DNA from: an uncultured Candidatus Altimarinota bacterium
Lineage (GTDB): Bacteria; Patescibacteriota; Gracilibacteria; BD1-5; UBA2023
Reading direction: 5' to 3'
DNA length: 40,000 nucleotides
Assembly: GCA_936941205.1 (NCBI GenBank)
Contig: CAKZJF010000061.1
Coordinates: forward strand, 5,744-45,743
Part shown: piece after piece, positions 1 through 40,000 of the stretch
Position numbering within the stretch: position 1 is the first letter of the stretch
How the letters are laid out: every line of letters begins with the position of its first letter
The notes under the pieces: generated by a model
Told to the model about the DNA's origin: nothing
The model's input: the letters and a program-made list of their open reading frames with translations, nothing else
The model's database searches: none
Translations under genes and position numbers: made by a program

Positions 1-1
1 T

Positions 2-313
2 CCATTTGATCAGGTGGAGAATGAGAGTGTAAAATCAAATGGGATTATGGGCATATTCCAGTCATTTTGGTCAGCTATAAATAATGAAGATTCTGTGGCA
101 ACCATGCGACTGAATAGACAAAGAATCGAGGCATTAAGAAAATGAAATACAGAAAGGATGAATACATTAAAAACCTGACTTGAATCCATAGGATTACGCA
201 GTGAAGAGCTTAAAAAAGATGAGCTTATAAAGCTTTTATATAACTACTATAATCCTCGGGTTAATGTAGAGGCTTGACTCAAGGCAAATATAGATAGTGT
301 AAGTATACAGTAG
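2..313 (+). CDS. hypothetical protein, C-terminal fragment (gene begins left of the window)
   Basis: Frame is open from the window edge to TAG 311-313. Three in-frame TGA are read as Gly. Ends ...EELKKDELIKLLYNYYNPRVNVEAGLKANIDSVSIQ. No family recognised. Confidence 0.4.
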
Positions 314-328
314 GTAATTTTGATTTTT

Positions 329-691
329 ATGTCAAATCGAGATATTGGAAACAAATGAGAAGACATAGCAGAAAAATATCTTAAAAATCATGGATATTGT
401 ATCCTTGAACGAAATTATACTATTCTCTCATCAGAAATTGATATCATTGCTGAGTGAGAATCACATATTGTGTTTATAGAAGTAAAATTACGAAATACCC
501 CTTGGTACGGACATCCACTTGAAACACTCACCAAAAGTAAGCGCGTATTCCTCTATAGAGGAATACGCGCTTACTGTATGAAAAAAAATATAGATATAGA
601 TCTTTGTAGAGTAGATTTTATTGGACTTCTCAAAAAGGAAGACGGTACTGGGTACCGTCTTTGGCATATAAAGTGAGTAGAATTGTTTTAG
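329..691 (+). CDS. yraN: YraN family (UPF0102) endonuclease-like protein
   Basis: ATG 329, TAG 689-691, 120 aa under table 25 with 3 in-frame TGA. Pattern G-E-x-x-A-x-x-YL...GYxILERN...SEIDIIAE...VFIEVKLR is typical of the YraN family. The track ORF 470-676 is its middle piece. Confidence 0.8.
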
Positions 692-3600
692 TTATGCACG
701 CATTCGAATATCTTGATCATTCGCAGCTGGAGCATCAGAAACGCCAGCTATAAAAGCCTGTCGAGTCACTTGTTGTACTGTCTGGACAGATGAAACTTCT
801 TTATGTAAGAATGCTTGGTACGCATTTTCATTCGATCCATAGGTAGTATATTCTTTCGGATTATCGACCCCAAGAATATTTTCATAACTCATATCAAATC
901 AAAGATCTCGTAATTCTAGCATATACGGATGACGCATAATGGTTCGTTCATACATATCTTTCCTCTCTTCAAGGGTCGTTTTTTCAGCAGCTGTCGCACC
1001 TTTCAATTTATCTCGAAGCCATGCAACTATTTCTTTATTAATATGAGAAAATTGTCATTTTTGATACTCTGTATTTCATTGAAATGTTTCAGATTTTTTA
1101 ATACTTTCAAGGTACGGAATAACGGCAGACTTCCAAAAATATTTATAATCAGTCTCATTCATGTCACCATGCTTTGGTACTACATTGATTTTTAAATCAA
1201 GGTAATGCTTTAAGGTATGATATGTAAATCCTGTTGATGAATCAATCGGAGAGTGAGATGATATAAATTGCTCACTATGTGAATATCCCCCCATATTTCT
1301 AATAGATTCATTTGGATGGGCAGAAGAAGGAGCATATTCATGAGTACCATCGAGCTCTCGAATATAACGAGCAAATGTTGTTCGTACAATGGGGTCACGA
1401 TGTTCTTTTGACTGAATAGCAATAAGTGGATCAGAGAGTTGAAGTACTGGGTGAATTATTTTCCCATAATCTAACCAAAAATCATGGATTACTTCATAAA
1501 TATTTGGATTGTTGAGCTGTTCTGATCGATCGAGTTCAATCATTTTAAGACGAGTACGGGCCTGTTCTGGAAGTTTACCAGAATCAACTAACATATCTAC
1601 TACCGTATGAACTACTGACTGATACACTCAAGCAAGAGAATCATTACGTCAGAAAGTAAAAGCATGGTATGGATTTCACTCAGCATCGGTAAAATTCTTA
1701 AAATCATTCAATGTTTCTGGATGAGCCATTTTTGTTACATTACTCATAGACCAAACAAAGGCTGGACCCATGGAGCTTTGTCCAGGCCATTTCCCCATAG
1801 TTCCTTTTATATTTCCAAGCACCAATGACCATTCACCTGACTTAAAACGTGAAATTGTATAAATAGCACGATCCTTTGCTCCAAGTTTTTCACTCGATTC
1901 TCGTTCTCATTTTTGCTTATTTTTCTCGCGAGCCTCACGAACAGTGTTTCCAAATACCCCAGGACCACCCATGGCCTGAATATAGATATTATTCTCATGA
2001 TTAAACTTGAAAAAACGATCAAGGAGAATAATTTCATTTAACGTGTTAGAAGTTTCGGTATTTACTGCAGATTCTCTTTCTTGACAACGCTTATATTCAT
2101 AAGCAGGATCACATCAACAAGCTCGCACAATACGATCAAACCAGATATGTCCTTTTCCACTCAATTTATCAAGATTACTATCCGCATAAAGCTCACCAGT
2201 AGCTTCAAGGGTTACTAACAGTGCAGCCAATAAGTGTTCTGGTCGAGAATTGGAATTCTCTATAATATGAACAATCTCTGCTCGCATACGGGCTCATTTA
2301 AGATTTCGTATACTTCCCTTCTTTTCTTCGATTGTTTTATTTACATGCTTTGAATAATCCATCATCGCATGATTTTCCAGCATACTAAAACCAGGAATCT
2401 TGGATAATTTCTTTGACATCTTAAACATCGATTCTGCAGAGCGGAATTCAGCCCCTTCTTTCAACATATGTTCAAATGTATGAAAAATCATGCCACCTGC
2501 TTTCCAAAAATCATACGGTGTTTTCCAATTCATGACCCTTCCTAGAAAACCGCCATGCATATGAAGATGTGGTGCCTCATATTCTTTTACTGCATCCGGA
2601 TCGGAATCAAGAAGAGAAGTTAACTTATAACCACGTACCCATCTCATTAAATGACGAAAGGACTTGTCAGCATGTTTTGCATATTTCTTTGTTTTCTTAT
2701 ACTTTACTTCACCATCTTCTTTATTTTCACGTTTTACATCTGAAACGGGTTCAAGAATATTTACTGTATTTAATCCAGTAATTTCAACTTTAATAATGGC
2801 ACCATTGGCATTTTTAAATCCAAATATTGGACTTTTTGAACCATCTCACTGTTGCATTTGAAAGCTATTTTCATGAATACTAAGTCCAGGTTCAGAGAAT
2901 GCTTCTAGAAATGAATCCCCATCATGAATCGGTTTCATTCGTGCAAATGTCTCATGTTCTGCTCGAATTCATTCAATAAAACCAGTGAATGGAATATTTG
3001 GATATATTGTTCCGTCTTCTGATTGAAGAGAGATAATTTGTTCTGTATAGTTTATGCTATCCACTTTTAAAATATCATATTCATCTTCTTCTCAAAACTG
3101 AAAATACGTTCCAACCTCAAATGCAATATCACGATGTGATGGATCAAGTGAATCAATTCTTGCTTGAAATGCCTCTGGATTCGAAAGTTCTGGCTCAGGT
3201 GATATCTCTGGAATACGATTGGTTAATTTCATATGCTCAAAAGCTGCCTCATCCAATATGGTTACTTTTCCTCATCGAGACGTATAGGTTTGAAATTCTT
3301 TTACAAGATCAGCATACAAAAGTTCTTCTGGCGGAAGTTGTGGAGCTCAGATTTGTCATCCAGTATAAGAAATACTTGAAACCTGAATATGTTTAATCGT
3401 TTCAGGAGGATTCATAGTATCTACCCCCATAATCTTCATAAAAAACTTTCAGCCCTGGGGGGTTTCATAACAAATAATTCCCCCTCTTTCAAAGTTTTCT
3501 AATCCTTTTATGAGACATCCTTGTCATGAAGGATCTTTCAGAGTTTCACGAATATATGCGTTAAATTGTGAAAAATCTTCAATATCAGGAGGATTCTCAT

Positions 3601-4612
3601 CTTGATTCCCTCCTCGTAATGATTGAAATCATTCATACAATGCTGCATTCAGATCTTCCTTAAAAGAAATAAAGAAATCATCTACCAAAGTATCGAGAAA
3701 ATCAGTGGAATCAGTACGAATAAAGAATTCTGGATTCCCATCTAATAAACTGGATATAAAACGGTCAAGTTCCTCATGGCTTGAGAATACAGATTCATCT
3801 ACTCCTCAAAAATCAGCATCAATTCGTTGAATAATAAGAATTTTTGCTCTCTCAATATCAAGAAAATTATGCTCTATCAAAAATCCAATAGAAACACGGG
3901 GAAGAAGTTCTTGTATGAGGAATTTTTGCTTTTCTCTACTTGAAGTATCAAGAAGACTTAATAAAAAAGAACAATCATCCTCTGTTACTACTCAAGTAAC
4001 TTGAACTTGACGCATAAGACTATGAAATCTATCCAATAAAACAGGATGAATAGAATCTGAAAATCAAAGATGCTCAATAATCCCTGCAATATCACGAGGA
4101 GCAATGCCTCTATCAATTCACAAAACAAATTCACGACGAATATGTATTTTTCTATTATACATCTTCAGTTGCTCAAAGGATAACGTTTTAATGCTTGAAA
4201 GAATAGAATTCTTTTGGGTAGCATCTAATACAAATTCCTTTTGTATAACATGTTCTAATGCCATTCGCTCATTATTAATCTGCAAACCTGCTTGAAAAAT
4301 CATATTTCGAATTCGCTCATTTGAAAACAATGAAGTATCATCGAAAATTCCTGATGGTATAGATATAAAGTCGTTCGTACTTCCAACCGCCTGTTTTTGA
4401 GCAAGAAATTGAGAAGCAAGATTTCTGACATGTAAAATTCCATCTTTTCAGAGAGCTTTATCATAAAATTCTGTAGCCTGATGAGAACAGATAGCAGTAT
4501 CAATCAGTTCAGTAAGGAGTTGATGAGCGGTAGCAAGTGCATCTTTTGAATTCCCCTGAGTTCACTGTTCATTAATCGCTGCATCTCACTGTGTGTGAAT
4601 TCATGTATCCAT
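692..4612 (-). CDS. large hypothetical protein (1306 aa), no signal peptide, no family recognised
   Basis: Track pieces 692-892, 1076-1627, 2294-2647 and 4118-4330 share one minus frame. I checked by hand that no TAA/TAG occurs in that frame between 692 and 4612, only TGA. First ATG at 4612, with an upstream in-frame TAA at 4628-4630. Stop TAA is at 692-694, directly abutting the yraN stop. Confidence 0.75.
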
Positions 4613-4671
4613 ATTGACTTTTTTAAATTATGATTTTATTATATATAAAATATATAGGAAATGCAAATAAA

Positions 4672-4695
4672 AAATCCCCTTATACAAGGGGATTT
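4672..4695 (-). terminator. intrinsic terminator hairpin after the lipoprotein gene
   Basis: Perfect 10-bp stem aaatcccctt / aaggggattt with a 4-nt loop, flanked by A/T tracts, 20 nt past the stop at 4716. Confidence 0.7.
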
Positions 4696-4715
4696 TTTAT
4701 ATATAAAACTCTCAA

Positions 4716-4976
4716 TTACATTGCAGTACCAGTAGCAGTAGCACCAGAAGCTTCTACAGTAGAAGTTGTAGTTGTAGTTTCAACCATACCAGTTGCAACC
4801 TCAACCTTAACTTCAGCACCAGTAGTAGTTGTAGTTTCAACCATACCAGTTGCAACCTCAACCTTAACTTCAGTACCAGTAGCAGTAGCACCAGAATTTG
4901 TATCAACTGGAGTTACTTTAGCACCACATGATGCAAGAAGAAGAGTAGCAGTAGCAACAAGAAGTAGAACTTTCAT
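4716..4976 (-). CDS. small secreted lipoprotein with a tandem 19-aa Thr/Val-rich repeat
   Basis: 86-aa ORF. Signal peptide MKVLLLVATATLLLASC carries a lipobox (LLAS-C). Contains two copies of E-V-K-V-E-V-A-T-G-M-V-E-T-T-T-T-T. TAA stop is followed by a terminator. Confidence 0.7.
   Translation of the reverse strand: MKVLLLVATATLLLASCGAKVTPVDTNSGATATGTEVKVEVATGMVETTTTTGAEVKVEVATGMVETTTTTSTVEASGATATGTAM
4771..4884. repeat. 2 x 57-bp direct tandem repeat inside the lipoprotein gene
   Basis: Units 4771-4827 and 4828-4884 differ at 2 positions. The repeat is in frame (19 codons per unit). Confidence 0.9.
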
Positions 4977-5093
4977 AACGAAGAAAATAATATAAGTAAA
5001 TGTGAGTCGAGTATATAGAATGGTTTCCTAAATGCAACTATTTTTTCGAGTTTTTTTACAAGTTTTGCACATATTATTAACTATACATTATTA

Positions 5094-5101
5094 TGTATAA
5101 T
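5094..5101 (+). promoter_or_regulatory. candidate extended -10 (TGTATAAT) for the trhP-like gene
   Basis: tgtataat at 5094-5101 with ttgcac upstream. It would give a leader of roughly 250 nt before ATG 5358. Confidence 0.3.
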
Positions 5102-5302
5102 ATACAATAGAATAAGTATTGGCTCTGGGGAGGGAATAAGAAAAAGAAGGGATCAATAAAAAAATAATTTGATTTTTCTCTCTATTTTACTAGAATTCTC
5201 CCCAATAACCTCATGGAGTAATAGTGCACATACTCTTTCAGGTATACTTTTTCCGTATAGGACGAATGTATCTGAAATTTGGCACTTTACTCGAAAGAAC
5301 AC

Positions 5303-5335
5303 AACCTTTCTTGTACTTATGTGCAACGAAAGGTT
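5303..5335 (+). promoter_or_regulatory. terminator-like hairpin in the 5' leader (possible attenuator)
   Basis: aacctttc (5303-5310) pairs with gaaaggtt (5328-5335). A T-rich run follows up to ATG 5358. Its loop (tatgtgca 5318-5325) can pair instead with tgcacata at 5225-5232. Confidence 0.3.
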
Positions 5336-5357
5336 TTTATTTTATTACTCTTTTTTT

Positions 5358-6722
5358 ATGTCAAAAAAGCTTGAACTTCTTATGCCTGCAGGGAATCTTG
5401 AAAAACTCAAATACGCGCTCGCCTATGGTGCAGATGCTGTATATGCTGGAGTACCTATGTTCTCACTTCGTGCCCGTGAAAATCAATTTACGTGGGAAAC
5501 ACTCGCAGAAGGAGTTGAATATTGTCATTCCCGTGGAAAAAAAATCTATTTTACTGCGAATATTTACGCACATAATACGAAAATTAAGCCGTTTATGGCT
5601 GCTTTTGAAAAAATGCAAGCACTCAAACCAGATGCTTATATTATGAGTGATCCTGGACTTATCTATCTTGTACGAAAAAATTTTCCAGAAGCAGAAATTC
5701 ACCTCTCTGTACAGGCAAATAATACAAACTGGGCACAGGCTGAATTCTGGAAATCACTTGGAATCACTCGTATAATCCTTTCTCGAGAACTCTCTCTGAA
5801 AGAAGTAAAAGAAATTCATGAAATGTGTCCTGATATCGAGATTGAGTTCTTTGTCCATGGGGCTATCTGTATGGCATATTCTGGACGATGTCTCCTTTCT
5901 AACTACTTCTCACATCGAGATCCAAATCAGGGAACCTGTTCTCATTCATGTCGTTGGGAGTATAAAGTATTCAAAAAAGATGCAAGTGAGGAGGAGCTCT
6001 ATGATTCTACTGGGCGTCCAGAGGATTATATTCCACTTCAAGGGGAATTTTACCTTGAAGAACGAGAACGTCAGGGAGAAATGATTCCAATCGATGAAGA
6101 TGAATATGGAACTTATATTATGAACTCTCGAGATATATGTCTTCTATCCTATATGCAGGAACTTGCCGATGCAGGTGTTATCTCATTTAAGGTAGAAGGA
6201 AGAAGCAAGACAGTAAACTATCTTGCTTGAGTAGGACGTGCATATCGACCAGCTCTTGATGCAGTGGAAAGTGGTGAAAAATACAATGATGAAGAACTCG
6301 CTGAAGAAGTTTTTGCTATATCAAATCGTGGATATACTCCTGGTTTCCTTGTAGGAAATCCTGGAGAAAAGGCTATCTACTTTGAAAAAAATCTCGATCT
6401 CCACGAAGAGGATCCAGTAGGTATCGTAAAAGGCTATGATGAAACTCGAAAAATGGCTCGTATCGAAGTAAAGAATCGTATCGATATCGGAGATGACCTC
6501 GTACTCCTTTCTCCTTCTCAACGATTCAAGTTTGCTCTCACAGAAATCATTGCTGACCCCATCCTCCTTGGAGATGTGAAATCAGATAAAGCCAGTTCTA
6601 CTGAAGTTCCTGCCAATGGAGAATCTCGAGAATCAGGACATGGAGGACATATTGATCTCTGGATAAATGTTCCGGAAAAACCAGCTGACTATGCTATCAT
6701 TCGAAAGAAACGTACACTCTAG
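5358..6722 (+). CDS. trhP: U32 family protein, YegQ/TrhP-like (tRNA U34 hydroxylation family)
   Basis: 454 aa. Track pieces 5169-6230 and 6264-6722 share a frame and are joined through TGA 6228-6230. MSKKLELLMPAGNLEKLKYALAYGADAVYAG...SDPGL...LSRELSL...FVHGAICMAYSGRCLLSNY...DPNQGTCSHSCRWEY...GTYIMNSRD follows my recollection of E. coli YegQ along its length. TAG stop plus terminator. Confidence 0.85.
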
Positions 6723-6739
6723 AAATTGCTAAAAATAAA

Positions 6740-6766
6740 AATCCCCATTAATCTATAATGGGGATT
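6740..6766. terminator. bidirectional terminator hairpin between convergent genes
   Basis: 11-bp stem aatccccatta / taatggggatt with a 5-nt loop. Lies between the trhP stop (6722) and the stop of the small minus-strand ORF (6770). Confidence 0.7.
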
Positions 6767-6769
6767 TTA

Positions 6770-6979
6770 TTAACTTCTTCTTTGATAGTGCGATTTGCCG
6801 TACATAGGAGCACATGTACATTCTATTGCCTCACACACCGTACATGCCTTATGGATATAGAGTTTTGCAACTCGTCCTCAAAACTGTCCTCGTAAGTTAT
6901 CAATAGTAGATTCTTGTTCCTCGGGAGAAAGAGTTCGAATTCTTTTTAATTCAGCAAAAGCTGCTCGTTCTAATTGCAT
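6770..6979 (-). CDS. small Cys-containing hypothetical protein (69 aa)
   Basis: ATG at 6979, TAA at 6770-6772, one in-frame TGA. Sequence MQLERAAFAELKRIRTLSPEEQ...ACTVCEAIECTCAPMYGK. No family recognised. Fills the gap and ends at the shared terminator. Confidence 0.35.
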
Positions 6980-7108
6980 AGTACCAATCTTATAATATAA
7001 TCTATTTTAATGTATTATATATACATTAAAATATCAACTCCGCAAATAATACGAAAATATCAAGAAATGCAATAATTTTTTCAAAGTTGTTATATCATTG
7101 TTACAGTT

Positions 7109-8110
7109 TTACTCACAAAAGAGTTGTCTACATCTATTATCAAATATAAGATCAGGGAATCAATTCTGATAGATATTATATGCAAATAGATGTATAAAAA
7201 TCAAAAGAATTCCAAGCTGCAAGATATGTGCTTGATTGAGTCCAAATAGTCATTGTTTTGACTCCAATTTCCAGATAAATGGAAGAAATAATGTCATACA
7301 AAAAAGCGCAAGCAAATTGCTATAATTTTCATTTATATAATACTGTAAGATAAAGAAAAGTATCCCAATCCCCATACCATGGAGAATATGTCCTATTTTT
7401 GTTCATGGAACTGTTTTTGGATCAGTAATCATGAAAAATATAAATACAAAGAAACCAGGATTAAAATATATCAGAGCCTGCTGCCAGGTTGTTTCCTCTG
7501 TAAAGAATGCAAATATGAACGCTTGAGTCAAAAAAAATGAAAGTGTCGTTATCCATATGGGTATATGCATAAGGCGCTGTACACGAGTCGATATCAAAGC
7601 ACCCAGAAGAAATATAGCTATATATATGAGGATCGTTTTTTCAGGGGTTGAGTAGATTCCCCATTGGAGTGGGTTTGTCCAAGCAATGAGAGGAAAAAAT
7701 ATAAGACAGAACGTAACCGCCATATTGGATGGATTCATAAAATGTCGCCCTTCCTGTGTTGTGAAAGTATATTTTCAGAGAATCGCAAGTGCACCAGCAA
7801 GGATATAGATGATGATTTCATCCGATCGGAGAAAGAATGATATACCCCATAAGGCATTAAATGCACCAGAAAATCGTATACTTCCTACTCAATATTTATA
7901 TATTTGAATAGCAATTTCTAGTATTAAAATTGTTCAAATAGTTGCGAGAATTTTATAAATATCAAGGTAAAATCCGTAATAGAGAACCCCTATCGATAAT
8001 ACAAGAGCGACAATGGCCGTTTGATTGGTTTGAGCATTATACCTGAGTCATTGAATAATAGCCCTAAAAATCGCCTGTACATCTGAAAATATCTTTGAAG
8101 ATGAAATCAT
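7109..8110 (-). CDS. polytopic membrane protein with NqrB/RnfD-family-like motifs
   Basis: 333 aa, containing track ORF 7403-7738. About 8-9 hydrophobic helices. Motifs HFMNPSN and FFMITDPKTVP resemble the FNPA / FFMATDP(V)T motifs of the NQR2/RnfD/RnfE family. TAA at 7109-7111. Confidence 0.55.
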
Positions 8111-8190
8111 ACTCTGATAGGGAAAAGAAATATTGTTCGACCATATATAATCAAAACTATATAAAATATAATCTCATATAGTTTTTGGAA

Positions 8191-8751
8191 TTAAACCCGT
8201 AATAATCCACGAAATCCACGAACGGCATAATAGGAATCTGCACCATTATGGTAAGTAAATACTTGATTATAACGTCGATCGCAAAAGAGTGCTCATCCCC
8301 TTTCTCGAATAGATGAAGGGGTATATATCCAACTCGAGGTTTTTACATCAAATTCACCCAACTGTTGGAGTTCTCGATACTGTTCTTCAGTTAAAATCTC
8401 TATACCGATATCAGTAGCCATATCGGTAACGGTACTCTCTGGTTTATGTTCTTTTCTGGATTCCAAAGCCTCTCGATCATAACAAAGACTTCTTCGACCT
8501 TTTGGAGACTCTGGTGAACAATCGCAAAATATATATTCTTCTGTTGTTGTATCATATCCAATAATATCAGGTTCACCACCCGTTTGCTCCATTTTAAGAA
8601 GTGAAGAAAGTGTATTGATATTGTTTTCCATTCTTGTCTGAATATCCTGCCAATCGAGATTCTCATGACGAGACATATTTTTTTCAAAACGAGTTTTTAG
8701 GAGCTGAATCAATTCAGTTTGTTGTTCGAAAGAAAAAGTTAATGAGGCCAT
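8191..8751 (-). CDS. DUF4256 domain protein
   Basis: 186 aa. ...TGGEPDIIGYD...YIFCDCSPESPKGRRSLCYDREALESRKEHKP...LTEEQYRELQQLG.FD.KTSSW..TP..IRERG-TGA-ALFCDRRYNQVFTYHNGADSYYAVRGFRGLLRV matches the conserved DUF4256 pattern as I recall it. The last 33 residues appear only when TGA is read as Gly. Confidence 0.7.
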
Positions 8752-9018
8752 ATGTTGCTATGAATGAATATTCTATAGAAATAGTATATGCTGGGATTAT
8801 AAAATACAAGTTTTCAATAATCGAACCTAAAAAAATCTCCTCAAAGCCACAAAGTGACGATGAAGAGCTCATATTAAGCGAGTATGGTGAAAGAAACTTC
8901 AAAGGTTACATTCGTATATCTATCATAAAATGCGCAAGCACCGATATATAAACAGATGGACCACACAGTTTGTCTCTCTTTGTAGGGAAGAGGTAAGAAG
9001 ACTTGAAGAAAGAAAAAA

Positions 9019-9038
9019 GTTCTGACAAGTTCTGACGG
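9019..9038. repeat. tandem 10-bp direct repeat (agttctgaca agttctgacg)
   Basis: Seen directly in the sequence, about 150 bp upstream of ATG 9190, inside the 438-bp intergenic region. Confidence 0.8.
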
Positions 9039-9189
9039 AAGGAAATTAGTACAGAATTATCTCAATGAGATAGAAAATGGTTCTCATTTATCATGAGTAT
9101 ACACGAGGTTAATTATAGATAATTAATAATATTGCATAATTATAAATATTATTTATAATAATAATGTCACTAACCATAGGAGAATTGAC

Positions 9190-9501
9190 ATGAAAAATGT
9201 TTGGCCAACTGACTGGCGTTATATCGGAGGTATCATCCTCAGTTGCATCGCCACTATTGCTATAGGTTATTTTCTATGGCAATGGATTCCAGAATTGTTG
9301 AAATGGTTCATTGAGATTCTCGGATACCCCTTCTGGGTGGTGTTCACGAAGTTTCTCAAGATCGAAATCAATCAGTTCGAGGCCTTCTGGGCATTCTTTG
9401 GCATCGCATGTATTGCAATGGTGATTGTCGGGAACTTCACACCCGTGCGGGTTTCTCAACAAGTAACCGTCACAAAAAACAAAGAAGAAACGGAAGGCTG
9501 A
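9190..9501 (+). CDS. small two-helix membrane protein; foreign-looking ORF whose apparent stop is TGA
   Basis: 103-aa ORF with AGGAG (9178-9182) 7 nt before the ATG. About 44% GC by hand count. No internal TGA; Trp is TGG throughout. TGA 9499-9501 is followed by a terminator hairpin. Under table 25 the frame runs on to TAA 9649-9651, across the hairpins and into the tRNA-Arg gene. Confidence 0.5.
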   Translation: MKNVWPTDWRYIGGIILSCIATIAIGYFLWQWIPELLKWFIEILGYPFWVVFTKFLKIEINQFEAFWAFFGIACIAMVIVGNFTPVRVSQQVTVTKNKEETEG

Positions 9502-9514
9502 ATTTCTCCACTGC

Positions 9515-9545
9515 GAGGCTGATTCACATCAGCCTCCTCTTTTAT
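9515..9545 (+). terminator. intrinsic terminator after ORF 9190-9501
   Basis: 9-bp GC-rich stem gaggctgat / atcagcctc with a 4-nt loop, then ctcttttatt. Confidence 0.7.
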
Positions 9546-9551
9546 TATTAA

Positions 9552-9578
9552 AATAATCCCTTATTTAAAGGGATTATT
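9552..9578 (-). terminator. terminator hairpin downstream of tRNA-Arg
   Basis: 11-bp stem aataatccctt / aagggattatt with a 5-nt loop. A T-run follows on the minus strand. Confidence 0.55.
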
Positions 9579-9593
9579 TCGTTTATTGACAAA

Positions 9594-9671
9594 TGGTGCA
9601 ACCAGCAGGGCTCGAACCTGCGACCTCCTCCTTCGCAGGGAGGCGCTCTAATCCAACTGAGCTATGGCTGC
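9594..9671 (-). tRNA. tRNA-Arg (anticodon GCG), CCA encoded
   Basis: Reverse complement is GCAGCCA-TA-GCTC...GAGC-G-CCTCC-CTGCGAA-GGAGG-AGGTC-GCAGG-TTCGAGC-CCTGC-TGGTTGC-ACCA. It folds as a cloverleaf with a 7-nt anticodon loop C-T-GCG-A-A. Confidence 0.85.
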
Positions 9672-9749
9672 AAATAGTGTGGACATATTATGAATTTTTT
9701 TAGAAAATCAATCTTTTCTTTCCTTTTTCAGAAAATGTCCAGCACACAA

Positions 9750-11264
9750 TTATTCGAGTTCAAGATATTCATCGATACGAACTTGCCATACAAATTCGTC
9801 GATATGGGAGACAAGAACCATAGTTCCTTCGTACTCATCGAGTGCCTTTGCAATAATGGGAAGATGGCGGAAATTAATATGATTGGTTGGTTCATCAAGG
9901 ATAAGAAGTCCTGGTTTCTCAAGAGCAAGTTTACAGAACATGACAAGTCATTTTTGCCCCTCAGAAAGAGCTCCAATCTGAGTATTCATGAGTTCACCGG
10001 TAATCAGAAATCCTGATGCAAAGGAACGAAGATCTTTATCGAGAGCCTTTCGATCACTCGCCTCAAAAAGACAGTCATACACTTTTTGGCTAAAATCAAG
10101 GGTAGAAAAGTCCTGTCTGTAGTACCCAACCTTTACATTCTCTCAGATTTTAGCACCTTTGGCTGTTCCATTGGCAATAGACTCAAGAAGGGTGGATTTT
10201 CCAATTCCGTTTGGACCAGAGAGAAGAAGATGACGATTTTTTCCGAGCGTTATATCCACTTCTTTTTCTACTGGCTCATGATCCTTAATTATATTCACGC
10301 TCGTCAACGCAAGAATAGCCCCACCGATTCATTCCTGATTTGGAATAGTAAAATCACGGATTGTTTTATCTTCACGACGAACATCACCCTTAGAAGCTTC
10401 TAACTCCTCGGCCTTTTCTACCATCTTTTTTGCGACGGAACGAAGCTTTCCTCATTTATGAGCAAAGACATTCGCTTGATCTTTATTGGCTTGTATTTCT
10501 TTTTCAAGACGAGAGTTTTCTCGATTTTGTGCTTCGATACGACGCTCCACTTGTTCAACAGCATCGTGATAGTTTCCAACAAATTGCTCCACTTTTCTCG
10601 TAAATACATCAAGATACAAAATTCCATCAGTAAAGGCATTTAAGAATTCAGCATCATGGGAAATAACAAGAACAGTCTTGTCATAATCTTGAAGAAATTG
10701 AGTCATCTGCCAGATCCCCTCAGAATCAAGATTATTGGTTGGTTCATCAAGAAGAAGAATATCTGGATGCTGAATAAGCGCTCCAGCAAGAAGAAGACGT
10801 GCTTGTTGGCCTCCAGAAAATGAACCGATAACACGATCAAGAAATGATGCAAATACCTGTTCTTTCGTCATGTCAGAACTCTTCGGAACACTCGGAAGGA
10901 GATTTACTACTCCAAGAATATCACGAATATCACGATCAATATTGTGAGAATCATTTCGTGAATATTTACGAAAATATTCACTGATAGTGAGCTCTTTATC
11001 AGCATGAGGCATTACCTGCTTTGCGATAGCGATATGTGCTCATTTTGTGATATGGATTTTCCCTTCTTTTGGAGCATATTCTCCAGTAATCATCTTAAAG
11101 ATAGTACTTTTTCCAGCACCATTTTGCCCCATAAGAGTTATCTTGGAACCTTCACGTACAGAAAACGAAGTCTCATCGAGAAGCCATTTTGGTGGAATAT
11201 AACCAAAAGTAATCTCATCAAAACGAATTATTACATCACCTCGAGCCATAGAAAGAAAAAACAA
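9750..11264 (-). CDS. ABC-F family ATPase (two NBDs, no membrane domain)
   Basis: 504 aa. Track pieces 9750-9941, 10452-11012 and 11040-11264 share a frame. First NBD: GQNGAGKST, FSGGQQARLLLA, LLLDEPTNNLD. Second NBD: LILDEPTNHIN. A coiled linker lies between them. TAA at 9750-9752. Confidence 0.9.
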
Positions 11265-11460
11265 AAATTAAACAGAAAAGATGGCCACAAAATGGTCATC
11301 TGTATTTTTACAGAGAAAGTATATTGATACTAGGAAAAAAGCAAACGGATTATTGTTATATGCTATTTTCAAAAATATTCTATACCCTCAATCATCTGAA
11401 TTTGAATAAAATATATATACTCTTTCGTATATAATTCTAGATAGAATAAAATTCACACCT

Positions 11461-12024
11461 ATGAATGAACACACTCTCGGAGAAAAAATTTCGGAAAATC
11501 CTGATATTTTCTCTGAAATCATCGACAATTATGAGGAAAAACTTATGAGATATATTATGCGTTCAACTGATATATCTGAGATTGACGCAGAAAATCTTCT
11601 TCAAGATATATTTATTAAAATCTATCAATACATCAATGAGTATGACTCACAATATAGTTTTTCGAGTTGGATATACCGTATTGCCCATAATATGATAATT
11701 GATCATTATCGGAAAAATCAGAAAGAATCTGAAAATATCTCTCTCGAAGATGAAGAATATACCAATATTATAACTTCGATGAGTGATGGAAATTCCCCAC
11801 ACCATGATCTCAAAAGAGGAGATATAAAAAATTGTGTACAAAAGGCAATATCACTCCTCAGAAAAGAATATAAAGAAATTATTCTCTTGAAATGCATCGA
11901 AGGATATTCCTACGAAGAAATATCTGATATTCTTAGAATTCCTGTATGAACAGCAAGTACTCTCATTAATCGAGCACGAAAAGAACTTCGAGAAAATCTC
12001 GAGAAACTCCACTGTAATTCCTAA
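11461..12024 (+). CDS. RNA polymerase ECF-type sigma-70 family factor
   Basis: 187 aa. Region 2 is LLQDIFIKIYQYINEYD...FSSWIYRIAHNMIIDHYRK. Region 4 is KEIILLKCIEGYSYEEISDILRIPV-TGA-TASTLINRARKELR. TAA at 12022-12024. Confidence 0.85.
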
Positions 12025-12033
12025 TATTTCTCT

Positions 12034-12747
12034 ATGAGTCACCTGAAAAATACAATACTTTCAAAAATTGAAAAAGAAAAAATAACACCCATTCCGAAGT
12101 CTTATTTCATCAATAAATATAGAATCTTCTGGGGGATATTTTGAATTTCAATTATTCTTGGAATTCTATGAACTGCTTTTTTTATAGAAGATTCGAGTGA
12201 ATTCATAGGAATGTTTGGGTATTTAGAATGAAACATTGGAATATTTCTCCTGCCAAATATTTTTTGGATTATACTTATTATATTTCTAGTATTCATAGGT
12301 ATAAAAAGTCTTCGGAATACATCCGTAGGATACCGGTACTCATACTGAAAAATAACCATCATCTGAGTGATTATTATCGTAAGTTGATGATATCTTTTTC
12401 GATTCAGTGGATTATGACCAATGCTTCATACCTTTATGCGTTCAAATATTCCATGAATAGAGTCACTTCTGTATACTATTTCTGCATGGAATAGTCCTGA
12501 GAATGGAAGACTTTCAGGAATAATACTAGAGAAAACGAAGCATTCGATACAATTGAAAAGTACTGATGAAAAAATCTGGAATATAGATATAGACTCTTCG
12601 TTTATCTCTCCGAAGGTAGTATGAAATACTGGTGAACAGATACGAATACTTTGAGAAATAAAATGAAATCTCCTATTTAAAGCGAATAAGATTATGCCTT
12701 GGTTCTGAAAAGGAATGGGCAATGGTTGATCATACTTAAAAAAGTAA
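12034..12747 (+). CDS. membrane protein adjacent to the ECF sigma (candidate anti-sigma factor; no zf-HC2 motif seen)
   Basis: 237 aa starting 10 nt after the sigma stop, with about 14 in-frame TGA. Several hydrophobic helices followed by a soluble C-terminal part. TAA 12745-12747, then a terminator. Confidence 0.45.
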
Positions 12748-12761
12748 AACAATTAAAATTT

Positions 12762-12798
12762 AAAACTCTCTTTATTCAAAAAAGAGAGTTTTTTTATT
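12762..12798 (+). terminator. intrinsic terminator
   Basis: 12-bp stem aaaactctcttt / aaagagagtttt with a 7-nt loop and a T-run. Confidence 0.7.
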
Positions 12799-12891
12799 AT
12801 TTTGAATAATTCTTACTTGGAAATTCGTATAAACTATTGAAGGGGTTAAATAATACATCTTCAAAAAAAAATTTATTAATAATTATACTCT

Positions 12892-13815
12892 ATGAGAACA
12901 TCAAAAATTTTTGTCGGTTTTGCGACAATAACACTTTTAGTAACAACAATGTCTATCTATTCAGCTTCTGCCGCAATGTGAAATGGAAGTAATCATGGAC
13001 AAGGAAGAATGTGATGAAACTATGGAAGCGAGAATACAACACGAATGACCCATAATGAATCGCTTGCACTCAGTGGAATTACAACAGCTCCTCTCTCAAA
13101 TCAAGAAAAGCTCGATCTAGCCTATCAATATAGTGAAGAAATGGTAGCACGTGATACATATAACTACTTCTATTCCCTCTATAAGTTACCAACATTTCAA
13201 AATATTGCTGCCTCTGAACAAGAACATATGAACGCTGTAAAAACACTTCTTGAACGATATTCATTGCTAATTCCAACTGGATATGGTGAACTTACAACAA
13301 CATTTACATCACTCAAAGCAGAATGAGAAAAATGAGTCAAAGAAGCGCTCGAGGTTGGAATTAAAATAGAGATGCTTGATATCAAGGATATCATTGATAC
13401 GATAAAAACAACGGATAATGATGATATAAAAATCGTACTGACAAATATCTGAGGAGCATCCTATAATCATATGCGAGGATTCTTGCAAGGTCTTACAAAC
13501 AACGGATTCACAACTTCAATTAATTACAGTGAATATCTTAATCAAACAGATCTTAACTCACGTTGAAGCCTTCAGTCCAAACTCTCTGAGAAACTCGTTG
13601 CTGAAAAAGTAGTTCTCCCAACTCAAACAAAGAAATGATATAAACAAGATACTCAATGAAACTATGGAAAGAAAATGGAAAAGATGCCAAATTCACAACT
13701 ATCACCATCTACAATAAACGAAGATAAGGTACAACCGTTCATTCCTGAAATAAAAGAACAAAAGATACCTTGGTATATGAGCATAAAAGAATACATAAAT
13801 AGTTTCTTCAGATAA
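12892..13815 (+). CDS. secreted DUF2202 (ferritin-like) domain protein
   Basis: 307 aa with a signal peptide ending SASAAM. EEMVARDTYNYFYSLY...FQNIAASEQEHMNAVKTLLERY...ALEVGIKIEMLDIKD...TNI-TGA-GASYNHMRGF matches the DUF2202 pattern as I recall it. TAA 13813-13815. Confidence 0.7.
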
Positions 13816-13822
13816 CGTGCTC

Positions 13823-13859
13823 AATAGAAATAAAACGTAAATAACGTTTTATTTCTATT
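13823..13859 (+). terminator. intrinsic terminator
   Basis: 16-bp stem aatagaaataaaacgt / acgttttatttctatt with a 5-nt loop. Confidence 0.65.
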
Positions 13860-13906
13860 TATTAATTTTTTAGTTATATTCTAATATATAATAGAATTCA
13901 CTTCAT

Positions 13907-14806
13907 ATGAAAAACTACAAAAACATTCACTCCATTGATAGAAGCATTAGAATGATATTATCAGTTTCTCTTTTTATTATTGGATTCTTCTGGTTCTCAG
14001 GAAATATCAATCTCATATTACTTACCATAAGTATTCTACTCGCAATAACGGGAATACTCGGCTTCTGCCCTCCATATTTGCTCTTTGGAATAAATTGATA
14101 TAGCAAGGATAACCGCATTTCAAAACTTTTTTTGGGGATTTTTACTATTATTTTTCTCATTGTTGGTATTGGATGAAGTTATGCAAGTATATTCTTTACT
14201 AAAAAATTCTTTCTCGAAGACTATAATAGAATGAATAACTATTATAAACAAACACTCTTTAATACCGGAAAAGAGAAGCGAGCTGAATCTATCATGAATT
14301 ACGACCTCCTAATTGCTGAATATCATATCTTTCTAGCCAAATACAACACATATCAACCATACTCTCTTCGATGAGATAAGGAATTTAGAAATGATCTCAA
14401 TAAGATATCATCCATAATTCATACACTCAAAGAAAAAACATATACTGGTAATCTCAAGGAAGCACATCTTGAACTTGAAAAAGTTCGTCCAATTTTTCAA
14501 GATATTCTTAAAAGAAATAATTTTTCACTTCTTGCTATTTCTCTTGTAGATTTTCATGATGTCATGGAAACCGTTATTGAAGCAGCGGATACAAAAGATG
14601 TATCCTGAGTAGCAAAGGCATATCTTATAGCTGACGAGAAACTCAAAATTATCGAAGATATAACAAATGATGATGAAATCCAGGCAATTCGAAAAAATCT
14701 CAATGATGTAAAAACTTTTGCAGAACAAAATAAATTAGAAACCCTGTCGACGAAGGCAGCTGAACTCAAAAGTAGTTTTGTGAAGGTATACCTTAAAAGA
14801 GGGTAA
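13907..14806 (+). CDS. DUF2892 (YgaP-like) membrane domain fused to a ~200-aa helical domain of unknown function
   Basis: 299 aa. The N-terminus IHSIDRSIRMILSVSLFIIGFFWF...ITGILGFCPPYLLFGI fits the DUF2892 pattern. Reads on through TGA 14096-14098 to TAA 14804-14806. Confidence 0.6.
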
Positions 14807-14838
14807 CAAAAAAATATTATTTATAACCATTATTCACT

Positions 14839-15336
14839 ATGAAAACTTTATCTGTATCTCTATTGGTAATCAGTAGCTTATTTCTAACTTCTTGTGGTAG
14901 CACAGAAAATACTACCCAAACTGATTCTGCTCAATCAAATTCTTCCATATCAGCCCAACCCGAAAGAAAAGTCGATATTTACGGGAAGATTACTTCCATA
15001 GAATGAAATGAAATCACTTTATTACAAGTAGATACCTCAAAAGATCCTACATTCACTATGACACCGGAAGCAAAGAAAAAATATATGCAAGCAATGGACG
15101 AAGCAGCAAGAATGGCTCTGAAAGAACAAATTAATTCTGCCACGCTCTGAGAAATAAAGATTATTATTCCGGTAGGAATTCCCATGATTAAGAAAACAGC
15201 TCAATGAACAGATGCACCAACTGTAGATGCAAGTTTAGCGGATTTAAAAAACGGCCAATATATTTCAATCTGGACCTCACAAGATATAAAGGAAAATAAA
15301 GGAGTAGAATTTGTAAAAATCGCTTTTATGCAATAG
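14839..15336 (+). CDS. lipoprotein upstream of the efflux genes
   Basis: 165 aa. MKTLSVSLLVISSLFLTSC has a lipobox (LFLTS-C). TAG at 15334-15336. Three in-frame TGA. Confidence 0.6.
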
Positions 15337-15377
15337 TACAAAAATATACTATCAAATTATTTTATTAATATTCAGAC

Positions 15378-17372
15378 ATGTCACTCATACAAGAAGTAGA
15401 AAAACAAACAAGCTTTCCTTGGATAAAAAAAATTCTCATTTTTTCAATCTTGTCTGGAATATGATATATTGGATATTCTTACTATCTCAATAGTGAGAAT
15501 ACGGAACCTTCTGGAGAACAAAAAATATATCTGGTCAGTTCTTGAAATCTCATAACATCCATAGAGTCAGACGGAAAGATTACTCTGAAAGATGAATTGA
15601 ATCTAGACTTTGTAAATCCCTGAATAGTAAAAAATATTTTAAAAAAGGAATGAGATGTTGTAAAGGCCTGAGAAGTAATAGCATCACTTGATCCAACCTA
15701 TCTTGATATCGCTATAGATAAAGCACAAATTGCATTAAAAATTGCAGAGGCAAATTATAATCTCAAAAAAAGAGGATGAACCCAAGATGAGATTAGCATT
15801 TCTCAAAAACAACTTGAATCCAGTGAGGCGTCATATAATTCAACTCTTTCACAGACAGAGATGGATATAAAACTGGCTGAAGATAATTTAAAAATTACTT
15901 GAGATAATCTTGAAAACACAAAAAAACAAACAGAAATAAATACATTGACGGCGCAAAACAATCTAGATACTCTATTACTTGATCTTGAATCTGCAGAAAA
16001 AAATGTGAAGTTAATTACTACACAGGAAGAAGAAAAATATAAAAATATGCAAAATAAACTTATTATGGAAGTATGACAAATGATTACTGCTATAGAAAAA
16101 AATTTATTTGATATTGATATATTCCTCTGAATAACTGAATCAAATAAATACGCAAATGATATGTATGAAGTATATATTGGTGCTAAAAATACTGCCGTAA
16201 AGATACAGGCTGATAATAGTTTCCATGATGCTGAAAAAGGTTTTTCTACTTTTTATCAAGAATGGAAAATCTTTAAACAAGGAACAGATATGAGTCAACT
16301 AGAGATACTAGCATGACGATTAAAAGATATAAGCTCGCTTACAAACAAAAGTCTCTCTTATACAATCGATACTATAAAAAATTCGGTGCCATCAAACTGA
16401 TTTCCTCAGAGTTCACTTGATAGTATGCTCACGAATTTTGAAAATGCACTCACAAATCTTAAAAATGAAGCTTCTTCTTTTGCTATAACAATACAATCCA
16501 CACAAGAAGCAAAAACAGCAAAAGATATAAAGATTACAACTGCTTGAGACAGTATAATAAGCTTAAAACAGAAAATAAAAATATGAAAAGCATCTCTCGA
16601 AAAAACAATTCTAGAGAATGGAGTTTCGATACAATTAGCAACGCAAAAACGTGATCAAGCGAAAATGTCTATGGAAAATGCATTTATAAAAAAAGACACC
16701 TCTCTTACAAAAGAACAAACACAAATAGCTATATCCAAGAGTGTACTAAACGGAAAACAAGGAACAGATTCTTATGAATTAGAACCATTCTATATGGCAA
16801 TACTGAGTGCAAAAAAGAATTTGGAAGAAGCACAATTGAAAAAAAATGACTCTCAACTAAGAAGTCCTATCGATGGAAAAATAGTAAATATATCTTGAGA
16901 TATCTGAGAAACAACGAGCTCTCTTAAAGAATCATTTGTAACTATTATCAACAATGAGACATATTTTGTAGAGTCACAAGTAGAAGAGGAAGATATTACG
17001 AAAGTAAAAGTTGGACAAAAAGCATACATATCTTTTGATGCTGTCGAATGACTCAATATTTCATGAGAAGTAATCTACGTAAATGACAAAGCAACGATTG
17101 ATAGTAATGGTGTAGTAAGTTATAAAACACAAATAATTTTCTCTTCTCAAGATTCACGAATTCGTGAAGGTATGAGCGCAACTATTCAATTTATAACAAA
17201 AGAAGTTTCCAATGTACTTACTATACCCGTACAGTCAGTGAAAACAATAAATAAAAAGCCCTCTGTCCTTCTTGAAGATGGTACATATCAAACTGTTATT
17301 ACAGGCTTTACGGACTGAAAAATGGTAGAGGTGGTCTCGGGAATTAAAAAATGAGATAAAGTGATGTATTAA
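15378..17372 (+). CDS. HlyD/MacA-family membrane-fusion (periplasmic adaptor) protein, unusually long (664 aa)
   Basis: N-terminal TM helix, then a lipoyl-like half (GDVVKAGEVIASLD). A coiled-coil region of about 350 aa follows. Second half is LRSPIDGKIVNIS, then beta-barrel/MP-domain-like sequence (VKVGQKAYISFDA...GEVIYV...IREGMSATIQF). Track ORF 16665-16898 is in the same frame. Confidence 0.8.
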
Positions 17373-17384
17373 CTGTACTAAATT

Positions 17385-18089
17385 ATGAAAGATACCATTA
17401 TACAACTTGAAGATGTAAGAAAATCGTACTATCTAACAAATAAGGTTGAAATTCCAGTATTAAAATGAATTCGTCTTTCCATACAAAAGGGAGAATTTGT
17501 AGCTCTTATGGGAGAATCTTGAAGTGGAAAATCCACATTATTAAATATAATATGATGCCTCCATTGAGTTTCATCTGGCAAATATATTTTTGAATGAGAA
17601 GATATTTCTTTTTTACAAAATGATGATATGCTTTCTTTTATTCGAAATAGAAAGATGGGGTTTATTTTCCAGCAATTTCATCTCATCCCTAAGCTCACAG
17701 CAATAGAAAATGTTATGTTACCAGGATTATATCTCAATATGAGTCAAGACGAGAAACGAGAGAGAGCACAGATGCTTCTTTGAAAAGTTTGATTACTCGA
17801 TAAAATAGCAAATAGACCGGGCGAATTATCCGGATGACAACAACAAAGAGTGAGTATTGCAAGAAGTCTCATGAATAACCCTGAAATTCTCTTGGCGGAT
17901 GAACCTACGTGAGCACTTGACTCAGAAACCTCAACAGAAGTTATGAAGATAATGACAGATCTAAAAAAGGATGGTAAAACCATCATAATGGTAACCCATA
18001 CGCCACTAGTAGCTCGATTTGCTGATAGAATTATATTTCTTAAAGATGGAAAAGTCGAAGACTGCAATCATATACTTAAAGACATCTAA
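17385..18089 (+). CDS. ABC transporter ATP-binding protein, MacB/LolD type
   Basis: 234 aa with 9 in-frame TGA. Walker A GES-TGA-SGKST, Q-loop FIFQQF, signature LSG-TGA-QQQRVSIAR, Walker B LLADEPT-TGA-ALD, H-loop VTHT. Confidence 0.92.
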
Positions 18090-18107
18090 TATTAATTTGA
18101 ATTCAAT

Positions 18108-19289
18108 ATGCAAATCTTACAAATGGCAATGAAGTCACTGTATAATAATAAAATTCGAACTTTTTTGAGTTCACTCTGAGTTATAATATGAGTAGCAACT
18201 ATTGTATTGGTCATAGCCATTTGACTCGGTGCTCAAAAAAAAATAGAAGAACAATATGCAAATCTTGCGGTTACTTCAATTCTCATTAATCCAGTAACAA
18301 GCCCTACACAAAAAACAAAACTCTCCAAGGAAGATAGTACTATTTTACAAACGAATTCTCAATATATTGAGAGTGTTACTGCTATATTACAAGGAAAGAT
18401 GATATCAGTAAGTGATCTCACGTCAGCCTCAACAACAATTCTCTGAGTAGAAAAGGAATTTCTTCATATCTCAAAATTATTACTTGAAAAAGGAATATTT
18501 TTTGAAGATATTGACCTCCTCGGAAAGCCAAAATTTGCAATACTTGGAAATGGTGCAGCGATTGAATTTTTTTGAAGTTCAGATAAGGCATTGGGGCAAA
18601 CTATAAATATTGGAAAAAAGAAACTAGATATTATTGGGGTTTTTAAGAAATCTTGAAGTTCTATTGGTCCTATTACCTATGATGATTCAATATATTTACC
18701 CTACCTTACAGCTCAATCAATTATTTGAGATTGAGCAAGTCCAAGAATTATTGCACTTGCTCAGGATGTAAATAGCATAAATATGGCTATTACTGAAATT
18801 TGAGATATTCTTAAAATAGCCCATAAACTCAAATCAACTCAAAGTGAAGATTTTCGTGTAGTCGATCAATGATCCAAAGTAATAGCAGCTCAAGAATCTG
18901 CATCCACCATGACTCTGTTACTTACTGGGGTTGCTATTATTGTATTGGTAGTATCTGGAATAGGTATTATGAATGTTATGTTTGCTGGAGTAGCTGAAAG
19001 AATAAAAGAAATAGGAATTCTCCGAGCCATCGGAATTAAAACAAAAGATATTTTAAATATTTTCCTTCTCGAAGCTATCATACTTTCTATAGGTTGATGA
19101 ATAATCGGGGTAATTCTTTGAGATATCTGCATACCATTAATTGCTTATTTTGACTTAATTGAAGTATTACCAAGTATAACATGACGAATTGGAGCATTTA
19201 GTTTTGCCGTATTTGTATGAATATTTTTTTGATACTACCCAGCATACAAAGCATCAAAAATGGATCCAGTTGATGCTCTCAGGAGCTAA
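18108..19289 (+). CDS. ABC transporter permease, MacB/FtsX family
   Basis: 393 aa. N-terminal TM helix ([18 protein letters not shown]), a large extracytoplasmic domain, and C-terminal FtsX helices ([26 protein letters not shown]...[17 protein letters not shown]). Track ORF 18909-19097 is in the same frame. Confidence 0.9.
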
Positions 19290-19292
19290 AAA

Positions 19293-19330
19293 AGAATCCC
19301 CTCTTCAAAATAAATTGAAGAGGGGATTCT
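19293..19330. terminator. bidirectional terminator between the permease and gdh
   Basis: 16-bp stem agaatcccctcttcaa / ttgaagaggggattct with a 6-nt loop. Confidence 0.8.
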
Positions 19331-19343
19331 ATAAAATGATTTA

Positions 19344-20594
19344 TTATTCGGTTGCTCGTGTTTTCATAGCTTCAAGAATCCGCTCCATAGCGACAATATA
19401 TGCACCCGTACGGAGCATAACATTATGTGATGCTGATGATGCAAGAACTCACTTAAGAGCTTGGTTCATTTTGAGTTTCAATTTCTCCTGTACTTCTTCA
19501 CGGCTCCAGAAATAATTCATGCCATTTTGAACCTGTTCAAAATAACTTACTGTAACACCACCAGCATTTGCGAGAATATCTGGAATTACAGGGATAGAAC
19601 GTGAAAAAAGAATCGTATCAGCATCAGGAGTAACCGGTCCATTCGCAAGTTCAAGAAGAAGTTTTGCTTGGATTTTATTCGCATTTTCTACAGTAATTTG
19701 ATTTTCAAGCGCTGCTGGAATAAGAATATCACATGGGAGCTCAAGAAATTCTGCATTTGTATAATGTGTTCCTGAGATATGATCTTGTACTGATTTTTTT
19801 GCAGCTTTCAGTGTTTCAATAGCAGTAATATCAATTCCTGAAGTATCGTAGATTGCTCCATGAGAATCAGAAACACCAACTATAGTGGCCCCTGCCTCTT
19901 TCAGAAGATGTGCCATAACCAGTCATGCATTCCCTGCCCCCTGAATCATAACCTTCTTTCCTGCAATATTTTCATTCTTGCTTTCAAGGTAGGAAGTAAG
20001 CACATAAACGCCCCCCTGGGCAGTTGCTGTATCACGTCCAAGAGAACCACCAATAGAAACTGGTTTTCCAGTAAATGTCCCTGGAGTCCAGCTTCCTACG
20101 AGTTTTGAATATTCATCAACCATCCATGCCATAATCTTTCCATTCGTATTCACATCGGGAGCAGGAACATCTTGAGTTGGACCAAGATATTTATAGAGTT
20201 TTCGAACATATCCTCGAGAGAGTTCTTCAAGTTCACGTTCTGAAAGTTCTTTTGGATTCACAATGATACCTCCCTTTCCTCCACCAAGTGGGAGATCAAG
20301 GGTTGCACATTTAATACTCATCCAAGTAGAGAGGGCCATTACTTCATCTTTATTCACATCTTGATGATACCGAATTCCTCCCTTATATGGACCACGTGCA
20401 CCATTGTGCTGACTACGATATCCTGTAAACATACGAGTACTTCCATCATCCATAACGACTGGGATAGAAACTTCAATAATACGTTCAGGAGAGAGGGCAA
20501 GAGTGAATTCATGATCATATTTTGGAGCAAGATATTCATATGCTGCTTTCATCTGAGTTCGTGCACTTTCAAATGGATTAACTGACTGTGACAT
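19344..20594 (-). CDS. gdhA: glutamate dehydrogenase (Glu/Leu/Phe/Val dehydrogenase family)
   Basis: 416 aa. Track pieces 19449-19916 and 19923-20594 share a frame. Catalytic region GPYKGGIRYH...LPLGGGKGG. Rossmann motif QGAGNA-TGA-LVMAHLL. TAA at 19344-19346. Confidence 0.92.
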
Positions 20595-20671
20595 AGAAAA
20601 ATAGTAAGATACTAATTATGAGAATAATTCTCATAATTAGTATAGGGGAAATAAAAAAGGAATCAAGAAAA

Positions 20672-22033
20672 TTATAGACTTTTTGCAACTTCTTGCAATG
20701 TTTCTTCGAGCATATTAAGTCCAATATCAATTTCTTCATATGAGATAACAATTGGTGGCTCAATACGAATCGTTTTTGCATTATTCAGTGTTCCTGCAAC
20801 CAAAACTCCTCTCTTAAATAATCCAGAAGCAACCTGATATCCAATATCAGATGATACGAAATGTTGCCCTATAAGGAGTCATTTTCCTGTGATAGATTCA
20901 TAGATTTGTGGATACTCTGTAACGAACTTTTGAAGTCGTTCCATCATATATTCTCATTTTTCATGAGCAAGACGAGGAAAATCATCTCGTAGAAGCACGT
21001 GAATTGCAGCAATAGCCGCTGAACAAGCAAGAGCTCCTCCTCACGTTGTAGTAGTATGAATAAATGGATTTGGGTACATCATGGATTGCCAAACCTCCTC
21101 TGTGGCAGTAAAGGCACTAATTGGCATAACCCCTCAACCTAGTGATTTTCCAAGTGTCATGATATCTGGAGTAACCCCCCAATGATCCACTCAAAAAAGT
21201 TTTCCAGTTCGCCCAAGTCCCGTCTGAACTTCATCTGCAATAAGCAGTGTATTATGTTTCTTTGTTGCTGAGCGGATACGAGGCCAAAAATCATCCGGAG
21301 GAACAATTGCTCCTGCTTCTCATTGAATTGGTTCAAACATGACTGCTGCCACTCCAATTCCAAGTTTTTCACAGATATCAAGCTGCTCTTCAACAGCACC
21401 TGCATCTCCAAATGGTACATGGTATACAGGTCCACCATACAGCTGTCCGACTGGTTCACGATATGCAGCCTTTCCAATCATAGAAAGTGCTCCCATAGTT
21501 TTTCCATGAAAAGCATTTACGCCAACAATAAAGGCATTTTTCTTTGTATGCATTTTTGCAAGTTTTATGGCCCCTTCAGTAGCCTCTGTTCAACTTGCAG
21601 CAAAGAAGCTATATTTCAGATCACCAGGAGTTATTTCAGAAAGAAGTTTTGCAAGTGCTCAACGAAGGGGATCAATTAACTCCTGACTTGGCATGGGGTT
21701 GCAGAGAAGTTGTGCCTGTACCGCTTCCACCACTTCTGGATGTGACCATCCGTGACTCATAAGACCATATCAACCAAGAAAATCGATATATTTTCGACCC
21801 ATAACATCCTGAAATACGGCTCACTTTCCACTCCATTCTGTTGCGGCCCATTGACCTGCAATCGTTGCTGATTTGCGATATTCCAACCATCCAGCATTAA
21901 AATGCTCACGAAAATTCGATACTGATTCTTCAATTACCCATTCTGCAACATTCGATTCTGGGAGATCAGATTGTTTAATAATATCAATCCATTTTCCTGA
22001 ATATTCGATAGCTTCTGGGATTCATTTTGTCAT
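20672..22033 (-). CDS. patA: class III PLP aminotransferase, PatA/YgjG (putrescine aminotransferase)-like
   Basis: 453 aa with 11 in-frame TGA. FNAGWLEYRKS..., LKYSFFAAS-G-TEATEGAIKLAK, AFHGKTMGALS, EPIQ-G-EAG, LIADEVQTGLGRTGK, DIMTLGKSLG-G-GVMP and VLVAGTLNNAKTIRIEPP follow my recollection of E. coli PatA. Confidence 0.85.
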
Positions 22034-22143
22034 AAAAATACACATAAAATATAAGGTATTCTTATCGTACCAGAATTTACTATTGAATACAAAAAAAGAG
22101 GGTTACCAAAAATATAGTAAGTATGCTCTCCTAGAAAAATAAC

Positions 22144-22407
22144 TTAATACTCCTTGATAGTAACTATGAGGAGTTCTTTTTCATATTTTGAAAGTTGTTT
22201 TATCATATATTCTCGAGAACATGCCTCACTTCTTGAAGTGTATGATTCTTGATATACCACCCTTACTGGTCTCCGAGCACGCGTATATTTTGCTCATTTA
22301 TTACTTGTATTATGTTCTTCAAGTCGACGAATAATATCGGTTGTAATACCAGTATAGAGAGTTCCATCATTACAGGCGAGAATGTATACAAGCCACTCTT
22401 TCTCCAT
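22144..22407 (-). CDS. GIY-YIG nuclease family protein (UPF0213-like)
   Basis: 87 aa. [29 protein letters not shown]...[27 protein letters not shown]. The start lies 1 nt after the Tex stop. Confidence 0.8.
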
Positions 22408-22408
22408 A

Positions 22409-24478
22409 TTACGCTATGCCACGTAAACTGAGTTGTATCTTCCCTGTCTTATCATCAATTCGAAGAATGCGTGCTTGAACTTTTTGTCCAACATGGAGGA
22501 AATCCATCGGATCTTTCACATACTGATCAGCAATCTCAGAAATATGTACAAGCCCATCATTCTTGAGTCCAATATCAATAAATGCACCAAATGCGACTAC
22601 ATTTCGAACGACTCATGATACTATCGATCCTTCATTCAGAGTTGCGAGTGATTGTTTTGTAGTTACTTCACGATGGGAGCTTAATATTCTTGGGTCAGTA
22701 CCAATTCATTTATAAGCTTCCCATATAAATTCAATAGTCAGTGGTGTTGTTTCATTATAGAGAGCTATCAAGAGTCATTTCTTATCAGTAAATTGAGCAG
22801 GAGTAATATTATTTTCGATTATATAATGTGCAAGTGCGTATTGTTCCGGATGAATATTGGTATTATCAAACTCTTCACTACTTTCAGGAATTCGTAAAAA
22901 TCCTGCTGCCTGTTCATATGCCTTATCAGAAAGTACCTTTTCAAGAGATTTTCGTGTCTTATATGGTCGATGATTATAGAGTTTCTTGGCTGTTCGTTTA
23001 TCAAGACCAGAAATATATTGAAGCACATGAATGGAAGCAGTATTTACATTTACTCCCACTTGATTTACAGTATCTTCTACTGTATATCCGAGACGTTCTT
23101 CAAGTTTCTTGACAGATATATCATGCTGATACATTCCAACACCAATACTTCCAACTGGTACTTTTACCAGTTCTGAGAGTGGATCAATATAACGACGAGC
23201 AATAGAAACTGTTCATCGATCAGTTACATCAAGATCAGGAAATTCTTCCTGGGCCGTTGGGGAAGCACTATATACTGAAGCCCCTGATTCATTCACAATA
23301 TATATTGGGAGAGCTATTACAGACTGAATACGCTCTACGGTTTCATCGGATGCAGTACCATTTCCTACAATAATAACTGATGGGGAATGTTTTTTTACAA
23401 GGGATTCAATAATACGAATAGACTCATCTTTTTTATCGAGAAAGATTTTTGAAAATTCAATCGGATTCCCTATTTCATCAAGAATAACTATCTTACATCC
23501 AGTACGATATCAAGGATCAATTCCAAGTATTTTCTTTCCATACTCTGGTTTTGTCATCAGGAGGTTCCCAAGGTTTTCTTGAAATGTACGAATTGATTCG
23601 TCTTCAGCCTGTTCTGTCAGTTCTGAGCGAATTTCAGTTTCAACCGATTTAAAAAGTGCAGTATACCCTTTCTTTATAGCATCTTCAAGCTCAGGAAGGA
23701 GGCCTCATGCTGGATAAAAATCACGAACCCCCTCATGAGATTCATCATCTTTATCGATCTTTACAGTAAGAACCTCAAGATTTTCTCCTCGATTCATTGC
23801 AAGCATTTGATAGGGCTTAATACGGGAAACAAGCACTGAAAATTCTGCATAAATATCAAACTTATGAAGTTCTGACTTCACCTTATCATTCAATTTTTCA
23901 AGCATTTTCTCTGTTTTTTTCTTTGAGATGAGAAGTCCATTCTCCCAAAGGTATTCTCGTAGGTATTCTCGGATTTCCCCATTCATAGTAATCTCCGCAG
24001 CAATAATTTCGATAGCACCTTCTATAATTTCTTCTTTCTGATAATTTCATAAAAGTTCTTCTGGAATACTATATGGACGGTTCTGTTTTATGCTATCTGC
24101 AACCACCTGAAATCACTTTTCAATAGCAAGCATAGCTTTTGTCTTTTTCTTTGCGCGGAATGGAGCATAAATATCTTCTACCTCTTTGAGTGTTTTTGCA
24201 TTTTCAAGAGTATATTCTAGTTCTTCAGTTAAAAGTCCCTGTTCACGAATTCACTCAATAGCAGTACATTTCGCTTTATAAAGATTCTCCTCACGCTTAC
24301 GAGTATCAATAATATCACGAATTTGGTTCTCATCGAGATTACCCGTGCGTTCTTTTCGATAACGAGCAATGAAAGGCACTGTTGCACCTTCGTCAACAAG
24401 TGAAAAAACTGTTTCTACCTGAGAGGGGCGAAGTGAGAGAAGTTGTGAGGTAAACTCTGTATAATTTGGTTCAAGCAT
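22409..24478 (-). CDS. tex: Tex-like transcription accessory protein (YqgF + HhH + C-terminal S1 domain)
   Basis: 689 aa. Track pieces 22775-23134, 23705-23986 and 24251-24478 share a frame; I checked the gaps for in-frame TAA/TAG and found none. N-terminus ...[24 protein letters not shown]-terminal S1 domain ends ...[20 protein letters not shown]. Confidence 0.9.
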
Positions 24479-24499
24479 AAGAAAAAGGATGAGAAAGGA

Positions 24500-25096
24500 C
24501 TATAATTCTTTTTTTTGTAATTTCCAGAAAAAGACAAGAAGAAAAAAGAAAGCAAAACATGAAAAAAGAAATGCACTTAAATTTTGAAGAATAGAAAGCA
24601 TATATTCCCACTCATTTCAGAATACATATCCAATTCCACCATATAAAAGCACATAAAGTATTTCCCCTGAAATATCAGCAATCAAAAATCGGAACAACGG
24701 GATATGCGCTATTCCTGAAAGGATATTTATTGCTGGACCAATAATGGTAAGAAGAAATCGACTAAAAAATATACTAAAAAAGGCATGATTTTGAAAAAAA
24801 GGCTCGAATGTATGAAATTGTTTTGTTTCAAATATACTTCCCATTCAAAGTCGAATAAATAATCCTTTGCCAAATATTCGAGCAAGCATATATCCAAGAA
24901 AATCTCCAGCCAAAACTCAAACGAAAACAACAAAAAATGAAGTAGAAAGATCAAAATACCCATCAACCGCAAATGCTCCAACTGCCATAATTAACGCACT
25001 GGCAGGAATAGGAAATCCAAACGAAGCAAAAAATACCACAAAAAAAAGAAGGGTATATTGATAGATGAGAAGATAGGAAAGGAGAGTATCGAGCAT
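24500..25096 (-). CDS. DedA/SNARE-associated family membrane protein
   Basis: 198 aa. ...FFASFGFPIPASALIMAVGAF...VLAGDFLGYMLAR.FG... fits the DedA pattern. TAG at 24500-24502. Confidence 0.7.
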
Positions 25097-25525
25097 TTAT
25101 AGTGGTTTTATAAAAACTTTTTTCAGTGATTCAGATGCTTGTGCCTTAATGGATTGAAGGACCTCGTTCTGATCTTTTTTTGTATCTTTTATATACATTC
25201 CAATGGGAATATTTGGATATCTTTCATCAGTAATACTAAACTGTGTACGAAATGTATCATCTGGAATACTGAAGATAAAATTTACATATGCAAATGTCAT
25301 CCATGGTTCAATCAGTGCAACGTCTCGTTCAGAAACTCTATTTCGTTCTTTATTCTTTGTAAGAATATCTGCAATCGGATTTCGATGTTTTCCCTCAAAT
25401 ACTCAATGTTCACGTGCTGTATCAATATTTTTAAGGAGGAAGAAAAATGAGAGAGTACCAATAATACACACGCTCACAAATCCTATAAACATTTCTCTGG
25501 AAAAAGAACGAAAAAACGGCTTCAT
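25097..25525 (-). CDS. hypothetical membrane-anchored protein
   Basis: 142 aa with one N-terminal TM helix (FIGFVSVCIIGTLSFFFLL). Stop TAA 25097-25099 abuts the DedA start codon. Contains track ORF 25097-25300. Confidence 0.5.
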
Positions 25526-25695
25526 AAAAAGGAATTAGGATATATGCATTATATAAGGAATACAGAGAACTCAACATAATTTCTACGAAACATCAAAAGT
25601 ATTTATAATAAAAATACTGAACATGAATAAGTTAGTATCAAAAAAATGCCAGTATAGAGTCTTCTCATTAAAAAATAATTCCCATAAAAAAATGC

Positions 25696-26031
25696 CTACT
25701 TTCGAGGCATTCCATAGTAATCAAATCCTTTTGCATCAGTCATTGAGTGGGTGATATAATTTTTCTTTTTTCCTTTTTTAAAAAAACCTCGTTCATCTAT
25801 TATTCCCATTTCAATAAGTGTTTTGATTTCTTTTGTTGGAAGCTTCTTTTTTGGAAATGCTTCTTTATTTTGCATGTATCGAGTTCTTTTTTTATAACTG
25901 AGATTTGCGCGAGACTGTTTATTTTCATTTCACGTATAAACAAGCGCTTGTTTTTTCTTACCTTTAGCAAGTTTACGAGCTGCTGCTTGTTTTTTTACGA
26001 GTCGAGATGAAAGTCAGTGAGAATTGGCCAT
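25696..26031 (-). CDS. small, very basic hypothetical protein (111 aa, Lys/Arg-rich)
   Basis: ATG 26031, TAG 25696-25698, two in-frame TGA. The hairpin aatgcct/aggcatt plus T-run overlaps the stop. Confidence 0.4.
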
Positions 26032-26039
26032 GTATATAT

Positions 26040-26234
26040 TTATTGATGCTCAGAAGTGAATTGAATTGAAGTGTGAACTCGTCGGTTCATTATCTCTGTA
26101 ATTCAACGGGTAGCTTCTTGATATGAAACAGATGGTATATTAAGCGGAAAGGGTATTTTCTTTATTTCGCCAGGAGAAGAAAAAACTCTATTTCCTGTAG
26201 GAAGTCATGAAAATGCACGATCTACAAAACCCAT
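26040..26234 (-). CDS. hypothetical small protein (64 aa), weak call
   Basis: ATG 26234 lies 14 nt downstream of the tRNA(UCA) gene. TAA at 26040-26042. Two in-frame TGA. No family recognised. Confidence 0.25.
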
Positions 26235-26247
26235 ATTTAAAACAAAA

Positions 26248-26326
26248 TGGAGCGGGGGACCGGGTTCGAACCGACACACCCAAGGGTTGAAGCCTTAGTA
26301 CACTCACTCTTTTATGTTACCCCCGC
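26248..26326 (-). tRNA. tRNA with anticodon UCA (reads UGA) and glycine identity elements: tRNA-Gly(UCA)
   Basis: Reverse complement is GCGGGGG-TA-ACAT-AAAAGAGTGA-GTGT-AC-TAAGG-CTTCAAC-CCTTG-GGTGT-GTCGG-TTCGAAC-CCGGT-CCCCCGC-T-CCA. The 7-nt loop is C-T-TCA-A-C. G1:C72, C2:G71, G3:C70, discriminator U73 and C35 are all present. Confidence 0.85.
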
Positions 26327-26435
26327 AAAAGAAATAAGCACAATATGAATGCGCAGGCATTGTATAAAAACTCCAAAAAATGTCAAAAAAAATAGATTTT
26401 CTGGAAAAAACTCTTTTTCTCTATACACTTGACTT

Positions 26436-28127
26436 ATGCAATCGAATCTCATAAAAATCATAGAAGAAGTTCTCTTTTCTCTCGAGCTTGATAGCTCTAT
26501 TGTTTCAAAAGATGATTTTCATAAGTTTAAAAATCAAATATTTTCAAAATATAAAATTCCATATGGGATATCTGGGATAGATTTTATAGAACGGTATCGA
26601 GGACTTATAAAAGAGGGAAAGCTCCCGGAAAATATTCGAATATGGAAACTTCTCAGAAAACGAGCTGTTCGATCTCTTTCAGGAGTGTCTGTTATATCAC
26701 TTCTTACAAAATTCTGGTGATGCCCTGGAAAATGTATATATTGTCCAACCTATGAAAATCTTCCAAAAAGCTATATCACGAATGAGCCAGCAGTCATGAG
26801 GGCTGAATTGAATGAATTTAATAGTGTAAAACAAGTTCAAAATAGACTCAGATCACTTGAACTTACATGACATACTATAGAAAAATGTGATGTACGAATT
26901 ATAGGCGGGACTTGGAGTGTATATCCGAAAGAATACAAAGATGCATTTATTCGAGATATTTACGATGCACATACTACATTTGAAGCATTGACTCCTTTTA
27001 TAGAAAATGTCGAAGTTGGCGAAGATACTTTTGCACGATTTAAGGTTCGTGAGGGATATAAAATGCAACAATCCAAAACATTAGAAGAAGCACAAGAAAG
27101 GAATCAATCAGCAAAATCTCGTGTAATATGAATGGCAATTGAAACTCGACCTGACTGGATAAATCTTTCAGAGATTGTCGAACTTCGCCACTATTGAGTT
27201 ACTCGTGTCGAAATAGGATATCAAACTACCATCGATTCAATTAACGAACTCAATAAACGTGGCCATGGAAATAAAGAATCTATTGAAGCAACTCGGCTTT
27301 TAAAAGATGCAGGATTCAAGGTGGTGGCTCATATTATGCCGAATTTAGTATGATCAACACCTGAACTTGATAAAGAAAGTCTTGCTCGAGTATTTTCTGA
27401 TAGTAGTTTCCGTCCTGACGAACTCAAACTCTATCCAATGGTAGTTACGCCAAATTCAGAACTTACAGAAATATGGAAAAATGGGTGATATACTCCCTAT
27501 AATGATGAAACACTTATTACTCTCATGGCAGAACTTCAATCATATATACCTGAATATGTTCGACTCAACCGAATGTACCGTGATATTCCAGCAAATGAAA
27601 TACTCGCTGGATCGAAGCTCGCCAACCTTCGCCAAGTAACTGACGAACGAATGGCGAAGTTATGAGTGTACCGAAAAGATATTTCTGCTCGTGAAATTCG
27701 TGCAAAATGAAATAAACCAGAAAATGCTATCCTTGATGAGAATTTTTATGAGGCAAGTGGCTGACATGAATATTTTCTTCAATTTATTGATGACGAAGAT
27801 AGAACCGTATTTTCACTTCTCCGCCTTCGAGTACCTTCTCAATATTTTACAAAAGAAAAACATCCAATGGATGTACTCCAAAATGCCGCTATTATCCGAG
27901 AAGTTCATACATTTTGAGATCAATTACCAATTGGTTCAAAGGCTGATGGAACATGACAACATATGGGATTTGGGAAACGACTTATTGAGCGGGCTGAAAC
28001 CATTATTCGAGAAAAATATCCCACCATTGAGAAGATTGCAGTGATATCAGGAATATGAGTTCGTGGGTATTATGAAAAACGTTGATATCAAAAAGAAGGT
28101 GACTACATGATACGGTATATCCAATAA
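26436..28127 (+). CDS. elp3: bacterial Elp3 homologue (radical SAM + GNAT acetyltransferase; tRNA U34 carboxymethylation family)
   Basis: 563 aa. Radical-SAM cluster motif FW-TGA-CPGKCIYCP. ...RIIGGTWS..., IETRPDWI, RVEIGYQTT..., then a C-terminal GNAT part (...IREVHTFGDQLPIG...HMGFGKRLIERAE...). Track ORFs 26436-26720 and 27691-28044 lie in and near it. TAA at 28125-28127. Confidence 0.88.
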
Positions 28128-28129
28128 AA

Positions 28130-28153
28130 AAACGCATCCCGAAGGATGCGTTT
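28130..28153. terminator. bidirectional terminator between elp3 and the glucosaminidase ORF
   Basis: 10-bp stem aaacgcatcc / ggatgcgttt with loop cgaa. Lies 2 nt after the elp3 stop and 11 nt after TGA 28165-28167. Confidence 0.8.
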
Positions 28154-28164
28154 ATAAGTGAAGA

Positions 28165-28656
28165 TCAGTCCAGCTTAGCAAGACCATAAGAACGAATAAT
28201 ATTTGTAACTCGTATATGGTATTCTGGATTCTCAGAATATGCTCCTAGGTGCTTTACAAGCCCTATGGAGTCTGTATTTCCAAGATATCGCCTGAACGAT
28301 CTGTAGGCACGGTGCTCAAGAAGATTTGTGAGATAATACCGTATATTATCCATATAGGACAAAAACGGCCGAATCTCTTTCTTGCGCATGATTCCGAAAA
28401 GGTTTCGACGCTCTATGGCTGTTGGATGTTTCCCCCACCCACTTTCAAGAGCTGCTTGCGCAACTATCAAGCTGGTTGGTATCTGCATCGCATCTTCGCC
28501 CATCTCTTCTTTTGCTTCCTCAATCTGTGGAGTTATCCACTCGATAAAGGAAGTAGTATGTCTTGGAGTTTCTAAGTTCTGCGCGGAAGCAGAAAATATA
28601 CTTAAAAATAAACCAAGGAACAGGAAGAAATTTGAGGGTCTACATCGACATTCCAT
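28165..28656 (-). CDS. secreted glucosaminidase-domain (GH73 / Bax-like) peptidoglycan hydrolase; foreign-looking ORF whose apparent stop is TGA
   Basis: 163-aa ORF with a signal peptide ending FSASA-QN. Has the LIVAQAALESGWGK...NLFGI core of the mannosyl-glycoprotein endo-beta-N-acetylglucosaminidase domain. AGGAG (rc of 28664-28668) lies 7 nt before the ATG. GC reaches 50-53% in sampled central lines. No internal TGA. Under table 25 the frame would continue 54 codons to TAA at 28003-28005, antisense into elp3. Confidence 0.75.
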   Translation of the reverse strand: MECRCRPSNFFLFLGLFLSIFSASAQNLETPRHTTSFIEWITPQIEEAKEEMGEDAMQIPTSLIVAQAALESGWGKHPTAIERRNLFGIMRKKEIRPFLSYMDNIRYYLTNLLEHRAYRSFRRYLGNTDSIGLVKHLGAYSENPEYHIRVTNIIRSYGLAKLD

Positions 28657-28780
28657 TCTACAACTCCTACTATTGAAGGGGTTGTACTCTATCCATAAAA
28701 AATGAATTGCAAAACGTTTTTTGTAAAATTTTTGTGAATTCTTCGTTTCTTCCCATTATAAAGGGGATAAGCAAATTTCT

Positions 28781-28808
28781 CTTTCGACAACTTTCGACAA
28801 CTTCGACA
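28781..28808. repeat. three tandem ~10-bp direct repeats (ctttcgacaa ctttcgacaa cttcgaca)
   Basis: Seen directly in the sequence, 125-152 bp upstream of the glucosaminidase ATG and just beyond the trxB terminator. Confidence 0.85.
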
Positions 28809-28817
28809 TATATTCAA

Positions 28818-28846
28818 TAAAAAAAATCCCTATTTCTAGAGATTAT
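28818..28846 (-). terminator. terminator after trxB
   Basis: Minus-strand aatctct-agaaat-agggatt hairpin (one G-U pair) followed by an 8-nt T-run. Confidence 0.55.
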
Positions 28847-28855
28847 TGAACACAA

Positions 28856-29782
28856 TTAGTGACCAATACGAAGTATATCCTCATGAACACTATGAGCTGC
28901 CAAACATCATTCAGCAGCTGACATAATGGTTTGACGGAATTTATTACTATTGGTTGTTACATCTCAAGCAGCATATAATCAGGGTACTGTTGTTTCTTGC
29001 CGTTTATCAACTACAAGACATCATTCTGAATCTTTTTCTGGAGAAAGGACTTCTACTATATCAGTAATAGGAGATGAACCTACGGCAACAAATACACCAT
29101 CAAGAGAAAGAGTTTCTCATGTAGTAAGAAGCGCGCTATTTACACCCATCATATTTCATACAATTTCGGAAATTTGAGTAGTATAGTGGAATATGATATT
29201 TGCTTTCATATTTGCCTTTTGAATCCATATATCTTCAGCACGAGCCCTATCAGAGCGAACTATGATATGCACTTCTTTTGCAATTTCTGAGAGATACAAG
29301 GCCTCAGTAATAGCAGTATTTCATGCTCCAACAACCGCGACAGTAAGATTTTTATAAAAACTTCCATCACAGGTTGCACAATATGAAACTCCTTGTCCAT
29401 AGAATTCTTTTTCACCAGGAACACCAAGCATTTTATAAATATTACCAGTTGCAAGAATTATACGCTTTGCATGATATATATCGCCTTTCATTGTTTGAAC
29501 TTGAAACATATCCTCAGCAACCTTCGACACTGTTTCGACACGGTCTTGTAGAAATTTAGAACCAGAGGATTCAGCATGTTGACGAAAATTCTTCATAATA
29601 TCTCAACCAGTCGAAGAAAGAGTTCCTGGATAATTTTCAACACAATGACTGGTCGCAAGGGCTCATCCTGGCATTTCTCCAATAATTAAATTGGAGAGTG
29701 TATACCGTGAAGCATACATTCATGCGGGAAATCCTGCACTTCCTGCTCCTATAATTATAAGATCATATATGTGGTCTTTCAT
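28856..29782 (-). CDS. trxB: thioredoxin-disulfide reductase
   Basis: 308 aa. N-terminal DLIIIGAGSAG, redox centre YCATCDG, second Rossmann motif VAVVGA-TGA-NTA, C-terminal GLYAAGDV. Contains track ORF 29321-29596. TAA at 28856-28858. Confidence 0.9.
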
Positions 29783-29844
29783 AGAAATAATAATTAATAA
29801 TGATAATCATTCTCATAATAAGAGAATATTCTTTTATTTCAAGT

Positions 29845-30414
29845 TTAAACGGGTGTAATTTCTGGGTTTTCTGATTTCTTCGTATCAAAAGATACTACTC
29901 GTTTTGAGCGGAAATCTTGAATAATATTATTGATTTTACGTGCATTTTCAACTGGAGAAGGTGCTATACTTACTGTCATATTTGAGGTTTCAGAGGCAGT
30001 ATGAATATTTACCGTACCAAAATCAAATAATGTCTGGAGAACTCCTCGCTGTTCAGCATCTACTTCTTGTATTCTATCCAATGGACTTTCAGCTATTTTT
30101 CTAGAAAAAACAGAGAGTTGTTCTATGCCAATAATTCTATGATCGGTTATAACGAACAGATCAAGTTCATCATTCAGCCAACTTAAATAGGTAAACGAAA
30201 GGGTCACCATCCAAAATACTGACAACACCATCCAAAATACTGACGTATTAATAATTTGTAAAAATTCATGAGAAAAAATAAGTACAAAAAAACTTATAAG
30301 AAAAATAGTGAGAAGGAATAGTCATTTAAAGAGAAAGACAATCCAGTGTCTATGGAGTATAAGCTGAATCTGTTCGCCTGATTTTAAAAATGGAATATGA
30401 GTGAATTCATTCAT
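29845..30414 (-). CDS. membrane protein with a bacterial PH (bPH_2/YdbS-like) domain
   Basis: 189 aa. GEQIQLILHRHWIVFL, then two TM helices, then a soluble ~100-aa domain. Contains track ORF 29845-30231 and an in-frame 21-bp duplication. Confidence 0.5.
30205..30246. repeat. 2 x 21-bp tandem duplication (caccatccaaaatactgac..)
   Basis: Units 30205-30225 and 30226-30246. Encodes SVFWMV twice within the second TM helix. Confidence 0.85.
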
Positions 30415-30425
30415 GATATAGATGG

Positions 30426-31013
30426 TTATGAGGATTTAGGTTGGGTAATATTCGGTTTTTTTATATATACTGGTTCTATTTGAGATGTTCAGTTCTTCAA
30501 AGATATATATTCAAATACCTTCCTATTGTCAAAAGAGTATTCAAAATGAGTATTTTTAGATAAAAAATCGGCATTATCTCCAATTCACCAATATTTTCAT
30601 TCCGGAAGATTCTCTATTGTGGAGAGTTCTGGACTATTTCCTTCAGAAAAAAAACAAAGATACTCCCCTCTATTTGCTTTTATTGCATATGGAAGAGGAT
30701 ATCAACAAAGTGTTCAAAGTTGAAACAAGTCGATTGAAACAATCGGCATTTTATAGACAAAAGCCCATGTATTAACGGTTAATGTTATAATTCGTAAAAG
30801 AGTAAAGGCTCACGGACCATTTACTACTCAAATCTTTGCTATGTCTCCCAAAGAAATATGGTGTTCTGAAAGAATTCTTGTAACAAAAGGAAGAAAGTGC
30901 TCAAATTCATTTCCTTTTTCCAAGAAATTGGTAGATATCACTTCTCCTTGTGATCAAAAAACCGTAAAAGTAATCTGTGAGGTAAGAGGTTGTATAAAAA
31001 TGGTATAATTCAT
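30426..31013 (-). CDS. tsaB: tRNA t6A37 biosynthesis protein TsaB (YeaZ family)
   Basis: 195 aa with about 10 in-frame TGA, so invisible in the standard track. ...IAKI-G-VVNGP-G-AFTLLRIITLTVNTWAF... is the TsaB GPGSFTGLRIG-type motif. Confidence 0.75.
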
Positions 31014-31018
31014 AGATA

Positions 31019-32542
31019 TTATCAACGATAGCTAATAGCTTCGGCAATATGAGGTAAGAGGATATGTTCACTTGCATCAAGATCAGCAATAGTTCGAGCA
31101 AGTCGTAAAATTCGGAAATAGACTCGAGTGGAAAGTCATAGCCGATTTATGGCATCCTGAAGAAATTTCTCTCCATCATCACCCAGTATACAATATGTTT
31201 CAATTTCTGCATTACTCATTTCTGCATTATAGGTTCTATTCGTATTTATAAATCTCTGTAACTGAATTGTACGCGCTCATAAAATTTTTTCTTGCATATA
31301 GACTCGAGTATGAATCGATGCTTTATTCTTATATTTCTCAAAATCTTCTGGTTTTACCCGGGGAACTCGAATCATGATATCAATACGATCTAGCATAGGT
31401 CATGAGAGCTTTGATTTGTATCGTTCAATTTGAGATTGAGAACATGTACAACTCTTTTCCTTATCTCATAAATATCAACAAGGACAGGGATTTAAAGCTC
31501 AAATAAGCATAAATTTCGCAGGATATCGACAACTCGCATGAACACGATTAATGGTAATAACTCCATCTTCAAGTGGTTGTCTCAAGGTTTCCAGAACATT
31601 CTTATCAAATTCAAGAAATTCATCGAGAAATAAAACTCATTTATGTGCTAATGATATTTCGCCAGGACGTGAATCTCGGCCTCATCCAATTATAGAAGCT
31701 TCGCTTGCAGTATGATGAATGCTTCGAAATGGTCGATCTATTATAAGTGGCTGAGTCCTAGAAAGAAGTCCCGCAACCGAATAAATTCCTGACACCTCTA
31801 TGATTTCATCGAGACTCATTGGGGGGAGTAATGATGCTAATCATTTTGCAAGCATCGTTTTTCAGGATCCTGGTGGTCACTCGAGAAGAATATTATGTCC
31901 ACCAGAAGCTGCAATAAGTATTGATCTTTTTGCATGCTCTTGTCCTATAATACTTTCTATATCGACTCATATTTCTTTTTTACGAGAAAATTGTTCAAAA
32001 GAAGTAACGGAAGAAGCAGGAATAGGAATTTCTCATACCAGAATAGAAATTGTTTCCTGTAGACTCTCAACTGGAATAATATGAACATCGGGGACAATGC
32101 CAGCCTCTATGCTTGCATCTTTAGGAAGAAAAATGTACTTTATTTTATTTTCTCGTGCAAAAAGTACACTTGGAAGGATTCCATCAATAGAGCGAATCTT
32201 TCCATTTAACGCAAGTTCTCAAATAAATATACTCTCTTTAAAAAATTCTTTTTTAAAGAGAAATTCATGCGAGAGAATGCCAAGAGCAATAGGAAGATCA
32301 AAGCTTGGTCATTTTTTTCGGACATCTGCTGGAGCCAAATTCACTGTAATCCTTTTTGATCCTGGAAAAGTAAATCCAGCATTTTTAATAGCACTTCGAA
32401 CTCGTTCTCTACTTTCCTGAACAGCCATATCTCAGAGTCCAACAATAGTAAATGCTGACAGACCTGTAGCCACATCAACCTCTACAGAAACAGGAACTCC
32501 AGAAAGACCTGTAACCGATACTGAATGAATACACTCAACCAT
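31019..32542 (-). CDS. comM: YifB/ComM family Mg-chelatase-like AAA+ ATPase
   Basis: 507 aa. N-terminal Lon-protease-like domain (VEVDV..GL..FTIVGL-G-D.AV.ES.ERV). Walker A LLE-G-PPGSGKTMLA, Walker B GVLFLDEF. Zn-finger-like NPCPC-G-YLG. C-terminal LS.R...[11 protein letters not shown]. Invisible in the standard track, where only antisense ORFs 31800-32084 and 32097-32420 appear. Confidence 0.9.
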
Positions 32543-32630
32543 GTTGGAAAAATATTTTATTTACTATAGTGATTTTCATGCGGTTGTAAAACAAAAAACT
32601 GAATGAATAATTGCGAAATAGGGAAACTTC

Positions 32631-32639
32631 TGTTACAAT
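32631..32639 (+). promoter_or_regulatory. candidate extended -10 (TGTTACAAT) only 8 nt before ATG 32648
   Basis: tgttacaat at 32631-32639 in the 105-bp divergent region between comM and the coupling-protein gene. It would give a leaderless or near-leaderless mRNA. Confidence 0.3.
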
Positions 32640-32647
32640 TTTTGCAT

Positions 32648-35600
32648 ATGAAAAAGTTTTTCTTTTCCAACATACGAACTTCCATTCTTCTTTGGATATT
32701 TTTTTCGGTTTCTTGATATCATAGGCTTGTTATGGCAATACGCCGTGAACCTATTGTTGCCAATGAAAAACCGAAAGTTTCTACCCCATCATCGGATGGG
32801 TGGGATACAGTAGTAGGATGGTGGAATACAGGTATTTCCTGGATTGCATATACCATTCTTGGGGTTATTATATTCTATATAATCGTCAAGGTACTTCGTA
32901 TTGTCTATGAAATATCTACCACCAAAAACCTCGTATATCTCCAAGTCACTTTACCAAGAGCTGACTCAAAACTCGATAAAGAAAAAGAGACAAAGAAGGA
33001 TTTTAAAGAAAAAGTTGGTATCATGAGTGTATTTTACAAAAGTATACACAAGATGACTGAAACAAGTTTTGTGGAAACTTTCATGAACTTTATCTTTCGG
33101 CACGCGAAAATTTCACTTGAATTTTTTTATAATGAATGACTCGTGAGCTTTTATTGTGTAGCTTATAAACAACATACCTCTCTTATTATTCAGCAAATTA
33201 CTTCAAATTATCCAGATGCGGAAGTAAGAGAAGTAAAAGAAGCAGATCTCCCGAACATTAAACCCGATGGATATACACTCCGTATTTCATCAGTTAATAA
33301 AGATCATGATGATGTATACCCTATTAAAACTTACAAATATTTTGAAGATGATCCACTTTCAACTTTTACCAATAATTTTTGATCACTCGGAAAAGAAGAT
33401 AAAGCAGTGGTACAATTTGTCATGAAACCACTCGGTTCAGCATGGAATAAAAAAGCAAAAGAAGCTGCGAGTGCCGTGGCAAAATGAGAATATAAAAAAT
33501 GAATGAAGCTTGGGGTAATTGGAACTCTATTTAGTTGAATTGTTGCACCATTCTCATGGTTTGCATATCGATTTATTAAAAATGAAGCCGATCCATCTTC
33601 AGGAAGTAATGCTCCTGGAGCAAGTGGTGGAGATGCTTATAAAATATTTAATCAAGCGGAACAAGAAGCTCATAAAATGGTCGGTGAAAGTGCCGGACAG
33701 CCTGGATTTGAATGTTCTATCCGTATTCTTGTTTCTTCTCAAACCAGAGAAAGTGCGAGTAACGGTGTTAAAAATCTTATTGCAGCTACTTCAATATTTA
33801 CAGATGAATATAATAATAAGCTTGATAATAGTCAGTGGTGGGACGATATATTTCGGTTTATATCAGCTCCAATAGGATATTTTGAATACCATAATTGTCT
33901 TTCAAATATCATATGGTGACAAAGTAGATTCTCATGTGATGAACTCTCTACGATGTATCATTTTCCAGATATTAATTATAATAAATCTCCGGTTATTAAG
34001 TGGCTTGACTATAAAATGCTTCCAACTCCCTCAAATTTGAAATTTCCAAAAGATCCAACTCTTTTGAGTGATTATAAACGAGATAAGGATGGAAATATCC
34101 TATCAAATGATGGTTCACATCTAAAAGTGGATAAAAATAAGAATCTATTTCGAGATAGCGAGAAACAACTTGAAATGATTGATGGAACAAAAATTCCTGT
34201 CTATGCAGATGGTGATAATAAAGGAAAACCGATTGATGAATGAAAAACTCCAATTCAAGAAACACAACACAGAAAACTCGCTGGATTTCCACTCTATAAA
34301 GATGCTGTACTTATGGGATGGAATGTATATAGAAATATGCAGACTCCAATTTATTTTTCCCGAAAAGATCGTGGTCGTCATCATTATATTATAGGAAAAT
34401 CCGGGTGAGGAAAGTCAGTATTTATCAGTTATATTGCTCGACAAGATCTCTGGAATGGTGACGGACTCTGTGTGATTGATCCCCATGGTGATCTGGTAGA
34501 TGATGTAGTTGCGTTTACTCCGAAAGAACGCGCAAAAGATATGATTATTTTTGATCCTGCAGATTGGGAAAGGCCAATGGGGTTAAATATGCTTGATATT
34601 ATTGCAACTGATCCAAATCTAAAATCGATCGAAAAAGATAGAGCTGCACTGGATGCAACATCGATTTTCATCAAAATGTACGGAGATGAAATCTTTGGAC
34701 CCCGTATTCAGCATTATTTCAGAAATGGTTGTCTTAGTCTCATGGATGATGAGGAGGAGGGAGGAACCCTTATTGATGTTCCACGCCTTTTTACTGATGA
34801 GGCCTTCATGAAATATAAAACATCAAAGATTAAGAATGTCATGGTGAAGGCATTTTGGGAACATGAATATGCACAAACTGGGGATCGTGAGAAACAGGAA
34901 ATGATTCCATTCTTCTCTGCAAAATTCGGTCCATTCATTACAAATACGACGATGCGAAACATCATCGGTCAAACCAAAAGTGCTTTCAATCTTCGAAAAG
35001 TTATGGATGATCAAAAGGTTCTCATGGTGAAGCTTTCTAAGGGTATGATCGGTGATCTGAATGCTCAACTCCTTGGTCTTATTATGGTCTCAAAAATCAA
35101 TATGGCTGCTATGTCTCGTGCAGATACTCCAGAAGATCAAAGAAAAGACTTCTTCCTTTATGTGGATGAATTTCAAAATTTTGCAACTGATACATTCGGA
35201 GAAATCTTGTCAGAAGCACGTAAATACCACTTAGCACTTATTATGGCCCACCAGTTTATTGCGCAGATTGGAGGGAGTGGTGCAAAAAAATGAGATAAGC
35301 CATCTATCAAAGATGCTGTATTTGGAAATGCAGGTACTATCATGTCGTTTAAGGTAGGTGCAGAGGATGCAGAATATCTCGAAAAGGAATATGCCCCACT
35401 TCTATCACAGCAAGACATTATTGGTATTGCAAATTTTACAGCATATTGCAAACTCAATATAGATAATGCAACGACTCGTCCATTTGATATGAAAACTATC
35501 TGGGATAATACCTATAAAAATCCAGAAGTTTCAAAAATTATTACTGAATATTCTCGAAAGATGTATGGTCGAAAAAAAGAATATGTTGATATGGAAATTG

Positions 35601-35653
35601 AGGCACGTATGGGTATCCTTTCAGAGGAAGATAAAACTCAAGAAAACCAATAA
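32648..35653 (+). CDS. type IV secretion coupling-protein-like ATPase (VirD4/TraG/TraD family) with a ~560-aa N-terminal membrane-anchored extension
   Basis: 1001 aa. Six track pieces (32732-33139, 33143-33382, 33677-33919, 33953-34243, 34472-35293, 35342-35653) share one frame. Walker A IIGKSG-TGA-GKSVF, then CVIDPHGDL, Walker B FFLYVDEFQNF, ARKYHLALIMAHQ. Two TM helices in the N-terminal part. Alternative starts at 32603 or 32732. Confidence 0.85.
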
Positions 35654-35757
35654 AATACATCTTGTAAAGGGGAAAGTATTATAAATATAGATTGATATTT
35701 GTATTCTCTCTTAGTATGGAGTACAATAGTTATAAGAATTACTATTTATATATTCTT

Positions 35758-36975
35758 ATGAAGACTTTCTTTCGTTTTATTGGAAAACTGACTCTAATCG
35801 GATTCATTCTGATTGATGGAATTATTATTGGTAATGCATTGTGAGTATTTGCTACCATGGGAATTCACCTTGATTCTATCAGTGAGATGATTACTCATTA
35901 TGGTTTTCTTATTGGAATCCTTATATATGGGCAAATCATTTTTTGATTTGGACTCATCCAGACTATCTATATCAACCCAATACGGCAACTTCGTAAAGAG
36001 ATTGCGCTCTTTCTTACGGGAGCAAAAGATGAAAGCAATCTATCGATAACAGGGCTCAATGAAGATGCAAATTTTATTACCAATTTCTTCAATAAAAGTC
36101 TTCAAATTCTTCGAAATTTTAAAGATGAAATGAAGGCAGGACGAGTACTTCGTTCTGAAGTAGAACTTGCTGCTGAAATACAACGAGCAGTGCTTGATAA
36201 GGAACATCCACCTATTCCATCACTTGAGTTTGCTGCAAATGCAAAAAGTGCTACGGAAGTAGGAGGAGATAGTTTTGATTTTATTGAACGCTGAGAAAAT
36301 CATTATATCTATCTTGGTGATGTAACTGGACATGGTGTCGCTTCTGGTTTTGTAATGATGATGGTAAATGCACTCATATCAGGATTTTCTCTGAAAGAAA
36401 TTAATAGTGCTACAATTCTTGCAAATACCAATACGATTCTTAAGCCCCGTGTAAAACAAAATATGATGATGACCTGTCTCATGCTTCGATGGAATGAGAC
36501 AGAAAAAAAACTCTATATGGCAGGAGCATGACATGAATATCTTATTGTTTATAAAGCAAATGGTGAAATCTTAAAAATCAAGTCTGGATGAGTTGCTTTA
36601 TGAATGATTAAAGATATTACAAAATCACTCCAAGAACAACAAATACAACTTGATCCTGATGATATTATCGTTATGTATACGGATGGGATTAGTGAAGCAA
36701 GACTCAATTCAAAACAAGATGGAATTCTCTTTGGAATCGATCGAATTATTGATTCTATCGAAAAAACAGAAGTACGTACAGCACAAAATGTATTTAATAA
36801 TATCACGATTGAGCTTTCACGATTTATGGGATATAATCATATCCAATTTGATGATATCACCCTTATAGTACTTCGATACAAAAGGCCGGATGAGGATCCA
36901 AAAGTGAGTGAACCACTCCATCCTGAAAACATTACCGAATGGTCATGGAATACAAGTACTGTCATTTCACGATAA
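35758..36975 (+). CDS. membrane-anchored PP2C-family (SpoIIE/RsbU-like) serine/threonine phosphatase
   Basis: 405 aa. Two or three N-terminal TM helices and a HAMP-like linker. PPM motifs AAEIQ..., EVGGDSFDF, YLGDVTGHGVASGFVM, MYTDGISEA, DDITLIVL. Track ORF 36604-36975 is in the same frame. Confidence 0.85.
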
Positions 36976-36991
36976 GAATCCTTTTTAATTT

Positions 36992-38956
36992 ATGCCTTCA
37001 ATACCTACTATACAAGAACTCGTTGCTCAGAATTATTCATGAGATGCGAGTGGATTCGAAACAAATATATCTCTTCCAAAAGAAAAAATTGAGAAGGATA
37101 TTTCAGAGGGATCAGTTAATCAAGGGAACAGAGAAACGCCTCCACAAATTGAGAAAATTCTACCAGAGATGAATATTCCAAAACTTGGAGAAACGGATGA
37201 TAAAAAAATGACAAAAGAAGAAGCTGAAGAATACAAACAAGCTGAGAGAGAATATAAAGAGGCTCTTGCATTTGTAAAAGATATGATTGCACCAGCCATG
37301 ATTCGTATTGATTCAACGAAGCTTCAAATTGGTGATACCTTTGTTCGAAGTGTTTTTGTCTATGCATATCCTGATATTTTGGAAGGTAACTGGCTCTCTC
37401 CTCTTATTAACTGGGATGTAAAATTTGATATGTCTTTTTTTATCTATCCAGTTGATTCAGGAAGAGTGATGAAGTACTTACGAAAAAGACTTACACAACT
37501 CCGTGCACAATATTCAATCAATCAAGAAAAAGGACTTATTGCTGATCCTCATCTTGAAGCACAGCTTCAAGATGTAGAAGAACTTCAGCAAAGTCTTACA
37601 CGCTGACAGGAACGGTATTTTCATCTCTCTATCTATATTACTATATATGCAGAAACAGAAGATGAAATGAAGAAACTTTCGAATGCCATGGAAGTAATGC
37701 TTTCATGACGAAATGTACTTACGAAACAAACATTTCTTCGTTCAGAACAAGGATTTTTGGCAACTGGTCCATTTGCAAGAGATGAAGTAGGAGTATATAG
37801 AAACATATCAACTCGAGGACTTTCAACCACTTTTCCATTCAGTTCAAATTCCCTTTCTCAGGATGATGGAATTCTCTATGGAATTAATACCCACAATAAT
37901 TCACTTATCATATTTGATCGATTTCGAACAGAAAATGCAAATATGTGTGTATTTGCGAAATCAGGATGAGGAAAGTCTTTCTGAGTAAAACTTGAAATTC
38001 TCCGTTCGCTTATGGTTTGAACTGATGTTATTGTACTTGATCCTGAAAATGAGTATAAATCATTGGTAGATACTGTCTGAGGAACCTATCTCAATATAAA
38101 TCTCAATTCCAAAGAACGACTCAATCCATTTGATCTTCCAAGAGCACTCAAAGATACGAAAGTTCAACCCGGAGATCTCCTTCGATGAGCAATCGTAAAT
38201 ATGATAGGTCTTATGAATCTTATGCTTGGAAAACTCACTCCATCAGAAGAGGCTATCCTTGAAAAGGCACTTATCACAACCTATTCCCTCAAAGGGATCA
38301 CTATGACTGATGATAGTATCGATGGGAAAGAGGTTCCTCTTTTGAAAGATCTCTATTCAGTACTTGAAACCATGGAATGAGGAAAAACCCTTACAGAACG
38401 TATGGATAAATACGTGTATGGTGTTTTCTCTGGTATATTTTCAGAACCAACGAATGTAGATATGAAAGATGGTCTCGTCGTATTCTCAGTACGTGATCTC
38501 GATGAGATCCTTCGACCAATTGCCATGTATATCATTCTCAACTATGTATGGACCACCGCTCGTTCGAGTGAAAAAAGAAGAATGCTGGTAGTAGATGAGG
38601 CCTGGAATATTATGCAATATGAAGATAGTGCAAAATTTCTATTTGGATTGGTAAAACGTGCTCGTAAATATGGACTTGGAGTAACTACCATAACGCAAGA
38701 TGTGGAAGATTTCATGACCAATCAATATGGAAAGGCTATTGTAACCAACTCTTCCATACAACTTCTTCTCAAACAATCACCCGCCTCTATAGATGTACTA
38801 CAGAATATATTTAAGCTTACGGAGCAAGAGAAATATATCCTCCTCAATGCCTCTGTTGGTACTGGACTGTTTTTTGCAGGGACAGAACATGTTGGTATTC
38901 AAATACTTGCAAGTTACTTTGAAGAAAAAATTATTACCACAAAACCAAATGTTTAA
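36992..38956 (+). CDS. VirB4/TraC/TrbE-like type IV secretion ATPase
   Basis: 654 aa with 9 in-frame TGA. Track pieces 37169-37606, 37757-37969 and 38402-38956 share a frame. ...IQIGDTFVRSVFVYAYP..., Walker A VFAKSG-TGA-GKSF, DPENEY, Walker B MLVVDEAW, RKYGLGVTTITQ. Starts 16 nt after the phosphatase stop. Confidence 0.85.
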
Positions 38957-38958
38957 AA

Positions 38959-38980
38959 AAATCCCGATGATTCGGGATTT
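38959..38980. terminator. bidirectional terminator between the virB4-like gene and ddl
   Basis: 9-bp stem aaatcccga / tcgggattt with a 4-nt loop and A/T tracts on both sides. Confidence 0.8.
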
Positions 38981-38987
38981 TTTATTA

Positions 38988-39953
38988 TTAAAACCATAGA
39001 CTTCGATATCGCTCTTTTCATACACACATCAACTCTTCAAGTAAATTCAAGAAAGTCATCCCAGCACAAGACGCTGATTGAGGATAGAGACTTTTATTAG
39101 TAAATCATGGGATTGTGTTTAATTCAAGAAAAATAGGCTCATTGTTCACTACAATAATATCTGTTCGACTATATCATTGTGCTCAAAGGGTTTTATGAGC
39201 CAATAAAGCAAGTGCTTCGATTTTATTACGTAACTCTCTATCGATATCAACCGGACAAACTTCTTTTGTCATACCATTGTACTTATTTTCAAAATCAAAA
39301 TATCACCCATCTGGAGGGATAATTTCGATCACTGGCAATGCTTGTACTTCTCCATTATTTGAACGTTCCAAAACAGAAGCGGTAAATTCTCTTCATTCTA
39401 AGTATTCTTCATACATAACCGGTCATTGAATATACTCCAATTCTTGTTTATATCCCTCAAAATCCTCTAAATTACGCATAATATAAACCCCTATTGTACT
39501 TCATTCTTTTGGTTTTTTAATAACACAAGGGAATCATCCATTTTGTTCAATCATTTCAAGGATTTCCAATCAAGAATGTTTATAGAAATGAAGTGTTTGA
39601 TACCGTGCCGTATTTCATCCCGCCTGAGCAATGATTGCTTTTGCCCATATTTTATTGAGGGAAACTGCATGAGATTCTGATGGAGATCATTGAAAGGGTA
39701 ATTTAAGAAGTTCCAAAAGTGCTGGAATCTTTCCATCTTCTCATAACTTTCCATGAATTAAAACAAATGCAAAATGAAATTCTTTATACCTCTGGATAAA
39801 GCGGGTGAGATCAACTGGAATATCAAAAGTAGTTACCATATATCCTGCACCAAGAAGAACGTGCTCAACCTCTCATGCAGATCGAAGTGAAATTTCCCGT
39901 TCTGATCAAGTTCATCCGGTAAGGATGGCAATATTTTGAATTCCTGGAATCAT
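38988..39953 (-). CDS. ddl: D-alanine--D-alanine ligase
   Basis: 321 aa with 16 in-frame TGA, so almost invisible in the standard track. ILTG-G-T-G-SEREISLRSA, LIHGKL-G-EDGKIPALLE, ...PCVIKKPKE-G-STIGV..., LELNTIP-G-FT..SLYP. Confidence 0.9.
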
Positions 39954-40000
39954 ACAAAATAATTAAGAATTAGATGGTTCTTTTTTTCATTGAAGGTAAC

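Follow-up and report, generated by a model that had tools for sequence, protein, structure and literature searches.

In 2013, Campbell et al. reportedly described a tRNA-Gly with anticodon UCA in SR1/Absconditabacteria, and Rinke et al. are said to have described the tRNA-Gly(UCA) of Gracilibacteria/BD1-5, code 25, in the same year (as cited in the Codetta study and the gTranslate preprint). In the literature, code 25 belongs to the GTDB class JAEDAM01, with the orders BD1-5 and Absconditabacterales. The Codetta study (PMC8629427) uses G1:C72, C2:G71, G3:C70 and U73 as criteria for a tRNA-UCA that acts as a glycine acceptor, and explicitly raises the ambiguity of U34 between UGA (Gly) and UGG (Trp).

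The stretch of DNA analysed here, referred to as the window (40 kb, G+C 35%), carries on its minus strand, at positions 26248-26326, what is very probably a functional tRNA-Gly(UCA) gene of a Gracilibacteria/BD1-5-type bacterium (Patescibacteria, code 25). The gene comprises 76 nt plus an encoded CCA (79 nt in total) and is supported by ARAGORN, the Rfam tRNA model RF00005, the sequence itself, covariation and homologous loci. The preliminary description had proposed a 79-nt minus-strand cloverleaf with anticodon UCA, and its coordinates and every element that it listed were recovered by ARAGORN, by Rfam (43.5 bits) and from direct reading of the sequence. ARAGORN, run on the window as the preliminary description had advised, accepts the fold at 26248-26326 (-) and places the anticodon, tca, at position 37 of the gene (window 26290-26288). 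RF00005 matches 26251-26326 (-) with 43.5 bits (E = 3.9e-6) against a gathering score of 29; this is modest relative to the neighbouring tRNA-Arg (68.4 bits) because the D arm of the UCA tRNA is atypical. A structured pattern describing the UCA tRNA matched once in the window and in none of 100 shuffles, and ARAGORN found no further UCA tRNA in the 40 kb. The label ‘SeC’ that ARAGORN assigns is the standard-code name of anticodon UCA; set to code 25, the program calls the same genes tRNA-Gly. It is thus confirmed that 26248-26326 (-) is a real tRNA gene. A sigma-70-type promoter-like site, TTGACA-16-TACAAT (26359-26386, minus strand), found by consensus scan with 11 of 12 matches, has a -10 hexamer that ends 32 nt before the tRNA begins and, judging from the consensus match, may drive transcription of the gene.

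Relatives were collected by scanning one genome per species in GTDB r232 with a pattern that combined a Gly-type acceptor stem, U8, A14, YUUCAR, the T-loop and CGC-U. The scan returned at least 120 loci, and the matches listed split cleanly into two families, here called A and B, plus ten others. Family A comprises at least 74 loci, with 76 nt and an encoded CCA in every listed locus; its records are nearly all labelled Gracilibacteria or Peribacteria and include the complete genomes CP017714 (HOT-871), CP060226 and OZ246415. Going by these record labels, family A would correspond to BD1-5. The window tRNA belongs here: its closest listed member is one nucleotide away, and mean identity among the matches listed is 93%. 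Family B comprises at least 36 loci in records labelled Absconditabacteria or Absconditabacterales, with others labelled Peribacteria or Patescibacteria, and shares no more than 66% identity with family A among the matches listed. The ten listed matches outside both families were resolved by ARAGORN into eight tRNA-Gly-like genes with a TCA or shortened anticodon and two sites without a tRNA. The comparison with published relatives that the preliminary description had suggested was run with a clear outcome, the window tRNA joining the Gracilibacteria family and sharing at most 66% identity with the Absconditabacteria tRNA among the matches listed. The split between the sister orders is sharp, with two dissimilar tRNA-Gly(UCA) families.

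Read directly from the sequence, the UCA gene opens with the 5' strand of a 7-bp acceptor stem (GCGGGGG with CCCCCGC), followed by TA and a 4-bp D stem (ACAT with GTGT) that closes a 10-nt D-loop, AAAAGAGTGA. The linker AC leads into a 5-bp anticodon stem (TAAGG with CCTTG) around the loop CTTCAAC, that is C-U-UCA-A-C; a 5-nt variable loop (GGTGT) and a 5-bp T stem (GTCGG with CCGGT) around the T-loop TTCGAAC complete the body, and the 3' end consists of the discriminator U73 (T) and the encoded CCA. The minimum-free-energy (MFE) fold of the single sequence fails to give a cloverleaf and does not surpass shuffles in energy (z = -0.67), so the structure rests on covariation and on tRNA models. 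Pair counts were taken over the 27 distinct family-A sequences from the matches listed. Standard pairs fill 99.2% of the pair cells; shifting the 3' partners by one to three columns lowers this share to 27-58%. Six pairs have changed on both sides. The D stem contributes two of them (A-U/G-C and A-U/U-A), the anticodon stem one (A-U/G-C) and the T stem three. The observed covariation score was reached by none of 500 shuffles. Compensatory changes in three stems thus support the cloverleaf.

The tRNA departs from canonical elongator geometry, which has a single nucleotide 26, a 5-bp anticodon stem and G18-G19. The linker between the D and anticodon stems holds two nucleotides, always [A/G]C, in all 27 variants, the extra C being 26298 in the window, and the D-loop reads AANNGAGYGA, lacking contiguous G18-G19, again in all 27. 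C26298 can pair with G26280, which lengthens the stem to 6 bp (CUAAGG/CCUUGG) and leaves 4 nt in the variable loop; the two positions are C and G in 27 of 27 variants, and this very invariance means that covariation neither proves nor disproves the sixth pair. In nearest-neighbour energy, the 6-bp cloverleaf (-22.0 kcal/mol) is 3.2 kcal/mol more stable than the 5-bp version (-18.8 kcal/mol), and the 6-bp stem is also present in the MFE fold. On the basis of invariance and energy, the extra linker nucleotide would most simply be explained as half of a sixth C-G pair of the anticodon stem. In linker and D-loop, canonical geometry is seen both in the lineage's own tRNA-Gly(GCC) and in the tRNA-Gly(UCA) of Absconditabacteria. 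The 10-nt D-loop and the two-nucleotide linker (or 6-bp stem), which the preliminary description had flagged as atypical and worth confirming, are therefore present and fixed across family A (27/27 variants): the linker C and the GG-less D-loop are fixed traits of a tRNA family, not errors.

The glycine set G1:C72, C2:G71, G3:C70, U73 and C35 can be read in the gene (GCGGGGG...CCCCCGC-U), just as the preliminary description had listed it, and agrees with the criteria used in PMC8629427 and PMC4695839; G1:C72, C2:G71, G3:C70 and U73 are invariant in all 27 family-A variants. In the comparison with isoacceptors that had been proposed alongside, overall identity to the lineage's own tRNA-Gly(GCC) is only 57-66%, no closer than to unrelated tRNAs. 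The earlier wording of a ‘glycine-type body’ accordingly holds for the acceptor stem, the discriminator and C35, and fails for the D arm, the linker and the anticodon arm, which are strongly derived. C36 is a determinant for glycyl-tRNA synthetase (GlyRS) in E. coli, and the window tRNA has A36 at this position. Judging from its identity elements, GlyRS would charge the UCA tRNA with glycine despite A36. The SR1 tRNA is likewise not glycine-like outside its acceptor identity, according to review PMC4695839, which summarises Campbell et al. 2013. In 12 loci among the matches listed, the UCA tRNA is closely followed, in tandem, by a fully canonical tRNA-Gly(GCC); an origin of the UCA tRNA by duplication of this GCC gene was considered and is unsupported, since 57-66% identity is the level of unrelated tRNAs.

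Upstream of the tRNA and divergent from it, across a 109-nt spacer, lies a gene for an Elp3-type radical-SAM/GNAT tRNA uridine(34) modification enzyme (26436-28127, plus strand; NCBIfam TIGR01211, 498.6 bits, cutoff 350), to which Elp3 homologs in the PDB match at E ~1e-90. This neighbourhood is restricted. Elp3 adjoins the tRNA divergently in 16 of 69 family-A loci among the matches listed, a membrane protein stands in its place at 29 other listed tRNA loci, and conversely, the tRNA was found next to Elp3 in only 5 of 45 BD1-5-type Elp3 loci from metagenomes. A role of Elp3 as dedicated partner of the tRNA was therefore rejected as a general rule: Elp3 is common in UGA-recoded genomes, and its adjacency to the tRNA is sub-clade synteny, not evidence of a dedicated partnership. 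A link between Elp3 and these lineages was not found in the literature searched.

The gene downstream, called gX (25696-26031, minus strand, by frame translation), encodes a very basic orphan protein of 111 residues and contains two TGA codons. Sixty family-A loci offered enough sequence to judge the downstream neighbour, and in 38 of them gX follows the tRNA directly (same strand, within 600 nt). Across 46 fetched family-A loci, gX is 66-89% identical; all these counts are among the matches listed. The gap between tRNA and gX is 216 nt in the window and often only 17-30 nt in relatives. Such short gaps suggest co-transcription, and the tRNA and gX are probably co-transcribed. All 461 gX homologs are unnamed, and gX has no match among Pfam, NCBIfam or PDB profiles. 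Remote relatives were sought by profile among 1.84 billion representative proteins, and none emerged; the 17 clusters found are nearly all short fragments of the same family. The AlphaFold model is mostly helical (pLDDT 81.7, pTM 0.47), and Foldseek against the PDB returned no match with E < 1, its top hits being uS14 chains at a non-significant TM of ~0.24. A search for a hidden RNA element in the 216-nt spacer between tRNA and gX found none. The candidate open reading frame g24 (25672-26298, plus strand) runs antisense to gX and the tRNA and overlaps both; it was discarded as a gene.

The remainder of the window is ordinary chromosome, with genes for glutamate dehydrogenase (GDH), a class-III aminotransferase, Tex, an ABC-F protein, a thioredoxin-reductase-like enzyme and Ddl, as well as YifB/ComM-like and TrhP-like proteins; T4SS-type ATPases are encoded at 32.6-39 kb. 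The same locus is present on ENA metagenome contigs.

Across the window, UGA is a sense codon. Reading through TGA lengthens the longest stop-to-stop frame from 357 to 1312 aa and raises the summed length of such frames from 23.0 to 89.6 kb, and freeing TAG or TAA has a far smaller effect. In-frame TGA occurs 250 times in 12,404 codons; in the well-supported genes (9,937 codons), it amounts to 20.1 per 1000 codons, makes up 28% of the codons for glycine and is 2.6 times as frequent as TGG. Of 21 gene ends examined, 18 are TAA, three TAG and none TGA. Loss of release factor 2 (prfB) would be expected in a code-25 genome; no release-factor gene is present among the genes annotated in the window, a result that speaks for these 40 kb only.

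The meaning of the codon was read from two sets of homologs. Homologs of solved structure come from standard-code organisms and thus provide a clean reference for TGA. Opposite ten TGA sites, E. coli PatA (putrescine aminotransferase) has seven Gly, two Ala and one Leu; opposite 14 TGA sites, M. infernus Elp3 has Gly nine times and Ala, Lys, Glu, Tyr and Trp once each. Summed, glycine faces TGA at 16 of 24 sites and tryptophan at one. Orthologs from related genomes provide a second, independent test. In their alignments, the TGA-containing columns are majority-Gly in 29 of 54 cases for Elp3 and 8 of 10 for gX, together 37 of 64 against a glycine background of ~6%; none of the 64 is majority-Trp. 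Opposite TGA, the most frequent codon in these alignments is GGA, and Trp is never a common residue there; the four conserved-Trp columns are all free of TGA, and the five most frequent partners of TGG do not include TGA. About one third of TGA sites face residues other than glycine, which is expected at variable positions and is not proof of uniform decoding. Several database gX homologs carry W exactly at a family-invariant G, and P0001, the database copy of the window's own gX, has W at both TGA codons; W at invariant glycine positions indicates mistranslation under code 4, an annotation artefact that again places TGA on conserved glycines. Taken together, these comparisons support the view that UGA means glycine, and the earlier claim that it stands for Gly rather than Trp is borne out by the site counts (Gly 16/24 versus Trp 1/24) and the ortholog columns (37/64 Gly, none Trp).

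Four other explanations share part of this evidence. The anticodon would equally suit a tRNA-Trp(UCA) of the Mycoplasma type, code 4, in which UGA is tryptophan; lineages that read UGA as Trp exist within Patescibacteria according to the literature, and public pipelines have applied code 4 to this very locus, writing W at both TGA sites of gX in P0001. We give this explanation very little weight: the tRNA has U73 and not G73, on an acceptor stem with G1:C72, C2:G71 and G3:C70; tryptophan stands at a single one of the 24 PDB-homolog sites and forms the majority in none of the 64 ortholog columns; the conserved-Trp columns are free of TGA; and the W residues in the databases, which sit at invariant Gly positions, are artefacts of annotation. 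A selenocysteine tRNA recoding an occasional UGA is the reading that ARAGORN's tRNA-SeC label and anticodon UCA would suggest. Its likelihood is negligible in our estimate, as the same program under code 25 labels the same genes tRNA-Gly, and TGA, at 2% of codons and at ordinary glycine sites of housekeeping enzymes, is incompatible with SECIS-dependent recoding. The preliminary description had already seen no tRNA-Sec architecture in the gene, which is correct: stems are 7/5 and not 8/5, the variable loop has 4-5 nt, and the discriminator is U73.

The gene might instead be a degenerate, non-functional tRNA-like sequence, with UGA decoded by something else, and the modest Rfam score, the non-cloverleaf MFE fold (z = -0.67) and a D-loop lacking contiguous GG are the kind of features that such a relic would show. 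It is a most improbable account of a sequence that keeps 93% mean identity across at least 74 loci of different species with its oddities invariant, shows compensatory substitutions in three stems, lies behind a near-consensus promoter and has CCA encoded in all of the at least 74 listed loci; moreover, the window offers no second UCA tRNA, yet TGA makes up 28% of its glycine codons. The T4SS-type ATPases at 32.6-39 kb, together with two viral contigs that bear Gly-type tRNA(UCA) genes, raise the idea of a suppressor tRNA belonging to a phage or mobile element and not to the host code. However, the viral tRNAs have 71-72 nt and fall outside family A, the flanks are chromosomal (Elp3, Tex, GDH, the aminotransferase, the thioredoxin-reductase-like enzyme, Ddl), TGA is used as Gly throughout the housekeeping genes checked, and the tRNA-gX arrangement recurs in Gracilibacteria genomes, complete ones included, which leaves next to no probability for a mobile origin.

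For the preferred reading, a functional tRNA-Gly(UCA) serving the host's own code, the expected course of events can be outlined. The tRNA would be transcribed from the strong sigma-70-like promoter ~30 nt upstream, with its CCA end already encoded in the gene. GlyRS would then attach glycine through G1:C72, C2:G71, G3:C70, U73 and C35, tolerating A36, as expected from GlyRS identity rules. Finally, U34-C35-A36 would pair with UGA and insert glycine; UGA occupies 28% of the window's glycine positions, and the genes examined terminate with TAA and TAG only.

How U34 might read UGA and spare UGG invites a more speculative reading, which we regard as improbable and put forward tentatively: the linker C or 6-bp stem, the GG-less D-loop and the C32/C38 loop could be adaptations that let U34 read UGA without misreading UGG. 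MiaA normally uses the A36-A37-A38 context for i6A37, and the anticodon loop of the family-A tRNA, with C32/C38, is without A36-A37-A38. A 2026 study argues that decoding by tRNA-Trp(CCA) becomes looser when its anticodon stem is shortened to 4 bp, and that genomes using code 25 ought to avoid tRNAs of this kind. It is tempting to regard the lengthened stem of family A as the opposite adjustment to this 4-bp tRNA-Trp(CCA) stem; the argument draws on the invariance of the sixth pair, and family B manages without it. A lineage-specific partner of split-box reading might also be involved, either the orphan gX or an Elp3-dependent modification of U34.

Both the reassignment of UGA to glycine and the tRNA-Gly(UCA) in SR1/Gracilibacteria have been known since 2013; the preliminary description was right, and its finding is not new. 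The window gene is an ordinary member of the Gracilibacteria family. The invariant linker or 6-bp stem, the GG-less D-loop, the two-family split and the tRNA-gX pair are modest additions that we do not claim as new. The linker nucleotide or 6-bp stem, the GG-less D-loop and the downstream orphan gene are without description in the literature searched, and neither the two-family split nor the conserved tRNA-gX pair was found in the searchable literature; for both searches, the primary papers of Campbell 2013 and Rinke 2013 lay outside the scope. The significance of the gene is chiefly practical. As the physical agent of the UGA-to-glycine reassignment, the tRNA fixes translation table 25, and not 11 or 4, for every gene of the window, and this carries weight because public pipelines, by using code 4, put Trp at conserved Gly sites here. 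The conserved oddities and the two tRNA-Gly(UCA) families also provide concrete variants with which discrimination between UGA and UGG can be tested, even though they give no answer themselves.

Among described systems, the tRNA-Gly(UCA) of Gracilibacteria/BD1-5, code 25, is the direct counterpart: it has the same anticodon UCA and the same G1:C72/C2:G71/G3:C70/U73 set in hosts that read UGA as Gly; nothing essential differs, and the window gene is a member of this group. The SR1/Absconditabacteria tRNA-Gly(UCA) has the same anticodon, the same acceptor and discriminator set, the same role of reading UGA as Gly and, according to review PMC4695839, a divergent D arm. It differs in having 74 nt with no encoded CCA, G37 (loop CUUCAGC) where the window tRNA has A37, a GG-containing D-loop, a canonical single nucleotide 26, and a location inside a tRNA cluster, Ala-Tyr-Arg-Glu-Leu.

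More distant systems resemble single features of the gene. The bacterial tRNA-Sec (8/5) has the same anticodon UCA, but the window tRNA lacks the 8-bp acceptor stem, the long variable arm and G73, and UGA codons are widespread at Gly sites. Human mitochondrial tRNA-Ser(UCN), with its extended 6-bp anticodon stem (PMC10412605), offers a parallel to the possible sixth pair, gained likewise at the cost of linker and variable-loop nucleotides; it is nevertheless an unrelated tRNA of other identity and domain, and the sixth pair of the window tRNA rests on invariance and energy. The tRNA-Trp(UCA) of code 4, found in Mycoplasmatales, insect endosymbionts and mitochondria, shares with the window tRNA the U34-C35-A36 anticodon that captures UGA and a setting of AT-rich reduced genomes, and differs in its tryptophan identity, G73 in place of U73. 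In code 4, UGA and UGG specify the same amino acid, so wobble of U34 onto G is harmless; in code 25, UGA is Gly and UGG is Trp, a split box in which discrimination is required.

The gene gX (25696–26031, minus strand), which lies directly downstream of tRNA-Gly(UCA), encodes a basic orphan protein of 111 residues and contains two TGA codons. Among the listed loci that carry a tRNA-Gly(UCA) of the window's type (family A), gX is 66–89% identical across 46 related loci, and the spacing from tRNA to gX is 600 nt or less in 38 of 60 loci, often 17–30 nt. The two genes may be co-transcribed. All 461 homologs of gX are unnamed; a domain search of gX found no domain, a profile search of representative proteins found no remote relatives, and a structure search with the gX model gave no significant fold match. 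A canonical tRNA-Gly(GCC) is found in tandem, ~40 nt or less downstream of tRNA-Gly(UCA), in at least 12 family-A loci (L003, L020, L025, L053, L074, L076, L086, L087, L088, L095, L098 and L112); the window has no such tandem copy.

Public protein databases hold translations of the window locus made with code 4, as seen in P0001 (the database copy of the window's own gX), in other gX homologs and in loci L121 and L122. P0001 has Trp at both TGA codons, W occupies invariant Gly positions in many publicly deposited gX homologs, and gene calling with code 11 yields fragments.

Divergent from the tRNA is a gene for bacterial Elp3, a radical-SAM/GNAT tRNA U34 modification enzyme (26436–28127, plus strand). 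Elp3 appears to be widespread in UGA-recoded BD1-5-type contigs; it adjoins tRNA-Gly(UCA) in only 16 of 69 tRNA loci among the family-A loci listed, and the tRNA adjoins Elp3 in only five of 45 Elp3 loci in metagenome contigs. TrhP is a prephenate-dependent tRNA U34 hydroxylase. A second candidate for U34 modification is a U32-family protein encoded in the window at 5319–6722 (plus strand); its best match is TrhP, at 476.9 bits, just below the 534-bit equivalog cutoff. The window also encodes a TsaB-like protein (30426–31013, minus strand), a pair of large P-loop ATPases with type IV secretion/conjugative-transfer domains (32603–35653 and 36992–38956, both plus strand; T4SS-DNA_transf and TraG P-loop/AAA_10), and a 1306-residue protein without annotation (692–4612, minus strand).

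The tRNA-Arg at 9594–9671 (minus strand) has the anticodon GCG, which is unusual, as most bacteria use ACG/ICG. The same tRNA-Arg(GCG) occurs in 22 related loci among those listed. In CPR bacteria, tRNA-Arg(ACG) is missing, with GCG in its place (Codetta paper, PMC8629427). CGA is frequent window-wide, at 14.2 per 1000 codons. The ortholog alignments of Elp3 and gX place both CGA and CGG opposite Arg, so these two genes give no sign of the CGA/CGG-to-Trp reassignment reported for Absconditabacteria.

Among the matches listed, canonical tRNA-Gly bodies carry a UCA anticodon in L002, L018, L054, L064 and L118, and a 6-nt anticodon loop, resembling UCC minus one nucleotide, in L052, L092 and L107. 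These contigs bear the labels of standard-code organisms (Anaerolineaceae, Akkermansia, Gemmatimonadales, Nannocystis and a Woesearchaeota MAG); the viral contigs L202 and L203 add two further such cases. These tRNAs may represent suppressors, mis-binned contigs or sequencing errors.

A separate sequence family of tRNA-Gly(UCA), family B, comprises at least 36 loci, including L006, L013, L014, L027, L029, L031 and L033. This form, which occurs in Absconditabacteria-labelled genomes, is 74 nt long, without an encoded CCA, has G37 and a canonical linker, and is located inside an Ala-Tyr-Arg-Glu-Leu tRNA cluster; its identity to the Gracilibacteria-type tRNA-Gly(UCA) is at most 66% among the matches listed.

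Follow-up and report, generated by a model that had tools for sequence, protein, structure and literature searches.

A GH73 glucosaminidase gene in UGA=Gly bacteria: probably a resident in standard-code format rather than a recent import

Introduction

A change of genetic code is usually regarded as all-or-none for a given genome. Once UGA has come to mean glycine, all genes are expected to drift toward TGA, and foreign genes that end in TGA are expected to be mistranslated. Within a 40,000-nt stretch of DNA (hereafter the window), one gene departs from this expectation: it encodes a GH73-type peptidoglycan hydrolase, is led by a Shine-Dalgarno (SD) site, contains no in-frame TGA and carries TGA at its natural end. 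The preliminary description of this DNA took it for an enzyme captured from a standard-code bacterium or phage. Here we ask whether the gene is indeed a recent import whose stop codon has outlived its code, or whether it belongs to recoded bacteria in this very form.

Results

The window is TGA-recoded, with a coding density of 0.40 under translation table 11 and long ORFs once TGA is treated as sense, and TGA clearly stands for glycine. In the TrxB of the window, seven of ten in-frame TGAs align with glycines of PDB 3f8p and none with tryptophan; codon counts over 26 long genes give 236 TGA, 586 GGN and 95 TGG. A tRNA search located a tRNA with the anticodon UCA, which reads UGA; it is ordinary (76-79 nt; Rfam tRNA family RF00005, 43.5 bits), and its acceptor stem (G1:C72, C2:G71, G3:C70) and U73 fit tRNA-Gly identity for a bacterial GlyRS. 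The conjunction of a UGA, a hairpin 11 nt downstream and a tRNA(UCA) might invite a selenocysteine/SECIS reading of the locus, which we ruled out because the tRNA is ordinary, TGA aligns with glycine and the hairpin with its T-run is a terminator. Code 25 applies to the window and to all of the comparison loci (numbered here with the prefix L). Code 4 (TGA=Trp) was rejected for the AT-rich loci among them, in which the KsgA GPGxG, RecQ PTGxGKS and MurG GGxTGGH motifs have TGA at glycine positions. For Absconditabacteria, a reassignment of CGA and CGG has been predicted (PMC8629427); codon counts show that CGA is used normally in the window, which argues against a genome of that type.

Judged by its sequence and a structural model, ORF 28165-28656 is intact and encodes a GH73 N-acetylglucosaminidase with a predicted signal peptide for export through Sec, in agreement with the glucosaminidase domain and signal-peptide-like N-terminus first described. 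Pfam Glucosaminidase (PF01832) matches the product with 57.2 bits (cut-off 30.2) over profile positions 9-122 of 123. The predicted structure (pLDDT 89.9) has the GH73 (lysozyme-like alpha) fold; its top Foldseek matches are 3fi7, 3vwo, 2zyc, 5dn4 and 7qfu (probability 1.00), and Auto, FlgJ and AtlA, all of them GH73 enzymes, match it best in the PDB. All 18 family members share Glu71, which falls within the AQAxxES catalytic motif when aligned to GH73 enzymes of solved structure (AQAILES and AQAIVES of 5t1q and 7qfu), and YSENPEY aligns with YATDPNY (the YAxDxxY motif); for the catalytic role of the motif glutamate we rely on published work concerning FlgJ, Auto and AtlA. The protein shares its domain, its fold and the motif with the catalytic Glu with the C-terminal domain of FlgJ, Listeria Auto, Enterococcus AtlA and S. 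aureus SagB-like enzymes, and represents a small, single-domain and putatively secreted form, as found among known GH73 N-acetylglucosaminidases. Unlike the known enzymes, it shares just 19-24% identity with solved structures, has no cell-wall-binding or flagellar domains, and begins with a distinctive, family-conserved M-E-x-R that falls within the predicted signal peptide and whose arginine (Arg4), CGA in this gene, is encoded by CGA in 8 of 9 members of the family.

The sequence around the ORF reads as a self-contained one-gene cassette, in which a -10 box, a leader of ~30 nt with an AGGAG, the ORF and a terminator follow one another (Table 1). The perfect AGGAG and its 7-nt spacer are as initially described, and SD sites of this kind precede 2 of the 34 window genes, namely the GH73 gene and ORF 9190. 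So too is the position of the terminal TGA, 11 nt before a strong terminator hairpin (dG -17.5 kcal/mol, z -5.2) whose T-run at 28126-28132 counts seven T in the window and eight in two sibling assemblies. These two independent assemblies, L001 and L002, show the same contig arrangement at 99.8-99.9% identity, indicating that the contig is not chimeric, a possibility that the preliminary description had wished to see checked; the GH73 ORF is identical across the three strains. For the leader together with the 5' part of the coding sequence, RNAalifold found no conserved structure (0 pairs), and Rfam returned nothing above threshold.

Table 1. Coordinates of the GH73 cassette and associated features in the window.
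Feature	Position	Strand	Remarks
GH73 (Pfam Glucosaminidase) ORF	28165..28656	-	163 codons + terminal TGA; 9 Gly codons, 0 TGA
Predicted Sec signal peptide	28582..28656	-	residues 1-25, MECRCRPSNFFLFLGLFLSIFSASA / QN; read from sequence
Tandem repeat TTGTCGAAAG	28781..28808	-	period 10, 2.9 copies, TRF score 49
Shine-Dalgarno AGGAG	28664..28668	-	7 nt before ATG; from sequence
Putative -10 box TAGAGT	28686..28691	-	T-rich tract upstream; aligned with TATAAT boxes of orthologous cassettes
Terminal TGA	28165..28167	-	at the family's natural C-terminus (GH73 domain end); standard-code stop, Gly here
Intrinsic terminator	28123..28153	-	10-bp stem + UUCG loop (28130-28153), then T-run
Read-through tail	28003..28164	-	Gly + 53 residues, provided that TGA=Gly and transcription does not stop; antisense into elp3
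Convergent neighbour elp3 (Elp3-like radical-SAM)	26436..28127	+	ordinary host gene, no SD; TAA 28125-28127
tRNA, anticodon UCA (reads UGA)	26248-26326	-	tRNA search
Sister cassette	9178..9536	+	AGGAG 9178-9182, ORF 9190-9498, TGA 9499-9501, terminator 9515-9536

If the terminal TGA is read as glycine, the frame continues for 54 codons through the terminator to a TAA at 28003-28005, overlapping elp3 by 125 nt; this extension had been predicted in the same form, and its junction would read ...SYGLAKLD-G-SSLINASFGMRFF. The tail is not conserved. A frameshift, which is the sole indel relative to the window within 16 kb, reduces it to 21 residues in L001 and L002, and the corresponding tails of L007 and L008 are unrelated to it, the next TAA or TAG lying 590 codons away in L007 and 18 codons away in L008. 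The neighbouring elp3 carries 15 in-frame TGAs if its ORF is taken from the first start (26247-28127), an extent that overlaps the tRNA.

Upstream of the gene, the tandem repeat whose layout had been called typical of direct-repeat-binding regulators is present in the window and absent from homologous GH73 loci; apart from the repeat itself, nothing speaks for such a regulator. The preliminary description had suggested looking for the motif elsewhere in the genome; within the window, TTGTCGAAAG gave four matches against 3.3 expected, which is not above chance, and the upstream regions of the two SD-bearing window cassettes are no more similar to one another than to shuffled sequence. On these grounds a common operator for the GH73 and ORF 9190 cassettes was rejected. 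The TGTCGA core of TTGTCGAAAG also constitutes codons 3-4 of the GH73 ORF.

Inspection of base composition and codon usage confirms that the gene is atypical for its surroundings. At 0.423, its GC content exceeds the 0.350±0.029 of long genes and falls at the 97.7th percentile among 492-nt windows, with values between 0.33 and 0.53 in 60-nt steps; a few host genes in the window reach 0.40-0.44 and so overlap the GH73 value. GC3 is 0.380 versus 0.247±0.045 for long window genes, and codon usage deviates with a z of -2.7. The reported lack of TGA among the nine glycine codons is likewise correct, with P=0.049 for the window, which is weak taken alone.

Comparison with related genes lends this pattern far more weight. 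Ten GH73 relatives have readable DNA; eight lie among ordinary recoded genes in TGA-recoded genomes, one (L077) lies in a genome that looks standard-code and one in a genome of unassigned code. The subfamily statistics draw on a small sample of seven GH73 loci and two ORF 9190 loci. In the seven recoded genomes, in-frame TGA accounts for 0/9, 0/9, 0/10, 0/8, 0/9, 0/10 and 0/11 of the GH73 glycine codons, giving a pooled 0/66 against a background of 43%; TGA makes up 20-79% of glycine codons in the individual genomes, per-locus P values range from 0.1 to 3e-8, and in L009, L012 and L014 the GH73 gene ranks first among the TGA-depleted outliers. Out-of-frame TGA trinucleotides occur in these genes at about the background level (somewhat lower in frame +2), indicating that the avoidance is codon-specific and excluding avoidance of TGA as a motif, such as a nuclease site.

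Other features of the cassette recur in the same genomes. An SD is found in all seven GH73 orthologues, with SD cores almost confined to the GH73 gene within each locus, and the layout of promoter, SD and terminator appears from the sequences to be kept. Codon usage is atypical even when glycine is left out (z -2.6 to -5.4), the full deviation reaching -7.7 in L009; GC content partly tracks the respective host genome, and GC3 in L013 deviates the opposite way. CGA stands at 0 per 10^4 codons in both L009 and L012 and at 4 in L014; the GH73 gene of each still contains one CGA, at a conserved arginine position. The terminal codon falls at the same residue throughout and is TGA in three of the seven genes (window, L007 and L008) and TAA or TAG in four. 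In the former three, the TGA lies 11-24 nt before a hairpin, with strong terminators in the window and L007 and a weaker one in L008. The preliminary description had held that code-25 orthologues with internal TGA-Gly codons and a TAA or TAG stop would tell against its transfer reading; orthologues exist and the four TAA/TAG ends were found, and none contains an internal TGA.

The window also contains the gene to whose anomalies those of the GH73 gene had been likened, ORF 9190-9501, and the AGGAG, TGA-free frame, terminal TGA and terminator are all present there. Its 103 codons encode a small membrane protein with two hydrophobic stretches, judged by eye to be membrane helices, and a charged C-terminus, which together amount to a holin-like topology; no PHROG family is matched by the product. 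The L079 orthologue uses TGA for 0/9 glycines, has the same SD and again ends in TGA, and the terminators of the two loci differ by compensatory changes. Divergence in this family (66% at the amino acid level) equals that of the elp3 orthologues (65%), and the family looks vertically inherited.

Discussion

The explanation that we consider best, and hold with moderate confidence, is that the GH73 gene belongs to a resident subfamily of UGA=Gly bacteria that is kept in standard-code format by purifying selection, as opposed to having arrived by recent transfer. When 1.84 billion representatives were searched exhaustively with HMMER, nothing exceeded 47% identity to the GH73 protein except the protein itself, the best non-self match lying at 45-47%. 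Together with the eight of ten relatives in recoded genomes, the same signature in seven genomes and the unconserved tail, this result indicates something other than a one-off import.

The subfamily appears to evolve as though standard-code decoding applied to it, with no UGA for glycine, an SD, atypical codons that include CGA and a fixed end residue. Within its own cell, the terminal UGA would be decoded as glycine and the ribosome would run into the terminator. Terminated transcripts would hold no in-frame stop, so that ~14 extra residues would be added before ribosome rescue was needed, and transcripts that pass the terminator would yield a meaningless tail (54 aa here, 21 aa in the sibling strains). 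The enzyme domain itself should be unaffected by such read-through, since the TGA lies exactly at the domain end. As for the selective reason for the format, which we purely infer, the gene may need to remain readable for a standard-type apparatus (RF2, anti-SD, CGA=Arg), possibly in a standard-code partner or prey cell, or in its own cell when a TGA-free phage alters translation there. RF2 has been reported only in non-recoded 'Gracilibacteria' (PMC8629427), and SD sites are scarce in SR1 (Absconditabacteria), where CCUCC is missing (PMC10783764); the comparison loci include no rRNA 3' ends from which an anti-SD could be read.

One alternative, which we think unlikely, is that the gene is a lysin that moves back and forth between host chromosomes and the TGA-free phages of Gracilibacteria or Absconditabacteria, and for that reason never gains TGA. 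Code-11-compatible phages of these groups do exist; they have no in-frame TGA, and their TGA stops are backed by nearby TAA or TAG codons further downstream (Liu et al. 2023, PMC10746230). Consistent with a phage connection, the GH73 protein matches PHROG endolysin families (~1e-11), and the topology of ORF 9190 would suit a holin. An IMG/VR scan and a tblastn search of INPHARED nonetheless found no close GH73 relatives, only a distant standard-code phage branch at 25-33% identity, and a metagenome scan with a six-sequence GH73 alignment recovered that same branch alone; PADLOC found nothing. Phage or IS genes flank none of the seven chromosomal copies (the window neighbours, trxB and elp3, are housekeeping genes), prophages of Gracilibacteria and Absconditabacteria are reported to be TGA-rich (PMC10746230), and the two 'lysis-like' genes lie 19 kb apart, not adjacent as a holin-endolysin pair would be. 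The GH73 gene resembles the code-11-compatible phages in forgoing in-frame TGA alongside a UGA=Gly host and in having TGA at the stop position. It differs from them in being a single chromosomal gene among TGA-rich genes, in at least seven genomes, where theirs are whole genomes, and apparently in having a 'backup' stop that is far off or absent before the terminator. These phages are the closest precedent in the literature, in which we found no earlier report of a standard-code format for chromosomal genes. Borges et al. are said to have described, in 2022 (preprint 10.1101/2021.08.26.457843), phages with recoded stop codons in which a mismatch of codes controls the lysis genes; the present case likewise involves a mismatch between gene and cell that touches a lysis-type gene, a peptidoglycan hydrolase, with a chromosomal setting and the polarity reversed, the cell being recoded and the gene in standard format.

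Recent capture from a standard-code bacterium, with the anomalies as un-ameliorated donor features and the TGA as a leftover stop subject to read-through, is improbable in our estimation. The raised GC and GC3, atypical codon usage, SD, and TGA stop before a terminator are what such an event would leave, and the family member in the apparently standard-code genome implies that cross-code transfer happened at some time. Absconditabacteria, moreover, are documented to receive genes by HGT, with read-through of foreign UGA stops having been proposed (PMC8080830). The capture envisaged in the preliminary description finds no support, however, in view of the lack of a close homologue, the recoded genomes of most relatives, the lack of close phage relatives and the recurrence of the anomalies wherever the subfamily occurs in a recoded genome. 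The seven copies share one signature at mutual identities of 33-46%, such that capture would call for seven independent recent imports from unsampled donors. GC that partly follows each host genome, and an ORF 9190 family that has diverged as a housekeeping orthologue does while keeping its TGA end, speak against capture as well. The homology searches and phylogeny from which a donor clade was to be identified named none: species-representative genomes (GTDB) gave only Proteobacteria matches at 28-29% identity, and a neighbour-joining tree of the family is star-like and uninformative on the donor, leaving vertical and horizontal history inseparable for the GH73 gene. Among the usual marks of HGT, the gene has the atypical composition and codon usage of un-ameliorated genes or islands, along with foreign-looking translation signals. 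Unlike such genes, it has neither a close donor homologue nor a mobile-element context, is not patchy (at least seven code-25 genomes carry it), and retains its signature across deeply diverged orthologues.

There is similarly little chance that this is an ordinary native gene of very high expression, which avoids a slow or ambiguous UGA, has an SD for the same reason and tolerates a stop-loss (TAA>TGA) at its end. The likely highly expressed genes of the window do avoid TGA (1/32 and 2/37 glycine codons), suggesting that expression level contributes something to the avoidance; in addition, TAA>TGA is a single transition and the read-through tail is clearly dispensable. Expression as the sole cause is not supported by rpsB, tsf and S1 of L009, in which TGA makes up 45-58% of glycine codons, no SD is present and GC3 is 0.08-0.10, the GH73 gene of that locus deviating the opposite way with a GC3 of 0.25. 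Codon optimisation would work against CGA in CGA-null genomes, not toward it, and the 3/7 GH73 and 2/2 ORF 9190 genes with TGA at their natural end are too many for independent stop-losses.

We would give rather less credence still to a more specific proposal, that the GH73 gene and ORF 9190 are 'export-format' lysis genes, which retain the ordinary bacterial dialect because they are meant for translation by a standard-code apparatus. The sigma-70-type -10 box, SD, lack of UGA-Gly, CGA as Arg, UGA as an acceptable stop and terminator would all fit this idea. Following nucleic-acid transfer into the prey or host cell of an epibiotic or predatory lineage, the Sec system of that cell would place the wall hydrolase in its own periplasm; alternatively, a TGA-free phage that imposes standard-type decoding might trigger premature lysis, and hence abortive infection. 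In an uninfected carrier, the SD would be useless and UGA would be read through, giving a non-stop transcript that may keep the lytic products low.

It is very improbable that the gene is decaying or silent in the window strain, an effective pseudogene through TGA 'stop-loss' and a non-stop transcript, as the absent in-frame stop ahead of the terminator and the polymorphic tail might suggest, given an intact ORF with all family-invariant residues and a confidently predicted GH73 fold, its identity in three strains and the conserved promoter, SD and terminator architecture.

Under the favoured reading, that of a resident subfamily held in standard-code format, two unrelated chromosomal families, a wall hydrolase and a small membrane protein, keep this format in deeply diverged UGA=Gly bacteria, retaining an SD where the genome otherwise does without one and a terminal UGA that the cell should not read as a stop. 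The combination of a TGA-free, SD-led and TGA-terminated gene provides a simple genomic signature with which to mine code-25 genomes. If the format is maintained by selection, some genes of episymbiotic or predatory bacteria would be constrained by a translation system that is not the cell's normal one; if true, this would bear on how such bacteria attack or interact with hosts and phages, on how non-stop translation is handled, and on how code boundaries shape gene flow.

A complete GH73 enzyme ends at a TGA codon

The glucosaminidase ORF that the preliminary description had drawn from the sequence alone is borne out by database searches, which recover the Pfam Glucosaminidase domain in full, from position 9 to 122 of the 123-position profile, at 57.2 bits (cut-off 30.2). 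An AlphaFold model of the protein (pLDDT 89.9) has the GH73 enzymes Auto, FlgJ and AtlA as its closest structures, and the N-terminus (MECRCRPSNFFLFLGLFLSIFSASA followed by QN) resembles a signal peptide, as had been proposed. Glu71, unchanged throughout the family, lines up with the motif that holds the catalytic Glu, and L-x-x-[YF]-D at the C-terminus of the family lines up with the end of solved domains, indicating that the TGA at 28165-28167 marks the exact natural end of the protein.

Features remarked on earlier also hold: a perfect AGGAG with a 7-nt spacer, no TGA among nine Gly codons (weak alone, P=0.049), a terminator 11 nt past the TGA (hairpin of -17.5 kcal/mol, then a T-run), and an open frame of 54 codons running on to TAA 28003-28005. 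GC content is indeed raised (0.423, the 97.7th percentile of windows), a value that is weak by itself since a few host genes reach 0.40-0.44; GC3 is 0.380 versus 0.247±0.045. AGGAG or GGAGG sites accompany only 2 of the window's 34 genes, the GH73 gene and ORF 9190-9501, the same two that the preliminary description had paired; these are the window's only genes with such a Shine-Dalgarno (SD) site.

The tandem repeat TTGTCGAAAG noted upstream of the gene exists but is specific to the window's lineage, and its reading as a regulator site gains no added support; the core, TGTCGA, is also the sequence of codons 3-4 in the GH73 ORF. An upstream ORF (MNICRSCRKLSK...) spans this repeat, resembles the GH73 N-terminus MECRCR and stops 33 nt short of the GH73 ATG. 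It may encode a leader peptide, derive from a duplication of the 5' end, or have arisen by chance.

Features of the window and of related loci
Feature	Locus	Position	Strand	Remarks
GH73 gene	window	28165-28656	-	163 residues
Upstream ORF	window	28689-28817	-	42 codons, TTG start
Thioredoxin reductase gene	window	28856-29782	-	
ComM / Mg-chelatase-like gene	window	31019-32542	-	
tRNA, anticodon UCA	window	26248-26326	-	1.9 kb from GH73 gene; ARAGORN label tRNA-SeC
ORF 9190-9501	window	cassette 9178-9597		103 residues; sole other SD-led gene
~220-nt segment	window	8901-9121		single copy
~220-nt segment	L079	9744-9972, 10462-10687		two copies
Tandem repeat AAGTTCTGAC	window	9017-9036		10 bp, 2 copies
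Tandem repeat	window	4764-4886		57-bp unit, 2.2 copies, 95% match, nested 6- and 30-bp periodicity
TGA-free ORF	window	4630-4995		121 aa, GC3 0.12
GH73 gene	L009	6562-7032		
GH73 gene	L012	8001-8471		
GH73 gene	L014	2354-2836		
GH73 family member	L078	3647-4255		GC 0.58
TGA-free ORF	L007	2770-3369	-	199 aa

The surrounding genome reads UGA as glycine

Under table 11 (the standard bacterial code), ORFs of at least 100 codons cover only 40% of the window; taking TGA as sense produces long ORFs with up to 26 in-frame TGAs. Alignment of the thioredoxin reductase to PDB 3f8p places seven of its ten in-frame TGAs at Gly, including those of GGQL, GGGxxA and AAGD motifs, and none of the ten at Trp. 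Across 26 long window genes we counted 236 TGA, 586 GGN and 95 TGG codons. The acceptor stem of the UCA-anticodon tRNA starts G1-C2-G3 and its discriminator base is U73, features that we take to be compatible with tRNA-Gly; judging from this fit, the tRNA is the likely decoder of UGA. Its promoter is near consensus (TTGACA, 16 nt, TACAAT, at 26386-26359). Since the elp3 ORF counted from its first start (26247) overlaps this tRNA gene, elp3 probably starts at ATG 26436. RF2 has been reported solely in 'Gracilibacteria' without UGA reassignment (Shulgina and Eddy, PMC8629427).

The last sense codon of the ComM / Mg-chelatase-like gene is a TGA with TAA directly after; the gene has 17 in-frame TGAs in total, some within the Walker A motif. 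Two window genes, 5169-6722 and 19344-20594, strongly avoid TGA (1 of 32 and 2 of 37 Gly codons) and have no SD and no raised GC3, which suggests that this organism's highly expressed genes disfavour TGA as a codon. The 57-bp tandem repeat lies within the TGA-free ORF 4630-4995.

Two independent assemblies of other samples (sibling strains L001 and L002) show identical gene order, arguing against a chimeric contig. They are 99.83-99.88% identical to the window across 16 kb, in which the sole indel is one additional T in the terminator T-run. The elp3 stop codon is unaffected; the hypothetical read-through frame is shifted, so that the tail runs 21 residues to TAG in the siblings versus 54 to TAA in the window. 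The region is thus no assembly artefact, and the read-through tail is not conserved.

The GH73 subfamily keeps a standard-code format in recoded genomes

The preliminary description had regarded the gene as apparently captured from a standard-code bacterium or phage. A word-indexed search returned only three relatives; scanning 1.84 billion representatives exhaustively with HMMER gave 595 matches at E≤0.001, 45 of them at E≤1e-10, none besides the protein itself exceeding 47% identity. The closest ~40 are small GH73 proteins, many with an M-E-x-R-x-C N-terminus, and most terminate 0-3 residues from the window's Asp163. We read the DNA of ten relatives (L003, L007, L008, L009, L011, L012, L013, L014, L077 and L078). 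All but L003, L077 and L078 come from genomes that are plainly code 25 (UGA as Gly; GC 0.21-0.43), with coding densities of 0.04-0.39 under table 11 versus 0.72-0.89 with TGA as sense, and with TGA at Gly motifs. TGA is recoded in L003 (GC 0.54) as well, where the CreD gene forms one frame with three in-frame TGAs; L077 appears standard-code, and L078, a 4.5-kb contig, was counted in neither group. Neither IMG/VR nor INPHARED holds close phage relatives of the subfamily. With nothing above 47% identity and relatives mostly in recoded genomes, the gene is not a one-off import. A neighbour-joining tree of the family is star-like and points to no donor. In the L078 member, TGA is again the last codon and precedes a hairpin with a T-run; translation probably begins farther upstream (MGNPRCCRS...).

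The window and six of the seven code-25 loci form a subfamily set of seven genomes; only nine cassette loci were read as DNA. Within the set, TGA supplies 0/9, 0/9, 0/10, 0/8, 0/9, 0/10 and 0/11 of the GH73 Gly codons, against a share of 20-79% in the same genomes (per-locus binomial P 0.1 to 3e-8; pooled, 0/66 versus a 43% background). Read in the two remaining frames, TGA is roughly as frequent as in the background (frame +2 somewhat lower), indicating that the avoidance concerns decoding rather than a DNA or RNA motif. All seven copies have an SD core, nearly absent from other genes of the same loci, and every copy has a -10-like box ~35 nt upstream of the start and a hairpin directly 3', in most cases followed by a T-run. 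Absconditabacteria are among the SD-scarce organisms without CCUCC anti-SD (PMC10783764). Codon usage is atypical even without Gly (z -2.6 to -5.4 at loci with adequate background). The L011 gene serves as a natural control: it belongs to another GH73 branch, though its genome too is code 25; TGA encodes four of its nine Gly codons, it lacks an SD, and its GC3 resembles that of the host.

High expression alone fails to explain this format, because rpsB, tsf and the S1 gene of L009 use TGA for 45-58% of Gly, with GC3 of 0.08-0.10 and no SD; the L009 GH73 gene has GC3 0.25 and AAGGAGG. The GH73 gene is by far the most TGA-depleted gene in L009, L012 and L014. In L007, an ORF convergent with the GH73 gene is also TGA-free (0/9), ends in TAA, follows AAGAGG and has GC 0.35 within a 0.25-GC contig; its protein has no match in PHROG, NCBIfam or PADLOC, and it may represent a third family in standard-code format.

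The natural end of the protein coincides with TAA in L012, L013 and L014, with TGG then TAG in L009, and with TGA in the window, L007 and L008. Past the terminal TGA the frame stays open for 54 codons in the window (21 in the siblings), 17 in L008 and 589 in L007; these tails are unrelated in sequence, and a hairpin starts 11-24 nt past each TGA. The mixed ends and unrelated tails indicate that the stop position acts as in a lineage with the standard code, in which any of the three stops can replace another.

CGA and CGG are also predicted to be reassigned in Absconditabacteria (Shulgina and Eddy, PMC8629427). The window, L013 and L079 use CGA freely (about 100-134 per 10^4 codons), so CGA in the window's own GH73 gene is not anomalous. 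CGA occurs at 0, 0 and 4 per 10^4 codons in L009, L012 and L014, and their GH73 genes have one CGA each, at a family Arg (or Lys) position. Conserved Arg4 is CGA in eight of nine members, with nucleotides NNTCGA kept at +6 to +13.

A second cassette retains the same format

The protein of ORF 9190-9501 has a charged C-terminus and two hydrophobic stretches, taken by eye for membrane helices. AGGAG precedes the ORF at a 7-nt spacing, none of its seven Gly codons is TGA and its GC3 is 0.53; its TGA end lies 13 nt before a terminator; read-through would run antisense over a tRNA-Arg gene. Family members are 63-88% identical and all end in ...EETEG. L079 is a further code-25 genome (TGA, 34% of Gly codons) whose orthologue (GC3 0.50) uses TGA for none of its nine Gly codons, shares TATAGGAGAATTGACATG with the window, likewise ends in TGA and shows compensatory changes in the terminator stem. 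Taken with ~290 nt upstream and ~95 nt downstream, the whole cassette (window 9178-9597; L079 9744-10450) is 76% identical between the two genomes, its SD and TGA end both being kept in L079. The ORF 9190 pair is 66% identical (codon-position identities 0.76, 0.85, 0.52) and the elp3 pair 65% (0.66, 0.82, 0.40); this matching divergence indicates that the cassette is about as old as the window/L079 split, with its format kept throughout.

L079 and locus L081 each have two copies of the ~220-nt segment that lies 5' of ORF 9190, on either side of the orthologue. The segment terminates in a TATAAT-like box, matches no Rfam family, and could be a repeated promoter/regulatory module or a small mobile element. 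The AAGTTCTGAC repeat, ~160 nt 5' of ORF 9190, is positioned relative to its gene as TTGTCGAAAG is to the GH73 gene, and the second L079 segment copy carries TTGCGACAG twice. When the GH73 and ORF 9190 upstream regions are aligned locally, the best match falls on the repeats and is not significant.

Discussion

Our literature search found no report of code-25 bacterial chromosomal genes kept in standard-code format. Moreira et al. suggested that foreign genes are garbled by UGA read-through (PMC8080830). The host cell would read the terminal UGA of the GH73 gene as Gly. The majority of transcripts would stop in the T-run, such that ribosomes would have to be rescued after adding ~14 residues (GSSLINASFGMRFF); a junk tail would come from transcripts that run on.

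We infer that selection maintains the standard-code format of the GH73 gene. The format might be kept for expression by a standard-code apparatus, either that of a partner or prey cell or phage-altered translation. It might instead be kept by cycling through TGA-free phages, or through an unusual translational optimisation. Liu et al. (PMC10746230) describe phages of these hosts that have no in-frame TGA and back TGA stops with nearby stops, a format proposed to let them function in hosts of either code; prophages are reported to be TGA-rich.

Follow-up and report, generated by a model that had tools for sequence, protein, structure and literature searches.

What is a VirB4-like ATPase, preceded by a membrane phosphatase and a second large ATPase, doing beside comM in the chromosome of a tiny, host-dependent bacterium? 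The question was raised by a group of three plus-strand genes, here called A, B and C, in a stretch of 40,000 nucleotides (the window) from a member of the Gracilibacteria. A prediction made from the letters of this DNA alone had taken the group for a stripped-down type IV secretion system (T4SS)-like apparatus unlike any described system.

Genetic code and layout of the locus

This organism reads UGA as glycine (code 25). With UGA read through, open reading frames of at least 150 aa totalled 18,194 aa (vs 2,186 aa under table 11, which fragments the region into short ORFs). In-frame UGA codons of A aligned with Gly in orthologues lacking in-frame UGA, and Trp was never the majority residue; because of this alignment and of a tRNA gene with anticodon UCA and Gly-type acceptor features, UGA was assigned to Gly. 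Under this assignment the original gene calls and coordinates of comM, A, B and C were reproduced (Table 1). The order is comM on the minus strand, divergent from A-B-C on the plus strand, followed by a hairpin terminator, and the GC content of the module (0.34–0.37) is the same as that of the remainder of the window.

Table 1. Coordinates of the features discussed (window positions; aa, residues of the protein named)
Feature	Position	Strand	Basis
tRNA, anticodon UCA, Gly-type acceptor features	26248-26326	-	
comM, YifB/ComM-family Mg-chelatase-like AAA+ ATPase, 507 aa	31019-32542	-	Pfam, NCBIfam
Divergent comM-A intergenic region, 105 bp	32543-32647	.	sequence
Sigma-70-like promoter pair, TTGTAA-N16-AATAAT	32584-32611	+	promoter scan, conservation
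A, membrane-anchored T4SS ATPase, 1001 aa	32648-35653	+	Pfam, PDB, Foldseek
DUF8128 domain of A, about aa 75-545, ~500 aa	32870-34282	+	
Charged motif of A, LPRADSKLDKEKETKKDFKEK, aa 102-122	32951-33013	+	alignments A1, A2, A7
P-loop domain of A, coupling-protein class, about aa 560-930	34325-35437	+	
Walker A of A, GKSGGGKS	34394-34417	+	
Walker B of A, FLYVDE	35153-35170	+	
B, membrane-anchored HAMP-like SpoIIE-family PP2C Ser/Thr phosphatase	35758-36975	+	Pfam, hydropathy
Alternative starts of B	35716, 35692	+	
PP2C domain of B	36301-36879	+	SpoIIE
B-C spacer, operon junction, 16 nt	36976-36991	+	sequence
C, VirB4 ATPase, monoderm CD1110/CTn2-like type, 654 aa	36992-38956	+	NCBIfam, PDB, Pfam
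Walker A of C, KSGGGKS	37958-37978	+	
Walker B of C, LVVDEAW	38585-38605	+	
Bidirectional intrinsic terminator hairpin, between C and convergent ddl	38956-38983	.	folding vs shuffles

The comM product was identified by NCBIfam TIGR00368 (585 bits, cutoff 362) and by Pfam ChlI, Mg_chelatase and Mg_chelatase_C (E 1e-89). The spacer between comM and A had been called a divergent promoter region, and a -35/-10 pair in it was shared by 14 of the 25 distinct orthologous spacers compared, against a mean of 0.45 and a maximum of 3 in shuffles. This pair overlaps an ATG at 32603, so that the ATG at 32648 is favoured as the start of A. The terminator predicted downstream of C was recovered as a 12-bp stem with A and U tracts on either side (dG -15.5 kcal/mol, z -4.27), the stability of which was matched by 0 of 200 shuffles; a simple terminator scan missed the hairpin. 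Operon signals thus comprise the conserved promoter 5' of A, the short B-C gap, found in the sequence as predicted, and the strong terminator.

The module is flanked by ddl, tsaB, a bPH protein gene and trxB. No relaxase, integrase or homologue of pilin families c1 and c4 was found in the window, nor did the window or the annotated flanks of related loci contain any mobile-element gene. These results support the original view of a chromosomal, non-mobile locus, and one that is vertically inherited.

Two motors and a membrane phosphatase

Protein C scored 345.2 bits (cutoff 325; residues 80-636) against the CD1110-family VirB4 model NF045971 of NCBIfam and 248 bits against the Mycoplasma ICE VirB4 model. 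In the PDB it matched VirB4 (4ag5, E 1.3e-45) and TrwK (1e-5), and its Pfam domains were P-loop_TraG and AAA_10, with no TM helix. By these sequence matches, C is a true VirB4 and belongs to the monoderm-conjugation type. Its best models are MPF-FATA/ICE types; the locus itself is chromosomal and has no relaxase, and pilins adjoin A in relatives and not in the window. A VirB3-, VirB6- or VirB8-type partner was found neither in the window nor within 10 kb at related loci.

Protein A begins with two TM helices. By Pfam it exceeded the gathering score of the coupling-protein (T4CP) family T4SS-DNA_transf (42.4 vs 20.1 bits), and across 34 diverse members of its family TraG-D_C was matched by all 34, TrwB_AAD_bind by 31, T4SS-DNA_transf by 19 and the VirB4-type P-loop_TraG by one. 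The best PDB sequence matches of the family were TrwB (3e-6) and DotL (5e-4). Against curated NCBIfam T4CP models A fell far under the cutoffs (SXT_TraD, 32.5 bits vs 366). Foldseek searches with the A model, which is of medium confidence, returned full-length TrwK/VirB4 as the top 13 matches (E 2e-7), followed by Cagbeta, DotL and TrwB; the VirB4 alignments spanned about 850-1050 columns and those of T4CPs about 300-390. This preference of the whole protein for VirB4 (TrwK) is attributed to DUF8128, which separates the TM helices from the ATPase domain. The TM-scores behind an equation of DUF8128 with the VirB4 N-terminal domain are low (0.2-0.3), a profile-profile comparison of the two gave a weak match, and the all-alpha domain of A is poorly modelled. 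The charged motif in DUF8128 is invariant or nearly so in all three alignments and has low pLDDT in both models.

In canonical T4CPs the TM helices are followed directly by the nucleotide-binding and all-alpha domains; in A, DUF8128 intervenes, and no relaxase association was found in the window or at related loci. The designation of A as VirD4-like therefore stood for the coupling-protein-class ATPase domain and failed for the N-terminal domain, which is VirB4-like. On the basis of the models, A may be described as a non-canonical VirD4, a coupling-protein-class ATPase domain joined to a DUF8128 that confers a VirB4-like fold, a combination that appears to be new. The profile, PDB and Foldseek comparisons bore out the placement of both ATPases in T4SS families and not in generic FtsK/HerA clades. 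A is 60-86% identical across Gracilibacteria, its family comprises 5,193 clusters at 50% identity (E<=1e-30), and the conservation of A and C is close to that of trxB (roughly 1.5-1.6 bits per residue).

Protein B matched Pfam SpoIIE (PF07228) at 139.5 bits (cutoff 25, E 2e-40) and has two TM helices by hydropathy and a HAMP-like linker. The PP2C metal-binding motifs GGDSxD, GDVTGHG, TDGI and DDIT were invariant in 20 homologues, as was the C-terminal tail ITEWxW. With the four metal-binding Asp motifs kept, B is, as far as sequence can tell, catalytically intact, in agreement with its identification as a PP2C phosphatase in the original prediction. Its nearest relatives are SiaA (NCBIfam) and PDB entry 6k4e. 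No kinase, FHA, STAS, SiaC-like or other obvious PP2C partner was found among the annotated window genes or conserved neighbours, and the search for a T4SS-specific phospho-site or target of B gave none; a conserved N-terminal motif of VirB4 also occurs at loci that have no PP2C link, and the Thr in this motif varies.

Gene neighbourhoods in relatives

The genes for A, PP2C and VirB4 rank among the most conserved of the class; they are near-universal, and in dozens of species they keep synteny with core genes. Of 56 VirB4 loci, 48 (86%) have PP2C as the next gene upstream on that strand, and the other eight have no PP2C; one PP2C homologue has no adjoining VirB4. The flanks of the pair vary among at least four contexts (A, radA-rpmE, ssb or ftsA-ftsZ). 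This conserved pairing of PP2C and VirB4 appears to be new, and the pair is the general unit of the class. Conservation of the trio had also been anticipated; the PP2C-VirB4 part of it was found widely, and A-B-C as such is confined to the closest clade.

In most relatives the genes after A encode VirB2-like pilin-repeat proteins, of which family c1 (37 loci) carries three copies of PF18895 (T4SS_pilin, E 6e-23) and passes the cutoff of the NCBIfam Mbov_0395 pilin-like model; the description of the system as minimal or stripped-down was therefore dropped. A and VirB4 are far apart in most lineages (about 60 kb in one genome). Intermediate genomes show the order comM|A-pilin-radA-(rpmE)-PP2C-VirB4, with radA between the pilin gene and PP2C at L013, L039, L053 and L096-L099. 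The window arrangement is thus a lineage-specific one of two otherwise separate modules, and other parts of the apparatus are accordingly expected elsewhere in the genome.

The link to recombination genes noted in the window recurs. At 24 of the 80 species loci comM and A form a divergent pair, at least 8 loci have ssb divergent from PP2C-VirB4, and the intermediates contain radA; comM, ssb or radA as repeated neighbours of these genes appears to be a new observation. In about 23 loci PP2C-VirB4 lies beside ftsA-ftsZ (divergent), nusA and rplK.

Known systems, rival explanations and proposed role

Contrary to the original prediction, systems of this kind have precedents: papers from 2023-2025 describe T4SSs of Patescibacteria that are chromosomal and have no relaxase (PMC12102498, PMC10633639, PMC12857230). 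As in Southlakia epibionticum/Nanosynbacter, the VirB4 here is, by its best models, of monoderm-conjugation ancestry, the locus is chromosomal and relaxase-less, and the VirB2-like pilins next to A in relatives are of PF18895. In Gracilibacteria, T4SS components were reported as dispersed and VirB6 as undetected. In the described Patescibacteria systems the coupling-protein homologue is usually distant from virB4 (nearby in 148 of 5,713), and in Southlakia it was not essential (Quinonero-Coronel et al. 2025 survey, PMC12102498; Wang et al. 2023, PMC10633639). The present locus differs in its PP2C, the word "phosphatase" never occurring in PMC12102498, PMC10633639 or PMC12857230, and DUF8128 and triple-pilin fusion proteins are likewise absent from descriptions of Patescibacteria T4SSs. 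No link of VirB4 to SpoIIE/PP2C, or of PP2C to a T4SS, was found in the searched literature.

The locus resembles MPF-FATA conjugative T4SSs in that C passes the CTn2 CD1110 VirB4 cutoff, and the Mycoplasma ICE (Mbov_0395/0397) in that, in relatives, the pilin-repeat protein next to A passes the Mbov_0395 model. It differs from MPF-FATA systems in its core-gene conservation, its PP2C partner, the extra ~500-aa domain of its second ATPase, and the absence of a relaxase or mobile element. A has the N-terminal TM helices and the ATPase Pfam families of VirD4, TrwB, TraG, DotL and Cagbeta (TrwB, DotL and Cagbeta being its best T4CP matches by sequence and fold), but departs from canonical coupling proteins in its DUF8128 and its lack of a relaxase partner. 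B shares its membrane-HAMP-PP2C layout with SiaA of SiaA/SiaB/SiaC, and a PP2C phosphatase also operates in PpkA/PppA-Fha1 of type VI secretion (T6SS) and in the RsbU/SpoIIE phospho-switches; unlike in all of these, no kinase, FHA or STAS/SiaC-like partner is nearby.

Relaxase-less T4SS relatives that import DNA have precedents in H. pylori ComB and Sulfolobales Ced, which likewise combine a VirB4-family motor with VirB2-like subunits and a recombination-gene neighbourhood; ComB, however, has no coupling protein, the similarity to CedB/CedD is at the P-loop level only, and import would here be conjecture. A DNA-import machine is possible but rather doubtful; in it, the T4SS ATPases would bring in single-stranded DNA of the host with no relaxase, ComM, SSB and RadA would prepare this DNA for recombination, and the PP2C would act as gate. 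The comM, ssb and radA neighbourhoods, the ComB and Ced precedents and the weak CedB/CedD matches speak for it, as do comF, recG and radA, which were noted close to T4SS genes in class ABY1 (2025 survey, PMC12102498). Yet the linkage is partial, given the loci beside ftsA-ftsZ, nusA and rplK; as core genes, comM, ssb and radA group with informational genes when a genome is reduced; the scores for CedB and CedD fall far under cutoffs (55 vs 700); the recombination-gene enrichment is post hoc, with counts that have no genome-wide baseline; and in Southlakia the T4SS was essential and ComEC was not, the authors favouring protein export or another role (PMC12857230, PMC10633639).

It is unlikely that the PP2C is a neighbour through genome compaction, regulating for instance cell division, as SpoIIE does, or a partner-switching stress pathway, and not secretion. 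SpoIIE-family phosphatases usually target STAS or partner-switch proteins, and this account is helped by the ftsA-ftsZ loci, the lack of a T4SS-specific target and the solitary PP2C homologue; the upstream position of PP2C is nevertheless retained while its surroundings change (A, radA, ssb, ftsAZ), and B and C have a 16-nt gap and a common terminator. Least probable by far is a remnant of an integrated conjugative element or a HerA/FtsK-like anti-phage defence module. The ICE-derived VirB4 models and weak PADLOC matches to mad8 (39 and 71 bits), DndH and HerA point that way, but there is no relaxase, integrase, compositional shift or synteny break, the genes are vertically conserved across dozens of species, the PADLOC scores reflect the P-loop only (vs 345 bits to VirB4), and the PP2C has no PADLOC match.

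The locus thus probably encodes the cytoplasmic-membrane motor components of a chromosomal relaxase-less T4SS of Patescibacteria type with a PP2C-VirB4 unit. In this T4SS, B and C would be co-transcribed, B being anchored in the membrane by its two TM helices and HAMP-like linker, and A would be a second, very highly conserved motor. The A and PP2C-VirB4 modules may have become adjacent in the window lineage, the pilin gene and radA having been lost between them or never inserted. Through its TM/HAMP module, B would sense a signal from the membrane or from cell contact, and it would dephosphorylate Ser/Thr on a T4SS component or partner-switch protein, which may license VirB4-dependent assembly or transport; this logic would resemble that by which PpkA/PppA-Fha1 controls type VI secretion, or that of SiaA/SiaB/SiaC. 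A may power the handling of substrate or pilin-like subunits. From shared T4SS ancestry only, we infer a functional coupling of A and C; phosphorylation control and DNA import, both proposed in the original prediction, are likewise inferences. Single-stranded DNA is a serious candidate substrate, given that comM, ssb and radA recur as neighbours.

The placement of PP2C before VirB4 in most relatives hints at an on/off switch for the T4SS. In its most specific form, a long shot, the proposal is of a phosphorylation-gated relaxase-independent conduit, made of PP2C-VirB4, A and fused VirB2-like proteins, that in Gracilibacteria imports host single-stranded DNA and passes it to SSB, RadA and ComM. 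If true, this would be a way of acquiring DNA other than ComEC-dependent transformation, and Ser/Thr dephosphorylation control would be known for the first time in a T4SS.

Genetic code and gene layout

Under the standard bacterial code (table 11) the region from 31 to 39 kb was fragmented into short ORFs, and reading UGA as sense raised the number of residues in window ORFs of at least 150 aa from 2,186 to 18,194; window proteins were translated with table 25. UGA was assigned to Gly because the UGA codons of A, the membrane-anchored T4SS ATPase, align with Gly, and never with a Trp majority, in orthologues lacking in-frame UGA, and because a tRNA with anticodon UCA has an acceptor stem (G1-C2-G3, with U73) which we take to be Gly-like under the tRNA identity rules. 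This tRNA was labelled SeC by ARAGORN and classed by Rfam as an ordinary tRNA rather than tRNA-Sec, and is presumably the UGA-Gly tRNA of code 25. Many public translations of homologues (alignments A2, A4 and A7) have Trp for Gly, as in the Walker A sequence 'GKSGWGKS', and were evidently called under table 4 instead of table 25; such miscalling degrades database annotation and may have harmed structure prediction. Related contigs carry the label Candidatus Gracilibacteria.

The gene layout and coordinates of the original prediction were confirmed, with comM divergent from a run of A, B (a membrane PP2C phosphatase), C (a VirB4 ATPase) and a terminator, and the families it had named for C, B and comM were correct. 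The terminator was missed by a simple terminator scan and was detected by folding; the scan gave no terminator-like site on the plus strand between A, B and C. Flanking genes are tsaB, a bPH-domain protein gene, trxB and ddl. The spacer between comM and A contains a TTGTAA-N16-AATAAT pair. Of 25 distinct orthologous spacers, 14 have this pair, whereas shuffled sequences gave 0.45 on average and 3 at most, an enrichment that is somewhat optimistic since the pattern was derived from the same alignment. Because this pair overlaps the ATG at 32603, the ATG at 32648, assumed in the original prediction, is favoured as the start of A.

Coordinates of features in the window and in selected loci of relatives
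Feature	Sequence	Coordinates	Strand	Details
ORF	window	692-4612	-	1306 aa; 26 UGA codons; no Pfam match
Small secreted/lipoprotein-like ORFs	window	12892-15336		precede MacAB-like set
MacAB-like efflux/export set	window	15378-19289	+	HlyD-like membrane-fusion protein, ABC ATPase, FtsX-type permease in series
ORF (spurious)	window	25747-26298	+	overlapped by UCA tRNA
Radical-SAM ORF	window	26247-28127		5' end overlapped by UCA tRNA
tRNA, anticodon UCA	window	26248-26326	-	encoded CCA
comM	window	31019-32542	-	YifB/ComM, TIGR00368, 585 bits (cutoff 362)
TTGTAA-N16-AATAAT	window	32584-32611		candidate promoter pair
A	window	32648-35653	+	1001 aa
Charged motif of A	window	32951-33013		A residues 102-122
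B	window	end at 36975	+	PP2C
ITEWxW tail of B	window	36928-36945		
C	window	36992-38956	+	654 aa; 16 nt downstream of B
Hairpin terminator	window	38956-38983		12-bp stem, -15.5 kcal/mol, z = -4.3; common to C and convergent ddl
Second A paralogue	L018	6-1844		more divergent
Second A paralogue	L022	1430-3859		more divergent
Second A paralogue	L029	82-2001		more divergent
c1 triple-pilin protein	L013	10190-11143		~320 aa; three tandem VirB2-like T4SS_pilin units, six TM helices
c1 triple-pilin protein	L031	13120-14079		as in L013
c1 triple-pilin protein	L039	12937-13908		as in L013
PP2C homologue region	L086	4551-9182		53% identity; PP2C gene apart from VirB4

The two ATPases and the phosphatase

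The original prediction had described A as VirD4-like. This held for its C-terminal P-loop domain, which by profile comparison belongs to the coupling-protein families: it scored 42 bits against T4SS-DNA_transf (cutoff 20), its best PDB sequence matches were TrwB (3e-6) and DotL (5e-4), and among 34 diverse members of the A family TraG-D_C was matched by 34, TrwB_AAD_bind by 31, T4SS-DNA_transf by 19 and the VirB4-type P-loop_TraG by 1. It did not extend to the whole protein, in which ~500 residues with the database label PF26449/DUF8128 separate the two TM helices from the ATPase. A literature search for DUF8128 returned no paper naming the domain.

The structure of A was approached through its homologue P0001 (86% identical), for which two AlphaFold models were built from alignments of 29 and 96 sequences. 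The ATPase half was unfolded in the first (AF2) model; the second had a mean pLDDT of 68, with 80-91 in the N-terminal domain and a still poor all-alpha region. In Foldseek searches with both models the best 13-14 matches were to TrwK/VirB4 of plasmid R388, which with the better model aligned over ~850-1050 columns (E 2e-7 to 1e-5) at low TM-scores (0.2-0.3). T4CPs ranked after VirB4 and spanned just ~300-390 columns (Cagbeta, 3.6e-4; DotL, 2.8e-3; TrwB, 1.4e-2). These models suggest that the N-terminal domain of A is homologous to that of VirB4. An hhalign comparison of the A and VirB4 families was collinear over a stretch that begins where the N-terminal domain ends and reaches into Walker A (50% probability); with a more diverse A profile the alignment was limited to the Walker A region, so at the sequence level DUF8128 is not established as a homologue of the VirB4 N-terminal domain.

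Clustered at 50% identity, the A family comprises 20,207 clusters at E<=1e-3 and 5,193 at E<=1e-30, mostly of ~800-860 aa with both parts matched; identity across Gracilibacteria is 60-86%. An invariant charged motif, LPRADSKLDKEKETKKDFKEK, lies directly after the membrane anchor in a part of low model confidence, and its conservation extends in part from Gracilibacteria to Peregrinibacteria. Three loci carry the second A paralogue, ~8 kb upstream of the principal gene, and two others (L162 and L145) have divergent A-like genes near VirB4.

C scored 345 bits against the NCBIfam VirB4 equivalog of the CD1110 (CTn2) family (cutoff 325) and 248 bits against the Mycoplasma-ICE VirB4 model. It also matched 4ag5, a VirB4 domain of known structure, at E 1e-45 and is, as judged from these matches, a true VirB4. 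B matched Pfam SpoIIE (E 2e-40), with SiaA (NCBIfam) and PDB 6k4e as closest relatives, and has two N-terminal TM helices (hydropathy) followed by a HAMP-like linker. Its four metal-binding motifs are all invariant in 20 homologues of 47-65% identity, and B appears to be an active PP2C. The C-terminal ITEWxW tail, invariant in 20/20 homologues compared, could be a docking peptide. A and C are conserved at the level of core genes, with ~1.5-1.6 bits per residue as for trxB, compared with ~1.2 for comM and ~0.85 for B.

Gene neighbourhoods in relatives

Eighty species loci were collected via A and 80 metagenome loci via VirB4, using tblastn under code 25 and ORF clustering; all VirB4-side loci use code 25. 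The full block, trxB-bPH-tsaB-comM divergent from A-B-C, is confined to the closest clade, at A identities of at least ~71% (e.g. L001, L004-L011, L014, L019, L034, L087-L090, L095 and L102). Intermediate loci (L013, L039, L053 and L096-L099) have comM divergent from A, a pilin protein, radA (passing TIGR00416), in some cases rpmE, then B and C; their pilin protein contains three PF18895 T4SS_pilin repeats (E 6e-23) and scores above cutoff on the Mycoplasma-ICE Mbov_0395 pilin-like model. A second clade keeps comM divergent from A and the pilin gene, with B-C absent within 10 kb. One genome of this clade has B-C at a distance of ~60 kb, on the 920-kb contig that also holds A, where the pair is divergent from ssb. 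Most other Gracilibacteria have A followed by two triple-pilin proteins and a single pilin. The triple-pilin family, c1, was present in 37 loci directly 3' of A, often as two tandem copies followed by the single-unit pilin c4 (~144 aa). No match was found in the window to HMMs of the pilin families c1 and c4, of family c17 or of RadA. Given that VirB6 reportedly escapes detection in Gracilibacteria, the polytopic c1 fusions might replace it. In Peregrinibacteria A is set among cell-wall genes and ybaB; in L059-L079, which use the standard code, DPBB lytic-transglycosylase-like and peptidoglycan-binding proteins are encoded upstream of A and YbaB and YceG downstream, a possible VirB1-like wall-remodelling association.

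In 48 of the 56 loci (86%) whose upstream sequence was long enough, the PP2C gene lies directly upstream of VirB4 on the same strand. Depending on the locus, the pair is otherwise bordered by A, by radA-rpmE, by ssb (at least 8 loci) or by ftsA-ftsZ together with nusA and rplK (~23 loci). In PP2C-less loci the ORFs that precede VirB4 (d87, d60 and d97) look like spurious antisense translations. The PP2C homologue of L086 is preceded by small genes, including one for a phage SU10_adaptor-like protein. From the A-side and VirB4-side surveys the conserved unit is PP2C-VirB4, and A goes with pilin-like genes; on gene order, the window trio is a lineage-specific juxtaposition of these two modules. 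The original prediction of a minimal module was not upheld, as relatives carry pilin-like genes downstream of A.

Relation to described systems and possible function

Nor is this an undescribed kind of system: chromosomal Patescibacteria T4SSs are already published (PMC10633639, PMC12102498), and a review presents them as new members of the superfamily (PMC12857230). The Southlakia chromosomal T4SS is essential and has pilins and no recognisable relaxase (PMC10633639). A phylum-wide survey nested Patescibacteria VirB4 in the monoderm MPF-FATA class, reported dispersed components and undetected VirB6 in Gracilibacteria, and placed just 148 of the 5,713 coupling-protein homologues close to virB4 (PMC12102498). 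Three features are undescribed: the PP2C partner of VirB4, the hybrid DUF8128 coupling-type ATPase family and the fused triple-pilin proteins. The word 'phosphatase' is absent from all three papers, a literature search returned no paper combining VirB4 with SpoIIE, no entry for SpoIIE, SSB, Mg_chelatase or DUF8128 appears in the accessible part of the text of the supplement to the 2025 survey, and the Vampirococcus genome paper does not mention a T4SS.

The two T4SS-family ATPases and the membrane PP2C are intact, the PP2C-VirB4 operon is strongly conserved, and A is tied to VirB2-like proteins. By analogy with PppA of type VI secretion and with SiaA, the PP2C would act as a post-translational switch for the T4SS, although neither a kinase nor a phospho-acceptor was seen among the annotated genes of the window or its conserved neighbours, and the candidate site in VirB4 failed: the N-terminal '...NYTGD' motif also occurs in PP2C-less loci, and its Thr is variable. 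A would energise substrate or pilin handling, and the substrate may be single-stranded DNA. The link to recombination of imported DNA made in the original prediction is plausible in that comM, ssb and radA are recurrent neighbours, paralleling the comF, recG and radA found near T4SS genes in class ABY1 (2025 survey, PMC12102498). Counting against DNA import, the association holds in only some of the loci and was a post hoc observation, and comM, ssb and radA are core genes of a kind that groups together in small genomes. That the module is chromosomal and not an obvious conjugative element was correct, and its reading as an ICE remnant was rejected, GC content being even across the window, module included, with no relaxase or integrase seen there. 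Anti-phage defence was rejected by PADLOC comparison.

Patescibacteria account for much of bacterial diversity, and the only one of them amenable to genetics cannot live on its host without the T4SS. The PP2C gene conserved right before virB4 offers a concrete regulatory handle for testing T4SS switching, and the comM, ssb and radA neighbours are a testable hint to the substrate. With a VirB4-like N-terminal domain, as modelled, and a coupling-protein ATPase in more than 5,000 clusters, the A family bears on the divergence of T4SS motors, and suggests that the "T4CP homologues" counted by the thousand in these genomes are not ordinary VirD4 proteins.
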